From Candidatus Rariloculaceae bacterium (GTDB taxonomy: Bacteria; Pseudomonadota; Gammaproteobacteria; Steroidobacterales; Rariloculaceae), in NCBI GenBank assembly GCA_045561025.1, contig JBJKYM010000021.1, positions 4,312 through 68,311 on the forward strand: DNA of 64,000 nucleotides, given 5' to 3'. Numbering within the stretch: position 1 is the stretch's first letter; the number at the start of each line of letters is the position of its first letter. The position numbers were made by a program, and so were the translations under genes. Positions 1 through 64,000 of this stretch are shown piece by piece. The notes below the pieces were generated by a model. It saw nothing but the letters and a program-made list of their open reading frames with translations. It made no database searches and was not told the DNA's origin.

Positions 1-315
1 CAGCAGTTTCTCGATAGCGGGTTTGGGCCGTGCACCTACAGCCGTCTCTACAAGCTCGCCACCCTTGAACACCATCAGTGTCGGGATACTGCGTATGCCG
101 TATCGGCCCGCAACTTCGGGGTTCGCGTCGACGTCGAGCTTCATGACCTTGGCCTTGCCCTCGTAGTCGACCGCAATACTCTCGACGAGCGGTCCGACCA
201 TCTTGCAGGGTCCACACCACTCCGCCCAGAAATCGATGAGTACGGGCAATTCCGCCTGCAATACTTCTTCGTCGAAGTTGGCGTCGGTTGCCGCTAATGT
301 ATCCGTACCTGACAT
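1..315 (-). CDS. trxA: Thioredoxin (3' end runs off the window)
   Basis: Not in the ORF track. Manual translation from ATG 315: MSGTDTLAATDANFDEEVLQAELPVLIDFWAEWCGPCKMVGP...KLDVDANPEVAGRYGIRSIPTLMVFKGG. WCGPC active site; AAGGAG RBS upstream. Confidence 0.97.
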   Translation of the reverse strand, partial: MSGTDTLAATDANFDEEVLQAELPVLIDFWAEWCGPCKMVGPLVESIAVDYEGKAKVMKLDVDANPEVAGRYGIRSIPTLMVFKGGELVETAVGARPKPAIEKLL

Positions 316-471
316 GTTGTTCTCCTTGTTCGTGTTCTTCCGCAGCCTAGATGGGTGCATGATGGGCCGATTTCCAGCCCTTGTCGTCGTCAAAAATCGC
401 CCGATGGTCTAGACTCCTGCTCTGGACGGGAGTTCCCGACAAAAATCATCACTTTACAGGAGCGTTAGCGC

Positions 472-972
472 TTGCTCAGACTGTTCTTGCCGACCCTCGC
501 TTTACTTGTGGCCCCCGCGACGGCAGAGATTATCACGACTACGTTCGGCCAGGCCTACTCCTATGCCGAGGGCGACAGCGAGTTCGATGTCGCCTCTTAC
601 GAGGGCTCAGGCCCGGCGTTAGGCGCATCGCTGGGGCTACGTGTTAATCGCCTCGAGATAGAGCCCGTACTGATCGAGTTGCAGATGGGTGACACTATTT
701 CCCTGCGCACATTCTCGGTGCGTGCTTTCGGCCGCAACAACACATTTGTCGAGAGCGCGTCACTGACTCTCGAGTTTGAAGGCCCGGACGATCTCATCGA
801 TATGGACCTGTTCATGGTGGACGGTCACACGCTGCGTGCCGACCAGCCGGGAATCGGCCGCCTGTGGATTAATTCAATCGCGCCGCCGCTTCGCGGCGAA
901 CCATTCAGTCTGCCCGTTGTTATCGTGGTCAACGGCCAGCGGGCCATCCCGCAGCCGCCGTTCCTCTATTAA
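472..972 (+). CDS. Hypothetical exported protein
   Basis: 166 aa, TTG start after an AGGAG RBS, signal-peptide-like N-terminus (..LLVAPATA); no family recognised. Confidence 0.7.
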   Translation: MLRLFLPTLALLVAPATAEIITTTFGQAYSYAEGDSEFDVASYEGSGPALGASLGLRVNRLEIEPVLIELQMGDTISLRTFSVRAFGRNNTFVESASLTLEFEGPDDLIDMDLFMVDGHTLRADQPGIGRLWINSIAPPLRGEPFSLPVVIVVNGQRAIPQPPFLY

Positions 973-998
973 CGTACGCCCATTCTCAGGGACTCATC

Positions 999-2480
999 AT
1001 GAATAAAACCGTTGCCGCCATCGTTGTCCTCGTCGCTGTGGCCGTCATCGGCATTCCGCCGGTCATCGGCTCATTTACTGAACAACGCGTGATGGCGCAA
1101 GCCGAACGGGTGGGGTCAATGAGCGATGACACCTACAACTTTGAGGTCCTCGAATACGAGGGTGGCTGGTTTAGCAGCCGAGTCCGAGTTCAGGCGCGCC
1201 TGGGTGAGGACTACGTCCAGCAGATCGTAGACACGCTCAACGAGGAAGGCGACATGGCCGCTGCGATGACCGCAATGATGGTGCAGTCGTTCCTCGGTAA
1301 GTCGATGCCGCTCGAAATCGAGCTGGGTCATGGTCCGGCGATGTTTACGGATGGCCCGCAATTCGGCGTGCTGAGCGCAGTGATTCGAATAGACCCCGAG
1401 ACCGAAGGTCTGGACGAGTTACTCGAAACTCTCGGTGTTCCGTATATTTTCGAAGTGCGAACGCTCACCGGCGTCACCGGTGCATCCAGATTTACCGGCG
1501 ACGTACCGCCGATGGAGATCGCCGACGACGATGCCGAGATCAGCTTCTCCGGTTTCTACGTCGAGGGCGGCTATGATTTTCGGTCGCGACAGATCGACTC
1601 GGTGGGTACGGTCGACTTTCTTCGCGCCAACGCTCCCGGGATCGGTGGCGCCGCGATTGAAAATTTGTCGTTCTCGGCCGACGTCACGGGTCACTCATCG
1701 ATACTCTGGCTCGGCGAGATCGCGACGACGCTCGGTAACGTCACTATCGACGGCATTACGCGTCATGGCCCGTTCGATCTGACCATGACCAACGCCGGCG
1801 CCAGCTTCGATACCGCACTTAACGACAGCGGTGAACTCGTCACGATCGAAGGAGGCTATTTCATCGATTCACTGACAGGGACCGATGGACTCGACCTTAC
1901 CGAGGCGAGCTTCGATCTCGGCCTGCGCGATTTCTCGCGCGAGGCGCTGGAGGAGTACTACGCCTATAGCCGGCTCGTCGCGAACGACCCGCGAACAGCA
2001 CCGCCGCTGATCCCCGGCATCCAGGACATGCTCTATCACACGCTTGCGACCGCTCCGACGATTCAGATCGGCCCGGCAACGATGCTTTGGCAGGGCGAGC
2101 CTTTCGAAGCGGATCTGCGAATTGATGTCGACAACAGCGTTCTGCCGCCCCAAGACGAGTTCAGCATGCTCGATATCCGCACGATAACGAGCGCGATAAC
2201 CGTCACGGGATACACCGACATGTCGGAAGATATTGCCGAAGCACTCGCTGCGGAGTCGATGAAGTACCAGCTCCGCCAGGGGGCCGCCCAATCCGGCAAC
2301 CAGATTCCCGAGGCCGATCTGGATAGGCTGGCGGACTCGCAGTCCATTGGCATGCTGCTCGGCCTGGTCGCGCAGGGCATCCTCGTCGAGTCGGATACCG
2401 GCTATCGCAGCGACCTGCTGTTCGAGAACCGCGAGCTGACGATCAACGGAACCGTGTTTCCAACCGGTTTGCCGCTCTAG
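999..2480 (+). CDS. YdgA/DUF945 family protein
   Basis: 493 aa, N-terminal anchor, YEGGWFSS and HGP motifs, C-terminal LTING typical of YdgA. Confidence 0.85.
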   Translation: MNKTVAAIVVLVAVAVIGIPPVIGSFTEQRVMAQAERVGSMSDDTYNFEVLEYEGGWFSSRVRVQARLGEDYVQQIVDTLNEEGDMAAAMTAMMVQSFLGKSMPLEIELGHGPAMFTDGPQFGVLSAVIRIDPETEGLDELLETLGVPYIFEVRTLTGVTGASRFTGDVPPMEIADDDAEISFSGFYVEGGYDFRSRQIDSVGTVDFLRANAPGIGGAAIENLSFSADVTGHSSILWLGEIATTLGNVTIDGITRHGPFDLTMTNAGASFDTALNDSGELVTIEGGYFIDSLTGTDGLDLTEASFDLGLRDFSREALEEYYAYSRLVANDPRTAPPLIPGIQDMLYHTLATAPTIQIGPATMLWQGEPFEADLRIDVDNSVLPPQDEFSMLDIRTITSAITVTGYTDMSEDIAEALAAESMKYQLRQGAAQSGNQIPEADLDRLADSQSIGMLLGLVAQGILVESDTGYRSDLLFENRELTINGTVFPTGLPL

Positions 2481-2677
2481 CCACGCCCGGGCGGGCCGCA
2501 ATAACCCGTACTACCGGCGATCTGGGTCATCGTTCCCAGATTGCTGCCTGCGACTTTACATAATAGCTCGCAGGCTATCTCGGTGGCGTGGACTGCGAAA
2601 AACCTCACGCTCCAGCAAGCCTTTCCCAAATAGACTGGGCAGCTCTATGGAAAGCGAAGGAACAACCGCATAAAAGC

Positions 2678-3415
2678 ATGTCCGACACCGCCAGAAACGC
2701 CGAGATAGTCAAACAGTTCGAGGAGCAGGACCGGGAAGCCCGGTCGGAACACGTCTCTATGGACACGGGCGGCACACCTCGCAGCGAGGCCGAAATCACC
2801 ACCGCTGTCGAGCTCAAAACACCCAGCGAAGTAGTTCGCTTTGCCAACCGCCTGCACGGAACACGGTTTCTTTACGAGTTCTACGACGAGGGCTACCTGA
2901 AGATTCGCAAGCGGAAGAAAAACGTCCTTAAGGAAGAGTTCTATCTGACACTGCGCTTCCTGGATCCTGCGGCTAAAGTCACCCGCGTGATTGCGAGACG
3001 CTGCATGTACTTCGCGGCCGCGCTCCTCAGCGCAGGTCTCGTGACGACTGTAATCGACGCAATCATGCCCTACGACCAGATCTTCCGTTCGGCAACGATT
3101 CTGCTCTGCTGCGGCTCCGCTATTTCATTCATGCTGTTTCTTTACTTGTCACACGAACGAACGCATTTCTACTCCACCACAGGGGAATGCGAAGTCCTCA
3201 AGCTCATGGGCTCGGTCGAGTCGTTTCGTAGCTGCCGCGTGCTCGCTCCGAAGATTACCAAGGCGTTCGAAGCTGCTCAGTCCGACAACGTCAGTGATCA
3301 CAGCGTCTATCTCCGCGAGGAGATGCACGAGCATTACCGGCTGCAAAGAGCCGGAGCCATCTCGGAAGAGGCCTGTAGCGCTGCAACGAAGAGAATTCTC
3401 GGCAAGTTCGAGTAA
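2678..3415 (+). CDS. Hypothetical membrane protein
   Basis: ORF 2588-3415 (ATG 2678 is the more likely start); two hydrophobic helices; C-terminal LREEMHEHYRL. Confidence 0.75.
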   Translation: MSDTARNAEIVKQFEEQDREARSEHVSMDTGGTPRSEAEITTAVELKTPSEVVRFANRLHGTRFLYEFYDEGYLKIRKRKKNVLKEEFYLTLRFLDPAAKVTRVIARRCMYFAAALLSAGLVTTVIDAIMPYDQIFRSATILLCCGSAISFMLFLYLSHERTHFYSTTGECEVLKLMGSVESFRSCRVLAPKITKAFEAAQSDNVSDHSVYLREEMHEHYRLQRAGAISEEACSAATKRILGKFE

Positions 3416-3430
3416 GCTCGCAGGATATAC

Positions 3431-4483
3431 TTGCCGTCGATGGCGGCCCCTTCCACTCCAGACAGCAACGCAATTGCCGCCCTCAGGCTGGGCGAGGCAT
3501 CGTTCGAGTCATTTCCGACGGGTCTGATCAACGAGAGCTGGCTGGTCGTCCTGCCCGACGGCGAGCGGCGCGTACTGCAGCGCCTGAGCCCAATCTTCCC
3601 GGCAACGATCAACGACGACATCGACGCGGTGACAAGGCATCTCGAAAATCACGGGATGCTGACGCCACGACCGATCCCGGCACCCGACGGCGCACTCGCG
3701 ATCAGTATCGACGACCGCATCTGGAGGCAACTGACGTACATCCCGGGAAGAACCTTCGACGCGCTGAAGAATACTCAGCAGGCGGCTGAGGCTGGCGCAC
3801 TACTCGGTCGCTTCCACGCCGCTGTCGACGGGCTCGATTACCACTTCGCGAACCCACGTCTGGGAGTTCATGACACGGTAGCGCATCTATCCGATCTCGG
3901 CACAGCACTGAAGAAGCATGCCGAGCATGTCGAATTCTCGCGCATCGAAGCGCTCACGACCGAAATCTTCGAACTGGCGAACCGGCTACCGAACCTGGAT
4001 GAGCAGCCTGATCGCATCGTGCATGGCGACCCGAAGATCTCCAATATAGTGTTCTCGGACAATACCGGCGAGGCGAAGTGTCTGATCGATCTCGACACGC
4101 TGGGGCGAATGCCGGTCGTGCTGGAACTCGGCGATGCATTCCGCTCCTGGTGCAACCCGGCCGCCGAAGACGAGCCCGGCGCCGAGTTCTCGCTGTTGAT
4201 TTTTCACAGCGCAATCGCAGGCTACGCCGGCGAGACCAGCACTCTGCTCAGCGAGAGTGAGTGGTGCAAGATACCGGCGGCAACATTCACGATCACAGTC
4301 GAACTGGCAGCGCGTTTCTGCACCGACGCACTGAATGAAAGCTATTTTGGCTGGGACCCGACGCGCTTTCACAGCGCGAGCCGCCACAACCAGGCCCGCG
4401 CCCGCAGTCAGATCAATCTGGCGAACAGCATCGGCGATCACCGCGAACAAATCGAGACCGAGGTCAGGGCGGCGTTCACATAA
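3431..4483 (+). CDS. APH/choline kinase-like phosphotransferase family protein
   Basis: GLINESW, HGDPKISN (Brenner-type motif) and IDLDT motifs. Confidence 0.88.
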   Translation: MPSMAAPSTPDSNAIAALRLGEASFESFPTGLINESWLVVLPDGERRVLQRLSPIFPATINDDIDAVTRHLENHGMLTPRPIPAPDGALAISIDDRIWRQLTYIPGRTFDALKNTQQAAEAGALLGRFHAAVDGLDYHFANPRLGVHDTVAHLSDLGTALKKHAEHVEFSRIEALTTEIFELANRLPNLDEQPDRIVHGDPKISNIVFSDNTGEAKCLIDLDTLGRMPVVLELGDAFRSWCNPAAEDEPGAEFSLLIFHSAIAGYAGETSTLLSESEWCKIPAATFTITVELAARFCTDALNESYFGWDPTRFHSASRHNQARARSQINLANSIGDHREQIETEVRAAFT

Positions 4484-4586
4484 ACTGGGGCCGGCTCGGC
4501 AGACGACGCCGGCGGTGACACGCCCGTGACACAACGCTTCGCGGGACATTTACCCTTGGACGCTGGAATACACCTGTGAGCCACGA

Positions 4587-5921
4587 ATGCTCGAAGATCT
4601 CAGCGTTGTCGGAATCTCCTGGCGCCAGAACGGCAGCGAAGGGCTGGAACGCTATGCGCTGTCGGAGGATGGGCTCGCCGAAACGCTGCGCGAGTTCGCC
4701 GACCGTGCCGGCCTGGCGGAGCTCGCCTATCTTGCGACCTGCAATCGCGTCGAGTTGATCTTCGCCCGAACCGCAGCGACGCCGAGCCGCGATCTCCGCC
4801 CGCTCGTCTATGAACTCCTGACGGGAGGACCAGCGGCACCCGGCTTCGCGGAACGAGCGCTTAGAGCATGGCAGGGCGAAGGCGCCTGCGAGCACCTGTT
4901 CCTCGTCGTAGCCGGACTTGATTCGGCTGCCGTTGGCGAAGTCGAGATCGCCGGCCAGGTCCGTCAGTGTCATGAGCTCGCGCTCGAATCTGGTCTCAGC
5001 GGACCGCGCCTCGAGTTGCTGTTCGAGGAAGCATTGAAGATAGCTGCACTCGTCCGGGGCGAGACCGGTGTCGGCACCGGCCGCGTCTCCCTGGCCGAGG
5101 TCGCGGTCAAGTATATTCGCGAGCGTGTCTCGCGCACTCCCGGCACAACCGCCCTGATCGGCGTCTCACCGATGACCGAGCGCGCCGCACAATCGTTGAG
5201 TAAGACGAATACGCCATTACTCTTCGTCAACCGCTCGACCGACAAAGCTGCGGAACGTGCCGAAGCTTACGGAGCCGAGCACCTTTCGCTCGAGGAATTC
5301 AGGAACGATCCACCCGCGATCGAGGCGCTGCTGTCATCGACCGGAGCGAAAGATATTCTGATCGGCTCGTCCGTCCTCGAGCGCCTCGCGGCACGGACAC
5401 CGTCAGGCCAGCCGCCGCTACTTGTCGACATGGCGATACCCGCCGACATCGACAGCGAAGCCTGCGAACGGCTCGGAATAGAACGCATCGGCATGGATCA
5501 GATAACACTCGAGGCCGAGCAAAACCGGGAGGCACGCTTGCTCGAGGTGGCGCAGGCACGTGAACTCGTCGACGACGCTTTGCTACGGCTGCACGACCGC
5601 TTCGCCGAGCGTGTCTACGGGCCGCTATTCGGCGCGCTACAGCAGCGTTACCGACACACAGCACAGGAAGGCGTAAAGCGTCTGCTCAAGAAAGAACTCA
5701 GCGGTCTCGGCGACGAAGAACGCGCTGCGATCGAAAAATGGTCCGAAGTACTCGCGCGCCGTTTTGCGCATATTCCCTCTCTCGGCCTGCGCGGTCTCCT
5801 CTATAACGGCCCGGACGGTGCTCTCGATGCCTTCCTGGACGGTCTCGACCCGGAGTTTGCCGACGAGTTACGCCAAGCGCTGGATCAGGCGGCAACGCCG
5901 AAACGAGCGGCCGACCGATGA
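4587..5921 (+). CDS. hemA: Glutamyl-tRNA reductase
   Basis: LATCNRVE catalytic Cys motif, GLDS..VGE.EIAGQVR, DMAIPADI; first gene of the hem operon. Confidence 0.95.
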   Translation: MLEDLSVVGISWRQNGSEGLERYALSEDGLAETLREFADRAGLAELAYLATCNRVELIFARTAATPSRDLRPLVYELLTGGPAAPGFAERALRAWQGEGACEHLFLVVAGLDSAAVGEVEIAGQVRQCHELALESGLSGPRLELLFEEALKIAALVRGETGVGTGRVSLAEVAVKYIRERVSRTPGTTALIGVSPMTERAAQSLSKTNTPLLFVNRSTDKAAERAEAYGAEHLSLEEFRNDPPAIEALLSSTGAKDILIGSSVLERLAARTPSGQPPLLVDMAIPADIDSEACERLGIERIGMDQITLEAEQNREARLLEVAQARELVDDALLRLHDRFAERVYGPLFGALQQRYRHTAQEGVKRLLKKELSGLGDEERAAIEKWSEVLARRFAHIPSLGLRGLLYNGPDGALDAFLDGLDPEFADELRQALDQAATPKRAADR

Positions 5922-6835
5922 AGATACGTATCGGCACACGCGGTTCGCATCTTGCGCGGACGCAGGCGACCACGGTCGCGGGCGAGCTCGCAGAGCTGGG
6001 CCACGAGGCGGAACTCGTCATCATCAGCACCGCCGGCGACCAATCCAGCGCGCCGAGCTTCGGCGCGATCGGGCCGACAGGTGTGTTTGTGCGTGAGATC
6101 GAGCAGGCGCTGCTCGAAGAAACGGTGGACATCGCCGTTCACTCGTTCAAGGACCTGCCAACCGAATCACCGCCTGAACTCAAGCTCGCCGCGATACCGC
6201 GGCGCGAGGATGCCGCCGACGCGCTTGTCATGACGAGCGAAGCTGCCAGCGAGACTGTCGGCAGTATCCCGATCAGGAACGGCGCACGCGTCGGCACAGC
6301 TTCCGCACGGCGCCAGGCATGGCTCAAACACCTGCGACCGGATCTCATCGTCGAGCCGATACGCGGTAACGTTCCGACGCGTATCGGCCGGCTACATGAG
6401 GGTTTCGACGGGATCGTTCTCGCGGCCGCGGGCCTCGATCGTCTGCAGAACTCGAAGCTCGACGACGCGCCGGAACTCGGTCTCGACGACCGCATCGTAG
6501 CCCGGCTCGATCCCGCCGTCTTTATTCCGGCGCCGGCACAGGGTGCGCTGGCACTGCAGTGTCGCGCCGCGGACCGCGACATCGTCAACGCACTAAGCAT
6601 CCTGGCCCATAGCACGACGCAGCTCAGTGTCGCGGTTGAGCGGGCACTACTGGCGCGCGTTGAAGGCGGCTGCGATCTCGCATTCGGTGCCTGGTGCCAC
6701 GAAGACAGCAAACTGGACGGCAGCCTCGAGCTGATCGCGATGCTCGAACACGACGGCGAACTCGTCGCCGCCAGATCACATGGCAAAGATCCGCGTGCGC
6801 TCGTCACGATGGCATGGGAAGAGTTGCAAAGCTGA
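5918..6835 (+). CDS. hemC: Hydroxymethylbilane synthase
   Basis: IGTRGSHLA, VHSFKDLP, GTASARR, RGNVPTR, GGC cofactor Cys; ATGA overlap with hemA. Confidence 0.97.
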   Translation: MKIRIGTRGSHLARTQATTVAGELAELGHEAELVIISTAGDQSSAPSFGAIGPTGVFVREIEQALLEETVDIAVHSFKDLPTESPPELKLAAIPRREDAADALVMTSEAASETVGSIPIRNGARVGTASARRQAWLKHLRPDLIVEPIRGNVPTRIGRLHEGFDGIVLAAAGLDRLQNSKLDDAPELGLDDRIVARLDPAVFIPAPAQGALALQCRAADRDIVNALSILAHSTTQLSVAVERALLARVEGGCDLAFGAWCHEDSKLDGSLELIAMLEHDGELVAARSHGKDPRALVTMAWEELQS

Positions 6836-7569
6836 TGAGTTCACTCGCAGGACACAGCATCTTGATTACACGTAGCGCCGACGACTGCGACGAGTGGGCA
6901 CTCGCGCTGGAAGACGAAGGCGCGACCGTCGTCGTACTGCCGTGCATACATATTGAGCGGATCGACACCGAGTCGCTCCGTCAAGAAATCGCTGTAGAAC
7001 TACCACAGGCGGATTGGCTCGTGTTCACATCGCGGCGCGGCATCGACGCATTCGCCGCTCTGCACGCCGAGGCGTTGCCCAGTTTCGTCAACATTGCCGT
7101 TGTCGGGCCGGCGACGGCGGACGCGGCGGTCGTCGCGTTCGGCCGAGCGGATCTCGTCAGCGAGATGGGTACGGCTGCCTCACTGGCTCAGGCGCTGGAA
7201 GCGCGTATCACCGAGCAGCCGATGCGGGTGCTGATAGCCGTCGCCGAGAACGCCGGAGATACAATCGAAGAGACGCTGCGCGAGGCCGGCGCAACCTGTA
7301 CGCGGATTGACGTGTATCGTACCGTTCCAGCGGCCGAGCTCAGAAGAAAGGAACCGCTATCGTCATTCGACGCGGACAATATTTTCTTTGCGAGTCCCTC
7401 GGCGGTGAGGGGCTTCGTCAATCAGGTCGAGCTCGACACCGAAGCAGCGATTTTTACTATCGGCCCGACGACGACCGAAGCCGTGCTGGAGGAAGACCTG
7501 GACCTCACCGACCAGGCGAAGAATCCCGGGCTCGATGGATTAATGGAGGCACTGCGATGCGCGAACTGA
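6835..7569 (+). CDS. hemD: Uroporphyrinogen-III synthase
   Basis: Start at the TGATG overlap (6835); ILITR, FTS, VGPATA, VYRT, FASPSAV, IGPTT motifs. Confidence 0.93.
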   Translation: MSSLAGHSILITRSADDCDEWALALEDEGATVVVLPCIHIERIDTESLRQEIAVELPQADWLVFTSRRGIDAFAALHAEALPSFVNIAVVGPATADAAVVAFGRADLVSEMGTAASLAQALEARITEQPMRVLIAVAENAGDTIEETLREAGATCTRIDVYRTVPAAELRRKEPLSSFDADNIFFASPSAVRGFVNQVELDTEAAIFTIGPTTTEAVLEEDLDLTDQAKNPGLDGLMEALRCAN

Positions 7570-8561
7570 ATGTAACCACGCCGGGACGCGTTCGGCCGCG
7601 TCGTCTGCGCCGGACGAGCGCGCTGCGCGACCTGGTCGCGGAGACGCATATCTCTCCGTCGCAATTCATCGTGCCCCGGTTTGTCCTTCCCGCAGAAAAC
7701 GCTGACGAGCCGATCCCATCGCTGCCCGGACTGTCACAGGTCGGACGAGACAATCTTGTTGCCGACGTCGCCGCCGATCTCGAACTCGGGATACGCGCGG
7801 TCCTGTTATTCGGTCACCCCGAAGACGACGCGACGAAAACAGCGGATGGCGAACTCGCCTGGGACCCCAACGGTGCGGTGCAGCTTGCTGTCGCACGTCT
7901 GAAGGCCGAGTTCGGCGACGATCTGATCGTCATGACCGACGTCTGCCTCTGTGCGTATACCGATCACGGCCACTGCGGGCTCGTCGATGGAACGCGCGTC
8001 CTCAATGACGAGTCACTGGATCCCATCGTGCGCACCGCGCTAAGCCACGCGGATGCTGGTGCCGACATCGTTGCCCCGTCCGACATGATGGACGGACGCA
8101 TCGCAGCGATCCGCGACGGTCTCGACGATCAGGGCCACAGCGATGTCGCGTTACTCGCCTATGCGGTGAAGTACGCTTCCGCCTACTACGGACCGTTTCG
8201 CGATGCCGCGGATTCCTCACCTCAGCAGGGCGACCGGCAGAGTTACCAGATGGACGCACGCAATGGGCTCGAAGCGCTGCGCGAAGCGGACCTCGATGAA
8301 TCCGAGGGCGCTGACATGATCATGGTGAAGCCGGCGCTGGCCTATCTCGACGTCATCCAGGCGGTACGCAGTACGACGACGTTGCCGCTGTCGGCCTATA
8401 ACGTCTCCGGCGAATACGCGATGGTCAAGGCAGCGGCGGCCAACGGCTGGATCGACGAGGCGCGTGTCGTTCGCGAAAACCTGTACGCAATTCGCCGCGC
8501 CGGAGCCGACCAGATCATCACTTATCATGCCCGCGACGCGATCAAGGGCGGTTGGCTGTGA
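7557..8561 (+). CDS. hemB: Porphobilinogen synthase
   Basis: RPRRLR, DVCLCAYTDHGHCG (Zn site), APSDMMDGRI, MVKPA, YNVSGEY. Confidence 0.98.
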   Translation: MRELNVTTPGRVRPRRLRRTSALRDLVAETHISPSQFIVPRFVLPAENADEPIPSLPGLSQVGRDNLVADVAADLELGIRAVLLFGHPEDDATKTADGELAWDPNGAVQLAVARLKAEFGDDLIVMTDVCLCAYTDHGHCGLVDGTRVLNDESLDPIVRTALSHADAGADIVAPSDMMDGRIAAIRDGLDDQGHSDVALLAYAVKYASAYYGPFRDAADSSPQQGDRQSYQMDARNGLEALREADLDESEGADMIMVKPALAYLDVIQAVRSTTTLPLSAYNVSGEYAMVKAAAANGWIDEARVVRENLYAIRRAGADQIITYHARDAIKGGWL

Positions 8562-9874
8562 CCAAAAGCTCCGAAGACTGGTTTGAGAAAGCGCAGAAAG
8601 TCCTGCCGGGCGGTGTGAGTTCGCCGGTGCGCGCCTATGGCGCAGTCGGCGGTACCCCACGCGTGATCGCTGCTGCCAAAGGCGCCGAGATCACCGATGT
8701 CGACGGCAACACCTATCTGGACTTCGTCGGCTCCTGGGGACCGTTGATCCTCGGTCATGCGCACCCGGACGTCGTCAAAGCCGTTACCCGGGCTTCTAAA
8801 CAGGGCATGTCCTATGGCGCACCCTGCCGTGCCGAGATCAAGCTGGCGGAACGGGTTGTTGACGCCTACCCCGGGATCGAACAGGTACGCTTCGTATCGT
8901 CGGGTACCGAAGCCGTCATGAGCGCGGTACGTCTGGCTCGCGGCGCGACCGGTCGTGATCTGATCGTGAAGTTCTCCGGTTGCTATCACGGGCACATGGA
9001 CTCGCTGCTCGTCGCAGCGGGCTCCGGTCTTGCAACGTTCGGCCGACCTTCATCCGACGGCGTTCCCGAGAACTTCACCAATCTCACGAGAGTACTGAAG
9101 CTCGACGATGACGAAGGGCTCATCGATCTGTTCCGTACCGAGGGTGCTCGCATCGCGGCCGTCATCATCGAACCTATTCCGGCGAACAACGGCCTGCTGG
9201 TACAACGACCGGATTTTCTTCAGCTTCTTCGTGACCAATGCAGCGAACACGGCGCGCTGCTGATCTTCGATGAGGTCATTTCGGGCTTCCGTATCGGCAA
9301 AGGCGGGGCGGCGGATTATTACGGCATCACGCCCGACATCGCGACGTTCGGCAAAGTCATCGGCGGCGGTATGCCGGTAGGCGCATTCGCATCGACGCGT
9401 GAAATCATGCAGCATCTTGCTCCCCTCGGCGGCGTTTACCAGGCGGGTACGCTATCGGGCAACCCGGTCGCGATGACCGCGGGCCTCGAAACGCTAAAAA
9501 TCATGAGTAAAGACGACGGCTGGGCGCAGCTCGATGCACGCGGCCAGTATCTGGAGATTCTGCTGAACCCGCTTCTGGAGAACGCCGCGATCGACGCGAC
9601 ACTTTCACGAGTCGGTTCGATGTTCTGGATCGCCCTGCACGCCAACACTCCACCGCGTTGTGCAGAAGCAATTTCAGCCCAGGCGGGCGAAACCTACGCG
9701 GGAATATTCCACGCCCTGCTCGCGCGCGGTATCGCGCTTGCGCCCTCAGCGTACGAGATCGGCTTTATCTCGATGGCGCACAGCCGCGACGACCTCGACC
9801 AGCTGGCCGCTACGCTCGGCCATGTATTGAACGACGTAACACCGACCGATTCCGGAGAGACCCATGATCCTTAA
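8558..9874 (+). CDS. hemL: Glutamate-1-semialdehyde 2,1-aminomutase
   Basis: PGGVSSPVRA, SSGTEA, GCYHGH, FDEVISGFR, FGKVIGGGMPVGA, YQAGTLSGNP; GTGA overlap with hemB. Confidence 0.98.
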   Translation: MTKSSEDWFEKAQKVLPGGVSSPVRAYGAVGGTPRVIAAAKGAEITDVDGNTYLDFVGSWGPLILGHAHPDVVKAVTRASKQGMSYGAPCRAEIKLAERVVDAYPGIEQVRFVSSGTEAVMSAVRLARGATGRDLIVKFSGCYHGHMDSLLVAAGSGLATFGRPSSDGVPENFTNLTRVLKLDDDEGLIDLFRTEGARIAAVIIEPIPANNGLLVQRPDFLQLLRDQCSEHGALLIFDEVISGFRIGKGGAADYYGITPDIATFGKVIGGGMPVGAFASTREIMQHLAPLGGVYQAGTLSGNPVAMTAGLETLKIMSKDDGWAQLDARGQYLEILLNPLLENAAIDATLSRVGSMFWIALHANTPPRCAEAISAQAGETYAGIFHALLARGIALAPSAYEIGFISMAHSRDDLDQLAATLGHVLNDVTPTDSGETHDP

Positions 9875-10949
9875 TCGTGACCCCGTTAAGGCATTACAGA
9901 TCGGTTTTCTTGCACTGCTGCTGGTTTGTATCGCGCAGGTCGCATGGTGGACGACCGAGTCGGTGAGCTATACGCGAACCATGAGCTCAAGAGTAGCCGG
10001 GCTCTACGAAGCCGACGCCCGAGCGGTGGTCGCGGTTTATTCCAACACCCCCGAAGCACTCGAGGAGCTGCTGCCGCATCTCGACATCTCGCCGAGCGAC
10101 GGTACCGCCTCGGTCAATGCGGCCGTCTCGGCGGTACTCGAGAACGAAGCCTCATCTCGCATCAATCGTCATGCATGGGAGGGAGGTTTCTTCGTACTCG
10201 TATTACTCGGCGGCCTGACTGTTCTGACGCGAACGATTCGTCACGACGCCGAATTACGCGCCCGTCAGCAGAATTTCCTCGCTGCCGTATCGCACGAGTT
10301 CAAGAGCCCGCTCGCAAGCATGCGGCTCTCGGCCGAGACATTGTTAATGCGCGTAAGCGATGAAGACAGCCAACGCCTCGGCAATCGGATACTGGACGAC
10401 GGCGAACGCCTGTTACGCATGGTCGACAATCTTCTCGACACAACCCGTCTCGAGGAAGGTCGCGTCCAGCTCAACCCCGAAATCATGCGGCTTCATCCGC
10501 TTGCCCAGGCCTGTGCCGAGGAGCTGACAGATCGCGCCGCACATAACAACATTGAGCTAACCGTCGATGTACCGGAACGGCTGGCGATACATGCCGACCG
10601 CACCACGCTGGAGACTGTATTGCGCAACCTGCTCGACAATGCCGTCAAAGCCTGTGTCGCCGGCAAGGGTCAGCATATCGAGTTGCGTGCCAAACAGGCC
10701 GACGATCGTGTCGAATTTTCTGTCAGCGACGATGGCCTCGGGTTCCCGCCCGAGGATGCCAGCATGATTTTCGAGAAGTTCTACCGGCTCGGCGACGAGC
10801 TGCGACGCTCGACTCCCGGGACCGGACTCGGTCTGTACATCGTCCGTCGTCTGGTCGAGCTTTCCGATGCTCGTATCTCCGCCGAGAGCGAAGGTCCGGG
10901 CAGGGGCGCGACCGTCACGGTTTCATGGCCTGAGGCGAAGACCGCATGA
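9864..10949 (+). CDS. Sensor histidine kinase (2 TM, HisKA + HATPase)
   Basis: AVSHEFKSPL H-box, NLLDNAVK, DDGLG, IFEKFYR, GTGLGL; overlaps the end of hemL. Confidence 0.95.
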   Translation: MILNRDPVKALQIGFLALLLVCIAQVAWWTTESVSYTRTMSSRVAGLYEADARAVVAVYSNTPEALEELLPHLDISPSDGTASVNAAVSAVLENEASSRINRHAWEGGFFVLVLLGGLTVLTRTIRHDAELRARQQNFLAAVSHEFKSPLASMRLSAETLLMRVSDEDSQRLGNRILDDGERLLRMVDNLLDTTRLEEGRVQLNPEIMRLHPLAQACAEELTDRAAHNNIELTVDVPERLAIHADRTTLETVLRNLLDNAVKACVAGKGQHIELRAKQADDRVEFSVSDDGLGFPPEDASMIFEKFYRLGDELRRSTPGTGLGLYIVRRLVELSDARISAESEGPGRGATVTVSWPEAKTA

Positions 10950-11656
10950 GTCGGGATGCCGCTCGCATACTCGTCGTTGACGACGAAGAGCATCTCGCGG
11001 AGGGCATTCGCGAGAACCTCGTGGCCGAGGGCTACGAGACCGAAGTCGCGCATGACGGGGAGCGAGGTCTCGCGATGATTCGCAAGAGCGCCTACGACCT
11101 GATTCTGCTCGACGTCATGATGCCCAAGCTCGACGGCCTGAAGGTCTGCGAAGAAATACGTGCCGATGGCCTGCAGACACCCGTGCTGTTTTTGACCGTC
11201 AAGAGCGAGCCGGCCGATCGTATCCGTGGGCTCGAGGCGGGCGGTGACGACTACCTCGGCAAACCATTTCACCTCAAGGAACTGCTGCTTCGCGTCTCCG
11301 CTATTCTGCGTCGCAGCGACTGGTACAACGAGAGCAACGCAAACCTAAGCTTCGGTGGCAACGAGATCGACTTCAAGACCTACCACGCGCGCGCCTGGGA
11401 CGGCAGCGAACACGCGCTGACCCACAAGGAGGCGATGATACTGAAGGTCCTCGCCGAACAGCTTGGAGCGATCGTGCCGCGCGAAGAGATACTCGACAAA
11501 GTCTGGGGCTACGAAGTCTTCCCTTCCACCCGCACGATCGACAATTTCATCGTGCGTCTACGTCGCCGCTTCGAACGCAATCCCGAAGCGCCCGAATATT
11601 TTCACACTGTCCGTGGGGTCGGCTATCGCTTTACCCAGGAACCGGATGCCAACTGA
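10946..11656 (+). CDS. OmpR/PhoB family response regulator
   Basis: LVVDDE, LDVMMP, KPF, TRTIDNFIVRLR, TVRGVGY; ATGA overlap with the kinase. Confidence 0.96.
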   Translation: MSRDAARILVVDDEEHLAEGIRENLVAEGYETEVAHDGERGLAMIRKSAYDLILLDVMMPKLDGLKVCEEIRADGLQTPVLFLTVKSEPADRIRGLEAGGDDYLGKPFHLKELLLRVSAILRRSDWYNESNANLSFGGNEIDFKTYHARAWDGSEHALTHKEAMILKVLAEQLGAIVPREEILDKVWGYEVFPSTRTIDNFIVRLRRRFERNPEAPEYFHTVRGVGYRFTQEPDAN

Positions 11657-11670
11657 AAGAGATAGATCCC

Positions 11671-12720
11671 TTGAAAAAACTTCTGCTGGAAACAATCGAA
11701 CGAAAACCAACTGCGCGCCGCCCTTTGTGGATCATGCGTCAGGCCGGCCGCTACCTGCCTGAGTACCGTGAGCTGCGCAAGAAGCATTCGTTTAAGGAAT
11801 TGTCGGGCTCCGCGGATCTAGCGACCGAAGTAACGCTGATGCCGATCAAGCGCTTCCCACTCGATGGCGCGATCGTCTTCGCGGACATCATGAGTCCGCT
11901 ACCTGCAATCGGTGTGGATTTCGATTTCGATCCGGGCCCGGTGGTCGAGAATCCGATTCGCGATCAGGCGGGTGTGGATGCGCTGCATCACGCCAACGCG
12001 GAGGAAATCGCGCCTGAAGTAATGACTGCTTTGCAACAGGTGCGTGCAGAACTGCCCGATGAGACTGCGCTGCTCGGTTTCTGTGGCGCACCGTGGACAC
12101 TGGCCGCCTATCTCGTAGAAGGCCGCGGCGCAAAGGACTTTCCGACACTGCGGGCATTCGCCGCCGCTCAACCCGCAGCCCTCGACAGTCTGCTTGGGAA
12201 GCTCTCCGACCTGATGGTTCACTACCTGATTAACCAGGCACGCGCAGGAGCAGACGCGGTGCAGATCTTCGACTCCTGGGCTGGCGTCCTGTCGCTGGCG
12301 GATTGGAACCGACTGATTCGGCCGCATCTGCACGCGCTACTGGAGGCCGTGGGTAGTGCCGGCGTCCCCCGCATACTGTTTCTGCAGAATGCGCCTCATC
12401 TTATCGATGCTTACGCGAGTCTCCCCGCCGAAGTTCTCGCCGTGGACTGGCGCTGCGATTTGCCGGAGCTGCAGAACCGCTATCGGGACCGTCTCGCCAT
12501 ACAGGGCAATATCGATCCCGCGATACTTCTGGGCGGTGCCGAGCCAACGCACGCTGCCGCACGAGAGCTGTTGGAGCGCGTCGATGCCACCGGTCATATC
12601 GTCAATCTCGGCCACGGCATACTTCCAGGCACGCCGATAGCCAGCGTAGAGGCACTGGTCGAGGCTGTGCACAACGAGTCGGAGCTGACGCAACACCAAC
12701 CTACTTTGAGCGGAGCGTGA
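11671..12720 (+). CDS. hemE: Uroporphyrinogen decarboxylase
   Basis: WIMRQAGRYLPEYR, FADI, GAPWTLAAY, QIFDSWAG, QGNIDP, NLGHGI. Confidence 0.97.
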   Translation: MKKLLLETIERKPTARRPLWIMRQAGRYLPEYRELRKKHSFKELSGSADLATEVTLMPIKRFPLDGAIVFADIMSPLPAIGVDFDFDPGPVVENPIRDQAGVDALHHANAEEIAPEVMTALQQVRAELPDETALLGFCGAPWTLAAYLVEGRGAKDFPTLRAFAAAQPAALDSLLGKLSDLMVHYLINQARAGADAVQIFDSWAGVLSLADWNRLIRPHLHALLEAVGSAGVPRILFLQNAPHLIDAYASLPAEVLAVDWRCDLPELQNRYRDRLAIQGNIDPAILLGGAEPTHAAARELLERVDATGHIVNLGHGILPGTPIASVEALVEAVHNESELTQHQPTLSGA

Positions 12721-12721
12721 G

Positions 12722-13441
12722 ATGAGCGAAACGCAATCCGAAGGCCTGGACCTCAGCGAGAAGGGTCTTAAGAACGGCGAACAGATCTCGCTTGATCGAC
12801 GACTGTTCATGAAATTTACGGCGTTCACCGGCTGCACGGATAACGGCGTGGCTGCTGCCGAAGCGTTGTCGAATGCGGGCGTCGTCGGCGCACTCTATGT
12901 CGATGCGAACGACCCGGAGGGGCTGGGGCTGGTCGTCCTGAGCGAAGACCCAGACTACTTCGTCGACACGTTGCGAAATCTGTTCAACGCGGCGCCATTC
13001 GCTGAGCTGACGCACAAACCCGAGTTCGACATGCTCGGTCGGACCTACTCCATCGGCTACGAGCCCGATCTGGAGGACGCGCTGTTCGTCAAGCCGCGAA
13101 GCAAGACGCTGAACCCCGAATTTTCATGGGCAGTCTGGTATCCATTGCAGCGCGCGAAGTCGTTTCAACGTCTGCCCGAGGCTAAGCAACGGCAGATACT
13201 AGGCGAACACGGGACGCTGGCCAAGCGCTACGGATTTGCCGGACTCGCCGCCGACGTCCGACTCGCCTGTCATGGTCTGGACAAGAACGACAACGATTTC
13301 ATTATCGGGCTACTCGGTCCGAATCTCTTTCCGCTGTCTGCCGTCGTCCAGGAGATGCGCAAGACGGAGCAGACGGCGCAGTACCTCGATAGCCTCGGAC
13401 CCTTCTTCGTCGGCAAGGTCGCCTGGCAGAGCCCCGGATAG
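12722..13441 (+). CDS. hemQ: Chlorite dismutase superfamily protein, probable coproheme decarboxylase (ChdC/HemQ)
   Basis: WYPLQR..F..LP...QRQILGEHG (YP motif and proximal His), C-terminal GPFFVG; lies between hemE and the ferrochelatase; no export signal. Confidence 0.78.
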   Translation: MSETQSEGLDLSEKGLKNGEQISLDRRLFMKFTAFTGCTDNGVAAAEALSNAGVVGALYVDANDPEGLGLVVLSEDPDYFVDTLRNLFNAAPFAELTHKPEFDMLGRTYSIGYEPDLEDALFVKPRSKTLNPEFSWAVWYPLQRAKSFQRLPEAKQRQILGEHGTLAKRYGFAGLAADVRLACHGLDKNDNDFIIGLLGPNLFPLSAVVQEMRKTEQTAQYLDSLGPFFVGKVAWQSPG

Positions 13442-13449
13442 ATAGCAGC

Positions 13450-14499
13450 ATGTCCGAGCAGGAATATGACGCGATACTGATCATCTCGTTCGGAGGACCG
13501 GAAGGTCCGGACGATGTGATGCCGTTTCTCGACAACGTTCTCGCGGGCCTGAAGATCCCGCCCCCGGTAAAGGAGCGAATTGCGAAGCGCTACGATCAAT
13601 TCGGTGGAGTTAGCCCGATCAACGGCGAGACCCGAGCGTTCATAGCCGCCCTCGAATCCGACCTGAAGGAAAACGGCATCGAGCTTCCACTGTACTGGGG
13701 GAACCGCAACTGGCATCCGTTTCTTACCAAGACGCTGGCGCAGATGGAAGCCGACGGCGTACGTCGAGCAATTGCACATGTAACGAGCACGTTCAGCTCC
13801 TATAGCGGATGTCGCAAGTACCGCGAAGATCTGTACGCGGCTACCGCTGACCTTGCCAACGCGCCGGTCATCGACAAGCTGCGGCTCGGATTCAATCATC
13901 CTGGATTCATCACCGCGGTAATGGACAGAACGGACTCGGCGCTCGAGCAGCTGCCCGATGACAGTCGCGACGACGCAATGCTGTTATTCACGGCGCACAG
14001 CCTGCCCGAGTCGATGGCCACGCATGCCGCGTACGAGACACAGCTACGCGACGCCTGCACACTGGTCGCGGCCGGGCTCGAGCATGCGCAGTGGGATCTC
14101 GTCTATCAAAGCAACAACGCGTCCTACGGCGAGCCCTGGCTCGAACCGGACATCAGCGAGGCGCTGGAGCAGACCGCAAAGAGCGGCACAAAAGATGTCA
14201 TCGTCGTGCCCATCGGCTTCGTCTGCGACCATATGGAAGTCATACTCGATCTCGACATCGAAGCGCGTGCAGCGGCCGAGGAAGCCGGCATCAATATGAT
14301 TCGTGCCGCGACCGTCGGCACCCACCCGGCCTACGTCGCGATGGTGCGCGAGCTCATCGAGGAGCGGCTCCATCCGGAGAAGGAACGCCTTAGCCTCGGC
14401 GGCCTTGGTCCGAGCCACGATGTCTGTCCGGCGAACTGCTGCCTCTCCGGCCGACCCGGCGATCCCAAACCCGCGCTCTGCGGAGTTGATGGCGCCTGA
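13450..14499 (+). CDS. hemH: Ferrochelatase, actinobacterial type (probable coproporphyrin ferrochelatase CpfC)
   Basis: SFGGPEG, FGGVSPIN, WGNRNWHPF, SYSGCRKYRED, FTAHSLP, WLEPD, GFVCDHMEV..DLD; C-terminal GPSHDVCPANCC. Confidence 0.95.
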   Translation: MSEQEYDAILIISFGGPEGPDDVMPFLDNVLAGLKIPPPVKERIAKRYDQFGGVSPINGETRAFIAALESDLKENGIELPLYWGNRNWHPFLTKTLAQMEADGVRRAIAHVTSTFSSYSGCRKYREDLYAATADLANAPVIDKLRLGFNHPGFITAVMDRTDSALEQLPDDSRDDAMLLFTAHSLPESMATHAAYETQLRDACTLVAAGLEHAQWDLVYQSNNASYGEPWLEPDISEALEQTAKSGTKDVIVVPIGFVCDHMEVILDLDIEARAAAEEAGINMIRAATVGTHPAYVAMVRELIEERLHPEKERLSLGGLGPSHDVCPANCCLSGRPGDPKPALCGVDGA

Positions 14500-14501
14500 A
14501 G

Positions 14502-15866
14502 TTGACTGAGGTATTCGAACACGACGTGATCGTCATCGGCGCGGGGCTAGCGGGCCTCAGCGCTGCACTGAAACTGCAGCAGGCCGGTGTCGATGCAGTC
14601 GTTCTTGAAGCGCAGGATCGCGTCGGCGGCCGCGTTCATTCAATGCGTCAGCTCGGCAGCAACAAAGAGGCCGGCGGCACATATATTGGCGCCGGCTATA
14701 CGCGAATTATCGGCGCGGCCGAGCGTTACGGTGTAGATCTTATCGACGTGACACCGATGCTGAAGTTCTTCCGCGAACAGGAGCTCGTGCTGGATGGCGA
14801 GATCATTCGCCAGGCCGATTGGCCGGATCATCCGGCGAATCTATTCAGCGGCGATGACCGCGAGATCATGCCCTGGGCCTACCATCGCCTGCTTACGGTC
14901 AGGGAGAATCCGCTTAGCGAACCCGGTGACTGGCTGAGCGACGATGCCGCGAAGCACGACGTCTCGGCATACGACTGGCTCAAGTCTATCGGCTTCAGCG
15001 ACGACGCGGTTCAGCTGGCTTACGGTATGAACGTCAGCTTCGGAGAGAACGCGCACGACGTGTCGGCGCTATTGTTATTTTTTCGCGCAGCGTTCTCCGT
15101 CGCTCAGCGAAAGCTGGCGCCTGAAGGTGTTGTCGGCTACACGGCCAGAAATGGCGTCGCCCGAATTCCCGAGGCGATGGCCGAGGCACTCACACGGCCG
15201 GCGCAACTCGGCAAGGTCGTCACCGCGATAGACGGCCAGCAGCAGCAAGCAGAAGTACATTGCACGGATGGCAGCCGTTACCGGGCGCCGCATGTTATCT
15301 GCTCGCTTCCCTTCAGCGTTCTGCGCGATATCGACATCAACCCGAAACTGCAGGGACAGCAGGCCGAGGCCGTCAGTACGCTGCCTTCGCAGGCGATGAC
15401 GCAGGTTTATCTGGCGCATAAATCCAACTTCTGGGAAGCCGACGGCTATACGCCAAGTCTGTTCACCGACGGTATTGCCGGAATGGTCGCGGGCGCACGC
15501 AACGGCGAAGATCCCGAAGAGGTTACGAGTTTCACATCGTGGACACTCGGCCCGAACGCGAGTCTGCTCGACACGCTGTCACCAGAGGACGCGGGCCGGC
15601 GCGTAATCGAAGCCATAGAATCCGCGCGTCCGGCCGCCAAAGGGCAGCTCGAGTTTTTAGGGATTCAGTCCTGGGGAAGCGACGCATTCGCGCGCGGCGG
15701 ATGGGCTTACTTCCGGCCCGGTGAAATCCAACGATTCGCAAGCTGTATGGGCGACCCGCACGGCCAGATTCGCTTCTGCGGAGAGCACCTCGCCCAAACG
15801 AGTCGCGGCATGGAAGGCGCGATGGAGTCGGGCGAGCGCGCCGCCGCAGAGATTCTTTCACTGTAG
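14502..15866 (+). CDS. FAD-dependent flavin monoamine oxidase family protein
   Basis: IGAGLAGL...EAQDRVGGR, EAGG, C-terminal FCGEH...GMEGAMESGERAA; starts 2 nt after the hemH stop. Confidence 0.9.
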   Translation: MTEVFEHDVIVIGAGLAGLSAALKLQQAGVDAVVLEAQDRVGGRVHSMRQLGSNKEAGGTYIGAGYTRIIGAAERYGVDLIDVTPMLKFFREQELVLDGEIIRQADWPDHPANLFSGDDREIMPWAYHRLLTVRENPLSEPGDWLSDDAAKHDVSAYDWLKSIGFSDDAVQLAYGMNVSFGENAHDVSALLLFFRAAFSVAQRKLAPEGVVGYTARNGVARIPEAMAEALTRPAQLGKVVTAIDGQQQQAEVHCTDGSRYRAPHVICSLPFSVLRDIDINPKLQGQQAEAVSTLPSQAMTQVYLAHKSNFWEADGYTPSLFTDGIAGMVAGARNGEDPEEVTSFTSWTLGPNASLLDTLSPEDAGRRVIEAIESARPAAKGQLEFLGIQSWGSDAFARGGWAYFRPGEIQRFASCMGDPHGQIRFCGEHLAQTSRGMEGAMESGERAAAEILSL

Positions 15867-15887
15867 GAGCGACGGCCTCGTCGCGAT
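15862..15887 (+). repeat. GTAG-family REP element
   Basis: TGTAGGAGCGACGGCCTCGTCGCGAT, with an identical copy at 20506-20531; GTAG followed by an imperfect palindrome. Confidence 0.8.
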
Positions 15888-15888
15888 T

Positions 15889-15907
15889 CTTATTCCGATC
15901 GGCTATA
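15889..15907. promoter_or_regulatory. Putative CysB-binding site upstream of cysH
   Basis: Reverse complement TATAGCCGATCGGAATAAG matches TATACCCACCCGGAATATG (17849-17867) at 14/19 positions. Confidence 0.55.
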
Positions 15908-15966
15908 CGCGCATAAGAACTTAAACGTTCACTGCGTAAACGTTTCGCCCTACCTTACGCGTCCCG

Positions 15967-16692
15967 ATGAACAGGATCACCGCGATGGATCGCACAACCG
16001 ATCTTGCGAACTACAACAGCAGGTTCGCGAGACTCACAGCACCGCAACGGATCGAGTGGGCGCTCGACAATCTGCCGGGCAGTCATGTCTTGAGTTCGAG
16101 CTTCGGCGCACAAGCGGCCGTATCACTACATCTCGTGGTACAGGCACAACCTGAGATTCCCGTTGTACTGGTCGACACCGGTTACCTGTTTCCCGAGACC
16201 TATCGTTTTATCGACGATCTGACGGAACAGCTGAAGCTCAACCTGCATGTCTATCGCAGCAATATGTCGCCGGCGTGGCAGGAAGCCCGCTTCGGACAAC
16301 GCTGGGACAAGGGTCTTGAGGGACTCGAGGATTACAACAACCACAACAAGGTCGAACCGATGCGCCGCGCGCTGCGTGAGCTGAAAGCCGGAACCTGGTT
16401 TGCCGGGCTACGCCGCGGCCAGGCGAAGACACGCGCCGAGATTCCTTTTCTCGATCTGGCCGGAGAACGCTGGAAGGTGCACGCCATAGCGGACTGGAGC
16501 GACCGCGATGTACATCGTTATCTGGTCAAGAACAATTTGCCGTATCACCCGCTATGGGACGAAGGCTATGTGTCTATCGGTGACAGCCATAGTACGAGAT
16601 CGATATACGACGCCGGCGAAGCGGAGCTAACGCGCTTCAACGGCTTGAAGCGCGAGTGTGGATTACACGAGATCGATCTCGCTACGTTGTAG
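15967..16692 (+). CDS. cysH: Phosphoadenylyl-sulfate (PAPS) reductase
   Basis: [38 protein letters not shown]; lacks the CC/CxxC Fe-S ligands of APS reductases. Confidence 0.96.
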
Positions 16693-16696
16693 CGAG

Positions 16697-17707
16697 CTAC
16701 GCAGCGGCGGCTTCGTCGTCTTCACAGCCGCCGCGAACGGGCAGGCTTAGATCCTTCAACAACTCGTCCACCTCTTCCTGGGTCTCCAACGCGGCCGCAT
16801 CGGTAATAAGCCGCGGGTCATAGTGCGGCGCGAACAGGTTGATAAAGTCGACCATATAACGTCGCAGCACAATATCCTTCGGGAACCCGAGCCAGGTGGT
16901 CACCTGCTGAAACAGTCCCTTCGCTTCAATCGCGGTTAAATCGTCCTGGTCCCCGCACTCGTATGCCATCGACGCCAGTACGCCGACACCGGTACCCATA
17001 CGTACGTAGGTTTTTATGATGTCGGCATCACGGGCGGTAAATGCAACGCGGGGCTCCAGACCTTCTTCCTGGAAGGCACGCTTGAACGAGGACTCGCCGG
17101 TCAGACTGAATACATAGGTCACGAGCGGATAAGCCGAGAGCATCTTCAGATCGATGGGCTTCGTCTCCTTGGCCAGCGGATGGTCGTTCGGCACCAGCGC
17201 GATCCGATTCCAGTGATAGATCGGCAGGAGCGTGAGATTCGAAAACAGCTTCGGCGAACCGGAGGCAATCGCGAAGTCCACCTGGTGCGAAGCCACAAGC
17301 TCCGCGATCTGCTCGGAGGTACCCTGATGCAGTTCGAGATCGACGTTCGGGTAATGCTCGCTGAATTCACGAATAGCACTCGGAAGCACATAGCGTGCCT
17401 GCGTGTGGGTCGTCGCGATCGACAGCGTACCTTCCTGCTCTCCCGTGAGATCGCGGGCGAGACTGGTAATGTTCTCGACCTCGCGGACGATCTTGCGGGC
17501 TCGATCGATGACCTCGCTACCGGCGGGCGTAATAGCCGCGAGGCTCTTGCCCTTGCGCGTAAAGAGCTGCATGCCGAGCTCGGCCTCGAGTTGCTTGAGC
17601 TGCTTACTGATGCCGGGCTGGCTGGTATAGAGGCGTTCGGCCGCAGCCGTGATATTCAGGCCACTGTCGACGATACCAAGCAGATACTTGAGTTGTTTCA
17701 GAGTCAT
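16697..17707 (-). CDS. cysB: LysR-family sulfur regulator CysB
   Basis: LNITAAAERLYTSQPGISKQ, IATTHTQARYVLP, LHQG, PLVTY, DADIIKTYVRMG. Confidence 0.96.
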   Translation of the reverse strand: MTLKQLKYLLGIVDSGLNITAAAERLYTSQPGISKQLKQLEAELGMQLFTRKGKSLAAITPAGSEVIDRARKIVREVENITSLARDLTGEQEGTLSIATTHTQARYVLPSAIREFSEHYPNVDLELHQGTSEQIAELVASHQVDFAIASGSPKLFSNLTLLPIYHWNRIALVPNDHPLAKETKPIDLKMLSAYPLVTYVFSLTGESSFKRAFQEEGLEPRVAFTARDADIIKTYVRMGTGVGVLASMAYECGDQDDLTAIEAKGLFQQVTTWLGFPKDIVLRRYMVDFINLFAPHYDPRLITDAAALETQEEVDELLKDLSLPVRGGCEDDEAAAA

Positions 17708-17784
17708 GAGTCCGTCCGTCTCCTAGCCAGCAACCAGACAAAAACGCCGCTTCCTTCGGCGGAACCGGCTGCTGAGTAAGGCCA

Positions 17785-17867
17785 TATAACCATTGGTTAC
17801 AAGGGCTGTCAACCGCGAAAGATCGCCGCTATTCAAGCCCTTAGCGTTTATACCCACCCGGAATATG
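17785..17867. promoter_or_regulatory. Putative CysB boxes in the cysB/cysG divergent promoter
   Basis: TATAACCATTGGTTACAAG (17785-17803) and TATACCCACCCGGAATATG (17849-17867), both similar to the site before cysH. Confidence 0.5.
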
Positions 17868-17972
17868 ACCAGAAAGAGATCGTCTTGTTCCCTTCCGTCG
17901 GGCGGCGTTATCGTTGCGATCGCCGTCGTTGGTACCAACATGCCTCGCGGACCCGTTTCGAAAAGAATGACC

Positions 17973-19409
17973 ATGGACCACTTACCAATATTCGTACAAC
18001 TCAAGGATCGACCCTGTCTCGTCGTCGGTGGCGGCAGCGTGGCCGAGCGCAAGGTGCGCGAACTCGTCGAGGCGGGCGCGAGTGTGACCGTCGTCAGCCC
18101 GGCGGCAACAGCCGGTCTCCAGGGACTCGCTGACGACGGGACGATCACGCTGCGACGCGATGAATTCCGTGAGAAGGACCTCGATCAGCGCTGGCTTGTC
18201 GTCGCCGCGACCAATGACCGCAGCCTCAACAACCGAATCGCACTCGCGGCCGAACGCAGGCAGTGTTTCTGCAACGTCGTCGACGACACGGATCTGTGCT
18301 CGTTCATCAACCCCGCAGTCGTCAATCGCTCTCCGATCACCGTAGCGATATCGAGCAGCGGTCAATCACCGGTACTCGCTCGCTGGGTCAAAGGTCTGAT
18401 CGAATCGCTGCTACCGCTGCGGCTCGGAAATCTCGCGGCACTGGCCGGACGCTGGCGGCAACGCGTTGCTGAATCCATCCCGGACCTCGATCAGCGCCGG
18501 CGTTTCTGGGAAACCGTTCTTTCCGGCTCACTACCAGAACAGAGTTACGCAGGCGATGACCGACAGGCGGAGGTAACACTCGAACAGGCGCTTGGCAATT
18601 GGCGCGAGCAAACGGAAAATCACGCGGGCGAGGCCTACATCGTCGGCGCGGGCCCGGGCAGCGCGGACCTGATCACACTGCGTGGCAAGCAGTTGCTGAG
18701 CCAGGCCGAGGTCGTACTTTACGACCGCCTGGCCGGGAAGGACGTGCTCGAGTTCGCGCGCCGTGATGCCGAACTGATCGCCGTCGGTAAACAACCGGGG
18801 CAGCCTTCGATCACGCAGGAACAGATCAACCGCTTACTCGTTCAACTCGTGAGTCGCGGCAAGCGCGTTTGCCGGCTCAAGGGCGGCGACCCGATGATCT
18901 TCGGTCGGGGCGGCGAGGAACTGGAAGCCCTGACCGATGCCGGTCTGCCGTTTCAGGTCGTACCCGGCGTATCGGCGGTCGCGGGCTGTGCAGCCTACGC
19001 CGGTATCCCGTTGACGTTACGCGGCGTTTCACGCTCGGTCGTTCTAACGACAGGGCATATAAAGAATTCTGCCCGCTTCAACCTGGGCCCGCTCCGAGCC
19101 GACGAAACGCTCGCGCTCTATATGGGCGTCGCCCAGTACGACAGGATCGCTGAGCAGCTAATCGACAACGGCAGCGATCCGGATACGCCGGTCGCGGTAA
19201 TTGAAAGCGGTACGACGAAGGCACAACGCGTCATCAGCACGGTTCTTAGCGAGCTGCCCGACGCGGCACGTGATCTCGAAATCACACCACCGGCTCTGCT
19301 ACTCGTAGGCGAAACCACAAAGCTCGCGGAACGCTACGCCTGGTTTGCTCCCGAGGCGCTTGTCCTATATAAGAACAAAACGAATAAGCGCCTGGCGCAA
19401 GTCAGCTAA
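17973..19409 (+). CDS. cysG: Siroheme synthase
   Basis: MDHLPIF start; VGGGSVAERK, NVVD, ISSSGQSPVLAR, VGAGPG, RLKGGDPMIFGRGGEE, YAGIPLT. Confidence 0.97.
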   Translation: MDHLPIFVQLKDRPCLVVGGGSVAERKVRELVEAGASVTVVSPAATAGLQGLADDGTITLRRDEFREKDLDQRWLVVAATNDRSLNNRIALAAERRQCFCNVVDDTDLCSFINPAVVNRSPITVAISSSGQSPVLARWVKGLIESLLPLRLGNLAALAGRWRQRVAESIPDLDQRRRFWETVLSGSLPEQSYAGDDRQAEVTLEQALGNWREQTENHAGEAYIVGAGPGSADLITLRGKQLLSQAEVVLYDRLAGKDVLEFARRDAELIAVGKQPGQPSITQEQINRLLVQLVSRGKRVCRLKGGDPMIFGRGGEELEALTDAGLPFQVVPGVSAVAGCAAYAGIPLTLRGVSRSVVLTTGHIKNSARFNLGPLRADETLALYMGVAQYDRIAEQLIDNGSDPDTPVAVIESGTTKAQRVISTVLSELPDAARDLEITPPALLLVGETTKLAERYAWFAPEALVLYKNKTNKRLAQVS

Positions 19410-19446
19410 CCGCTAACCGCTAACCGCTGACCGCTGACCGCTGACC
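19405..19446 (+). repeat. Heptamer tandem repeat (GCTAACC)3(GCTGACC)3
   Basis: Read directly; the first TAA is the cysG stop codon. Confidence 0.95.
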
Positions 19447-19480
19447 GCCGCAATAACACAACTAAAAAAGAGAGCGGAGC

Positions 19481-20440
19481 ATGATCTACGAGAGCATTCT
19501 GGACACGATCGGCAACACCCCGGTCGTAAAACTGCACAACGTGGTACCCGATCACGTTGAGATGTACGCGAAGGTGGAGGCATTCAATCCCGCCGGATCG
19601 GTCAAGGACCGGCTGGCTCTTGCCATAGTTAACGATGCTGAACTCCGCGGGACAATCGAACCCGGACAGACGATCGTCGAAGCAACATCCGGCAACACCG
19701 GTATCGCTCTGGCGATGGTTGCGGCAGCCCGAGGCTACGGCTTCGTCGCCACGATGGCCGACAGCTTCTCAGCCGAACGCCGTCAGATCATGCGTGCGTT
19801 CGGCGGCAAGGTCATTCTGACCCCGGCAGCCGAACGCGGCACGGGCATGGTCAAGAAGGCCGAAGAGCTGGCCGCGAAGCACGGTTGGTTCCTGGCCCGC
19901 CAGTTCGAGAACCCGGCGAACCCGGAATTCCACCGTCAGACAACCGGGCCCGAGATACTCTCGGACTTTGCGGGGCGGAAGCTCGATTACTGGGTTACCG
20001 GTTGGGGCACCGGCGGCACACTGACGGGTGCCGGCGAGATGATCAAGCTCGCACGACCGGACGTACAGATCATCGCCTCGGAACCCGAAGGCGCGCAGCT
20101 CGTCGGCGGTCAGGAGTTTACGCCGCACAAGATTCAGGGCTGGACGCCGGACTTTGTTCCCGATGTACTGAACCCCGACGTGCACGATCAGCTACTGCCT
20201 GTCGCGGACGAGGACGGCAAAGCGATGGCACGGCGACTCGCCGCCGAAGAAGGCATCTTCGTGGGTATCTCCGCCGGTGCGACGCTCGCGGCAGCGCATA
20301 AGGCGGCCGAAAGTGCGGAGCCTGGATCGGTCATGCTCGTCATGTTGCCCGATACCGGCGAGCGTTATCTCGGCGCGTATCTGTTCGACGATCTCGTCGA
20401 AGGTTCTGACGACGAGTGGCTGGCTAGCCTGGACGGGTAA
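19481..20440 (+). CDS. cysK: Cysteine synthase A
   Basis: IGNTPVV, NPAGSVKDR (PLP Lys), EATSGNTG, GTGGT, HKIQG, PDTGERYL. Confidence 0.96.
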   Translation: MIYESILDTIGNTPVVKLHNVVPDHVEMYAKVEAFNPAGSVKDRLALAIVNDAELRGTIEPGQTIVEATSGNTGIALAMVAAARGYGFVATMADSFSAERRQIMRAFGGKVILTPAAERGTGMVKKAEELAAKHGWFLARQFENPANPEFHRQTTGPEILSDFAGRKLDYWVTGWGTGGTLTGAGEMIKLARPDVQIIASEPEGAQLVGGQEFTPHKIQGWTPDFVPDVLNPDVHDQLLPVADEDGKAMARRLAAEEGIFVGISAGATLAAAHKAAESAEPGSVMLVMLPDTGERYLGAYLFDDLVEGSDDEWLASLDG

Positions 20441-20449
20441 CGCTGAGGG

Positions 20450-20531
20450 ATCGCGGCCAGGCGGCCGCTCCTACATGTGTTTCCCCGTCATCGGCGCGTT
20501 GACCTTGTAGGAGCGACGGCCTCGTCGCGAT
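20450..20531. repeat. Inverted pair of GTAG-family REP elements
   Basis: Minus-strand TGTAGGAGCGGCCGCCTGGCCGCGAT (20450-20475) and plus-strand TGTAGGAGCGACGGCCTCGTCGCGAT (20506-20531). Confidence 0.8.
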
Positions 20532-20575
20532 CGCCGTTAAGCGAGTTGCCAGCGAATCTTCGCTAAGATGCTCCT

Positions 20576-21815
20576 ATGAGTACTCCTCGCGTTGTCATTG
20601 TCGGCGGCGGCTTTGCGGGCCTCTCCGCTGCGCGCGGCCTGGCCGGCGCCGACGTCGACGTGCTACTCATCGACCGGCACAACTACCACCTGTTTCAGCC
20701 GCTGTTATATCAGGTCGCAACGGCCGGTCTTTCGCCGGGCGAGATCGCCTGGCCGATACGCAGCCTGCTTCGACAGCAACGCAATGCCCGCGTCGTGCTT
20801 GGCACGGTCGATGGAATCGACAGCGACGCGCGAGTCGTAAGGCTCGGAGACCGTGAGGTCAATTATGACTACCTGGTTCTAACGACAGGCGCGCGCCATG
20901 GCTACTTCGGTCATGGGACTGGGAAGAATACGCACCCGGGCTCAAGACCGTCGACGACGCAACCGAGATTCGACGACGTATCCTCGTCGCGTTCGAGAGA
21001 GCCGAGATTGAGGGCGATCCCGAGAAACAGCGTGCGTTGCTGACGTTCGTCATTGTTGGCGGCGGACCGACCGGCGTCGAACTCGCGGGAGCGCTCGTCG
21101 AACTGGCGCGACGAGCACTGGCGCGAGACTGCCGACGCATCGACCCCAGTACGGCGCGCGTCATTCTCGCGGAAGCCGGCCCGCGCATCCTGCCTGCCTT
21201 TCCGGAAACACTCTCCGAGACAGCAACGAAAGCACTGCAGAAGCTCGGGTGGAAGTTTTAACCGGTGCTGCGGTGACGAACTGCGGCGACGACGGCGTCG
21301 CGATCGGCCAGCAAAAGATCCCGGCACGAACGATCATCTGGGCCGCAGGCGTCGCTGCCTCTCCGGTCGCCAGCTGGCTCGGGGTGGACGGAGATGCCGC
21401 CGGGCGAGTAAACGTGAATCCTGATCTAAGCGTTCCCTGCCATGAGAATATCTATGTTGCGGGTGACGTAGCACGGGTCGTCTGGGGCGAGCAGCTCGTA
21501 CCCGGCGTCGCACCCGCCGCTAAGCAGATGGGGCGATATGTCGCGAAGGCGATCCGCGCCCACCTGGACGGTAGAGCGGCCGATGCCTTCGCATACAAAC
21601 ACTATGGCAATCTCGCGACTATCGGCAGAAGCCGAGCGGTTATCGATTTCGGCTGGCTGCGCCCGCGCGGCTGGATCGCCTGGTGGATCTGGGGCATCGC
21701 CCACATCTACTTCCTGATCAGCCTGCGCAATCGCGCCCTCGTTGCCTGGCAGTGGCTGTGGTCCTACATCACCTTCCAACGGGGCGCGCGCCTGATCACG
21801 GGTAACGACGAGTAG
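20576..21815 (+). pseudogene. ndh: Type II NADH dehydrogenase family FAD oxidoreductase, two frameshifts
   Basis: VGGGFAG, FQPLLYQVAT / WEEYAPGLKTVDDA..IVGGGPTGVELAG / WAAGV, GDVA, APAAKQMG, GNLATIGR are spread over three frames. Shifts fall at GGG runs 20915-20917 and 21247-21249, so sequencing error is possible. Confidence 0.85.
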
Positions 21816-21832
21816 TTACTGAGCCCTCGGCG

Positions 21833-23116
21833 TTACGGCGTCCAGGTCAGTTGCAGATAAAAGAACTTCGCATCACGGTCAGGGCCGGTATCGCTCAGAT
21901 ACTGGCCGCCGAAGAAATGACTGTAGCCGGTCAGCAGGGCGAGCTGACCCGGAATGAGCGGAATCGTCACCGCCACGTCGATCTCACTGCCGACATAACT
22001 GTCGACGTTGGTCTGTGCCTTACGCACGCGTCCTTGTCCGGCGCTGTACCAGGCGTCGCTGCTTGCTTTGTCGAGCCAGAAATTCTGCCAGCCTAGGTAC
22101 AGACTCGCTCGGTCCGCAATCGGTCGTGCGTAGACCAATTCAAGGTTGTGCAGATTCTTCAGTGAGAACAGATCCATAAAACCGTAGTAGATATGGTTTC
22201 GCGGATAAAGATTGTCGAACGTGCCGTGGTCTCCGTCATTCGCATCGCCATCACCGCTGCCGAAGATATAGGCGGCGCTCCAACTGCCGACATCGAAGTC
22301 GCCACTAATGCCCGCGCGAAACATGGAGGCCGAATGGTCGAGCCCATCGAATTCGCCGAACTGATACGAGCCCTGCACGTCCAGCTCCAGACCCCCGAGC
22401 TCGCGCACCAAGCGCAGACCAACAGTATTGGTTTTATCTCTGAAATCTGCATTCCGCCGATAGAAGTACCAGTACTCAAGCTGCCCGATGTCGAACGTCT
22501 TGTCGGCCACGAAGGCGCCGTGAAAGTCACTATCGAAGAAGCGATTGCCGACCGTACTCTGATCGTTGAACTCATCCGGATCGACAGCTACCAGCTTGGT
22601 CGCGAAGAGCTCGATCTGGCGGGTACTTGGGTCTCCAAGTGTCAGGTGAACACCATCGTGTACTCGTGCCGTATTGATCCACTCGGCAGACCCGAAGAGC
22701 CGCCGGTCTCCGAGATCGAACTTCTGCCGGCCGGCACGCAGCGTCACTGAACCGAAGTCATGCTCGTAATAGGCCTGATGAATGTCGAGCTGATCGGCAA
22801 CGATGCTCGGCACAGCCGAGTCATCTATCGGCGGTGGCTCACTACGGCTCTCGCCGAATATTCGTGCGTCCTGAAGCTCCGTGAAGAACCGGGAGTTCTC
22901 CGTCTTGTAACTTAAGCCTAAACGAATCTGCGTCAGAAAATAGGTCTGGTCGCCGCTGTCAAAGTCGAAATCCTGTCTGGACGCGTAACGCGTACGAACA
23001 CGGCTATTGAAATCGAAACCGGTTTCGTCTTCTGACTGTTGCGCTACGGCACCGTCCGAAACGACGAAGACGAAAGTAGCGAGACCACAGACGAGAAAAG
23101 ACTGGCGCCTGAGCAA
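21833..23116 (-). CDS. Alginate export (AlgE-like) family outer-membrane beta-barrel
   Basis: Signal peptide; ELQDAR, LDIHQAY, GRQ...GDRRL, GSGD....DGDHGTFDNLYP, G.EID; aromatic C-terminal strand. Confidence 0.82.
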   Translation of the reverse strand: MLRRQSFLVCGLATFVFVVSDGAVAQQSEDETGFDFNSRVRTRYASRQDFDFDSGDQTYFLTQIRLGLSYKTENSRFFTELQDARIFGESRSEPPPIDDSAVPSIVADQLDIHQAYYEHDFGSVTLRAGRQKFDLGDRRLFGSAEWINTARVHDGVHLTLGDPSTRQIELFATKLVAVDPDEFNDQSTVGNRFFDSDFHGAFVADKTFDIGQLEYWYFYRRNADFRDKTNTVGLRLVRELGGLELDVQGSYQFGEFDGLDHSASMFRAGISGDFDVGSWSAAYIFGSGDGDANDGDHGTFDNLYPRNHIYYGFMDLFSLKNLHNLELVYARPIADRASLYLGWQNFWLDKASSDAWYSAGQGRVRKAQTNVDSYVGSEIDVAVTIPLIPGQLALLTGYSHFFGGQYLSDTGPDRDAKFFYLQLTWTP

Positions 23117-24628
23117 CTATCTGAACTCCGCCAACAGCGACTTCGGTATCGGGCCGACCCGCGCCGCCTCATCCATCGCTGCGACAACATGCTTCGGCAC
23201 CGGAGCCATTCGCTGCGTTGCGAGACTTACGGTAATCATGACCGTGGTTGAGCCGATGACACCCGCGAGCATCGGATGCAGACCGCTGATTACCTCGAGC
23301 CCCGTGGGCTCCCAGACGAATGCTAGAGTCGCCCCGGTAATCATCGACGCCACCGCGCCCGGCGTATTCGCCTTGCGCCACCAGACAGCGCAAACATAGG
23401 CGGGTAAGAAGGCGCTGCCGAGCACCGAGGTCGCGAAGACAACGATTCCGAAGACCGTCGGCGGTTCGATCAATGCAATAAGATATCCAACGACACCGAT
23501 AGTAACGACGAGTCTACGCGAGACCCAGACCATTTGCTCCTGCGACGCAGCAGGATTCAGAAAACGCTGATAAATATCTCGCGATGCCACCGAACCGGTC
23601 TGTAGCATGAGCGAATCTGCCGTCGACATAATCGCCGCCATGATGGCCGCCATGACCACGCCGGTCACAGCCGCAGGCAGCAGATTCTCCGCAAGGCGCA
23701 TGATCGCGAGTTCGGGATCGTCAAGATCGGGAAGAATAATGATCGCCAGAATTCCAAGAATATAGGGCATCGATACGAACAGGAGATTCCAGGCGGTTGC
23801 GTAGGCCCCTGCCTGTCGCGCGGTCGAAGGTTGCTGCATCGCGAGATGTCGTGTCACGACATGCGGCCAGCCCATATAACCGACAGAAAATATCAGCACA
23901 GCGCCCAGCACCATGCCCCACTGCCCTTCATAGCCCAGGCCACGGCCCCAGACGGACAGCAATGTCGGGTCAAGCAGCCCGATCGACTCATTAGCCGCCG
24001 TCAGACCCCCCACCTCTATCAATGCAGCGATCAATATCCAGCCGATGCCGACCAACATGACAACGCTCTGCAGCGCATCCGTGTACGCAACGGCCAGATA
24101 GCCACCGAGCAGCGTGTAGAGCAGGATAATCCCCACCGCGACCGCGAGTGCGAACGGGTAGGAAATACCCGTCACGAGCTCCATTCCCTTACCGCCGGCA
24201 ATGAACTGCGCGAGAACGTAGCAGCCAAGCAGGAAGACTGTTAACGCACCGCCCACCGACCGGATGAGCGGCGAAGGGTAACGCAGCTCGAGATACTCGA
24301 TCGACGTCAGCGCGCCGAGAATTTGCGAGAACTTGCGCATTCGCCGGCCAATGACCGAGAGATTTAAAACACCGCCGCCGATATCGCCCGCAGCGTACCA
24401 CAAGGCCCAATAGCCTTCAGCGAATCCGAGCGCGCCCGCGCCCAGGAACATGTAGCCGCTCATGGAGGTCGTCTGCAACGTCAGGGCAGTAACCAGCGGT
24501 CCGACCCGACGGCCACCGAGGAGAAATCCCTCGAGATCCTTGCCGGCCCCGAGACGCATCGCCCAGATACCGATGCCGAGCACGAGTGCGAAGTAGATGC
24601 TGAGGAACAGAACCGCCGTCGTATTCAC
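23117..24628 (-). CDS. Sodium:solute symporter (PutP-like)
   Basis: FLLGGRRVGP, MSGYMFLG, YTLLGGYLAVAYTD, GWPH, AAIMSTADS; about 13 TM helices. Confidence 0.93.
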   Translation of the reverse strand: MNTTAVLFLSIYFALVLGIGIWAMRLGAGKDLEGFLLGGRRVGPLVTALTLQTTSMSGYMFLGAGALGFAEGYWALWYAAGDIGGGVLNLSVIGRRMRKFSQILGALTSIEYLELRYPSPLIRSVGGALTVFLLGCYVLAQFIAGGKGMELVTGISYPFALAVAVGIILLYTLLGGYLAVAYTDALQSVVMLVGIGWILIAALIEVGGLTAANESIGLLDPTLLSVWGRGLGYEGQWGMVLGAVLIFSVGYMGWPHVVTRHLAMQQPSTARQAGAYATAWNLLFVSMPYILGILAIIILPDLDDPELAIMRLAENLLPAAVTGVVMAAIMAAIMSTADSLMLQTGSVASRDIYQRFLNPAASQEQMVWVSRRLVVTIGVVGYLIALIEPPTVFGIVVFATSVLGSAFLPAYVCAVWWRKANTPGAVASMITGATLAFVWEPTGLEVISGLHPMLAGVIGSTTVMITVSLATQRMAPVPKHVVAAMDEAARVGPIPKSLLAEFR

Positions 24629-24759
24629 GCCTCCGGGTCCTCATCGGCCGTGTCCTTAGTCCAGTTCCGGGAAACGAACAAAAAGCCGATCGTGTAGGCG
24701 ATCCAGAATAGAGGAAAGCCGAAGACCAACAAGGTCGTACTGACTGGTAGACCGAACAT
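24625..24759 (-). CDS. 44-aa single-TM small protein, probable symporter accessory subunit
   Basis: Not in the ORF track: MFGLPVSTTLLVFGFPLFWIAYTIGFLFVSRNWTKDTADEDPEA*. Its TGA overlaps the GTG start of the symporter (GTGA). Confidence 0.8.
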   Translation of the reverse strand: MFGLPVSTTLLVFGFPLFWIAYTIGFLFVSRNWTKDTADEDPEA

Positions 24760-24867
24760 AGGCGTGGCCCCGCAACACTTCGACGGCGCTGCGGCCGCCT
24801 CAACAAGAGACGAGACGGATTATCGGAGATGCAGACGGGAAAAGGAAACGGAGGTGAAGGCTCGGTT

Positions 24868-25466
24868 CTACTCGGACAGCGCCGCCAGCAGCTCGTCGTG
24901 AGAAAGACGCTCCCTCTCATCCTTCGTGCCACGTTCTTTGAAGATGGCTTCCAGTTCGTGCGGACTGACCGGTACCGAAATCGTCAACGGACAAACGCAC
25001 ACCCGTCATTTTGAGTTTGCGCAGCGCATCCTGGACGCCATCGGTATTGCGCATCAACGTGCCTTCGGTCACCTCGATCTCGATAAGGTCCGGGCTAGCG
25101 CCATAACGGCCGAGTATCGCCTCGACCTGGCTACGGTTCGACCATCACCCTGCCCTTAATCAGGAAGTCCTGTACGCCGCGATTGAGAATTTCGACTGCG
25201 AACTTTTCGTTGTCGTCACCGCTCAGCACGACGATCGGAATACTGGGAGCGGTACTCTGAACTCTGTGGACCGCGTCCTGCCCGTTGGATCCACGGAGAC
25301 TCAGATCCAGAAGGATCGCGTCGAACGGATCCTCGTGCAGCGCGGCGATCGCCTCCGACATGGTCACGACGCGAGTGAGCTCGATCTCACTCGCCGACTC
25401 ACGACGCAGCGACGTTTTCAGGAGAACGGCCTCGTCGTTATCGTTCTCAACAAGGAGAACTCTCAT
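24868..25466 (-). pseudogene. Remnant of a REC-(GGDEF)-EAL c-di-GMP signalling gene with internal deletions
   Basis: Intact receiver domain (25466-~25150), then an out-of-frame EAL piece IEIEVTEGTLMRN...RLSVDDFGTG, then the EAL tail PVSPHELEAIF...ALSE* in another frame. Confidence 0.82.
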
Positions 25467-25691
25467 GTTCCTATCGCACTAAAGATATGCGCTCGCCTTA
25501 GATTTCCAGACTACGAGATATCCAGAGATAGGTCGACTTCGGCCCGCGAACCTTATCTTCAGTTCAGAACGCGACGTCCCCGGATCCCAACGTACGAATA
25601 CGCTTAGCGATCAGAAGGTTATCAAGCGGCAGCTTTGAATAAGCTGCCCTTCGTCACAGTTTGTCCGGCGCGAGAAGCCTAGTTCTGGCGG

Positions 25692-26012
25692 CTAGAGGCG
25701 ACCAGGATCTGCGCCTGCGCGCCGCTCTACACCCGCCGAATCCCGGCGCTGGCTACCGTGTGTACCGGCAACGGCGAAGCGATGTGGCGCCAGTATGCGA
25801 TCGAGATCTGTAATCGTTCGGCCGCTGACGATCGCAACGCCGACATCCCTCAGATTGGCCAGTCGCGGCAGCAGCGAACGAAGCTGTTCGGATACTTCGA
25901 CGAGATCAGGCCTTTCGGCGAACTCCAACAGGGTTCCGTCGAGATCAAGAAACAGTGCCCTTCGACCCGGCCAGGCTGGCGAAGAAGTCCTACTCACCGC
26001 GCGACGATACAT
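25692..26012 (-). pseudogene. otsB: Trehalose-6-phosphate phosphatase, N-terminal fragment
   Basis: ALFLDLDGTL..FAERP, VAIVSGR...DLDR, AGTHG..RR; stops at 106 aa with no C-terminal HAD motifs. Confidence 0.82.
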
Positions 26013-26748
26013 CGATTTGACGCAGCGCGCGCGCCGCCACGCGCTTCCACCAGACGACGAAGCCCGTGATGAAGAGGACTGCCGGTATCAGCCCCAGGAT
26101 TACCCACAGGATCCGGACGGACAGCCCGCCGAAGCGGCCGAAGTGCCAGTTGATCAGTACCAGCAGAATACCCTCGCCGGGCCGTTCGAGATCGGTGGGA
26201 TCGGTGTCGTAGGTGTTGAAGAACCATTCGAAAGGCTCGGGAAAAGCGAAATAGATGCCGGTTATCCCCCAGCCGATCAGGAGTACGAAGCCCCAGAGGC
26301 CGATCGCGCTATGCAGATGCCAGGAGAATCGGTTCGTCTCGCTAGGCGCCAGCGGCCGGATGCTGCGGCGCCAACGCCGCCTGCCCGGCCACCAGATTAC
26401 GATGCCCATCAGGATCAGTATTGTCGTGAGTACGGAAAACACGCCATTGATGTCGCGACCTAGCGTTCCGCCGAGCAGGTTGTCGTGAAGATCGACGAGC
26501 CATTCCATGACACGCATGGCGGTCAGAAAATCCAGGCTTGGATCCCTGTCCCGCGGGAGCAACCAGCGGGCCAGCTCACGTCGAAAGACGACCAGACTGC
26601 CCGTCACGCTGATCATCAGGATATACAGGCCGATCGCGATACCGATCCAGAGATGAACTTGAAAAAGCGCACGCCGAATCCACAGAGACTGCGGTAGTTG
26701 TATCCAACGCTGCCAGGCGCCGTAGCGCGGTGGAGTATCAGCAGCCAC
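25990..26748 (-). CDS. PepSY-associated TM helix protein (short form)
   Basis: VHLWIG...SVTGS, DLHDNL, GIVIWWP, LHSAIG...ITG, WHFGRFGG, ITGFVVWW. Confidence 0.88.
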   Translation of the reverse strand: MAADTPPRYGAWQRWIQLPQSLWIRRALFQVHLWIGIAIGLYILMISVTGSLVVFRRELARWLLPRDRDPSLDFLTAMRVMEWLVDLHDNLLGGTLGRDINGVFSVLTTILILMGIVIWWPGRRRWRRSIRPLAPSETNRFSWHLHSAIGLWGFVLLIGWGITGIYFAFPEPFEWFFNTYDTDPTDLERPGEGILLVLINWHFGRFGGLSVRILWVILGLIPAVLFITGFVVWWKRVAARALRQIDVSSRGE

Positions 26749-26772
26749 GCATTCAGTTCAGGCTTCGGGTCA

Positions 26773-27777
26773 TTAGTAGACCGTGCATTCGTAGCGTTCG
26801 ATCTCTTCGCCGAATGCCATCCAGTATCTTTCGTAAGTGGCAGGCCCGGAGAAGATCGTCGGATCGGCCAGGACGAACTGATAATCGAGCCGTGATTGAT
26901 CGGCACTCAAGGTAAAGCGCTCTACGATCTCTACGTCTTCTGTCTGCGGCGTACCAAGATTGTCGAAGTAGGGCCAGTTAATCAGGGTCGTATTCACAAT
27001 CAGAGTCGACCCATCCCAGCGACCTGTCGAGTAACCCAGCATGGAAGCGGCAGTCCCGGCAGGCGGCGCATCGTGGTCCATATGGATGGTGCGCTCGAGA
27101 TCATAGAGCTCGGAAATCACCCGGATCCGGTCGCCATCGTCAACGAACTCGAACGGATGGGGATTACGCATCAGCCGCGGCATTCCACCGCCCTCGCAGT
27201 TCTCTGCGAAGTTATCGATCTCATCCCACTCAGCGCGTGCCGCGAGAGCGTAGTCGGTGAACGGAAAGTCTGTCGTCTGCCCAACAAAGTTAGGCACACC
27301 GCTCCAGACACGGTAGATAACGCGATTCTCGGCGGCCGCATCGACCGTGCTGGTCGATGTCTGGTGTGGAGCGAACTCGGCCACGTCCGCGTTCGACCAG
27401 TGCAGCGCCACATTCGGTGCCAATAGAATTTCCCTGCCGTTCTCAAGCAACATGTTGCTCGTGAGCATGTCCCGCTCACGTCTGACAGAGACGCTTCCAA
27501 GAAACGCCACCTGCTCGCCGATCGTAAAGAAGCTCTCGTCGATTCCACCACGCCGCATGCTGCCGAGATTGGACGCGCCTTCTATTCGCCACTCCTCGAT
27601 CTGTCCGTCCTCATTGGTCACGTTAATTGTGAAACCGACATGAGGATTAACCCAGTGAACGGCGACAAGTTCACCGGCCAACTCCTGAACCTCGTCAGGG
27701 TAATGTGAACGCGAATGATGCGCAGCCGCCGAGAGCGGGACCGAAAGTGCTAAGACGATAACGGCACGGCTATTCAT
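26773..27777 (-). CDS. DUF6152-like exported two-domain protein (paralogue 1)
   Basis: Signal peptide then HHS...G.L..V.WVNPH; second domain C...GMP..M..P.P, RTIHMD, GYSTGRWDG, ERFTL, DP, YEC. Confidence 0.8.
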   Translation of the reverse strand: MNSRAVIVLALSVPLSAAAHHSRSHYPDEVQELAGELVAVHWVNPHVGFTINVTNEDGQIEEWRIEGASNLGSMRRGGIDESFFTIGEQVAFLGSVSVRRERDMLTSNMLLENGREILLAPNVALHWSNADVAEFAPHQTSTSTVDAAAENRVIYRVWSGVPNFVGQTTDFPFTDYALAARAEWDEIDNFAENCEGGGMPRLMRNPHPFEFVDDGDRIRVISELYDLERTIHMDHDAPPAGTAASMLGYSTGRWDGSTLIVNTTLINWPYFDNLGTPQTEDVEIVERFTLSADQSRLDYQFVLADPTIFSGPATYERYWMAFGEEIERYECTVY

Positions 27778-28837
27778 GTCCTTTCCGAAGTCGTTGCTCC
27801 ACTACGAATCGACTCGTCGATTCTTCGTCACAGTCGAACGGGGTCGAAACATGATCGGGCTGATAGATCATTTCTCTATCGTGGGTCATCGGTGCGACGA
27901 AGTACTCGGGGTCCTCGAGCAGGAAGTCGAGCAGGATTCGAGTACCGTCTTCGCTGAGTTCGTAACGCTCCACAACGTGTTTCTCCGCGCCGGAAGGAAT
28001 TCCGGTCTGATAGGGAGAGCGGTGATCTTCGAAATTTCGGGTGTCGACGATCAGCACATTCTCCTCCAGCGTGCCGATTGAGTGCCCTGTCTGAAAACGC
28101 TGACTGATATCGGGATGCGGGCGGCCGTCCATATAGACGATGCGTTCTTCATCGAAGAAATCGCTACGGATCGCGATCCTGTCACCACCGTCGAGATATT
28201 CGATCTGTATAGGATAAAGAATCGAGGAGATAATCATGGCCGGCGTGGGCCGCCCGACGCAGGTCGCGTTCGGGTTCTCATCGGTGAGTTCGGAATATGC
28301 AGTCTGCGCCGCAGCGCCTTTCTCGTTCGGCGTCAGCTGTGCGCGAAAAAATCCGTCGAAACCGCCCGGATAGTCGACGAGCTTGTCTCCATCGGAGGCC
28401 CAGAATCCCTCCAGCGTTGTCGTGCTCTCGGTCACCTCCGGCGAGTCAATACGTGGCTCGTATGATGTGCCGTAGAACGCCGCGCCCAGTGGAATTCCGC
28501 CTTCCTTCTCGATTGACTCGAGCAACGCGTAGGGGCGCCCGTCAATGGCTGGATGAGCTGCGATTGTGACCCGATCTCCAGGCACCAGCGAATCACGTGT
28601 CCAGCCGCTACGTGAAACCGTCATCGTCGAGCTCGTCTGCACCGACCATTGCACCGTCTCGCCGTTATCGTCCAGGGTATCGACGACGACATACACATGC
28701 GGATTACGCCAGGCGTACTCGACGACCGTGCCATCAAAGGTCAACGTGGTCTCCATGTCGAGTCCTGCGTCGCTGTGATGAGCCGCTGCCGGTAGAGAGA
28801 CGGCAGCGGACGCCGCAAGCAATACCCCTAATCTCAT
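27770..28837 (-). CDS. DUF6152-like exported two-domain protein (paralogue 2)
   Basis: AAA|HHS, WRNPH, GWTRDSL.PGD; second domain RIVYMDGRPHP, GHSIG, ERYEL, DPEY, FDCD. Confidence 0.8.
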   Translation of the reverse strand: MRLGVLLAASAAVSLPAAAHHSDAGLDMETTLTFDGTVVEYAWRNPHVYVVVDTLDDNGETVQWSVQTSSTMTVSRSGWTRDSLVPGDRVTIAAHPAIDGRPYALLESIEKEGGIPLGAAFYGTSYEPRIDSPEVTESTTTLEGFWASDGDKLVDYPGGFDGFFRAQLTPNEKGAAAQTAYSELTDENPNATCVGRPTPAMIISSILYPIQIEYLDGGDRIAIRSDFFDEERIVYMDGRPHPDISQRFQTGHSIGTLEENVLIVDTRNFEDHRSPYQTGIPSGAEKHVVERYELSEDGTRILLDFLLEDPEYFVAPMTHDREMIYQPDHVSTPFDCDEESTSRFVVEQRLRKGHE

Positions 28838-28838
28838 A

Positions 28839-29750
28839 CTAATTCTCCATCAATCCCTGATAGGCGCCCTGAACATTCATCTCGCGCCAGACGTCGTACT
28901 GAATATAGTCGACGAAGTCCTCCATCAGGACAGTCTCCTGCAACTCTTCGAGACTTAAGCCCGCTTCGACGCCCGCAGTCACTTCAGCGAGCAAGACCTC
29001 GAGATAACGCGTCGAGTCGTCGACGTCCGCCCGGTTGCCAACGGGACCGTGTCCCGGGGCGATAATGTCGTAGTCGACCGTCTCCTGCATGTGATGATTC
29101 GCCGCGATCCAGGGGGCAACCGGGCCACCGCCGAGATTCTCGAACGGGACGCGGCGAACGTTGACGAAGTCCACGGCGAAGATTATGCGCTCATCAGGAA
29201 AGCGAATGATTGCGGAGTCGTCGCTGTGGCTCGGGAGTGCGTGGAGCATCTCGACCGTTTTACCGCCGAGCGTTACGGTCATGCGGTCAGTAAACGTCAC
29301 GTCGGGTGGACGAACGTTGGCGAAAACCGGATTGCCGGCTTCCGCTTCCAGGTTGGGGATCATGTTCTCGTGACCAACGAACGTCGCGGTGTCGGCGAAT
29401 GCATCGCCACCTGATGCGTGATCGTCGTGATAATGACTGTAAAGAACGAAGCGGACCGGCACATCGTAACGCGATGCGAGTTCCGCTTTCAGCCAGTTCG
29501 CGAAATCCACGCTAATCGGGTCAGCGAGAATGATTCCTTCTGAAGTGACAAGAAATACCGTGCGATGCGCGGAGTCCGTGACGCGGTAAAGATCGCCTGT
29601 GACATTGCTAATCTCACGCGCGGGAGCCGCAGGAGCGTTCGCGGTGTCGTCAGCGACCGGAGCATCGGTTACATCCGGTGTACAGGCTTGAAGAGCCATC
29701 GCCGATGCGGCTAAAAGGGTTAGACAGACTGAAAGGCGCTTATTATTCAT
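28839..29750 (-). CDS. MBL-fold metallo-hydrolase lipoprotein
   Basis: Lipobox LQAC; SHYHDDHASG, SHS, AVD, PGHG. Confidence 0.88.
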   Translation of the reverse strand: MNNKRLSVCLTLLAASAMALQACTPDVTDAPVADDTANAPAAPAREISNVTGDLYRVTDSAHRTVFLVTSEGIILADPISVDFANWLKAELASRYDVPVRFVLYSHYHDDHASGGDAFADTATFVGHENMIPNLEAEAGNPVFANVRPPDVTFTDRMTVTLGGKTVEMLHALPSHSDDSAIIRFPDERIIFAVDFVNVRRVPFENLGGGPVAPWIAANHHMQETVDYDIIAPGHGPVGNRADVDDSTRYLEVLLAEVTAGVEAGLSLEELQETVLMEDFVDYIQYDVWREMNVQGAYQGLMEN

Positions 29751-29787
29751 GTTGCTCTCCAACCAGAACGTGCCTGAAAACTGAATT

Positions 29788-31050
29788 CTACCTCACAGTG
29801 CCCGCCGGCGGACCGACGAGAAAGTCAGGATTGGCGCCGGGGCGGGGCCTGAACTTCTGTACACGCCCATTATCGACCTCGGCCACGTAGAAATTACCGT
29901 CAGAATCGACGCTGATGGCGTGGACACCCCACATGCCGCCCGGGAAATCGCCGGATATGCCCCAGGAATAGAGCAGATTGCCGTAGAGATCGTATTTCAG
30001 GATCTTGTTCGTACCGCGATCGGCAGCCCACAGATAACTGTCGGCGGTAATGATGAACATATGTAGATCCGCGGGATCGCTGCCGGTCGACCATTCTCGC
30101 AAAAACTCGCCATCACCCGTGAACCCCTGGATGCGATGATTCTGCCGGTCGTTGACGAAGACATTGCCCGTCGCAGGATCGACGGCGATACCGTGCAGAT
30201 TATTGAAGTACGCCGGCCGCGACTCGTTCGGCGGAATTCCCTCTTGTCCCCACTCGAGAACGTAGTTGCCGTCCGCGTCGAATTTCACGACGCGTGCGCC
30301 CAGCGGACGATCCGGCATATAGAAGTCGCCGCCGTCAGAAACATAAAAGCTGCCGTCCGGTGCCCAATCCATGTAACACGGCCAGAACAGGTGAGTCTCG
30401 TCTATGCCGCCCTCGCCCGGCACACCGATCGTCTGCACGAGTTCCTTGCCGTCATTCGTGAACTTGTAGATGACGTGCTGTCCGTCATCGATTACCCACA
30501 CATGTTTCTCGGGATCGTAGGGACTGATGTATATCGAGTGCGGCCGGACCAGGATCGAATCCCACTGCGTCCACTCCTCGACGAGATTGCCGTCACCGTC
30601 GAATACCAGGATGCCGTGTCCGCCACGATAGTCGATGCCTTCGCGAGCGCCCATCCCACCGAGCAGGTTCGCGCCACCCGCACCCATGGATGTGCGATAG
30701 CTTCGCCAGGGCGCTCTCGCGACGGGGTAGCCGATGCCCGGTCCGACGTCGGGAAGCAGCCGCGGCTCGGGTCGCTCAATATTGGGCAGCTCGCCGAGCT
30801 GCACGGCAAGTATACGATCACTACTTTCGGCAAAGATTCCGCGTACGGCCGCGAAGGTCCAGTCCTCGTGGCCGGATACCGTCACCGTGTCCTTCGGCCA
30901 GTTCTCAACCACCTCGTAAGGCCCGAATATGTCCTGGCCGCCAATCTCTGACGGAATAGCCGCGAATCCGGTGCCCGGATGTGGCTCTTCCTGCGCGAAG
31001 CCTGTGCTCAAAGCGAGCGTTAGCAAAAAGGGGACCAGAAGTTTTCTCAT
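29788..31050 (-). CDS. Exported NHL-repeat beta-propeller (peptidyl-alpha-hydroxyglycine lyase-like)
   Basis: Signal peptide; repeats PHSIYI, YVSDG, RVVKFD..G..V.EWG, HGIAVDP, DRQNHRIQ, HAISVD.DGNFYVAEV...RVQKF. Confidence 0.85.
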   Translation of the reverse strand: MRKLLVPFLLTLALSTGFAQEEPHPGTGFAAIPSEIGGQDIFGPYEVVENWPKDTVTVSGHEDWTFAAVRGIFAESSDRILAVQLGELPNIERPEPRLLPDVGPGIGYPVARAPWRSYRTSMGAGGANLLGGMGAREGIDYRGGHGILVFDGDGNLVEEWTQWDSILVRPHSIYISPYDPEKHVWVIDDGQHVIYKFTNDGKELVQTIGVPGEGGIDETHLFWPCYMDWAPDGSFYVSDGGDFYMPDRPLGARVVKFDADGNYVLEWGQEGIPPNESRPAYFNNLHGIAVDPATGNVFVNDRQNHRIQGFTGDGEFLREWSTGSDPADLHMFIITADSYLWAADRGTNKILKYDLYGNLLYSWGISGDFPGGMWGVHAISVDSDGNFYVAEVDNGRVQKFRPRPGANPDFLVGPPAGTVR

Positions 31051-31185
31051 TGGCTCTTATCCTTGGTTGAAATCAAAACCAGGTACGGCGTCGTTAATCC
31101 TGCCGCACGATGGTTCGCATTCTAAACACGACCTTTCCTCTGCTAGTCTTCTTCTTAAATATGAACGACACGAAAAAGGATGCCG

Positions 31186-32062
31186 ATGGTTGAAGCGCCG
31201 GATTCCAGGTATCTCGTTCCGTTCGACGGAAGCTTCTCCGTAGCGAAGGCGGCGACCAAGCCGACGATAACGGATGGCGACGTGAACAGGCAACGGCTGA
31301 AGACCGCCAACAAGGACATGGACCACCTGCAACGTATTCTGATGGCGGCGACCGGCACTCGATTCTGTTGACTTTTCAGGCCATGGATGCGGCCGGCAAG
31401 GATGGCACGATTCGCGCGGTCCTGGACGACCTAAGCCCCGCCGGCTGCGAGGTGTACAGCTTCGGCAGACCCTCCGATCTCGAGCTGGATCATGATTTTC
31501 TGTGGCGTTCGTCGGTGCGATTGCCGCAACGTGGCCGTATCGGCATATTCAATCGCAGCTACTACGAAGAAGTTCTCGTGGTACGCGTTCATCCGGAGAT
31601 CCTGGACACGCAGCAGCTACCGTATGCGCCGATATGGAGACGATCTGGGAGGAGCGACTCGAGTCGATTCGCGATCATGAGAAACACCTTTCGCGTAACG
31701 GCACGGTGATTCTGAAATTCTGGCTGAACGTCTCGCGCGATGAGCAAAAAAGCAGATTGCTCGCACGCCTCGATAATCCGGAGAAAAACTGGAAGTTCGA
31801 GTTCAACGACCTGGAAGAACGCCGCTACTGGGACGACTACATGGCTGCTTACGAACGGGCATTAAATGGCAGCTCTACGCCGTCCGCACCCTGGTATGCG
31901 ATTCCGGCGGATGACAAACCCTATATGCGGGCAACGATTGCCGAGATTATCGTCGACGCGATGACGAGCATCGGTCTGCGCTATCCGGAGGCCAACGCCG
32001 AAGACGAGCTACGCTACGACGAAGCCCGGCAGGAACTCGACGAACCTGATAGCAAGGAGTAG
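31186..32062 (+). pseudogene. ppk2: PPK2-family polyphosphate kinase, two frameshifts
   Basis: [65 protein letters not shown] lie in three frames; shifts near 31348 and 31620. Confidence 0.88.
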
Positions 32063-32073
32063 AGACGGTGTGT

Positions 32074-33591
32074 TCACTCCGCGACGTGTACATCCTCATT
32101 CAGGACCGCGCCGTCGACGTCATGATGCCTGATCGTTAACGTCGGCTCTCCATCAAGGCGCTCGGCAGTAACCGAAACGAAACCGCCAACGACGTTCAGA
32201 TAACGGTGCTCGGGACGTACATCGTCGCTGCGCCAGCCGCGCGCGTGCGCGTCGCTCGCCGGGCCTGTCGCGTATTCGCGCAGGCCCGTTTCGGCGTGCT
32301 CGACGATATATTGGTAGTGCCGATCGCCACAGATCACGATCATATTGTCCTGCGAGGCGAGGAACGCGCGAATCTCCTCACCCTCGTGGTAGAAGCCTTC
32401 GAGGTTCGTATGGTTGTCGATCTCGCCCGCATTGTAGGGCCCCAGCATCGGCGTCGGGCTAATCAGGATCTTGAAGGTCGCATCCGATGTGGCCACCGTC
32501 TCGAAAAACCATGCCTTCTGTTCAGCGCCCCAGATCGTTTTCTCGGGGCCGTCCGGGTCGGTGTTGGCGCTGCGAAAGTCGCGATTTTCCACCATCCAGA
32601 CTTGCAGGTCCTGGCCCCAGCGATAGGTTCTATAAGTAGAGTCGCCCATCGGTATCTGTTCGAGAAACACCGCCTGACCCATCTCGAATGTGAAGTCCCC
32701 CATGAACTCGCTCTGCATCGTCGGCCAGCTGTCATTCGACAGCGTGTCGTGATCGTCCTTCATGAAGTAGGTCGGCACGACACGATGGAAGTCGAAGTTC
32801 GTCGGCAGGCTGAACATGCGCGCCCAGCCCCAACGCGCGAGCTCTAGATTCTTTCCCCACTGGTCGTAATAAAGAATGTCTCCGGTATGTACGAAGAAGT
32901 CGGGTTCGAGCGCCTGAATGGCCGGATAGATTTTGAAACCACCGCCGGGTGCATCCTGGTCGGGATAGGCTTGCCCGGTAATCGCCGCGAATACGACGGG
33001 AACCGGCTCATCCGCAGGCGGCGCGCTGCGGAAGCTGCCGACGATTGTCGAGCCGATAGACGCCGCGCCGGCGGCTCGCGCCTCGACCTGAAGCTCATAG
33101 TCGGTTGCTGGTTGCAGACCGGTTAACTCGAACTGACGTGTGAAGTCCTGATCGGGATCGACCGCGAGCCATGGCGTTGCCTGCCACTCGTCGGCGCCCC
33201 TGGCCCTATAGAGAACGCGAGACTCACCGGCCGAGCCGGGGACGGCGCCTTCGATGTTGTCGATCGTCGCTCCCACCGGATACTCGATTACCGGCGCCCA
33301 GTCCTCGGGCGTTGCGGGCCAGGTCGGATCCTGCACGATCTCCCCGGACTCCGGATGGATATAAAGAGTGTCCGGTATCGGCGCACCTTCGCCAATTCGT
33401 TGCTGTGCTCCTGTCAGGCGCGTCCAGACGATGGCGCTGTTGTCGCTGACCTCGCCGATCTTGATGCCGGTGGCCTGGTACGGGCCGTCCTGAGCGAACA
33501 GACATCCGGCGGTTAACAAGAGTGCTACCGCAACCACGGCGAGCTTGCTGAGTTGTCGGGCGATCAGGAGAGAATTCGTATGAGGCATCAC
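32074..33591 (-). CDS. Alkaline phosphatase D (PhoD) family protein
   Basis: AIVWTR, GL.P.T.Y, HTGDILYYD, DDHD, ENRDFRS, WG.EQKAW, GDRH. Confidence 0.87.
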   Translation of the reverse strand: MMPHTNSLLIARQLSKLAVVAVALLLTAGCLFAQDGPYQATGIKIGEVSDNSAIVWTRLTGAQQRIGEGAPIPDTLYIHPESGEIVQDPTWPATPEDWAPVIEYPVGATIDNIEGAVPGSAGESRVLYRARGADEWQATPWLAVDPDQDFTRQFELTGLQPATDYELQVEARAAGAASIGSTIVGSFRSAPPADEPVPVVFAAITGQAYPDQDAPGGGFKIYPAIQALEPDFFVHTGDILYYDQWGKNLELARWGWARMFSLPTNFDFHRVVPTYFMKDDHDTLSNDSWPTMQSEFMGDFTFEMGQAVFLEQIPMGDSTYRTYRWGQDLQVWMVENRDFRSANTDPDGPEKTIWGAEQKAWFFETVATSDATFKILISPTPMLGPYNAGEIDNHTNLEGFYHEGEEIRAFLASQDNMIVICGDRHYQYIVEHAETGLREYATGPASDAHARGWRSDDVRPEHRYLNVVGGFVSVTAERLDGEPTLTIRHHDVDGAVLNEDVHVAE

Positions 33592-33649
33592 GGTCCGATA
33601 TTTCGATTCAGGAAAACGTCGGCCCGTATGATAGGTGCAATTCAGAGAG

Positions 33650-33689
33650 AAAGAAAAAGGCCGCCGACGAAACTCATCTGGCGGCCTTT
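33650..33689 (-). terminator. Intrinsic terminator after the OsmC-family gene
   Basis: AAAGGCCGCC...GGCGGCCTTT stem followed by a U-rich tract on the minus strand. Confidence 0.8.
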
Positions 33690-33715
33690 GGTCGCAACGC
33701 GACTGACAGTACCGG

Positions 33716-34297
33716 CTACTGCATTCGTTTCACAGTAACGGGAACCGGACGGCAGATCGTGTTGCAGACGGGAGAGTGATCCTTCGCAAACGCGACAAGA
33801 TCGTCGAGTTCCTCGTCGCTGCAATCCGCAACGATATCCATCCTTACCTCGATTTGCTCGTAGCCGACCGGTACCTTGTCGTCCATCGCCAGCAAACCCT
33901 GAACGTCGATCGTGCCGACGAGCTCGGTCGACAGCCGTTCAATCTGGATTCCGCGTGCTGCGGCATGAAGAACCGTTGTCGTCGTAACGCAACCTGCCAA
34001 AGCATGAAGCAGAAACTCAACCGGGTTAGCGCCTTCGTTGCCGCCCAGGAGTACCGGCGGTTCACCGTTGGTGAATTCGAAAGCTTCGGTTCGCGACTCA
34101 TCTTCGGCTCCCGCGCCGTAGAACCCCTTGATGACGGAGCGGTTCTCACCGCCGTCGACCCATCGGTTCGTCGCGCGAAACTCGAACTGAGCTAGCGTGG
34201 GATCCTGCCTGAGTGCGTCAACCGTGCCGACCATTGCCTGCATGTCCAGACCATTGGTTCGAACTGTTTGCTCTTGTGTTGCCGTTTGCTGTGTCAT
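33716..34297 (-). CDS. OsmC family protein
   Basis: GEPPVLLG.NEGANPVE.LL.ALAGC...SPVCNT; GGAG RBS. Confidence 0.92.
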   Translation of the reverse strand: MTQQTATQEQTVRTNGLDMQAMVGTVDALRQDPTLAQFEFRATNRWVDGGENRSVIKGFYGAGAEDESRTEAFEFTNGEPPVLLGGNEGANPVEFLLHALAGCVTTTTVLHAAARGIQIERLSTELVGTIDVQGLLAMDDKVPVGYEQIEVRMDIVADCSDEELDDLVAFAKDHSPVCNTICRPVPVTVKRMQ

Positions 34298-34691
34298 CTC
34301 ATTCTCCTTTGTCGTGGTTTAAGTCTGTGTCGTCGGAACGCTCGCTGGAAAAGATTCGTGCGAGAACCCATCGAAATTCGCTACAGCAGGAAGAGATCCG
34401 CAATCTCCAGTGCCCAGCCCGCCCCGTAGAACAAACCCATATAGACGGGGTGGCTGGCGAGAAAGCGCCGTAGCCTGAAACTGGCGGCCCCCGTTCTTCG
34501 ACGGGATCGGTAGGTACTGGAAATCGAACTACTCATCTTCTCTATCCTTCTACTCGTTATTTCGATCGTCTCTCGCGCGGCTTCTTTGCTGCGGCGATTC
34601 GACTTGAGCACAACGATAGATTCCCGCTATGATCTCCATAAGATGGATATAAGACAAAAACGGTTCTTTTGTGCCACAAAAGGGGAAAATC

Positions 34692-35723
34692 GTGGAAAAA
34701 CCCGCGAATCAGCCCGTTAGCGTGATTGTTGTTGCCGTGCCCGAGACGGCCGGCTCTGCGCTCTACGGCATGGTCGATGTTCTGCTCGCGGCCGGAAATA
34801 TCTGGCAGACGCTGGTCGGGACGGAATCCGGGAGCAAGCCGTTTCGCGTACAGATCCTCTCGCCCATCGAGGAACCGTTTGTTTGTGGCAATGGGATTCC
34901 GATAGCGCCGGAGTTATCGGTTGCCGACGATCCGAATACGGAGATCCTGATCCTCCCCGAACTTTGGCTGGGCCCGGACGAACACATGGGAGGCCGCTAC
35001 CCCGAGCTGATGGAATGGATACGCCGACAGCACGAACGGGGCACCTCAATTTACTCCGCCTGCTCCGGCGCCATCATGCTTGCCGAGACCGGAATACTGA
35101 ATAACTGCGATGCGACGTCGCACTGGGGCTATCAGGATCTCTTTCGCCGGCACTATCCAAAAGTAAAGTTTCGCCCCGAGCCCAACCTCGCGTTTGCCGA
35201 TTCCACGGGCCAGGTGGTTACCGCCGGCGGAACGACTTCGTGGCATGACCTCGCAATCCACATCATCTCGAGGCATTGCAGTCCGGGTGAAGCCTTGCGA
35301 ATCGCCAAGGTCTATTTATTGAAGTGGCACGGCGAAGGGCAGCTGCCCTACGAAACGCTGGTCAGAAATAATCCTCATGCGGACGCAATCGTAAAGAGTT
35401 GCGAACAGTGGCTCGCTGAACACTATCGAGAGCAAGGCGTCATTCCGCAGGTCGTCGAACAAGCAGAGATTCCGGAGAGAACACTGAAACGCCGGTTCAA
35501 GATCGCGACCGGCTCGTCCCTGATCGAATATCTGCAGAATCTCAGAGTCGAAGAGGCGAAGCGTCTACTGGAGGCTGGTCGAATGCCGGTCGATGACATC
35601 AGCTACGCGGTCGGCTATGAAGACGCTTCGTTCTTCCGCCGATTATTCAAGCGGCGAACAGGCTTGACGCCCAGTCAGTACCGCAAGATGTTCAAACCGG
35701 TGCTCGCGGCTGCGGGCGGATAA
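34692..35723 (+). CDS. GlxA-family transcriptional regulator (DJ-1/PfpI + AraC)
   Basis: SACSG..MLAETG, ATSHW, TAGG, ERTLKRRFK.ATG, VGYED.SFFRRLFKR.TG; start uncertain (34671 or 34692). Confidence 0.93.
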   Translation: MEKPANQPVSVIVVAVPETAGSALYGMVDVLLAAGNIWQTLVGTESGSKPFRVQILSPIEEPFVCGNGIPIAPELSVADDPNTEILILPELWLGPDEHMGGRYPELMEWIRRQHERGTSIYSACSGAIMLAETGILNNCDATSHWGYQDLFRRHYPKVKFRPEPNLAFADSTGQVVTAGGTTSWHDLAIHIISRHCSPGEALRIAKVYLLKWHGEGQLPYETLVRNNPHADAIVKSCEQWLAEHYREQGVIPQVVEQAEIPERTLKRRFKIATGSSLIEYLQNLRVEEAKRLLEAGRMPVDDISYAVGYEDASFFRRLFKRRTGLTPSQYRKMFKPVLAAAGG

Positions 35724-35738
35724 CGAGCTGCTCTCGGT

Positions 35739-35981
35739 CTATCGCGTCGTTCGGTAGGTATGCGACTTCGGGCCACTCGAGGTAAATTCCACGCCGCCGA
35801 CCGAGCCGACGTACTGCTCGACATTCTCCTGCCAGTGCAGCGAGACTTTCGCCGAACGCTGGATCGTCGCGATGATGACGTCCTTCTCGCGGAACTGGAG
35901 AATCTCACCTGTAACGGCGATGCCGTTCTTGACACCAACTATCTCGCAGGTGTCATCGAATCGTGTCTGGCTTCCGGCCAT
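35739..35981 (-). CDS. Small hypothetical protein
   Basis: 80 aa with an AAGGA RBS, fills the gap between genes; YVGSVGGVEFTSSGP. Confidence 0.65.
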   Translation of the reverse strand: MAGSQTRFDDTCEIVGVKNGIAVTGEILQFREKDVIIATIQRSAKVSLHWQENVEQYVGSVGGVEFTSSGPKSHTYRTTR

Positions 35982-36052
35982 TGAGCGCTTCCTTTTATCT
36001 TTTCGGCATCAGGCATAATAGTACTTCACAATAAGAACAACCTGGGGAAACC

Positions 36053-37057
36053 ATGATGCGTAGCACCCTTGCACTGCTTACCGAGCTGACCAGGACCGTG
36101 CGAATTCCCGCATCGATAATGACGCTCGTGTTCTTCGCAACAGCGTCTATCGTTAACGCACAGAGTGCTGCCGACGCTCCATCGTGGACATGGTCGGAAG
36201 CGTAATGGCGGGAGGCCGTCGAGCGCGTCAGGGCCGGCGACAGGCTGCTCCCCGAGTCCTGGCCCGATGGCGGACGTGTCGCCGTCGCGCTGTCGTTCGA
36301 TATGGACGCAGAGACCTTATTGCTCCGCGACAGCAATACCTCACCGTCGCGGCTATCAGTCGGCCAGTACGGCCCCCGTGCCGGCGTACCTCGCATTCTC
36401 GACATGCTCGAGCGCTACGACATTCCCTCAACGTTCTTTATTCCGGCGGTCAGCGCGCTGATCTATCAGGATGAAGTCAGAGCCGTTGCGGAAGCAGGGC
36501 ACGAGATCGGAATCCATGGCTGGATCCACGAGCACACGGCGCAACTCGAACGCGACGATGAGCTCATGCTGATGGAGCGCTCGCTCGATACACTCGAAGA
36601 ACTGTCGGGCACCCGACCCGTTGGAATTCGCACGGGTTCCTGGGAGTACAGTCACAACACCGGCGAGTTGATTGAGGAACTCGGCCTGCTCTACGACAGC
36701 AGCCTGATGGCGGACGACGTACCCTACGAGCTCGTCGCCAACGGTGAAGCAACCGGCATCGTTGAGCTACCCGTGGAATGGATACTCGACGACTACCCAT
36801 ACTTCGGTATGAACCGCGCGGCCGACATTCGTCCCTACACGCCGCCGAGCGGCGTGTTCGAAATATGGAAGCGCGAGTTCGACATGGCCTACAGCGAGGG
36901 CGGCATGTTTCTGCTGACGATGCACCCGCAGATCATCGGCCACCGCTCGCATATCTCGATGCTGGAAGAACTCATTCAATACATGCGTTCGAAACCCGGC
37001 ACCTGGTTTGCTACACATGAGGACATCGCGCGTCACGCGAAGGAATACTCCGAGTGA
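36053..37057 (+). pseudogene. Exported polysaccharide deacetylase family protein with an internal stop
   Basis: From ATG 36053: signal peptide...WTWSEA*WREAVERVRAG...WPDGGRVAVALSFDMD. In-frame TAA at 36203-36205; downstream HEIGIHGWIHE, YDSSLM, LTMHP. Confidence 0.85.
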
Positions 37058-38355
37058 TGCGACTCCTTCTTGCGATATTCGTTTGCGTTCTCGCCGGCAA
37101 CGCGCAGGCACAGTTAAGCGAAGAGGAGTCCGCGATGCTCGAGTGGATCGACTCGCAGACCGGAAATATCGAAGCGCTGATAGAGCAGACCGTTAACATC
37201 AACAGCGGCACGATGAATCACGATGGCGTACGTGAAGTCGGCCGAGTTATGCGGACGGAAATGGATGCACTCGGATTCGAAACCGAGTGGATCGACCTGC
37301 CCGCGGAAGTAGACCGCGCGGGACATCTGTTCGCGCGCAGAGATGGCACACACGGACGACGGCTGTTGCTGATCGGTCATCTGGATACCGTGTTCGAACC
37401 TGATGATGACTTTCAGGACTTCGTCCGCGACGGCGATTGGGCGAGCGGCCCCGGCACCGTCGATATGAAGTCCGGCAATGTCATCATCGTCTATGCGCTC
37501 AGGGCGTTACAGGAAATCGGCGTCCTCGACGGCACACAGATTGTGGTCGCCTACTCGGGCGACGAGGAGAGCGTGGGCTCGCCGCTGGACATCAGCCGCG
37601 CCGATCTTGTCGAAGCCGGGCGGTGGGCGGATGTCGCGCTTGGCTTCGAGTACGGCGTCAGGGACGAAGAAGCCGAGTGGATCACGACGGCCCGTCGCAG
37701 TTCGAGCGGCTGGCGCCTGTCAGTAACCGGACGACAGGCGCATTCGTCACTGGTCTTCAGCGAAGACGTCGGCGCAGGGGCGATATTCGAAGCCTCGCGA
37801 ATTCTCAGCGAGTTCTACGACAGCGTACGCGGCGAACAGTATCTGTCGTTTAACGCCGGCTCAATTCTTGGTGGCACCGACGTCGACTTCGATCTCGCGA
37901 ACAGCCGAGGCGAAGCCTTCGGCAAGTCGAATGTTGTGCCGCGCCAGGTCGTCGTTCAGGGCGGAATACGCACGATCTCGGAAGAGCAGCTACAAGGTAC
38001 ACGGTCGGCGATGCGAGAGATCGTGGAGCAACATCTGCCGCACACCGATGCCGAGATTACGTTTCTGGATCGCTACCCTGCGATGCCGCCGACCGAGGGC
38101 AATATGCAGCTTCATTCGATGCTTTCCGGTATCAGCGAGGAACTCGGTGACGAGCCGCTACCCGCGCTCGATCCCTCAAGACGAGGCGCGGCCGATATTT
38201 CCTTCGTCGCACCGTTTGTGGATGCGCTGGGCGGGCTCGGCGGTCAGGGAGAGAACATGCATTCGCCTGGGGAGCGGCTCGATCTCAGGTCCGTCCCGAC
38301 TGCGATAAAACGCGCGGCACTTCTTATCTACCGGCTGACGCGCGAGGGCGGATAA
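37054..38355 (+). CDS. Exported M20-family metallopeptidase (carboxypeptidase G2-like)
   Basis: Signal peptide; IGHLDTVF, GPG..DMKSG, DEE, G..AHS, GAAD, HSPGE. Confidence 0.92.
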   Translation: MMRLLLAIFVCVLAGNAQAQLSEEESAMLEWIDSQTGNIEALIEQTVNINSGTMNHDGVREVGRVMRTEMDALGFETEWIDLPAEVDRAGHLFARRDGTHGRRLLLIGHLDTVFEPDDDFQDFVRDGDWASGPGTVDMKSGNVIIVYALRALQEIGVLDGTQIVVAYSGDEESVGSPLDISRADLVEAGRWADVALGFEYGVRDEEAEWITTARRSSSGWRLSVTGRQAHSSLVFSEDVGAGAIFEASRILSEFYDSVRGEQYLSFNAGSILGGTDVDFDLANSRGEAFGKSNVVPRQVVVQGGIRTISEEQLQGTRSAMREIVEQHLPHTDAEITFLDRYPAMPPTEGNMQLHSMLSGISEELGDEPLPALDPSRRGAADISFVAPFVDALGGLGGQGENMHSPGERLDLRSVPTAIKRAALLIYRLTREGG

Positions 38356-38367
38356 AAAAATCCGGGT

Positions 38368-39078
38368 TCAGGCAGGCTCGCCTATCGCAATGACGAACAA
38401 GACCGCGTAGTCCTGCTTGTTGCAGCCCTCAACTGGAGGCATTTCCGCGCCGGGTGTCACTGGGAACTCTCTGATCTGCGCCTTCTCGGGCGAGCAGGAG
38501 TCAGTCCCTTCGGCCGGCGTGTAACGCGCGGAACGACAGCGAAGATGCGTAACGTCATAGACGGTTGCACCGTCGCGAAGCTCCCAGCGATGACTGCCGT
38601 CGCCCGCCTCGGGATGAACGGTCAGCACGCTGACGACCTCACGGTCTCCTGTGACGAGGTATTCGCCCGAAGCGAGCGGAAAATCCGGCTGCTCCATGAT
38701 CAGGCCGTTCTCTTCCAGCCACCAATCGGTGTTGTCGAATTGCCAGTCCGCCGGCGCCACGCCACCGGCTTCCTGTAGCTGTTGATAGCGGTTCAATCTA
38801 ACGCCGCGCGGGCCGGGGTCGAGTCGCCACAGGCCCCATTCCTCAGCGTTGCTCCCGCTCGTCGCATCGGGGTCGGCGAGCGCGGCGATGAACTGCGTTC
38901 GAACTCTGCGAAAGTTCGTTTCGGCCTCACCAGCGGACTGCGCCAATACGGCCGGTGACAGGGCCGCGGTGGCAGCCGCAGCCGTACCGGCCGCAATGAA
39001 TGAACGGCGGGTCAGCTCATCGCTGCACGGTTCCAATCTTGAACGCCCGGACATGCGATCTTCGTCTGCTCTACTCAT
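38368..39078 (-). CDS. Tat-exported hypothetical protein
   Basis: LTRRSFIAAG twin-arginine signal; Trp-rich core (WGLWRLDPGPRG, DWWLEENG), three C-terminal Cys. Confidence 0.78.
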   Translation of the reverse strand: MSRADEDRMSGRSRLEPCSDELTRRSFIAAGTAAAATAALSPAVLAQSAGEAETNFRRVRTQFIAALADPDATSGSNAEEWGLWRLDPGPRGVRLNRYQQLQEAGGVAPADWQFDNTDWWLEENGLIMEQPDFPLASGEYLVTGDREVVSVLTVHPEAGDGSHRWELRDGATVYDVTHLRCRSARYTPAEGTDSCSPEKAQIREFPVTPGAEMPPVEGCNKQDYAVLFVIAIGEPA

Positions 39079-39127
39079 CAAGGATCCTCCCCAGCCAACG
39101 AAACCATATTCTAGCAATAGCCCGGCG

Positions 39128-43499
<4,372 letters not shown>

Positions 43500-43503
<4 letters not shown>

Positions 43504-44780
43504 TCTTCACTGAGCGGCGCTGCGATGCCGACGCCCGTCAAGCGTTCAATTTCAATAACAACCTGGTGTGCGCCGATATTGGCTTCGAGCAGCTCGTTGT
43601 TGGCTGCAAGCAGATCCGCGAGCACAGTGCTCCACTCGAAATAGCTGTAACGTCCAAGCTCGTAGGCTCTGCGCGTATCGGCGAGCGCGCTCTCGATACT
43701 GGGTATGACATCCGCCTCGAGACGGGCAGCGGTCTGCGTGAAGTGTCGTAACTCCTGCCAGAGCACGAACAGCATCGTCTCGACGCGAACCCGGGCAGCA
43801 TGGGCTTCCGCATCGGTTCGCGCTCGGTTCGCACGTGCGGCAGCTATGCGCCCTTCATTCTTGTTGCCCATTGTTATCGGTATGGAGACGCCACCAACGA
43901 ATGCGAATTCATCGACAACGTCGAGGTGGCGTACGCCGCCGTAGACGGTCCAGCCCGGTTTCGCCTGCGCCTCGGCAAGCAACAGCTGCGCTTCGTAAAG
44001 ACGCTGCTCCGACATGTAGCGCAACAGCTCCGGGTTCTGGTTCGCTCTCGCCACAAGCGACTCAACGGGCTCCATGACGGGAAGCACGCCAAGATCTCCG
44101 CTGACCGAGCCGAATGCTGGTCGAGTTTCTCCCCACTGCGCGCTCAGCCGGTAGTAGGCGGATATCAACTCGTGTTGGTAGTCCTCCTGAACGAGCTCCG
44201 CTCGTGCGAGCTCAGCCTCGGCGCGCGACAACTCGGCATCGAGCGCCCTGCCGGCGGCGATCCGTACCTCCACGGCGGCAATAATTTCCCGTGCGAAACG
44301 CACGCCATCGATAGCCGTCTGCAAACGATCCTGAAACGCCATGCACGCGACAAAACGGCGCGCGGTTTCGGCCGCGACATCGAGTCTGGCAATCTCCGCG
44401 TCGGTTCTGCTCATCTCCACAGCCGCATTAGCGGCATCGACCCGATTCTCTCGGACGCCACGTTCCAATACCCAGGCGAGCGAGATAGTCAGGCTGGCGG
44501 GATTGGCAGTCTCGTAATCACCCGTGCCGAAGACATCCTGGAGCGCAATATCGAGCTGCGGATACGGCTTCAGATCGGCCTGCAGCAGCAAGCCCTGAGC
44601 CGCCTCAGTCTGATAGCCGAATGCAATGAGCTCGGGATTCTGCGATATCGCCTTTGCGAGCGCCGTTGGCAGAGCGACAGGCGGTCCCGACAGCGACAGG
44701 TCGTCCTGCGCCACAGTCGTCGCCGCGAATATCGTCAGGCTAAGGCACGCGAATACCCGGCGTGCGTGTAGACCCCACAT
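43500..44780 (-). CDS. czcC: TolC-family outer-membrane efflux protein
   Basis: Signal peptide, two NPEL repeats, GVSIP...NEG.I, AYELGRYSY.E; overlaps the czcB start. Confidence 0.9.
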
Positions 44781-44889
44781 AGAACAGATCTCCTGTAACC
44801 GATCAGCCTCCGTACCGTTGAGATACGGATAGACTGAAGTACGCGCTCAATGAGCGCAGTGCTGAGTCGAAAGACTCGGTATTTAGGAG
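44781..44889 (-). promoter_or_regulatory. Predicted multibranch mRNA structure sequestering the czcC Shine-Dalgarno
   Basis: Nested pairs CUCCU/AGGAG, ACCGA/UCGGU and UCAGC/GCUGA, plus hairpins GUC/GAC, GCGCUC/GAGCGC and UCCGUA/UACGGA. Confidence 0.7.
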
Positions 44890-45305
44890 GCGAGCGGGGG
44901 CGCGCGCAAAGGAGGTCGCCAATGCTCGTGACGCCCGAGCGGGCGCAGAACGGCGGCGACAGGAGAAAGCGTATCGGCCGGGCGAAGTACCATCAGCAGG
45001 AACAGCGCGAGCGCGATCAGATCAAGTGGCAGCTTCGACAGCGCGGTGTTGAGATCGAAGATCGAGATATCGATCTCGGTCGTATGGCCCTGGCCAGCGG
45101 CGTGCTCATGCGAGGCATGTTCATGGGCGGCCGGAGCATTATCGTGGTGTGCGGCTGAATCGTGGTGATGCGCGTCATGCAGGTGCGTGCCTTCCGGCGT
45201 ACCCGCAAAACCCTCAGCATCCACATGCATGTGCAGCCCGCTGGCCTGAATCGCAACCAGGCTAAGGCAGGCAAGCAACATCAACGATGTCGAGAAACGG
45301 CGCAT
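44883..45305 (-). CDS. His-rich leader protein with a C-terminal RAPP motif (CzcI/DUF2946-like position)
   Basis: N-terminal hydrophobic signal, 16 His, second hydrophobic helix, ends HEHWRPPLRAPPLAS*. Confidence 0.85.
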   Translation of the reverse strand: MRRFSTSLMLLACLSLVAIQASGLHMHVDAEGFAGTPEGTHLHDAHHHDSAAHHDNAPAAHEHASHEHAAGQGHTTEIDISIFDLNTALSKLPLDLIALALFLLMVLRPADTLSPVAAVLRPLGRHEHWRPPLRAPPLAS

Positions 45306-45374
45306 ATTCTCAGTATATCAGGCAAAAATGGCCAATTTCTGTGTCGGAAAACCGAAATTGGGCCGCGAATTCCC

Positions 45375-46715
45375 CTATATCTGCGACAGGCGGGTAACTG
45401 CCGAGACATCGGCGGCCGAATCGAGGCCCCAGACGGCCGCCTCGAGGTCTTCGACCTGCTGCTGCGGCAACACCTCACCCGCGAGTTCACGATATTTAGT
45501 CGTCAGCGCCTCATCCGACATCGGTCTCGTCGGCGAGCCGGTCGCGTGCTCAATATGCTTCTCGAGCGACGTGCCGTCGGTGAGTACAATGGTGAGATAG
45601 ACCTCTTCTTCCCGCACCGACTCATCAACGGTAGCCGAGACTTTCGCTCGGACACCGGCGATGACCGGGTCCTGCACTTTTTCATCGGAGAACTGCGCGT
45701 CGTGGCCGGCGCCATCAACAAGGGCTGCAGCCGCACAGTGCTGGAACGAGAACTTGCCTTCGAGGCCGACGCGAGGCTCGGCGCGATTCATCAACTCGAT
45801 GACGAGCGGATGAACCCGCGCTTTGATCGACTCGATCTGGTCGGCTTTCAGTGAGTGTTCGTTGCGCAGTTCGATAACGGCCTGCTGAATCGGATGAGAG
45901 ACGATGCCATTGGCGAATGGCTTCAGGCCGTTCATCCTGAATTCCCAGCGCTCACCGAAGTCGCCGAGTAACGCATCCTCGGAATGTCCATCCGCCGAAT
46001 GCACGGCCCAGAAACCACGACGGCCGGCAATAATGTCGTCGCCACCCATGAAGCCGTGCTGCGCCCAGGTCGCGGCGCGAAGCCCATTCTCCGCCGCATG
46101 TCCGGCATGCAACGGCTTACCGTGCGTACCGAAAACTTCGCGCACGCCGGCAGCAAGCGTACCGGCAACACCGAGTGCATTGGTTAACTGGCTGGTATCG
46201 AGTCCGGTAAGCCGAGCGCTACCGGCAGCGGCACCGAATACACCTGCGGTTCCTGTGATATGCCAGCCCTGATCGTAGTGCCAGGGATGTACGGAGATGG
46301 CGACGCGGCATGCTATCTCCGCACCCAGCACGAAAGCGGCCAGCGTGTCGCGACCCGACGTTCCCGCTCGTTCGCTAAGGGCCAGTACCGCAGGCCAGAC
46401 CGGTGCTGTCGGATGCAGAATGGTCGGGAAATGCGTGTCGTCGTAGTCCTGAAGGTGGCAGAGAAAGCCATTGACCAGCGCGGCGTTGCTGGCCGAAGTC
46501 TTCAGCTTCGTGCCGATTACGGAGGCCTGCTCGGAAGAAGCTTCCTCTCGCGCCCAGTCGAGCATGATGCCCGCGCCCTCCGATCTGGAGGCCGACAGGC
46601 TAATCGCGAACATATTGAGCAGCGTTCGCTTCGCTTCATGCATTGACCAGGCGGGTAACGCAGCAGCGTCGGTCGACACGACAAACTCTGCCAGCGACTG
46701 GGTGACAGTCTTCAT
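45375..46715 (-). CDS. MmgE/PrpD family protein
   Basis: ALVNG..CHLQDYDDTH...HP, GWHITGT, KPLHAG, KPFA....SH, EGKFS, GSP.RPMS. Confidence 0.93.
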   Translation of the reverse strand: MKTVTQSLAEFVVSTDAAALPAWSMHEAKRTLLNMFAISLSASRSEGAGIMLDWAREEASSEQASVIGTKLKTSASNAALVNGFLCHLQDYDDTHFPTILHPTAPVWPAVLALSERAGTSGRDTLAAFVLGAEIACRVAISVHPWHYDQGWHITGTAGVFGAAAGSARLTGLDTSQLTNALGVAGTLAAGVREVFGTHGKPLHAGHAAENGLRAATWAQHGFMGGDDIIAGRRGFWAVHSADGHSEDALLGDFGERWEFRMNGLKPFANGIVSHPIQQAVIELRNEHSLKADQIESIKARVHPLVIELMNRAEPRVGLEGKFSFQHCAAAALVDGAGHDAQFSDEKVQDPVIAGVRAKVSATVDESVREEEVYLTIVLTDGTSLEKHIEHATGSPTRPMSDEALTTKYRELAGEVLPQQQVEDLEAAVWGLDSAADVSAVTRLSQI

Positions 46716-46761
46716 ATTCGTCCCAAGAGATAACTCCGTAAGAGTCCGTATTATGCATGGC

Positions 46762-47034
46762 ATGGTAGGATCGCGAAATTCAGCTACGGACAACCGGACG
46801 GACGACGACTACCCACGCTTCCGTTCACACTACCGGCCACGAACACGCGATGGCTGGATCGCGGTTATCTCATTTCTCCTGCTGTTCGCGCTCACGCAGC
46901 CGCCTTTCGTTCATGTTGTCGCCAACCGGATCACGCCCTGGATACTCGGATTAACGTTTCTGTACGCGTATTTACTCTTTTTATATATCGCGTTAATCGG
47001 TGTCCTGATCTGGGCACAGCGGCGGGGCGTGTAG
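46762..47034 (+). CDS. Small 2-TM protein (DUF3311-like symporter partner)
   Basis: ..QPPFVHVVANRITPWILGLTFLYAY..; stop abuts the ATG of the symporter. Confidence 0.75.
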   Translation: MVGSRNSATDNRTDDDYPRFRSHYRPRTRDGWIAVISFLLLFALTQPPFVHVVANRITPWILGLTFLYAYLLFLYIALIGVLIWAQRRGV

Positions 47035-48534
47035 ATGGAAGTCTGGGTTGTCTCGACTGGCCTGCTCTTCTCTTACCTGGGCATCACGGTGATTGTCGGT
47101 ATCACCTCTAACCGGCGTCTCTCGACGAGCCTTGAAGATTTTCTACTCTACGGCCGCAAGACCGGCTTCGTGGTGCTTTACCTGACCGTCGTCGCGACAT
47201 TTCACTCAGCGTTTGCTTTTCTCGGCTCCAGTGGCTTCTTCTATACGCATGGCATCGGCTTCTGGGTCGCCGGATCGTGGACCGCACTGGTTGGCGCCAT
47301 CACTTACGTATTGGGCAGCCGAATCTGGGCGCTCGGCAAACGCTTCGGTTACTTCACGCCAGCCGACATGCTTGCCGACTTCTACGAGAGCGAAGCCATA
47401 CGTGTCGTCGTGGCCGTCGTGTCTGTGGGTTTCACTATTCTTTATATACAGGTGCAGTCGCGCGGACTCGGCTACATTCTCTCAGTCGCATCGGATGGGC
47501 GAATCTCGTTCGAACTCGGCACGCTGATCCTGCTCTTCGTCGCGGCAGGCTATCTGATTGCCGGCGGCCTGCGCGCTGTCTACTGGACCGATGTGCTGCA
47601 GGGCGCGTGGATGTATGTGGCGGTCTGGGCCGGCGCACTGCTTCTGACTTATCAGTTGTTCGGTGGACCGCTTGCCCTGTGGAGACGGGTCGCCGTCGAG
47701 CGACCCGATCTCTTCACAGTACCCGGCCCCGAGGGTTTCTTTACTCCGGGCATGTGGGTCGGTTTCATGGTTCTGTTCTCTTTCGGAATCATCTTCCAGA
47801 CCCACCTGATGATCCGCTACTACACGGCTGCCTCGGCCGCGACGATCAAATGGCTTGGCGCCACGACGCCCATATTCCTGATGACGCTCTATATCCCGGC
47901 GGCACTTATCGGGCTCGGGGGCGCATTAGCAATACCCTATATAGAAATCGCGGACCGTATCTTTCCGGAGATGCTGTTCAACTACGCGCCCGCCTGGCTA
48001 ACCGGCATCATCCTCGCCGGAGCGACCGCCGCTGCGATGTCTACGCTCGACTCTATTTTGCACGCGAACATGACAGTACTTACCCGCGACGTTTATCAAC
48101 GTTACATCGCACCGGATGCAACTCAGGGCCACTACATACTGGTTGGCCGCGTGATGGTTCTCGGGCTACTCGTGATCGGTTATCTGCTGACCGTTAATAC
48201 GTTCGAGTTTCTTGTCGTGCTGGTTGCGCTCTCAGGCGCGGGGTCGTTGCAGCTCATGCCGGAAATTCTCGGTGTGTGTTTTCCGACGCCGAGGGTGTTC
48301 ACGCGCAATGGCGTACTCGCCGGCATTGCTGCGGGCATGGCGACACTTTATCTAACACTGTTCGTGGTCCCTCATCCTTTGGATATGCACGCCGGTATCT
48401 GGTCGGTACTCGTAAACTTTGCCGTAACAATCGCCGTATCACGAGTAACGCGACCGCCCTCGGCTGCAACGGTATGGCGAATTCACGGTGAACTCGAGCG
48501 CTTCGTCTACGGCGATGAGGCGCGGAGAGGCTGA
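47035..48534 (+). CDS. Sodium:solute symporter family protein
   Basis: FLLYGR, ATFHSAFAFLG, GGLRAVYWTDVLQG, AAAMSTLDS. Confidence 0.93.
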   Translation: MEVWVVSTGLLFSYLGITVIVGITSNRRLSTSLEDFLLYGRKTGFVVLYLTVVATFHSAFAFLGSSGFFYTHGIGFWVAGSWTALVGAITYVLGSRIWALGKRFGYFTPADMLADFYESEAIRVVVAVVSVGFTILYIQVQSRGLGYILSVASDGRISFELGTLILLFVAAGYLIAGGLRAVYWTDVLQGAWMYVAVWAGALLLTYQLFGGPLALWRRVAVERPDLFTVPGPEGFFTPGMWVGFMVLFSFGIIFQTHLMIRYYTAASAATIKWLGATTPIFLMTLYIPAALIGLGGALAIPYIEIADRIFPEMLFNYAPAWLTGIILAGATAAAMSTLDSILHANMTVLTRDVYQRYIAPDATQGHYILVGRVMVLGLLVIGYLLTVNTFEFLVVLVALSGAGSLQLMPEILGVCFPTPRVFTRNGVLAGIAAGMATLYLTLFVVPHPLDMHAGIWSVLVNFAVTIAVSRVTRPPSAATVWRIHGELERFVYGDEARRG

Positions 48535-48968
48535 TGACGATTGAGGTTCGTATCGCTGATTTCGAGAAAGAACAGGAGTTTCTGCGTCTGATCCGATTTA
48601 TGGTATTCGTCGAAGAGCAGCAGGTGCCGGCGGAGATGGAGATGGATGATGAAGATTTAGTCTGCATCCATGTACTCGCACTATACGAAGGCGAACCCGT
48701 CGGCACGGGACGTATCGACATCGGCAAGGCCGGCAAGATAGGTCGCGTCGCAGTTCTCAGCTCAAGGCGCCGGCAGGGGGTCGGTGAGGCAGTGATGACG
48801 TTGCTGCACGATCTTGCGCGGCAGAACGCACTTGCCGGCGTCTGGTGCAACGCACAGGTATCGGCTGTACCGTTCTATGAGAATCTGGGGTATCGCGTCA
48901 CGAGTGCAGAACCCTTCGATGAGGCGGGCATTCCGCATCTGCGGATGGAATACGACTGCTCGTCCTGA
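48534..48968 (+). CDS. GNAT N-acetyltransferase (ElaA/YjcF-like)
   Basis: IR..VFVEEQQVP..E.D, IGRVAV..RRQGVG, NAQ..AVPFY..LGY, FDEAGIPH. Confidence 0.93.
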   Translation: MTIEVRIADFEKEQEFLRLIRFMVFVEEQQVPAEMEMDDEDLVCIHVLALYEGEPVGTGRIDIGKAGKIGRVAVLSSRRRQGVGEAVMTLLHDLARQNALAGVWCNAQVSAVPFYENLGYRVTSAEPFDEAGIPHLRMEYDCSS

Positions 48969-49026
48969 ACTGGGTAGAATCGGGGGATTGGCATCGACAG
49001 AACCTAGTTCCTGTAAGAGGGAGGCG

Positions 49027-50025
49027 ATGATGAGATCGATCGTTGAGCGGTCTGGCGTAGCGCTCGCAACACTCTTGATCATGCTACCCGCGGTGGCGCA
49101 TCACAGCCGTTCCGTATTCGATCGGGATCGCGTCGTTACGATTGAGGGTGTCGTGACCGAGTACGAGTGGGCTAATCCGCACGTCACTGTATTCGTCGAG
49201 ACAACGAGCGATTCGGGCGATGCCGTCGTCTGGGCGTTCGAGGGCGGTGCGACCACGTACCAGAAAGGCCGGGGATGGACGAGCGACATGCTCGCTCCCG
49301 GCGACCATGTCATCGTCGAGGGCAATCCTCTGCGGGCTGCCGACGCGACGACCGCGGATGTTATTTCGGTCCGAAGAGCAGGCGTTGCCGCAATGCCGGA
49401 GGGGAGCGAACCCGAAGTCTTTCGAGCCGATGGCCTATCCGGGATCTGGTTTATTCCCCAGAACGCCTCGCATAGAAAATTCTCTACGCCTTCTTCCTAC
49501 CCCTGGTCTTTTACACCCGGGGGTGCTGACGCTTTCGCGACCTACGATGACAGGACGATGAATCCACAGAACGAGTGCGGTGCCCGTACGGCTCCGTGGC
49601 TCATGACCTGGGGCGTATTCAGCATCGAGGTGGGTGACCGCCTGACGTTCATTCGCACGGAGTTCGATACCGTAGAGCGAACTGTTTATATGGACGCCAT
49701 GTCTCACGACGGTACTGCCGTCACGACGCAGGGTCACTCGATCGGCCGGTGGGAGGACGACGTTCTGGTTATCGACACGACTCATTTCTCCGATCACCGC
49801 ATCGGCAACGGTCGAGGCATACCGTCAGGCACGCAGAAACACCTCGTCGAACGCTTCGAGTTGAACGCCGACGCAACAGGACTAACATACCACTTCGAAC
49901 TTGAGGATCCGGAGTATCTGTCCTCTCCGACCTCAGGCGCGCTGCCGGCGGCGTATCGACCGGATCTCGGCTTCGAATCTATAACGTGCGACCCGGAGGT
50001 TGCACGGCGGTTTCTGGATGAATAG
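49027..50025 (+). CDS. DUF6152-like exported two-domain protein (paralogue 3)
   Basis: AVA|HHS..FD, EWANPH; RTVYMD, GHSIGRWEDD.LVIDT, ERFEL, DPEYL, CDPE. Confidence 0.8.
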   Translation: MMRSIVERSGVALATLLIMLPAVAHHSRSVFDRDRVVTIEGVVTEYEWANPHVTVFVETTSDSGDAVVWAFEGGATTYQKGRGWTSDMLAPGDHVIVEGNPLRAADATTADVISVRRAGVAAMPEGSEPEVFRADGLSGIWFIPQNASHRKFSTPSSYPWSFTPGGADAFATYDDRTMNPQNECGARTAPWLMTWGVFSIEVGDRLTFIRTEFDTVERTVYMDAMSHDGTAVTTQGHSIGRWEDDVLVIDTTHFSDHRIGNGRGIPSGTQKHLVERFELNADATGLTYHFELEDPEYLSSPTSGALPAAYRPDLGFESITCDPEVARRFLDE

Positions 50026-50080
50026 TTAAACGTCTTCTTCTAGGCAGAAGCTGGAACGAGGACGAGATAGAACTCAGCAA

Positions 50081-50866
50081 ATGCAGACCTCCAGAACGAC
50101 AAATAGTTTCATCTTCGTCCTGATGGCGGCGCTACTTATCGCTACGGCGATCGCGAGTTTCGCGCCGACGTCTCTTGCCCTGGTTTCTCGCGTATTTTCC
50201 GGCGAGCAAGCTGCGCCGCCGGCGGTTGTGCATTTTCATGCGGTGTCGATGACGCTGTGGCTGCTGTTGTTGTTGACGCAGTCCGTACTTGTATCAAAGC
50301 AGCGAGTGGATATTCACAGAAAGCTGGGCATCGCCTCCCTGGTCCTGGCCCCCTGCATTCTGATCTCGATGGTCGGCATGGATCTCTATGGCGTAGATAC
50401 GTTTAACCCCCGGACTACTGTCGTTACATCCGGGGTTATTCCACCGGAAGAACTCGCTCAGCTAAAACAGTATGCATCTTCGATACTGGTCATCCATGGA
50501 GCGAGCTACCTGCTGTTCCCGGCCTTCTATATCTGGGCGATTCGTGTTCGCCGAACAGATAATGAAACGCACAAGCGACTGATAATTCTGGCGACGCTGG
50601 TAGTGATGATTCCCGGGCTTGGGCGCCTGCTGTCGATCACCCGGGTTATCCCGGATTTCGGCTTGAGTATTATCGACGCGAGACATTTCTACCTGTTGGC
50701 ACTCATCGTACCGGCCGTTGTATACGACATTGCTAAACGGCATGCGCTGGACCGCGCTTATGTGGTTGGGCTCTCTCTGCTTGGCGCGTGGATGGTCGCG
50801 GCGCACTTTCTCTGGACGTCTCCCTGGTGGCGGGAGAACTCTCCGATCCTACTCGGTATCTCGTGA
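50081..50866 (+). CDS. Hypothetical multi-pass membrane protein
   Basis: About 7 TM; HFHA...LW..L...Q, HRKLG, HKRL motifs. Confidence 0.8.
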   Translation: MQTSRTTNSFIFVLMAALLIATAIASFAPTSLALVSRVFSGEQAAPPAVVHFHAVSMTLWLLLLLTQSVLVSKQRVDIHRKLGIASLVLAPCILISMVGMDLYGVDTFNPRTTVVTSGVIPPEELAQLKQYASSILVIHGASYLLFPAFYIWAIRVRRTDNETHKRLIILATLVVMIPGLGRLLSITRVIPDFGLSIIDARHFYLLALIVPAVVYDIAKRHALDRAYVVGLSLLGAWMVAAHFLWTSPWWRENSPILLGIS

Positions 50867-50937
50867 AACGGAATGGCCGCTGCTCTCCGATATCAGCCGC
50901 GTACCCGCTGGAAGGGTCTAAGGTATAACGTTTTCGT

Positions 50938-50982
50938 GACCTAGAAGTTATAGGCATAATGATACCTAGATATAGTAGGTAT
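50938..50982. promoter_or_regulatory. Tandem PadR-type operator palindromes
   Basis: ATACCTA-N7-TAGGTAT (50962-50982) and a degenerate CCTA-N7-TAGG copy (50940-50954) just before padR. Confidence 0.7.
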
Positions 50983-50987
50983 TAGTC

Positions 50988-51323
50988 ATGGCGAAACCAA
51001 ACCCACCGTTCATGAGCGGCGTCCCGGAATTTCTGGTTCTCCGGTTGTTGGTGCAACGAGAGATGTACGGGTATGAACTGGTCAGATCGATTCGCCAAAC
51101 CTCCAATGAAGCCATCAGCCTTGCGGAGGGTGTTGTCTACCCGGCGCTTCATTCGCTTGAGCAACGAGGCGCACTTCGCTCGAAAGAAAAAACCGTCGAT
51201 GGCCGTGCTCGCGTGTACTACCGGTTAACACCGAAAGGACAACGCCGATTGAGCGCCCTTTCTGAAGAATAGGACAGGGTAAGCGGCGGTATTTCTTCAG
51301 TGTTGGGAGGAGCTCATGCCTGA
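50988..51323 (+). pseudogene. PadR-family regulator with a premature stop
   Basis: MYGYEL, EG..YPALH.LE..G, R.YY.LT.KG. TAG at 51270-51272 where Trp is expected; the frame continues DRVSGGISSVLGGAHA* and overlaps the next ATG. Confidence 0.85.
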
Positions 51324-52024
51324 GTCGAACTACAAAACTATCGAGAAACGTCTGCTGAAGGGTGGTGTCGCGTGGAAGCATGTGCGGCGAACCATTCGCG
51401 AGTTGCACCACCACTACCTGGACCTTGTGGCAAAGGCCGAAGCCGACGGTGAATTTCCGGACGATACTGAGATGCTCGCGAAGCAGCGGCTCGGTACCGA
51501 GGATCAAATCGTTCGGGAGGTTCTTAGTCGTCCGGAATTGAAGTCATTGGCTCACAGAGTGCCGTGGCTGATCCTATGGCGTGGGACCAGTTCTAGTGTA
51601 TGTAGCAATGCTCGCGTTGATCACTGTACCGCTGGAGATCGGTTTGAACATTGCAGAACAGTAGTTCTCCCGAGAAGATGTCATCAGCGTAATGAACGCG
51701 CCCTGAATTCGATTTATTGTCGAACACTTCACGGTCATGATCATTCACCCCCTGGCCATCGGCATCGGCGTTAGTTTCTGCTACGTCGCTGCGAGGCACG
51801 ACGTTGCCGTGATCTGGCCGACTATAGGCTTGCTGCTCATCGCCTTCTTCGGCAGTGGTTTTAATACCCACTTCTACTTCCCAACGACAGTAAACGAAAC
51901 TGCCTCTATCGGCGGCGGCTTTGGCATCTATCCGGCCATACTGATTCAGGGCGCTCTGGCCAGCTTCGGGCTGCTGGGAACCTATTTCTGGTGGCGACAC
52001 AGGCGCCAGCACAGTCCTGAGTAG
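51316..52024 (+). pseudogene. PadR-associated membrane protein, disrupted
   Basis: RRTIRELHHHY.DL....A.QRLG N-terminus; frameshift near 51575, then two in-frame stops (AEQ*FSR, NAP*IRF) before MIIHPL. Confidence 0.75.
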
Positions 52025-52068
52025 GCTTTCGCCCGCGCAGCACTAAGGCATCGCCTGTGAACCGCCAG

Positions 52069-53160
52069 TTATTCTTTTATGTGCCGGCCAGCCGCCTGCG
52101 GGTCGCACCCGTAGTTGTCCTGGAACGGATAACCCACATCGAGTGCCAGCGTCGTGGTCAGAGAGACCGGCTCGGTCAGATAAACAGGATCCTCGATCGT
52201 GTAGCTGATCTCCATTCGTCGCCCTTCCTCCGTCAGCGTCAGTCGCTCTAACAGATGCTTCTCGGCACTCGAGGATACGCCGCTCCCGATACCCCACTCT
52301 GCTGCCGTGAAGTAAGCGGTGTCGACGACCAGCGTCTCTCCTTCGAACCAGCCGATTGAGTGACCGAGTTGAGAGAGCACCGTATCGGCCGGATGTTCGG
52401 TCTGGCCTAAGTGAATCACACGCTCGACGTCATTGATCTCGTGTCGAATCACGATCCTGTCGTTATACCGAGTGAATCGGTGCGCGCCCACACCGGAGTA
52501 GAGCCACGGGGGGGTCTTGGAAATACAGCGAAACCAGGGATTGTCCTCTACGTTCCAACCATCGAGTTCGGCCTGGCCAAGCACCGTCAATGGCAGACCA
52601 GTTGCTGCATTCTGTCCGCCCAAAGAGGGGCCTGCGGGAGCACCACCGCCCATACCCATGCCCATTCCGCCGAAGCCGAAAGGACCGCCGAGCGATACCC
52701 AGATCCCGCTGAAGTCCTCGGAAGTAGCCGTCGTATCGACCTGCCGTCGTTCAGTCTGCGGTATCGAAGCGGGCGCGCTCCCCGGTGCTGAAGCCATCGT
52801 GCTGCCGTCCGGCAGCAGCCAGTAATTCGAGTAATACAGATTCTTATCAGGGTCTTTATCTGCGTTGGCGAAAACCGTCACTTTATCGCCCACGCTGAGG
52901 GTATCGCGCGTCCAACCGGCACGGTTCAGGACTGAGATCGAGTTCAGCTCCATCAGCAGTTCTCGCGTCTCAACGGACTCGTTCTCGACGGCCACCGTTA
53001 CAAAGGTGTGCGGATTTCGCCAGCTGTACTCGGTAATGACACCCTGAAACTCGTGCAGGGTCTCAAGGTCGAAGTTGTTGCGCGAATGGTGGGCCCACAC
53101 AGTCGTGGTCAATCCGGCAGCGAGCACAACGGCTACTGGCAACGGTCGCAGAGGTGTCAT
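52069..53160 (-). CDS. DUF6152-like exported two-domain protein (paralogue 4)
   Basis: VWA|HHS..FD, SWRNPH, GWTRDTL; NPWFRC, GHSIGWFEG.TLVVDT, ERLTL, DPVYL, GCDP. Confidence 0.8.
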   Translation of the reverse strand: MTPLRPLPVAVVLAAGLTTTVWAHHSRNNFDLETLHEFQGVITEYSWRNPHTFVTVAVENESVETRELLMELNSISVLNRAGWTRDTLSVGDKVTVFANADKDPDKNLYYSNYWLLPDGSTMASAPGSAPASIPQTERRQVDTTATSEDFSGIWVSLGGPFGFGGMGMGMGGGAPAGPSLGGQNAATGLPLTVLGQAELDGWNVEDNPWFRCISKTPPWLYSGVGAHRFTRYNDRIVIRHEINDVERVIHLGQTEHPADTVLSQLGHSIGWFEGETLVVDTAYFTAAEWGIGSGVSSSAEKHLLERLTLTEEGRRMEISYTIEDPVYLTEPVSLTTTLALDVGYPFQDNYGCDPQAAGRHIKE

Positions 53161-53296
53161 CGGTAGTATCCCATGATCCTGTTGGGTCGGCGCTAGGGTC
53201 TAATGAGTAGTCTAACGACTGAGAGGTCGGTTTAACTCGGCCGAGTCTTTAGAAAGCTTAAGACCCGACTGCGTTAATATCTCTAGATAAAGCAGG

Positions 53297-54244
53297 ATGG
53301 GATCCGTGATACATAAAAGAACGCTCAGAAACGCATTGCTCTCGCTCGCCGTTTGGGGCTTGGCGAGTTTAGGCGCCGGCCAGGACATCGATCGCAGCGC
53401 CCGGGTGATTCTGGTCTCTGGTGCAACGGGCACACAAGGCGGTGCTGTTGCACGTGAACTCGTCAGTCGCGGCTACACGGTGCGCGGACTCACGAGGAAT
53501 CCGGATAGTGAGGCATCCGGGGCGCTGACTGCTCTCGGCGTGCAGATGATGCGTGGCGACTTCGATGATGCGGCGTCGCTGGATGCCGCTTTGGACGGTG
53601 CGTGCGGCGCATTCTCGGTCCAGCAGTATCGAGGCGTCGGAGTTGAGGGCGAGATACGCCAGGGAAAGGCCTTCGCCGACGCAGCCGAACGCGCCGGTGT
53701 TGAGCATTTCATCTACACATCGACGTTCGCGACACCGCTGAACACCGGCGTGCCTCAGTTCGAAAGCAAAGCGGAGATCGAGGACCACGTTCGATCCCTC
53801 GATACACCCTATTCGATCGTCAGGCCACGCGCCTTCATGTCGAACCTGGAGGGCGCACGAGAGGCGGCCGAAAATGGTGTTTATCGTACGCCCTACCCGG
53901 CGGACCAGGTGTCCTACACGATCGAGCCCGCGGACATCGGACGAATCGTTGCGGAGGCATTCGACAATCCTGATGAATGGATCGGACGGGAACTCGAGAT
54001 CGCAGGGGATGAGATCTCCAATGCCGATGTCGCCGCGACCATGAGTCGCGTGCTGGGAAGTCCTGTCGTCTACGAACAGATCCCCTGGGCAGAGTTCGTT
54101 GCAGCGGCGACGCCAACCGTCATCGCCCAGGTCGCCTGGTCCCTGGAGAACAGCGCGTCGGAAGATATAGACGGTCTGCGACAAGAATTCCCATGGCTAC
54201 TGACCGTGGAGGACTATCTGATCAGCGCAGACTGGAACGAATAG
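53297..54244 (+). CDS. NmrA/HSCARG family NAD(P)-binding protein
   Basis: VSGATGTQGGAVA, LTRNP, GDFDD, E..QGK..ADAA..AGV.HF, F.SK..IE, DIG. Confidence 0.92.
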   Translation: MGSVIHKRTLRNALLSLAVWGLASLGAGQDIDRSARVILVSGATGTQGGAVARELVSRGYTVRGLTRNPDSEASGALTALGVQMMRGDFDDAASLDAALDGACGAFSVQQYRGVGVEGEIRQGKAFADAAERAGVEHFIYTSTFATPLNTGVPQFESKAEIEDHVRSLDTPYSIVRPRAFMSNLEGAREAAENGVYRTPYPADQVSYTIEPADIGRIVAEAFDNPDEWIGRELEIAGDEISNADVAATMSRVLGSPVVYEQIPWAEFVAAATPTVIAQVAWSLENSASEDIDGLRQEFPWLLTVEDYLISADWNE

Positions 54245-54299
54245 CACGCGATCCATTGAGATGGCGATGCCACCGTCACCATTTGCCGCTATCTGCTCA

Positions 54300-55271
54300 T
54301 CAGTCGCGTTCGCGCTTCGGGCTATCCAGCCGCCATTCTGTCCCGGTCGTAAGGCAGAACGACTCGAGTTCTGCCAGTGTTGCCAGTGACGACTGCGCGC
54401 CCATCCGGGTGGCGGCGAACGTTCCAGCCTGAGATGCCATCAGCACGGCTTCGGAGAGCGGCAAGCCGAGACCCCACCCGCAGGCCAATGCGCCGCAGAA
54501 CGCGTCGCCCGCTGCTGTCGTATCTTCAGCGTTAATCTGAGTGGCAGGCACGAGGACCGCACCCGACTCATCCGCCAGCAGCGCGCCGTCCGCTCCCATC
54601 GTAATGATCGCGCACGATGGCCCCATGCCGAGTAGAGCGCTTGCGGCTTCCCGGGCAGAAGTTTCGTCGGCAATGCGGATCCCCGTCAGGCCTTCTGCCT
54701 CCGAAGCATTCGGCTTAATACAGGTGATGTTTCTGAGTAGTGACTCGGGCAGTGCGCCCTCGGGTGCCGGTGCCGGATCCAGAATGACCGGGACGCCGGC
54801 TTCTGCAGCAATCTCTGCAGCACCCGCGACGACACTCATCGGCAACTCCAGTTGCATCACCAGTACGTCCGCCTCGCGAATCGCGGCTGCAGCACCCTCG
54901 ACGTCGTCTTCATTCATCGCATGATTCGCACCGGACGCCACGGAGATTGCGTTCTCTCCGACCTCGTCAACGAGAATCAGCGCGACGCCGGTCGCGTTAT
55001 TCGAATCGCGAACGATCAGATCAGTATCGATGCCGACTGCCTGATAACCGGCGATCGCCTGGTCGCCGAACGAGTCAGAGCCGACCCGGGAGATGAACCG
55101 GACGGCGGCGCCGAGACGCGCCGCGGCAACTGCCTGGTTCGCGCCTTTACCACCTGCTGCGACGAAGAACTCACCGCCGACCACCGTCTCACCCGGTGTG
55201 GGAATACGGCCCGACTTGACGACCATGTCGGTATTGGAACTACCGACGACTACGATTTTGACCTTGTCCAT
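54300..55271 (-). CDS. rbsK: Ribokinase
   Basis: VVGSSNTD, GGKGANQAVAAARLG, GEN.I.V.SGAN, QLE, DPAPA, PN..E, DTTAAGDAF. Confidence 0.96.
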   Translation of the reverse strand: MDKVKIVVVGSSNTDMVVKSGRIPTPGETVVGGEFFVAAGGKGANQAVAAARLGAAVRFISRVGSDSFGDQAIAGYQAVGIDTDLIVRDSNNATGVALILVDEVGENAISVASGANHAMNEDDVEGAAAAIREADVLVMQLELPMSVVAGAAEIAAEAGVPVILDPAPAPEGALPESLLRNITCIKPNASEAEGLTGIRIADETSAREAASALLGMGPSCAIITMGADGALLADESGAVLVPATQINAEDTTAAGDAFCGALACGWGLGLPLSEAVLMASQAGTFAATRMGAQSSLATLAELESFCLTTGTEWRLDSPKRERD

Positions 55272-55320
55272 CATCTTATAACTACACCGTGCGCAGGTGA
55301 ACGAGGGAATACCGCTTCGA

Positions 55321-56319
55321 CTACGCGCCTGCCGCGATGATCAGGACCAGACCCAGAATAAAGCTGATAAACATCATACTGATGAGTCGGCTCGTTCCGG
55401 GGGGCGCGTCTCTGAATTCTTTCCAGACGAAGACGCCCCAGAATGCAGCGACCATCGTCGCTCCCTGACCGAGTCCGTAGGAGATCGCGGGCCCGGCAAC
55501 GCCGAACGCAATAATGGAAAACAGCATGCCAACGGACCAGATCATACCGCCCGCGACGCCCCAGACGTGATCCCTGCCGGCACCCTGAAAGTACTGTGCC
55601 GGGGAAATCGGTTCGCCATCGAACGGCTTCAGCATGATGATCGTATTGAGTACAAAGTTGCTCAGCAAAATTCCCAACGCGAAGAAGACCATGGCTGTAT
55701 ACGGGCTCAGCATTCCCGCCCGCATATCGACGAAATCCGGCGACATCGCAGATGCCACGAAACGATAGAAGAAACCCATCAGAATGCCGCACAACACCGC
55801 CAGGCCGAGGCCGAGCGCGCCGCGCGAACCACCCCGCCCCGGTAGCCGCCGGTACGCCATCGCATCGAGAACGATCGCGACAGCCACGAGACCCACGCCG
55901 ACAAAGAGCATCAACGGGTCGCCCTGAGGTTGAGCGACGTAATTCACGACAACACCGATAACCAGCGCCATGCCGATACCAACCGGAAACGCGACGGCCA
56001 TGCCTGCGAGCGCGATGGCCGCGACGAGCAGGATATTAGCGATGTTGAAGACGATGCCGCCGATGACTGCGGAGATAAGATGACTGCTCGAGGCCTGAGC
56101 CAGATCTTCGAGAAACCCGCGTCCCTCGGAGCCCACACTGCCTAAGGTAAACGCAAACAGAAACGCAGCCAGCAGGACGCCGATGACGTAGTCCCAGTAG
56201 AATAACTCGAATCGCCAGGTCTTACCGGCAAGCTTTTGCGTGTTCGCCCACGACCCCCAACAAAGCATGGTGATAACGCAGAAGACAACGGCCACGGCGT
56301 AATTTTGCAATACAAACAT
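55321..56319 (-). CDS. GRP/DMT-type sugar transporter (probable ribose uptake)
   Basis: TMLCWGSWANTQK, RFELFYWDY, GMAVAFP, AISYGLGQG..MVAA.WGVFVWKEF; 10 TM. Confidence 0.85.
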   Translation of the reverse strand: MFVLQNYAVAVVFCVITMLCWGSWANTQKLAGKTWRFELFYWDYVIGVLLAAFLFAFTLGSVGSEGRGFLEDLAQASSSHLISAVIGGIVFNIANILLVAAIALAGMAVAFPVGIGMALVIGVVVNYVAQPQGDPLMLFVGVGLVAVAIVLDAMAYRRLPGRGGSRGALGLGLAVLCGILMGFFYRFVASAMSPDFVDMRAGMLSPYTAMVFFALGILLSNFVLNTIIMLKPFDGEPISPAQYFQGAGRDHVWGVAGGMIWSVGMLFSIIAFGVAGPAISYGLGQGATMVAAFWGVFVWKEFRDAPPGTSRLISMMFISFILGLVLIIAAGA

Positions 56320-56320
56320 A

Positions 56321-57835
56321 TCAGTCGTCCGAATCGGTACCCGGTATGTACCAGAGATTATTTTCCAGATCGACGCCGCCGCCGATCTCTTCCTGCACGA
56401 CCCTATCGACGATCATCACGCCTTTCTCGGCCATAGCCTGAAACGTATCGATGCCATCGTTCGGAAAACCGCCGCGTGTCCTGTGAATGTCGTAGCGATC
56501 GGCGAGCGTCTGGCCGAATGCACTCTCGACTCCCTCCCGGCCGATCATGAAGCCGAGCAGTCCACCCCATGTCGCGGCGGGATTGTCCGAGTCCCAGCCC
56601 GCAAGAGACGCGATCTTGACGGTTTCCTGGTAGTCACCTTCGCCGTATAGCAGGCTGACGATGCTCGCGGCGAAGTTAATACCTGCAGCGAAGCAACCGT
56701 TGCAGCGTACGAAACTGTTGTAGAAGGGATTGTCAGCAAGGTCGCTATCGGCAGGTGGCGCCTTCGTCGATGCAATGTCGTAGCCGTCAAGCTCTGCGAC
56801 CTGGTAACGCAAATAGACTTCATCCCGTGCCTGCTCCCAGGGAACACCCGACTCGTAACGGCTCTTCACAAAATCGTACATTTTCGCCGTATAGGAGTTG
56901 TCAGGCAGTCGAAGCCGCGCGGTATCCGCCATCCAGAATACCTGGTCCTTAACGGATAAATCCTGATCAACCAATGACGCCAGCGAATGCATCTCCACAT
57001 AAAACTCTGCCGCCCATTCTGCGTTCTCGTAGGCCGTTACTCGGATCGGCAAATGCGCCATCTCTAGTGCGACATCGGGCCGCGCAGGCGCGAACAGGCC
57101 GAAGATCTCAGTCGTCAGCTGAGCATCGATCATGTCGTAGAAGAAGTTGTTCGCAGGATCGCTGGTGGCAGGCGGCACCAGCCCGCGTTCGAGCATCAGG
57201 TCCTGTGCCTCCTGATTCGAAACCCAGAGAAAGTTCTGCGGGTTACCGTTACCGTCAGTGAACGGCGAATTCTCGTCAGAATAAATATGAGTGAGCCAAC
57301 CGTCTCGAATCTGTTCGCCGCTGAGTACGCTGGTCTGATGTTCGAATAAAAGATGCTGGTAGATATATTCGATATCCGTATCGTCGTCGGCGCCCCAGAT
57401 TTGAGAGTCACTTCTTAACACCCAATCAATCGTGTCGAATATCTCGCCCGAGCCCAGATCGACGCCTATCCTTCCCATGAAATTTCTCTGGTCAGGCTGG
57501 CCCCAGTCGTCCCGCGTATAGAAAGCGCCGCCCGTCGGTCCATCGCCACCGATCTTATCCATCTCGGTCACCCGCCCGGTCCAGTTCGCAATGGACTGAC
57601 CGAGCCAGAACCCATGAAGCTTCTCGAGATAGGCCTGTCGCGAGACGACGTCGTCGTCTGCGGCTGGAGCATAGGTAACGTACTCAAGCGATGGATTCTG
57701 CAGAGTCACGTCGTCGGCAGACGAGACGGTCGCGTTACCAGTTTGTTGCTTGCCCTGAAGTGACGAGTCGCCACAACCTGACAAGATCAGCGCGACCATC
57801 GGAAACGCATAGATGAAAGCTTCTACTCTTCTCAT
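56321..57835 (-). CDS. ADP-ribosylglycohydrolase family lipoprotein
   Basis: Lipobox LSGC; ADDDTDIE, IDAQ, GWDSDN.AAT.GG..G motifs. Confidence 0.85.
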   Translation of the reverse strand: MRRVEAFIYAFPMVALILSGCGDSSLQGKQQTGNATVSSADDVTLQNPSLEYVTYAPAADDDVVSRQAYLEKLHGFWLGQSIANWTGRVTEMDKIGGDGPTGGAFYTRDDWGQPDQRNFMGRIGVDLGSGEIFDTIDWVLRSDSQIWGADDDTDIEYIYQHLLFEHQTSVLSGEQIRDGWLTHIYSDENSPFTDGNGNPQNFLWVSNQEAQDLMLERGLVPPATSDPANNFFYDMIDAQLTTEIFGLFAPARPDVALEMAHLPIRVTAYENAEWAAEFYVEMHSLASLVDQDLSVKDQVFWMADTARLRLPDNSYTAKMYDFVKSRYESGVPWEQARDEVYLRYQVAELDGYDIASTKAPPADSDLADNPFYNSFVRCNGCFAAGINFAASIVSLLYGEGDYQETVKIASLAGWDSDNPAATWGGLLGFMIGREGVESAFGQTLADRYDIHRTRGGFPNDGIDTFQAMAEKGVMIVDRVVQEEIGGGVDLENNLWYIPGTDSDD

Positions 57836-57973
57836 TATTATTTTTACCCTCAGATCCAAAACCTGAATTATCCCGAGTATAGTACTACTCATCGAAATCA
57901 CTGGCACGGAGCATCTTGTTCTCGTGCCACTCAGTCCGCTGAAAACAATAGCCCTTCAGGGGTACAAGTTAGG

Positions 57974-58960
57974 ATGATCATGAGATTTGCAACGTGTTTC
58001 CTCTCGCTCGCTGTACTGCCGGTAATCGTGAGCGCCCATCACTCCTTCTCTATTTACGACAGGTCAGTAGTCCACGAGCTTGAGGGCGAGCTGGTTGGCG
58101 TGCGCTGGCGCAATCCGCACGTGATGTTTACCGTCCGGGCGGAAGACGACGACGGGCAGCTTCAGGATTGGGAAGTCGAATCAGCAGCCGTCTACGTAGT
58201 CGAGAGATCCGGCGTGCAGGAAAGCATGCTCGATGGAGTTGAGTACGTGAAAATAGCCGGTTGGCGCTCTCGGGATAATTCGACAATGCAGGTCACGAAT
58301 ATTCTGCTACCCGACGGCAAGGAAATTCTGCTCTCGGCTCATGTAAGCGAGCGCTGGTCGGATGATGTCGCCGGTGGGCAACTCGCAGGCGAGCGCGTCA
58401 ATCGCGCGGAGCTCGATCTGTTTCGGGTCTGGAGCATTGAGGATATTGGCGGCTACGGTCGATCGGTAGAGGAAAGCGATATCATCCTGACCGATTCGGC
58501 GAAAGCCATCCTGGCCGCCTCGCCCGAACTCGATGTCTGCGACCCACAGGGCATGCCCGCGATCATGCGAAATCCTCTTCCGATTGAATTCGTCGATAAC
58601 GGCTCAACGATCGAGCTGCAAATGAATACATTCGGCGTCGTGCGAACGATCCACATGAGTGACATAGCTGATGAGGCGACGATACCGCTCTCCAAGTTCG
58701 GTTACTCGGTCGGCGAGCGCACGGGCGATACGCTGGAAGTTCGCACGACTCGCGTGGGCTGGCCCTATTACGACGACAACCGAACGCCACAGTCAGAGAA
58801 CGTCGTGATAACGGAAGAGTTCACGCTCGTCGATGACAAGACACGCCTGAACTATAGCGTGACCGCTACCGATACCGATTCGTTCATCGAGCCTATAACG
58901 ACGCGCTGGTATTGGGCGGATATCGGTGAAGGCGATGTAGAAATTACCAGGTGCGAATGA
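57974..58960 (+). CDS. DUF6152-like exported two-domain protein (paralogue 5)
   Basis: VSA|HHS..YD, RWRNPH; CDPQGMP.IM.NP.PIEF, RTIHM, GYSVG, WPYYD, EEFTL, RCE. Confidence 0.8.
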   Translation: MIMRFATCFLSLAVLPVIVSAHHSFSIYDRSVVHELEGELVGVRWRNPHVMFTVRAEDDDGQLQDWEVESAAVYVVERSGVQESMLDGVEYVKIAGWRSRDNSTMQVTNILLPDGKEILLSAHVSERWSDDVAGGQLAGERVNRAELDLFRVWSIEDIGGYGRSVEESDIILTDSAKAILAASPELDVCDPQGMPAIMRNPLPIEFVDNGSTIELQMNTFGVVRTIHMSDIADEATIPLSKFGYSVGERTGDTLEVRTTRVGWPYYDDNRTPQSENVVITEEFTLVDDKTRLNYSVTATDTDSFIEPITTRWYWADIGEGDVEITRCE

Positions 58961-58995
58961 CGCGCGCCGCCGGCTGTAACAAAGGAGTTCGTCTC

Positions 58996-60441
58996 ATGTT
59001 GAATGCCAAGTTCATTCCGGGCGTCCTACTCACGACGACGCTTCTTTCGAGCAGCCAGATATTCGCACAGGCATTGTTCGAAGCGGACGTCGAATCCGTT
59101 CGCATCATTGGTTCCGGCGAACGCTATTCGCCACGCCAGAGCATCGCCCCGGGCGGCGGATCCCGACACACGGCGAACTACGACGTTACCGTGACCTGGA
59201 ACCCAGCAGACTGGCAGGCACGTGAAGAGTGGGTCATGCATACGATCTACCCCACCGATACGACGCTCGAATTCACGATGACCTACGACGAGACGAAAGG
59301 TCTCAACGACGGCCGGGATTCTTTCTTCTTATCCGAGGCACGAACCATTCCTATGGGTGCCGCGCGCATCGGCACGAACTTCAAGGACCTCTGGCTTACG
59401 AACCCGATCATCCTCGGCGCGCATGCTGACTCGTCGTTGCCCGCGACGCGGATCTCGCTGAACGGCAAGCCGATGGATCGCGTCCTACTGTCGGCATTCG
59501 ACACACAGTGGGTCATGATTATCGATCCGGACACCGGTCTTCCCGCCGAGGTCATTACGACCGAGGTCGACCCGAATAATGCACAGGCGCCCAACCGGGT
59601 CATCTTCTCGAACTGGCGGGATGTCGCCGGCGTTCCGTTTCCATTTCAGGTTGAACAGTATGTGAACGGGAAGATCATGCGTCGCGAAATTCGTTCGTCG
59701 ATCGAACTGAATCCCGGCCGTGTGAACCTCGATGCGCTCGACGATCTGGAAGAAACGGATGCAGAGATGCGTGAGTGGGGCTGGGCACGATCTCACCTGC
59801 TGCTCGGCCGGGCAGGCCTCGGCGGTCCGGAAGACAACCCACAGATATCCAATGTCGTGTTCAACGAGGTTGGTCCCGATATCTATCAGGTGGCGGGGGG
59901 CGGTCACCACGGACTGGCGATCATAGGCCCTGACGGTATCGCGATGGTCGACGCACCCTGGTTCCCGGAGCGTTCCGCGACAATTCTTGGGCAGATGGAG
60001 ATGCGCTGGCCAGGGCTGCCGGTGCGCTACATTATTCTGACTCACCACCATATCGATCATACCGGCGGCTTCAGGGGATTCGTTGAGGCCGGCGCAACGC
60101 TGGTCGTTCACGAGGACGCCGTGCCTTTCTACGACAACGCACTCGAACTCGCGGGGCATACGAATACGCGGGCAGTCTCGGTACGCGATCGCGCGACGCT
60201 GAACGGCATTGGTCGCGAGATAGAGGTGGTGGAAGTCCTGACCTCGCATACCGACGCTGCGGTCGCCACCTACGTGCCCGATACCAAACTGCTGTTCAAC
60301 GCCGACCTGTTCTCGCCGGGCCGACAGCTGCAATTCACAACCTGGACGAATGAACTACTCGACTCCGCGCGTTATCACGGGCTGGACGTGGAGAGGCACG
60401 TTGGTGGTCACGGCGCAGGCTACGGCCCGGCGCCAGAATAA
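58996..60441 (+). CDS. Exported protein with a C-terminal MBL-fold hydrolase domain
   Basis: AAGGAG RBS, signal peptide; THHHIDHTGG, SHT, NADL, GGHG. Confidence 0.87.
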   Translation: MLNAKFIPGVLLTTTLLSSSQIFAQALFEADVESVRIIGSGERYSPRQSIAPGGGSRHTANYDVTVTWNPADWQAREEWVMHTIYPTDTTLEFTMTYDETKGLNDGRDSFFLSEARTIPMGAARIGTNFKDLWLTNPIILGAHADSSLPATRISLNGKPMDRVLLSAFDTQWVMIIDPDTGLPAEVITTEVDPNNAQAPNRVIFSNWRDVAGVPFPFQVEQYVNGKIMRREIRSSIELNPGRVNLDALDDLEETDAEMREWGWARSHLLLGRAGLGGPEDNPQISNVVFNEVGPDIYQVAGGGHHGLAIIGPDGIAMVDAPWFPERSATILGQMEMRWPGLPVRYIILTHHHIDHTGGFRGFVEAGATLVVHEDAVPFYDNALELAGHTNTRAVSVRDRATLNGIGREIEVVEVLTSHTDAAVATYVPDTKLLFNADLFSPGRQLQFTTWTNELLDSARYHGLDVERHVGGHGAGYGPAPE

Positions 60442-60486
60442 TCTCGTAGACAAATAACTCAACCAGAAATTACTCGGAGCGAAGTC

Positions 60487-61479
60487 ATGACAGCATCCGC
60501 TAGCCACAGAAAGCTTATCGCCTTGCCGATTCTTATCGGAAGTACGTTGCTTTTAACGGCACTCCTGGCTCAGTCCGCTGATCCGGAAGCAATCGCTGCG
60601 GCAAGAGCGGGCGTTCGCGACCTCGGCAAGAACTGGAATGCCGAAGTCAACGTTGCTACTCAGGCGCTTTATATGGATCTGCAGCGTTCCGCAGACCGTT
60701 CCGGCGTTAAAGCGACGATGGATGTCAGTTATGGGCCTCAGGAACTACAGGGCATGGACATCTATATTCCGGAAGCAGCCTCGGCGGATCCGTTTCCTGT
60801 TGTGGTTTATATCCATGGCGGCGCGATGGTCCGGGGCAACAAGATCAACGCCAACTCCGAGGGTTTGATTTCCAGCAACATCCCCACATTTTTCGCGCGC
60901 CACGGGATGATTGGCATTAATGCTAACTACCGTCTCGTGCCGGAGGTACAGTGGCCGGCAGGTCCCGACGACCTGCGCTCAATACTGACCTGGGTCCGCG
61001 AGAACATCGAAGACTACGGTGGCGATCCCAATGCCGTCTTCCTGATGGGTAATTCGGCGGGCGGGCGCCACGTCTCGAGCTATCTTTATCACGAAGCCTC
61101 GCACTTCGATGACGGCCCCGGCGTAATCGGCGCAATGCTCAGCTCCGGCTCCTACGGCGCGTCCGATTCTGAATCGCAGCTCGCCTACTATGGCGAAGAC
61201 GCGGCCGTACGTGCGAGCCGTGTGCCCCTCGGTCTCGTAGACGCCTATGACGGCCCGGAGATCCCGGTCTTTCTATGGAGCGCCGAGTTTGATGTCGCAG
61301 GCATCGAGGTGCCGATTGGGGCTATGTACGCGAAGTTATGTGCGAAGTACGAAGACTGTCCGCGCTTCACCCAGTTCCAGGGACACAATCACGTTTCCCA
61401 CATCATGAGCCTCAACTCGGCAGACGATGAGGTCGGTGTGGCCGTGATGGAGTTCGTTGATTCCGTTATCGCACGTTAG
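60487..61479 (+). CDS. Exported alpha/beta hydrolase (HSL-like esterase)
   Basis: YIHGGA, NYRL.P, GNSAGG nucleophile, AEFD, HNH.S. Confidence 0.9.
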   Translation: MTASASHRKLIALPILIGSTLLLTALLAQSADPEAIAAARAGVRDLGKNWNAEVNVATQALYMDLQRSADRSGVKATMDVSYGPQELQGMDIYIPEAASADPFPVVVYIHGGAMVRGNKINANSEGLISSNIPTFFARHGMIGINANYRLVPEVQWPAGPDDLRSILTWVRENIEDYGGDPNAVFLMGNSAGGRHVSSYLYHEASHFDDGPGVIGAMLSSGSYGASDSESQLAYYGEDAAVRASRVPLGLVDAYDGPEIPVFLWSAEFDVAGIEVPIGAMYAKLCAKYEDCPRFTQFQGHNHVSHIMSLNSADDEVGVAVMEFVDSVIAR

Positions 61480-61533
61480 GGCAACTCGCATCGAACACGG
61501 CCGAAAGAGGCCGTCTGCTACGGGAGAGATCGC

Positions 61534-62196
61534 ATGTCTGTTGATCGATTGAAGTGGGCCATTCCCGGCGTCGTCCTGTTCCTCGCAGGTTGCGGGTCGG
61601 AAGGCTCAGGCAGTACAGGCGGCGGAAACATCATTACCGGCGAGGGTATTCCGAACCCGTTGCCGGTGGTCAGCACTCAGTGGGGCGAGCTGCCTGTGGG
61701 GCGCGCCCGGGGGCACACGGCGGGAATCGATATTGATCCCATCGATGGCCATATCTGGGCCTATGAGCGGTGTGGCGCCGGTGGTGGCGCGGCCGGGCCG
61801 GCCGCCGGAAACGTTAACTGCGATACGAATCCAGTGGATCCGATCTTCAAGTTCGATCGCAACACGGGCGAAGTGCTGGCCAATTTCGGCGACGATACGC
61901 CGGGCGACGTTACCGGACTTTCGTTTCCGGCCTACCGCGAAGAGGCAGCAAGATTACTCGTTGAGCAACGTGGAGTCGCGCTTTTAGGCGTCGATACGGC
62001 AGCGATTGATTACGGCGCTTCAGCGGACTTCGTCGTCCACCGAATCGTTGCGGAGCGCAACGTCGCTGCGCTCGAAAACCTTACCGGTCTCGACGCACTG
62101 CCACCATCAGGATTTACTGTGTTCGCGCTACCGATGCGAATTGGCGGAGGCTCCGGCGCACTGGTCAGAGTCATTGCGCTCGTAGCGCGCGATTAG
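61534..62196 (+). pseudogene. In-frame chimera: NHL-repeat lipoprotein N-terminus fused to a cyclase-family C-terminus
   Basis: LAGC lipobox, WGELP.GR..G..AGIDIDP.DGHIWAYERCG...IFKFD..G.VLANFG, then FP....AA..L...GVDT..ID...VH...ENL..LD.LP..G...ALP..I.GGSG..VR. Confidence 0.75.
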
Positions 62197-62276
62197 CGCT
62201 ATGTAGCGGGTCGCCGGGCTTACAGCACGCATGCACTATTCAGCATGCTGACGCCCGCGTACCATCGTGACCGGGG

Positions 62277-62759
62277 TTAGAGGCCGATAACCGCCATGCC
62301 GGCGCGCACGGCCTGGGCATCTTCGTGACCCCGGGCTCCACTCGCGCTGAACGCGCCCAAGACCTGGCCGCCTCTGCGCAGGATCAGCCCGCCATCGTAG
62401 GGAAGTGCTCCCTCAATCTCCTCAACTCGCCCTTCCTCGACTGCGGCAACATAATCGGGAGTGTCCATGCCGGACGTGATGACTGTGTTCACCTTGTTCA
62501 TCGCGATGTTGTAGTTGCGGGTAGGCACGCCGTCCATCCGCCGCACATAGATCGGTGTGCCCTCGGCGTCTGTGATGACAAACGCGAGATTCCAACCATT
62601 ACTGCTGGCCTCAGCCTCGGCAGCGTCCACCGCGGCTTTGGCTTCCGCATTAATGATTCGTGGAGCAGGTGCATCCTGGGCCTGCGCCTGCTGCAGAGTG
62701 GGGACGATCGTCAGCGCCAGTAGCGCCACTGCAAATCCGGTTATTCTTGTTAATCTCAT
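62277..62759 (-). CDS. Exported GlcG/HbpS (DUF336) heme-binding family protein
   Basis: AGGAG RBS, signal peptide; D..G.....RMDG, A.NK..T, GG......G..LGA...SG.....D. Confidence 0.88.
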   Translation of the reverse strand: MRLTRITGFAVALLALTIVPTLQQAQAQDAPAPRIINAEAKAAVDAAEAEASSNGWNLAFVITDAEGTPIYVRRMDGVPTRNYNIAMNKVNTVITSGMDTPDYVAAVEEGRVEEIEGALPYDGGLILRRGGQVLGAFSASGARGHEDAQAVRAGMAVIGL

Positions 62760-63064
62760 TTCTTTCTCCTGACTAAACTCGTGAAACTCGAACGCCAAAG
62801 CGGGTCTCTCCCGATGTACACGTCGCTCGAGTGCTTAATGACAACTCAGAGCCAAGTTTCGCCCAAAAGAACCGCGCGAAGCAATAGGGGTCCGACGCCG
62901 CGACTGTCACGTCGGGTCGGGACGAGACGAGGCAACAAATGATGCTCGCTGGCCGAAAGCATCCGTTGAAGTAATCCTTAACGTAGCGATTCCGAACGTC
63001 TCGTTTTCACCCGAAAGCGGGCGTTAGATCCGGCCGACCGGAGTTCTTCGCATCCAGAACTTTC

Positions 63065-63344
63065 TCATTCGCCGTCCGCGTCCTTCAGGAAGTCCAGGAT
63101 GTGCCGATTGAACTCCTCGGGTTTGTCGAGGTTGGAGAAGTGGCTCGCACCCTCAATCGTCACGAACTTCGCATACGGAATCTTCTCGACCGTCGCTTCG
63201 ACGGCATTCATTACCGGATCGTCGGTCCCCGCCATGACCAATGTAGGCACCTTTATCTCCCCCAGCCTGTCACCGATCGGGTCGGCACTAATCAGCGACC
63301 AGCCACTGTGCGCGTAACCGTTCGCGTCGCAATCGAGATACATC
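63065..63344 (-). pseudogene. Alpha/beta hydrolase C-terminal fragment cut by the IS
   Basis: LGEIKVPTLVMAGTDD...IEGASHFSNLDKPEEFN; the reading frame runs into the IS end at 63345. Confidence 0.82.
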
Positions 63345-64000
63345 TGAGGTGCCTGCATTAACTGGTCCAGGTTGAAAGTTAGTTTACGCAGCGATTGGAT
63401 GAACGGCTAGCTCCTCGATTGGCGTCAGTGTTTCCGGGGCGGGTGGTCGATAACCGAGCAAACTGTGCGGACGAATCGTGTTGTAGTGAACCCGCCATTG
63501 CTCGATCAGTACCTGCGCCTCTCTTAGCGTGTAGAAGAGTTTTCCATTCAACAGTTCATCTCTGAGCTTGCCGTTGAACGATTCACAGTAGCCATTCTCC
63601 CAGGGACTGCCAGGCGTGATGTAGACGGTCTGGGTGCCAAGCCGAGCTAACCAGGCTCTGAGTTTCTTCGCCACCATCTCCGGGCAGTTATCAGCACGAA
63701 TATGCTTCGGGATACCGTGAGTCTCCATTAGGTCAGCGAACACATCTATCGCATCCCTCGCTCGTATTCTCCGGGCAACATGAATGGCCAGGCACTGCCG
63801 AGTATATTCGTCGATCACCACCATTAGCTTGATCGAGCGACCGTCATCGGTGCGGTCAAAGACAAAATCCCACGACCAGACGTGGTTCGGTCTCTCGGGA
63901 CGTAGCCGCATACAGGAACCGTCGTTAAGCCAAAGTCGGCTGCGCTTAGGCTGTTTATGAGGAACCTTAAGCCCTTCACGTCGCCAGATACGCATCACTC
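63345..64000 (-). mobile_element. IS3-family insertion sequence, right part
   Basis: Candidate terminal inverted repeat begins TG at 63345 (TGAGGTGCCTGCATTAACTGGTCCAGGTTGAAAGTTAG); visibly lower GC; contains the transposase. Confidence 0.88.
63384..64000 (-). CDS. IS3-family transposase OrfB, integrase core (5' partial)
   Basis: [50 protein letters not shown]. Confidence 0.95.

Follow-up and report, generated by a model that had tools for sequence, protein, structure and literature searches.

How does a gammaproteobacterial family whose heme genes include a predicted coproheme decarboxylase (ChdC) and a predicted coproporphyrin ferrochelatase (CpfC), and no known coproporphyrinogen oxidase, complete heme synthesis? 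The question arises from a locus in a 64,000-nt stretch of DNA from Candidatus Rariloculaceae bacterium (GCA_045561025.1, JBJKYM010000021.1:4312-68311), here called the window. Sections of two surveys describe Proteobacteria, except Deltaproteobacteria, as mainly protoporphyrin users (PMC10740692; PMC5095920), and one of them places the coproporphyrin route in Bacillota and Actinomycetota and also in Chloroflexi and Acidobacteria (PMC10740692). In the portions of a 2026 review that treat the step, CgoX and CgoN are the sole names for coproporphyrinogen oxidation, and every organism that makes heme is said to be apparently accounted for by enzymes already known (PMC13564367). Our full-text literature search returned no paper on this operon; tables or supplements of earlier surveys may list such genomes or the ChdC clade. 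We are inclined to predict that a 12-gene cluster in the window leads from Glu-tRNA to heme b by the coproporphyrin route, with a terminal flavoprotein, FAO, as substitute coproporphyrinogen III oxidase.

The initial annotation took the host for a gammaproteobacterium, and this is borne out: RpoB of the host MAG is 72% identical to that of Pseudomonas and E. coli and 65% to that of Neisseria, and close homologues of its ChdC carry the names Gammaproteobacteria and Ca. Rariloculaceae. The MAG is probably a member of Ca. Rariloculaceae.

According to the ORF calls, the cluster runs APH-hemACDBL-kinase-regulator-hemE-chdC-cpfC-FAO, all on the plus strand. An APH-family phosphotransferase gene (3431..4483; PF01636) lies just 5′ of hemA, as in most family loci that reach that far. 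Then come hemA for glutamyl-tRNA reductase (4587..5921; TIGR01035 at 197 bits for a cut-off of 210, with PF05201, PF01488, and PF00745), hemC for hydroxymethylbilane synthase (5918..6835; TIGR00212, 258 bits, above cut-off), hemD for uroporphyrinogen III synthase (6835..7569; PF02602, 146 bits), hemB for porphobilinogen synthase (7557..8561; NF006762, 462 bits), and hemL for glutamate-1-semialdehyde aminomutase (8552..9874; TIGR00713, 529 bits, above cut-off). There is a single hemB locus per family genome, one such gene being split across two contigs. Embedded in the operon, in conserved positions, are a membrane sensor histidine kinase (9864..10949; PF00512 and PF02518) and an OmpR-type response regulator (10946..11656; NCBIfam OmpR-type matches, all below cut-off). 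The last four genes begin with hemE/uroD for uroporphyrinogen decarboxylase (11671..12720; TIGR01464, 372 bits, above cut-off) and are separated by gaps of 1, 8, and 2 nt. As first noticed, profile searches find no hemF, hemN, hemG, or hemJ among the cluster ORFs. Promoter and terminator scans gave results at chance level. Contamination or misassembly is ruled out by the same gene order in 27 family loci, single-contig genomes included, and in metagenome contigs; recent transfer is ruled out by GC (0.60-0.65) and GC3 (0.66-0.75) values similar to those of cysG and cysK.

The ferrochelatase gene (13450..14499; NF000689, 393 of 408 bits) encodes the actinobacterial signatures ascribed to it earlier, namely WGNRNWHPF (83-91), SYSGC (117-121), and CPANCC (326-331); across family ferrochelatases, CxxxCC occurs in 27/27 and YS[GS]C in 26/27. 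Its best PDB match is 28wn, a coproporphyrin III ferrochelatase, at 241 bits, against 122-135 bits for Firmicute-type and 90-96 bits for human-type mitochondrial enzymes. In the CpfC tree it joins the Nonomuraea and Caldilineaceae enzymes in a clade with support of 100, apart from the PpfC proteins of G004 and G014, two genomes discussed below. Residues F14 (proximal Phe), R47, Y48, Y124 (p2-binding Tyr), H183, and E263 are present, the last two being what we take to be the catalytic His and Glu. To judge from the sequence, the four cysteines C121, C326, C330, and C331 likely hold a [2Fe-2S] cluster. The diagnostic features of CpfC were drawn from sections of PMC10427985, PMC7340540, and PMC8529089. 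On sequence, structure, and context, the assignment as a predicted CpfC holds.

The gene directly after hemE (ORFs 11671-12720 and 12722-13441) is, as the initial annotation stated, a Cld-superfamily gene with a YP-x-x-R motif, which reads W139-Y140-P141-L-Q-R144; it is predicted to encode a ChdC of a divergent WYPLxR subfamily (12722..13441; PF06778, 45.6 bits). Y140, P141, R144, and H163 are invariant across 31 aligned homologues, so that neither these residues nor the ferrochelatase signatures are accidental, and in a HMMER alignment Tyr140, Arg144, His163, Arg213, and Thr218 align with residues of Listeria ChdC, Y140 and H163 presumably being the catalytic Tyr and the proximal His. The structure model (pLDDT 95) gives VIA Z-scores of 19.3 and 18.4 to ChdCs versus 13.9 to chlorite dismutase and 12.8 to DyP, and ChdCs alone are found among the Foldseek matches listed before rank 43. 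With the ChdCs of Geobacillus (1t0t), Listeria (6fxj), and Corynebacterium (6xub) the protein shares the double ferredoxin-like fold (Z 18-19, rmsd 2.7 Å), Y-P-x-x-K/R, the proximal His, a conserved Arg, and the Ser/Thr of the last helix; it differs from them in its 15-22% identity, in having Leu for Met after YP, and in an unusual invariant D178-x-R180 pair, in which Asp178 aligns, in the HMMER alignment, where Listeria has its distal Gln and Arg180 follows two residues further.

The low identity to solved ChdCs, NCBIfam ChdC scores that fall far short of the cut-offs (NF042928, 32 of 235 bits; NF008913, 27 of 253), and our finding no characterised WYPLxR subfamily member in the literature searched lend something to the reading that the protein acts instead as a chlorite dismutase, a peroxidase, or a chaperone for heme, the family obtaining heme by another route; the invariant Arg180, so near the distal position, points the same way. 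We consider this most improbable, since both the proximal His and the catalytic Tyr have been retained, the HMMER alignment puts Asp rather than Arg in the distal slot itself, the nearest structures are ChdCs, and the subfamily is found in hemE-cpfC-hemY operons of several phyla. On sequence, structure, and context, then, the gene product holds as a predicted ChdC.

The distribution of heme genes bears on the same point and defines the hole in the pathway. A ChdC-like gene is present in 33/36 family genomes versus 0/24 other order members and 0/400 other genomes of the class. HemF is found in 0/36 family genomes versus 21/24 other order members, and HemN above cut-off in 2/36 versus 13/24, which leaves nothing else to remove two carboxyl groups if the Cld-superfamily protein is not ChdC. 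HemY (TIGR00562) occurs in 2/85, both within HemN-PpfC cassettes; among family genomes, 4/36 have a flavodoxin resembling HemG and 5/36 a weak HemJ-like match. In five near-complete family genomes neither CgoN (PF07285) nor AhbD above cut-off was found, and the siroheme (Ahb) route is ruled out, the best AhbD match there scoring 64 of 500 bits. The search of the remaining host MAG (57% complete) that the initial annotation had called for likewise found no HemF, HemJ, HemN, or HemG-type flavodoxin. Of the marks of the coproporphyrin route, ChdC, CpfC, and, in most genomes, the lack of HemF and HemN are thus present, and CgoX or CgoN is not. The family operon very probably makes heme by this route, as far as gene content can tell.

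The initial annotation had invoked the CgoX-CpfC-ChdC set. CpfC and ChdC stand, whereas CgoX does not: the fourth gene of the hemE-chdC-cpfC-FAO run (14502..15866) encodes a MAO-like FAD oxidoreductase with no Tat signal, which matches TIGR00562 (cut-off 98 bits) at 35 bits and only over the 52 residues, 7-58, of its FAD-binding start. Alignments to HemY proteins are mainly confined to this start of ~53 residues, and BLASTP to three HemY proteins gave only short matches. By family score and pairwise alignment, FAO as a CgoX/HemY is ruled out. Because there is no CgoX, the operon would be the complete Glu-tRNA-to-heme set first supposed only if FAO performs the oxidase step.

FAO matches PF01593 over residues 16-452 (179 bits), and its best PDB matches are monoamine oxidases. 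With flavin monoamine oxidases (human MAO-A/B, putrescine oxidase, NicA2) it shares the fold (TM 0.78; Z 35-38), a GxGxxG start, and Trp401 at the first aromatic-cage position. Unlike them, it lacks the covalent-FAD Cys, carries operon-specific Arg129 and Arg195, and is predicted to be cytoplasmic and coupled to cpfC; Q301 and G436, present in 28/28 operon copies, replace what we take to be the MAO Lys near flavin N5 and the second aromatic-cage Tyr. HemY oxidases are said, in the title of a 1998 paper by Dailey and Dailey (cited in PMC10965808), to belong to the same FAD superfamily as MAO; FAO thus shares with CgoX/PgoX this superfamily, the operon slot after the ferrochelatase, and, we propose, the reaction, without being a family member. 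No porphyrinogen oxidase appears among its top listed structural matches, CgoX being absent from the top 50; a passage of PMC10740692 states that CgoX requires a large cavity.

It is tempting to propose that FAO is a new, non-orthologous coproporphyrinogen III oxidase, a candidacy that we hold to be rather probable. Two other roles must be weighed. Porphyrinogens auto-oxidise in air, and the fold and family of FAO are of the MAO type; the coproporphyrin route might run with FAO acting on amines or amino acids and having no part in it, in which case coproporphyrinogen would be oxidised either without an enzyme or by one that is encoded elsewhere and has escaped recognition. We regard this as unlikely. 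Alternatively, FAO might give the pathway indirect help, perhaps as a redox partner or a local source of H2O2, since MAO-type enzymes produce H2O2. ChdC consumes two H2O2 per coproheme, according to a section of PMC10427985, and linkage and co-deletion data fit such a role equally. However, it would leave the six-electron oxidation unaccounted for, as most of the family genomes searched have no CgoX, CgoN, HemG, or HemJ; the MAO Lys and second cage Tyr are replaced, and the gained arginines would be better suited to a substrate with negative charge than to an amine. This indirect role is quite improbable.

The linkage of FAO to the operon argues against an unrelated oxidase. The order chdC-cpfC-FAO is found in 27/27 family genome loci, reduced genomes of 1.2-1.6 Mb included, and in metagenome contigs with room 3′ of cpfC FAO is next in 47/47 and HemY in none. 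The mean identity of FAO to the window protein (60%) is on a par with that of core genes (HemA 62%, HemC 56%). That FAO belongs to a cys island is ruled out: in 14 of 48 loci the downstream cys genes are absent (2.5 kb contain neither cysH nor cysB) and FAO is still beside cpfC, and tblastn found no FAO at the cys loci retrieved from two sister genomes, G038 and G050. The alphaproteobacterial locus did not turn up in the metagenome scan, in which the best identity was 69%.

Proteins with a Tat signal from the order to which the host belongs are the nearest relatives of operon FAO. A twin-Arg motif is flagged in 21/25 non-operon paralogues, and in the remaining four RR can be seen by eye; among operon copies it is flagged in 1/28, at a site 5′ of the likely start; such loss of the Tat signal, too, speaks against an unrelated oxidase. 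R129 is found in 28/28 operon copies and 0/25 paralogues, and R195 in 27/28 operon copies and 0/5 nearest paralogues, while the Asp at 400 of all five nearest paralogues is lost. Because a topology that places operon FAO together with HemY was not rejected in an AU test (p = 0.244), the direction of descent from Tat paralogues is statistically unsecured.

Related operons of other phyla, named here from the best 80 of 599 loci ranked on a Gaiellaceae seed, so that the true donor may be unsampled, have a dedicated HemY, a further point against FAO being unrelated to the pathway: within the same ChdC subfamily HemY is present in 38/80 loci (by eye), with no FAO orthologue, and among five genomes near the family in the ChdC tree HemY is found in 4/5 and FAO in 0/5. 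The heme operons of Caldilineaceae/Anaerolineae and Gaiellales (e.g., L148/L252) have the same WYPLRR ChdC subfamily, with chdC and cpfC adjacent in the same order, whereas their oxidase is a canonical HemY, FAO is absent, and gene order otherwise differs. In the ChdC tree they hold the sister position (support 84), and they share the CpfC clade (support 100). Compared with the closest Chloroflexota operon, ChdC is 59% and the actinobacterial-type CpfC 51% identical, whereas the early genes are just 29-47% identical over full-length matches, and L252 lacks the embedded kinase-regulator pair. The en bloc acquisition first suggested is therefore unsupported, since the operon closest in chdC and cpfC is distant in its early genes, and FAO has its nearest relatives in the host's order. 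A donor of the early hem genes was not found among those 80 loci, in a HemB tree, which placed the family with no sampled phylum, or in viral contigs searched for HemA.

Displacement of a native pathway, too, fits less well. The five nearest relatives have no HemE, HemF, or true ferrochelatase, but COX1 is present, and from their gene content they appear unable to make heme. On RpoB they group with the family (support 87; two of the five on long branches; 17/53 rows left out of the tree). Since these relatives already lack HemE, HemF, and ferrochelatase, a gap was more likely filled than a working pathway displaced; and since they keep cytochrome oxidase, heme synthesis would have been regained after loss. 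It looks, from these sequences, as though a mosaic operon restored lost heme synthesis, rather than an en bloc swap.

Two genomes carry protoporphyrin cassettes. In G004, a congener, hemE is fused onto FAO codon ~364, so that the genome has lost chdC, cpfC, and the greater part of FAO; it carries a PpfC-HemN fusion and HemY on a host-like contig, and G014 retains both systems. The joint loss speaks for FAO as part of the route. Because it is one contiguous deletion of adjacent genes, FAO may have been a bystander in it, as an unrelated oxidase would be.

Taking FAO as the oxidase, HemA, HemL, HemB, HemC, HemD, and HemE would, on their family assignments, yield coproporphyrinogen III, from which FAO would plausibly take six electrons via FAD, probably onto O2. 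CpfC would then insert Fe2+ to give coproheme, which ChdC, by its residues, fold, and context, would in all likelihood decarboxylate twice using a Tyr140 radical and H2O2. The Bacillota/Actinomycetota pathway (CgoX/HemY, CpfC/HemH, ChdC/HemQ) likewise has HemE, a CpfC-type ferrochelatase, and a ChdC fold with catalytic Tyr, and lacks HemF and HemN, as do most family genomes; here, in contrast, the host is gammaproteobacterial, a MAO-like flavoprotein fills the slot with no CgoX or CgoN, and a single cluster holds all of the C5 pathway along with a two-component pair. As for history, the late protoporphyrin pathway may have been lost in the lineage, after which the family ancestor would have put together hem genes of foreign origin, among them a chdC-cpfC pair like those seen today in Chloroflexota but no hemY, and recruited one of its own Tat-exported flavoprotein paralogues, whose signal peptide then disappeared as basic residues were added. 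We hold evenly balanced the full proposal that a third kind of coproporphyrinogen III oxidase, from a periplasmic MAO-like protein, restored heme in an auxotrophic gammaproteobacterial lineage by filling the gap in a borrowed pathway of Gram-positive type with an uncharacterised ChdC subfamily, and that one member of the lineage reverted to the protoporphyrin route, deleting all three genes.

A whole gammaproteobacterial family with ChdC and CpfC and no known oxidase has a genuine gap in its pathway, for which a single candidate can be tested directly. Should FAO act as proposed, porphyrinogen oxidation arose again within the amine-oxidase superfamily, calls of heme prototrophy and auxotrophy for environmental genomes would change, and loss, regain, and route switching would be documented inside one clade.

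The hem gene cluster is a closely packed run on the + strand, in which an APH-family kinase (window 3431-4483) is followed by hemA, hemC, hemD, hemB, hemL, a sensor kinase, a response regulator, hemE (11671-12720), a Cld-superfamily gene (12722-13441), a ferrochelatase (13450-14499), and a flavoprotein (14502-15866), hereafter FAO. Downstream of the flavoprotein lie cysH, cysB, cysG, and cysK. The operon is real and family-wide, and its base composition is fully host-like. The motifs that the initial annotation named were all found in the operon's proteins. Its placement of the host among the Gammaproteobacteria is borne out as well, as RpoB is 72% identical to that of Pseudomonas and E. coli versus 65% to that of Neisseria; close homologues of the Cld-like protein carry the names Gammaproteobacteria bacterium and Ca. 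Rariloculaceae. One named match, 72% identical, makes the latter the probable family. Since the source genome is a 1.84 Mb MAG that is only 57% complete, gene absences were checked in relatives instead.

Some other features of the stretch deserve mention. The sensor kinase and OmpR-type regulator (window 9864-11656) lie within the operon in all family loci spanning the region and likely control heme synthesis. The APH-family kinase is upstream of hemA in most family loci, reduced genomes included; we know of no connection between this kinase and heme. Elsewhere, an NADH-dehydrogenase-II-like gene (20576-21815) appears, by eye, to be split across two frames, and paralogous secreted proteins with the common start A(H)HS...G.V....W.NPH are encoded at 26773-28837, 48814-50025, 52069-53160, and 57974-58960.

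The top PDB sequence matches of the Cld-like protein are ChdC-type (coproheme decarboxylase) proteins (1vdh, Listeria, Corynebacterium). In the PDB sequence alignment, Y140, R144, H163, R213, and T218 align with Listeria Y147, K151, H174, R220, and S225 (numbers counted off the alignment), and D178 occupies the slot of the distal Q187. The AlphaFold model (pLDDT 95) gives the same picture: ChdCs rank first in Foldseek, and VIA-align Z values are 19.3 and 18.4 to ChdCs versus 13.9 to Cld. An invariant arginine, R180, casts some doubt on the putative ChdC identity; a distal Arg is described as a requirement of true chlorite dismutases in PMC7611857. The protein scores far below curated ChdC cut-offs and therefore represents a divergent subfamily. 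Among the best 80 of 599 named-genome loci, this subfamily occurs in Gaiellales, Anaerolineae, Acidobacteriota, Dadabacteria, Spirochaetales, Bacteroidota, and others, often in hem operons beside hemE and cpfC, and 38 of these 80 loci, counted by eye, have a HemY-type gene. This hem-operon context is the strongest argument for the predicted ChdC function.

The subfamily also has eukaryotic members, in Perkinsus marinus (P0197) and Amoebophrya (P0193). P0197 forms one clade in the ChdC tree with P0164, P0177, and P0214 (support 98), three of the four having hydrophobic N-terminal extensions; our literature search found no paper linking Perkinsus, heme, and HemQ. In P0127 and P0154 (Omnitrophota and another), the protein is fused C-terminally to a domain of ~360-390 residues that, by eye, resembles an aldo-keto reductase. 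The P0121 cluster, named Alphaproteobacteria/Rhodospirillales, is nested within the family clade, a possible onward transfer out of the family.

The top PDB match of the ferrochelatase is a coproporphyrin III ferrochelatase (CpfC; 241 bits), with Firmicute-type enzymes at 122-135 bits and human-type mitochondrial enzymes at 90-96 bits. It has the proximal Phe, an actinobacterial feature according to PMC10427985, and a Tyr matching Listeria Y124, placed near propionate 2 in an excerpt of PMC7340540. Four Cys residues likely hold a [2Fe-2S] cluster, judging from the Cys feature given in an extract of PMC8529089. In a 39-row tree, the enzyme groups with those of Nonomuraea and Caldilineaceae (support 100), separate from protoporphyrin ferrochelatases.

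Which enzyme, then, would oxidize coproporphyrinogen? Gene content was compared between 36 family genomes and 24 other members of the order. ChdC is found in 33 of the former and none of the latter, the exceptions being G002 and G005 (74-80% complete) and G004; a ChdC query against 400 other genomes of the class gave no match. HemF is absent from all 36 family genomes, whereas 21 of the 24 have a match (18 of these strong). HemN exceeds the cut-off in 2/36 versus 13/24, and strong HemJ matches number 0/36 versus 15/24, with five weak matches in the family. A HemG-like flavodoxin occurs in 4/36 versus 4/24 and HemY in 2/36 versus 2/24 (2/85 in the whole family), and neither CgoN nor AhbD was found in five near-complete family genomes. 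From this pattern, most of the family lacks a known coproporphyrinogen-oxidation enzyme of either route. Separately, an unrelated gammaproteobacterial MAG has chdC-cpfC-hemY close to cytochrome bd genes (L163:4633-13086), an independent, canonical coproporphyrin cassette.

FAO is a PF01593 protein over its full length. Among solved structures, monoamine and putrescine oxidases come closest to it, and a language-model search concurs. It has a match in 31/36 family genomes and follows cpfC in all 27 family loci fetched. Among 80 metagenome contigs, the same holds in 47/47 with room, and cpfC follows chdC in 64 of the 67 with room for it. Even in the 14 of 48 loci without downstream cysH and cysB, FAO is still beside cpfC. 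Its nearest relatives, 44-51% identical, belong to other families of the order, where their gene neighborhoods are unrelated, and bear twin-arginine signals that the operon copies lack. All operon copies fall into a single clade (support 100) next to these Tat-bearing paralogues (94). A tree uniting operon FAO with HemY was not rejected by the AU test (p = 0.244), so that the rooting of FAO is not fixed. Of five genomes chosen for their closeness to the family in the ChdC tree, four have HemY and none has FAO, the closest having the order chdC-cpfC-hemA-C-D...hemB-hemE-hemY-hemL. Residues specific to operon FAO include Y61, Q93, R129, and R195, and an Asp common to the five nearest paralogues is lost. 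R195 aligns with MAO-B Y188, which lines the substrate cavity. Such a shift toward basic side chains would suit a substrate with four carboxylates. In two family loci (L030 and L033, of G031 and G019), FAO is lengthened in frame by some 30-40 residues around position 205-220.

A natural deletion is found in G004, a genome of the same genus (95% complete). APH through hemE is retained, the end of hemE (window 12685) is joined to FAO codon ~364 (window 15591), and a 58-codon FAO remnant precedes cysH. With a protoporphyrin tail at hand, namely a PpfC-HemN fusion and HemY on a contig whose flanks match the window's genome, the genes chdC, cpfC, and FAO were lost jointly, in a single event. G014 retains both sets. 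The fusion itself (L053:2831-5257) is 809 aa long and is followed by hemY; in G014, the corresponding three genes are unfused.

The initial annotation envisaged en-bloc acquisition of the operon, perhaps replacing the native pathway, and called for phylogenies of each Hem protein. Trees of ChdC and CpfC point to Chloroflexota-type relatives; for the early hem genes, no donor was found among those sampled. In the HemB tree, 15 native enzymes of the order form a clade with support 100; the family lies outside it and groups with the long G038/G046 branch (97). FAO would point to the host as its source. HemE, a true ferrochelatase, and any strong HemF match are missing from five members of the order, which encode COX1 and are predicted heme auxotrophs. 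In a mixture-model RpoB tree (36 rows; G056 and G057 are long branches), they form one group with the family (support 87; 96 without G050). A divergent hemC(-D)-hemB-hemL set is also present in the sister lineages G046, G038, and G050 (L185, L186, L187). In G038 and G050, this set includes a short HemA-like ORF (hemA') and adjoins cysG-cysK, consistent with a role in siroheme synthesis only. These three lineages also have up to eight MAO-like paralogues per genome. An old, mosaic regain fits the operon's history better than en-bloc replacement.

According to PMC10740692 and PMC5095920, the coproporphyrin route is established beyond Gram-positives, e.g., in Chloroflexi and Acidobacteria, and non-delta Proteobacteria are described as relying mainly on the protoporphyrin route. 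Excerpts of PMC13564367 and PMC10965808 describe only CgoX and CgoN for coproporphyrinogen oxidation, and our literature search found no paper on this operon. On the gene content and sequence features described here, a coproporphyrin route very probably operates in the family, and FAO is a reasonable, somewhat favored candidate for a substitute coproporphyrinogen oxidase. The operon, not found in the literature searched, is a variant of the coproporphyrin pathway.

What the first reader, a model, noticed from the sequence alone, without database searches (positions are those of the whole stretch)
44778..45305. Candidate metal-sensing ribosome-arrest switch: His-rich RAPP leader plus an SD-sequestering multibranch RNA ahead of czcCBA
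Seen: the 140-aa ORF has an N-terminal export/TM segment, 16 His, a second hydrophobic helix, and exactly 30 residues later ends its RPPLRAPP motif, three residues before the stop. On the mRNA, CUCCU across the last codons and stop (44889-44885) is complementary to the czcC SD AGGAG (44794-44790). Nested inside are ACCGA/UCGGU (44880-76/44802-798) and UCAGC/GCUGA (44865-61/44807-03), with three hairpins (GUC/GAC, GCGCUC/GAGCGC, UCCGUA/UACGGA), so almost the whole 102-nt spacer folds. Known: RAPP is the stalling motif of ApdA/ApdP, and the CxxC-containing leaders CruR and CutF control downstream copper-related genes translationally. Inference: a ribosome paused on RAPP would cover the anti-SD and open czcC. 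The input would be metal binding by the exported poly-His loop and/or membrane insertion of helix 2, about one tunnel length upstream. A poly-His version without CxxC controlling an RND pump would be a distinct variant. No czcRS/cusRS or MerR regulator flanks the operon.
Basis: partly seen in the sequence, partly recalled or inferred. Interest (0 to 1): 0.85.

Follow-up and report, generated by a model that had tools for sequence, protein, structure and literature searches.

The report
His-rich stalling leader before metal pump
A small histidine-rich membrane peptide that ends in a known ribosome-stalling motif sits in front of a heavy-metal efflux pump operon and most likely switches the pump's translation on by unmasking its ribosome-binding site, a histidine-based variant of a copper-sensing mechanism already described.

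Summary
ORF 45305-44883(-) encodes 140 aa with 16 His, two hydrophobic helices and WRPPLRAPP three residues before the stop. In the MFE fold, CUCCU (44889-85) pairs with the czcC SD AGGAG (44794-90); z = -4.3. One proposed nested helix is paired differently.

It belongs to a sizeable family. An unbiased search found 124 cluster representatives, and 113 end in RAPP or RGPP. The family occurs in 39 of 400 sampled genomes of the class. In 147 of 160 loci a czcC-like gene starts 30-124 nt downstream. Two clades keep the SD-closing helix with compensatory changes. The anti-SD lies about +9 to +14 nt from the stall codon.

Helix 2 starts about 45 residues from the stall site, where membrane insertion is reported to begin pulling on a nascent chain. 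New here: the leader looks leaderless, with a -10 box 6-7 nt before the ATG in most of 91 loci and no SD in any.

Most likely (0.68) this is a CutF/CruR-like arrest-peptide switch. It is histidine-based, has a second helix, and escapes Pfam DUF2946. Stalling and metal input are inferred, not shown. CutF-like leaders before RND genes and His-only clusters are already published, so I rate it a new variant of a known kind, interest 0.6.

The parts
45312..45320 (-). Extended -10-like promoter element TGaTATACT. Six nt (gagaat) separate it from the ATG, so transcription would start at or next to the A of the ATG, giving a leaderless mRNA.
   Evidence: Read. A TAnnnT hexamer ends 6 nt (55) or 7 nt (34) before the conserved ATG across 91 distinct homologous upstream regions (hexamers counted per gap, so a locus could count twice). 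SD-like motifs occur in 0 of 91, and G at -14 in 66 of 91. The consensus promoter scan, which needs a -35, found none. The TSS is not mapped.
44883..45305 (-). Leader ORF of 140 aa (P0001): candidate metal-sensing arrest peptide.
   Evidence: The ATG lies 22 codons before G[LVI]HxH in 91 of 106 distinct loci. The public protein collection holds it as a 132-aa call starting at M9.
45234..45296 (-). Residues 4-24: N-terminal hydrophobic export signal or first membrane helix, preceded by MRR.
   Evidence: Hydropathy. AF2 helix 2-22. Cleavage was not tested.
45051..45233 (-). Residues 25-85: His-rich loop with near-invariant H25xH27 and H41xH43. Predicted coil; presumed periplasmic.
   Evidence: Invariant or near-invariant columns in A1 and A2. 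AF2 pLDDT is 54-61 here. Metal binding is inferred.
44985..45032 (-). Residues 92-107: second hydrophobic helix (stop-transfer type), followed by a strongly basic linker.
   Evidence: Present in 106 of 114 family members. Its last residue lies a median 28 aa (IQR 26-29) before the P-site Pro. The conserved xK just before it lies 46 aa before the P-site Pro in 57 of 88. Linker net charge has a median of +6.
44895..44921 (-). Codons for W129-RPPLRAPP-137: the arrest motif. [quoted passage not shown]
   Evidence: Invariant in A1. R[AG]PP in 113 of 124 representatives. All synonymous codons are used. The stall geometry is taken from ApdA/ApdP structures (PMC10951233) and is not tested here.
44885..44891 (-). 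Anti-SD GCCUCCU, spanning the last two sense codons and the first base of the stop: +10 to +16 from the first base of the P-site codon.
   Evidence: Its position is conserved relative to RAPP. Tail codons are pyrimidine-rich, 0.78 against 0.54 for the rest of the ORF.
44781..44882 (-). 102-nt structured spacer: three internal hairpins enclosed by the anti-SD:SD helix.
   Evidence: No Rfam family matches.
44790..44794 (-). czcC Shine-Dalgarno AGGAG.
   Evidence: Unpaired probability is 0.015 in the free RNA and 0.494 when the RNA up to P-site +15 is held single-stranded.
43500..44780 (-). czcC-like outer-membrane factor (P0002).
   Evidence: PF02321, E 4e-37.
42253..43503 (-). czcB-like periplasmic adaptor (P0003).
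   Evidence: HlyD_D23 and the CzcB/NccB subfamily model.
39128..42238 (-). CzcA/CusA-family RND pump (P0004). It carries [15 protein letters not shown] in its sequence.
   Evidence: TIGR00914, 1449 bits. The motif is seen. Reading it as the divalent-cation HME signature is recalled, not tested.

Best explanation
The 140-aa ORF is a regulatory leader, not primarily a finished protein.

Proposed sequence of events:
1. Transcription probably starts at its AUG, from an extended -10 promoter, giving a leaderless mRNA.
2. The nascent chain is targeted to the membrane by its N-terminal signal.
3. The His-rich loop (HxH...HxH) is exported.
4. Helix 2 follows as a stop-transfer segment.
5. [quoted passage not shown]
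6. At that moment the N-terminal end of helix 2 is about 45 residues from the peptidyl-transferase centre. That is the distance at which a transmembrane helix is reported to begin pulling on the chain.
7. How long the arrest lasts should therefore depend on how well the loop and helix 2 engage the membrane, and I infer that metal bound by the His loop changes this.
8. A ribosome held at RAPP covers or unwinds the mRNA to about +15. This removes the outer CCCCGC:GUGGGG helix and the anti-SD (+10 to +16), frees the czcC SD and allows czcCBA translation.
9. Once the ribosome leaves, the spacer refolds and hides the SD again.

Shown by computation: the family, the conserved motif, the gene context, the conserved spacer architecture and the spacing.
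Inferred: stalling itself, the metal input, the topology, and the direction of control. For an efflux pump, metal should prolong the arrest, as copper does for CutF.
For: 1. Motif. WRPPxRAPP is invariant in 21 close homologues. R[AG]PP lies 1-11 residues from the C-terminus in 113 of 124 representatives found by full-length phmmer (87 RAPP, 26 RGPP; the tail is 3 aa in 51). All synonymous codons are used, so selection acts on the peptide. RAPP and RGPP are the two strongest and most avoided arrest tetrapeptides (PMC12992588, passages).
2. Context. 147 of 160 loci have a czcC-like gene starting 30-124 nt downstream, and 76 of those are at 90-99 nt.
3. RNA.
- z = -4.29 for the window's spacer.
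- SD unpaired probability has a median of 0.042 native, 0.206 with the upstream part shuffled and 0.295 with a ribosome-at-RAPP constraint, n = 71.
- Clade A (18 sequences): 88.8% of cells paired against 28-56% when slid, 8 of 14 pairs with double changes, 0 of 500 shuffles as high.
- Clade B (20 sequences): 88.2% against 44-56%, 11 of 19 pairs with double changes.
4. Anti-SD position. It starts +4 to +20 from the P-site codon in 80 of 120 distinct loci. In loci with tails of 5 aa or more it stays near RAPP in 15 of 19 and near the stop in 1 of 19.
5. Geometry. Helix 2 is present in 106 of 114 members. Its start, marked by the conserved xK, lies 46 aa before the P-site Pro in 57 of 88. Transmembrane helices begin to pull when their N-terminal end is about 45 residues from the PTC (PMC7886326, passages).
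6. Folding. There is no confident fold: Atlas model pLDDT 0.56 and AF2 65.4 with a coil loop.
7. Regulators. No metal regulator was found within about 15 kb.
8. Precedent. CutF melts an SD-shielding stem-loop by stalling, and CruR uses a RAPP motif three residues before its C-terminus.
Against: - No experiment and no RNA data exist for this organism; no RNA-holding run was listed.
- SD/anti-SD complementarity alone is not special. Duplex energies with segments taken 60 and 120 nt upstream in the ORF are as good (-13.4 and -13.3 against -13.5). A segment 120 nt upstream gives 7-bp-or-longer helices in 51 of 114 loci against 55 of 114 for the native segment.
- The fair flank-covariation test is modest: 2.43 against 2.14 extra bp, with 72 of 10,000 permutations as high.
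- The modelled stall opens the SD only partly. The median is 0.295, and only 9 of 71 loci exceed 0.5.
- The SD core is nearly invariant, so most pairs of the closing helix cannot covary. Only 1 of 5 pairs in clade A and 2 of 5 in clade B show double changes.
- Loci were fished with a pattern containing WRPP[LN]RAP, so motif conservation in those loci is by construction.
- Metal binding on the periplasmic side would naively add pulling force and shorten the arrest, which is the wrong sign for an efflux pump.
- No homology to canonical DUF2946 is detectable beyond RAPP.
Confidence: 0.68

Rival explanations
1. The ORF encodes an ordinary small bitopic or hairpin membrane protein that binds metal, acting as an accessory or trans-acting factor of the pump in the manner proposed for CzcI. 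RAPP would be a structural or interaction motif. The spacer helix would give only ordinary translational coupling.
For: The signal peptide, His loop, helix 2 and basic tail form a plausible membrane protein. The His positions are conserved. Any translating ribosome would open the helix, so stalling is not strictly required. CzcI upstream of czcCBA is suggested to be a metal-sensing regulator (PMC9973294, passage).
Against: The most conserved segment is the last 9-12 residues, and they match the strongest arrest tetrapeptides, which proteomes avoid. Only RAPP and RGPP alternate at that position. Tail codons look constrained at the RNA level. There is no confident fold. Helix 2 keeps a fixed distance to RAPP, which a cytoplasmic tail of a finished protein would not need.
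Confidence: 0.12
2. It is an arrest peptide, but the output is CruR-like. The stalled ribosome blocks Rho-dependent termination or mRNA decay in the spacer, rather than unmasking the SD.
For: CruR, with RAPP three residues from its end, works this way (PMC9426467, passages). The modelled stall opens the SD only partly.
Against: The spacer is short at 102 nt and strongly structured, z = -4.29. Its composition is balanced, C 27 and G 25, unlike a C-rich, unstructured Rho-loading site. The SD is part of the conserved closing helix in two clades. The CruR intergenic region is 162 nt.
Confidence: 0.1
3. The arrest monitors membrane-insertion or secretion capacity, as MifM and SecM do, or envelope stress. 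It does not monitor metal, and the histidines are incidental.
For: The helix 2 to RAPP geometry fits a force-released arrest. Known RAPP leaders mostly monitor Sec or YidC.
Against: The downstream genes are a heavy-metal RND pump in 147 of 160 loci, not Sec or YidC. HxH...HxH is near-invariant and the median is 11 His per protein.
Confidence: 0.07

Closest known systems
CutF of Rhodobacter capsulatus (cutFOG operon; CutF-like/DUF2946 superfamily)
   Same: [quoted passage not shown] In both, a stem-loop between the leader and the next gene shields that gene's SD, and stalling is proposed to melt it. CutF-like genes most often precede RND outer-membrane (OEP) genes. Sources: PMC9973294 passages and section 10; preprint 10.1101/2025.02.05.636593, sections 3 and 23.
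   Different: CutF senses Cu through CxxxC and stalls at PPP with EF-P involvement. This leader has HxH...HxH, only one Cys (in the signal) and WRPPLRAPP. It also has a second hydrophobic helix, which 115 of 118 canonical DUF2946 proteins lack. It precedes a CzcA-type pump and appears leaderless. The published His-only clusters (14 and 17) are reported next to HupE/UreJ, not RND pumps.
CruR (Bp2923) of Bordetella pertussis, the DUF2946 prototype
   Same: [quoted passage not shown] There is an N-terminal export signal. The spacing between the sensing motif and RAPP is conserved: 45 intervening residues in CruR, against 45-46 here from the conserved K and the start of helix 2 to the stall codon.
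   Different: CruR uses CXXC and controls Rho-dependent termination in a 162-nt spacer upstream of a TonB-dependent importer. Copper relieves its stalling. Its TSS is 45 bp upstream of the start codon, so it is not leaderless. P0001 has no PF11162 hit, and hhalign aligns only RAPP.
ApdA / ApdP / SecM-type RAPP arrest peptides
   Same: All carry a R-A/G-P-P core near the C-terminus of a small exported or membrane protein. The arrest is thought to be released by pulling force, and the downstream SD is unmasked.
   Different: Those leaders regulate Sec or YidC components and sense export capacity. Here the target is a metal efflux pump and the presumed input is metal.
CzcI of Cupriavidus metallidurans
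   Same: It is a small ORF directly upstream of czcCBA, suggested to be a metal-sensing regulator (PMC9973294, passage).
   Different: It is reported to lack the C-terminal proline motif. No CzcI sequence was compared here.

Membership tests
DUF2946 (PF11162; CruR/CutF) | Match to the Pfam model | tested here: not met
   P0001 has no hit at E <= 1. Of 101 relatives, 17 hit, best E 2.3e-7. The own genome has no match over the cut-off.
DUF2946 (PF11162; CruR/CutF) | Conserved CXXC / CXXXC metal motif | tested here: not met
   P0001 has 1 Cys, in the signal segment. CxxC or CxxxC occurs in 4 of 113 motif-bearing representatives.
DUF2946 (PF11162; CruR/CutF) | C-terminal RAPP a few residues before the stop | tested here: met
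   RAPP at residues 134-137 of 140. R[AG]PP in 113 of 124 representatives.
DUF2946 (PF11162; CruR/CutF) | Profile-level homology outside the RAPP motif | tested here: not met
   hhalign of A2 against 33 canonical DUF2946 proteins gave probability 0.5%, with 7 columns aligned. The canonical set is one narrow (Hydrogenophaga-type) branch, so a distant link is not excluded. One Atlas neighbour cluster carries PF11162 on 16% of its members.
DUF2946 (PF11162; CruR/CutF) | N-terminal export signal | tested here: inconclusive
   MRR plus a hydrophobic 4-24 segment and AF2 helix 2-22. No signal-peptide predictor was available.
DUF2946 (PF11162; CruR/CutF) | Heads an operon of metal-homeostasis genes | tested here: met
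   czcC-like gene downstream in 147 of 160 loci. czcCBA in the window.
RAPP-type ribosome arrest peptides | [quoted passage not shown] | not testable with these tools
   Needs toeprinting, cell-free translation or ribosome profiling. No RNA run was listed.
RAPP-type ribosome arrest peptides | R-A/G-P-P core near the C-terminus of a small exported or membrane protein | tested here: met
CutF/SecM-type SD-shielding switch | The downstream gene's SD is paired with RNA that a ribosome stalled at the arrest site would cover | tested here: met
   Prediction only. CUCCU:AGGAG in the window, with the anti-SD at +10 to +16. Recovered in two clades. Positions tallied, accessibility modelled. Weakened by the controls.
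Leaderless mRNA | Transcript starts at the start codon, with no SD | tested here: inconclusive
   A -10-like hexamer lies 6 or 7 nt before the ATG in most of 91 distinct loci (55 at 6 nt, 34 at 7 nt), and no SD-like motif occurs in 0 of 91. The TSS is not mapped.
HME-RND (CzcCBA-type) efflux system | OEP + adaptor + CusA/CzcA-family RND pump in one operon | tested here: met
   PF02321, HlyD_D23 and TIGR00999 (the latter below its cut-off), and TIGR00914 at 1449 bits against a cut-off of 701. Metal specificity was not tested.
CzcI | Sequence similarity to C. metallidurans CzcI | not tested
   No CzcI sequence was fetched. The literature says CzcI lacks the proline motif.

The most novel reading that the evidence does not exclude
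This is a self-contained sensor-regulator for a czcCBA pump that needs no regulatory protein. A leaderless transcript begins with a nascent-chain sensor. Its arrest at WRPPLR(A/G)PP is timed to the instant when a stop-transfer helix begins membrane insertion, with its N-terminal end about 45 residues from the PTC. Divalent metal bound by the exported HxH...HxH loop alters that insertion force and so sets how long the czcC SD stays unmasked. On this reading it would be a histidine-based, force-gated class that is independent of DUF2946 by sequence, and it would be the main heavy-metal efflux control in roughly a tenth of sampled species of this class (named loci are marine and sediment Gammaproteobacteria).
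Probability: 0.35. Interest if true: 0.75.

Novelty: new variant of a known kind. Interest (0 to 1): 0.6.

Why it matters
Heavy-metal RND pumps are textbook targets of two-component and MerR-type regulators. If this reading is right, a large group of uncultured marine and sediment Gammaproteobacteria controls czcCBA without a regulatory protein, through a nascent peptide that reports on metal across the membrane.

The family offers three things for study:
- a natural test bed for how an exported His-rich loop and a transmembrane helix modulate a RAPP arrest, because the spacing falls exactly where insertion force begins;
- a histidine and divalent-metal counterpart to the cysteine and copper systems CutF and CruR;
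- a set of about 120 diverged natural variants for covariation and design of metal-responsive translational switches.

It also shows that Pfam DUF2946 misses a whole branch of such leaders. Annotation pipelines either call them hypothetical proteins or start them at the wrong Met.

Tried and rejected
- RNAalifold on a broad MAFFT alignment of 59 spacers gave 0 pairs. The alignment was too poor, so I replaced it with clade-wise alignments.
- The duplex-energy test of cognate against non-cognate 5' and 3' segments gave -13.5 against -12.45, with 3 of 10,000 permutations as low. Control segments inside the ORF were equally good, so the test does not discriminate.
- The first flank-extension test was biased, because the register was chosen on the cognate sequences. 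The fair version gave only a modest excess.
- The consensus promoter and terminator scan of 44700-45500 found nothing.
- Rfam gave only a chance-level hit on the other strand, E 0.26.
- A Pfam scan of 10 Cys-containing family members found one weak DUF2946 hit, E 0.038.
- hhalign against canonical DUF2946 aligned only RAPP.
- Sequencing runs: no RNA holder was listed. There were 20 DNA holders in 8 studies of marine or aquatic metagenomes, one of which may be the source.
- Complex prediction, fold search and search_dna_similar were not used.
- I considered and rejected the M9 start used by the gene caller (132 aa). It removes the basic n-region, whereas the ATG at 45305 is positionally conserved with a -10 box in front of it.
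- Supplementary files of PMC9973294 (SSN cluster logos and lists) and PMC9426467 (Table S1) are closed. I could not check whether this His-rich family is already among the 5,334 listed CutF-like proteins.
- Not-in-print claims rest on searches and on the passages read.
Full report
OBSERVATION. The minus-strand ORF 45305-44883 translates to 140 aa ending ...HEHWRPPLRAPPLAS*. It has 16 His and one Cys, and two hydrophobic stretches at residues 3-25 and 88-113 by 15-mer hydropathy. AF2 predicts helices at 2-22 and 92-106. RAPP occupies residues 134-137, 30 residues after the end of helix 2 (L107) and three residues before the stop.

The RNA from 44900 to 44770 folds at -51.7 kcal/mol. Dinucleotide shuffles give -35.8 +/- 3.7, so z = -4.29. 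In window coordinates the MFE contains the following helices:
- an outer helix, CCCCGC 44899-94 (the two Pro codons) : GUGGGG 44778-73 (the czcC start region)
- ACC:GGU
- hairpins GAGUC/GACUC, GCGCUC/GAGCGC and UCCGUAUC/GGUACGGA

There GCUGA pairs with UCAGUC 44837-32 instead.

Downstream on the same strand lie an OEP (czcC-like), a CzcB-like adaptor and a CusA/CzcA-family RND pump. Upstream is a PrpD/MmgE gene that ends 70 nt before the leader. Pfam scans of the ORFs of at least 180 aa from 27770 to 58960 found no two-component, MerR or ArsR regulator.

A CONSERVED FAMILY. A word-indexed search found 21 relatives, and W129, P131, P132, R134, A135, P136 and P137 are invariant among them. An exhaustive phmmer search of 1.84 billion cluster representatives found 124 proteins at E <= 1e-3, with 39 at E <= 1e-10. 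Of these, 113 carry R[AG]PP close to the C-terminus: 87 RAPP and 26 RGPP. The tail after the motif is 3 aa in 51, 4 aa in 22 and 5 aa in 16. The 11 without the motif include apparently truncated or frameshifted proteins and one 1028-aa protein.

The rest of the protein is only 30-55% identical to P0001. The near-invariant positions outside the motif are G23, H25, H27, H41, H43, D79 and K91. Only 4 of the 113 have CxxC or CxxxC, and the median His count is 11. At the DNA level every synonymous codon is used across WRPPLRAPP (n = 123 distinct loci), so the peptide is what is conserved.

In a sample of 400 genomes of the window's class, 39 carry the family. That count includes the window's own genome and one unpublished genome. 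Canonical DUF2946 was found in 3 of 151 genomes. The own genome, a MAG of 1.84 Mb and 57% completeness, has one copy.

CONTEXT. I fetched 79 loci from species genomes and 80 from metagenomes. The species-genome loci are nearly all labelled Gammaproteobacteria MAGs: Woeseiaceae, Halieaceae, Rariloculaceae, Azotimanducaceae and Porticoccaceae. These scans used peptide patterns that include WRPP[LN]RAP, so presence of the motif in them is by construction. Their value lies in context and RNA.

Of 160 loci including the window, 147 have the leader followed by a czcC homologue starting 30-124 nt downstream, and 76 of those are at 90-99 nt. Five loci were too short to judge. Four had no leader by my pattern, and four had no OEP.

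SPACER RNA. Across 71 distinct loci I computed the probability that the SD core is unpaired. The median is 0.042 in the native RNA. It is 0.206 when everything upstream of the SD is dinucleotide-shuffled. It is 0.295 when the RNA up to 15 nt past the first base of the P-site Pro codon is held single-stranded, to mimic a ribosome arrested at RAPP. For the window the three values are 0.015, 0.313 and 0.494. The loci are related, so the Wilcoxon p-values overstate significance.

Alignment-based structure prediction failed on the whole set but worked within clades.
- In the window's clade (18 sequences), RNAalifold recovers the anti-SD:SD helix and two hairpins. 88.8% of cells are standard pairs, against 28-56% when partners are slid. 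Eight of 14 pairs show changes on both sides, and 0 of 500 shuffles reach the observed values.
- In a second clade (20 sequences) with different hairpin sequences, the same plan appears: a closing helix through the leader's tail codons and the SD, a central hairpin, and a hairpin just 5' of the SD. 88.2% of cells are paired against 44-56%, and 11 of 19 pairs show double changes.

Because the SD is fixed, the closing helix itself shows little covariation: 1 of 5 pairs in the first clade and 2 of 5 in the second.

Two controls limit the claim. Segments taken from inside the ORF are as complementary to the SD region as the true 3' end; the Leu-rich helix 2 codons in particular supply CUCC strings. 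A fair cognate against non-cognate test of helix extension is only modestly positive, 2.43 against 2.14 bp, with 72 of 10,000 permutations as high. The evidence is therefore the conserved architecture and position, not the complementarity as such.

POSITION RELATIVE TO THE STALL SITE. In 80 of 120 distinct loci the dominant partner of the SD starts +4 to +20 nt from the first base of the first Pro codon of the PP pair. The modes are +9 to +11 for 3-aa tails, +14 for 4-aa tails and +10 to +13 for 8- and 11-aa tails. Among the 19 loci with tails of 5 aa or more, the anti-SD is near RAPP in 15 and near the stop in 1. Most of these long-tail loci belong to one clade.

Tail codons are 78% pyrimidine, against 54% for the rest of the ORF, and they encode mostly Leu and Ser. 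That fits a tail whose sequence is set by the RNA helix. [quoted passage not shown] In the window this puts the anti-SD at +10 to +16, at the leading edge of the ribosome, and puts the outer helix inside it.

The ATG at 45305 lies exactly 22 codons before the G[LVI]HxH motif in 91 of 106 distinct loci. In those 91 upstream regions a TAnnnT hexamer ends 6 nt before the ATG in 55 cases and 7 nt before it in 34. None has an SD-like GGAG, GAGG or AGGA in the last 15 nt. G at -14 occurs in 66, suggesting an extended -10. In the window the sequence is TGaTATACT-gagaat-ATG.

The leader is therefore probably translated from a leaderless mRNA, and the promoter leaves little room for an operator. CruR, by contrast, has a TSS 45 bp upstream. 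The TSS here is unmapped, and no RNA run holding this sequence was listed.

GEOMETRY OF THE NASCENT CHAIN. Helix 2 is present in 106 of 114 members. Its last hydrophobic residue lies a median 28 aa (IQR 26-29) before the P-site Pro. The conserved xK that immediately precedes it lies 46 aa before the P-site Pro in 57 of 88. The linker carries a median net charge of +6, which suggests an N-out, C-in orientation and a periplasmic His loop.

[quoted passage not shown] The arrest point is thus placed at the onset of helix 2 insertion. Canonical DUF2946 proteins lack such a helix: 3 of 118 have one, against 106 of 114 here.

COMPARISON WITH WHAT IS KNOWN. Three sets of papers bear on this.
- The DUF2946/CutF-like leaders are described as metal-sensing arrest peptides. 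CruR has CXXC and RAPP three residues from its end and controls Rho-dependent termination (PMC9426467, abstract and passages).
[quoted passage not shown] That work lists 5,334 CutF-like proteins in 29 clusters, names OEP genes of RND systems as their most frequent neighbour, and notes two His-only clusters next to HupE/UreJ.
- A 2025 EMBO J paper shows that RAPP and RGPP are the strongest and most avoided arrest tetrapeptides and are enriched at the C-termini of small exported proteins upstream of metal genes. Its main text does not contain the words efflux, RND or TolC (PMC12992588, passages).

Membership in DUF2946 fails on sequence.
- P0001 has no Pfam hit. Only 17 of 101 relatives give a hit, the best at E 2.3e-7.
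- hhalign against 33 canonical members aligns only RAPP, at probability 0.5%.
- There is no CXXC.
- The Atlas places it among unnamed clusters. One neighbouring cluster carries PF11162 on 16% of its members.

It therefore works like CutF and CruR but is not demonstrably a member. Convergence on RAPP, or divergence beyond recognition, are both possible.

MECHANISM AND RIVALS. My best reading (0.68) is a CutF-type translational switch. Arrest at RAPP holds the ribosome on the anti-SD and frees the czcC SD. The length of the arrest is set by engagement of the exported His loop and helix 2 with the membrane, and metal modulates that engagement.

The direction is inferred from physiology, since an efflux pump should be induced by metal. 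The naive expectation that periplasmic metal binding adds pulling force argues the other way, so the direction is open.

The rivals are:
- a plain metal-binding membrane protein with ordinary translational coupling (0.12);
- a CruR-like Rho or mRNA-stability output (0.10);
- a metal-independent insertion monitor (0.07).

The pump carries [15 protein letters not shown]. I recall this as the signature of divalent-cation HME-RND pumps. That would fit a His-based sensor, but I did not test it.

NOVELTY. The principle is published. Four things are not described in the text I could read:
- a His-only leader with a second helix and WRPPLR(A/G)PP, placed before czcCBA-type pumps;
- its apparent leaderless start;
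- the roughly 45-residue placement of helix 2 relative to the stall site;
- the fact that Pfam does not capture the family.

The supplements that list the published clusters are closed, so the family may already be tabulated there. I rate it a new variant of a known kind, interest 0.6.

LIMITS. Everything is computational. Loci are related, so counts are not independent. Folding is thermodynamic prediction. The ribosome footprint is modelled as a simple constraint.

Noticed in passing
window 45303-45320 (-), and L002-L160 upstream regions: A -10-like hexamer sits 6-7 nt before the leader's ATG in most of 91 distinct loci, with no SD in any, so the leader ORF appears to be on a leaderless mRNA. 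The public gene call starts 8 codons later, at M9 (132 aa).
   Followed up: yes
window 44773-44778 with 44894-44899 (-): The czcC start region (the G of AUG plus UGG GG; the protein begins MWG) pairs with the Pro-Pro codons of RAPP in the MFE. Many homologous czcC genes also begin AUGUGG. Conservation of this outer helix was not quantified.
   Followed up: partly
window 38368-39153 (-): A 261-aa ORF with a weak TAT-signal match (E 0.0011, below the cut-off) overlaps the end of czcA by 26 nt. It may be a fourth operon gene. It has no other family hit, and its conservation in other loci was not checked.
   Followed up: no
window 27770-28837 (-), 48814-50025 (+), 52069-53160 (-), 57974-58960 (+): Four paralogous genes with a DUF6152 domain lie within about 31 kb around the operon. 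Their function is unknown.
   Followed up: no
L081-L098 and L002-L006 (window's clade): In relatives with 8- or 11-residue tails after RAPP, the leader's stop codon lies in the loop of the first spacer hairpin (GAGUCxCUAGACUC) while the anti-SD stays next to RAPP. It looks as if the stop moved while the RNA plan stayed.
   Followed up: partly
window 34671-35723 (+): An AraC-family regulator fused to a DJ-1/PfpI domain is the only regulator found within about 15 kb. It lies 3.4 kb beyond the operon's end on the other strand, and there is no evidence that links it to the pump.
   Followed up: no
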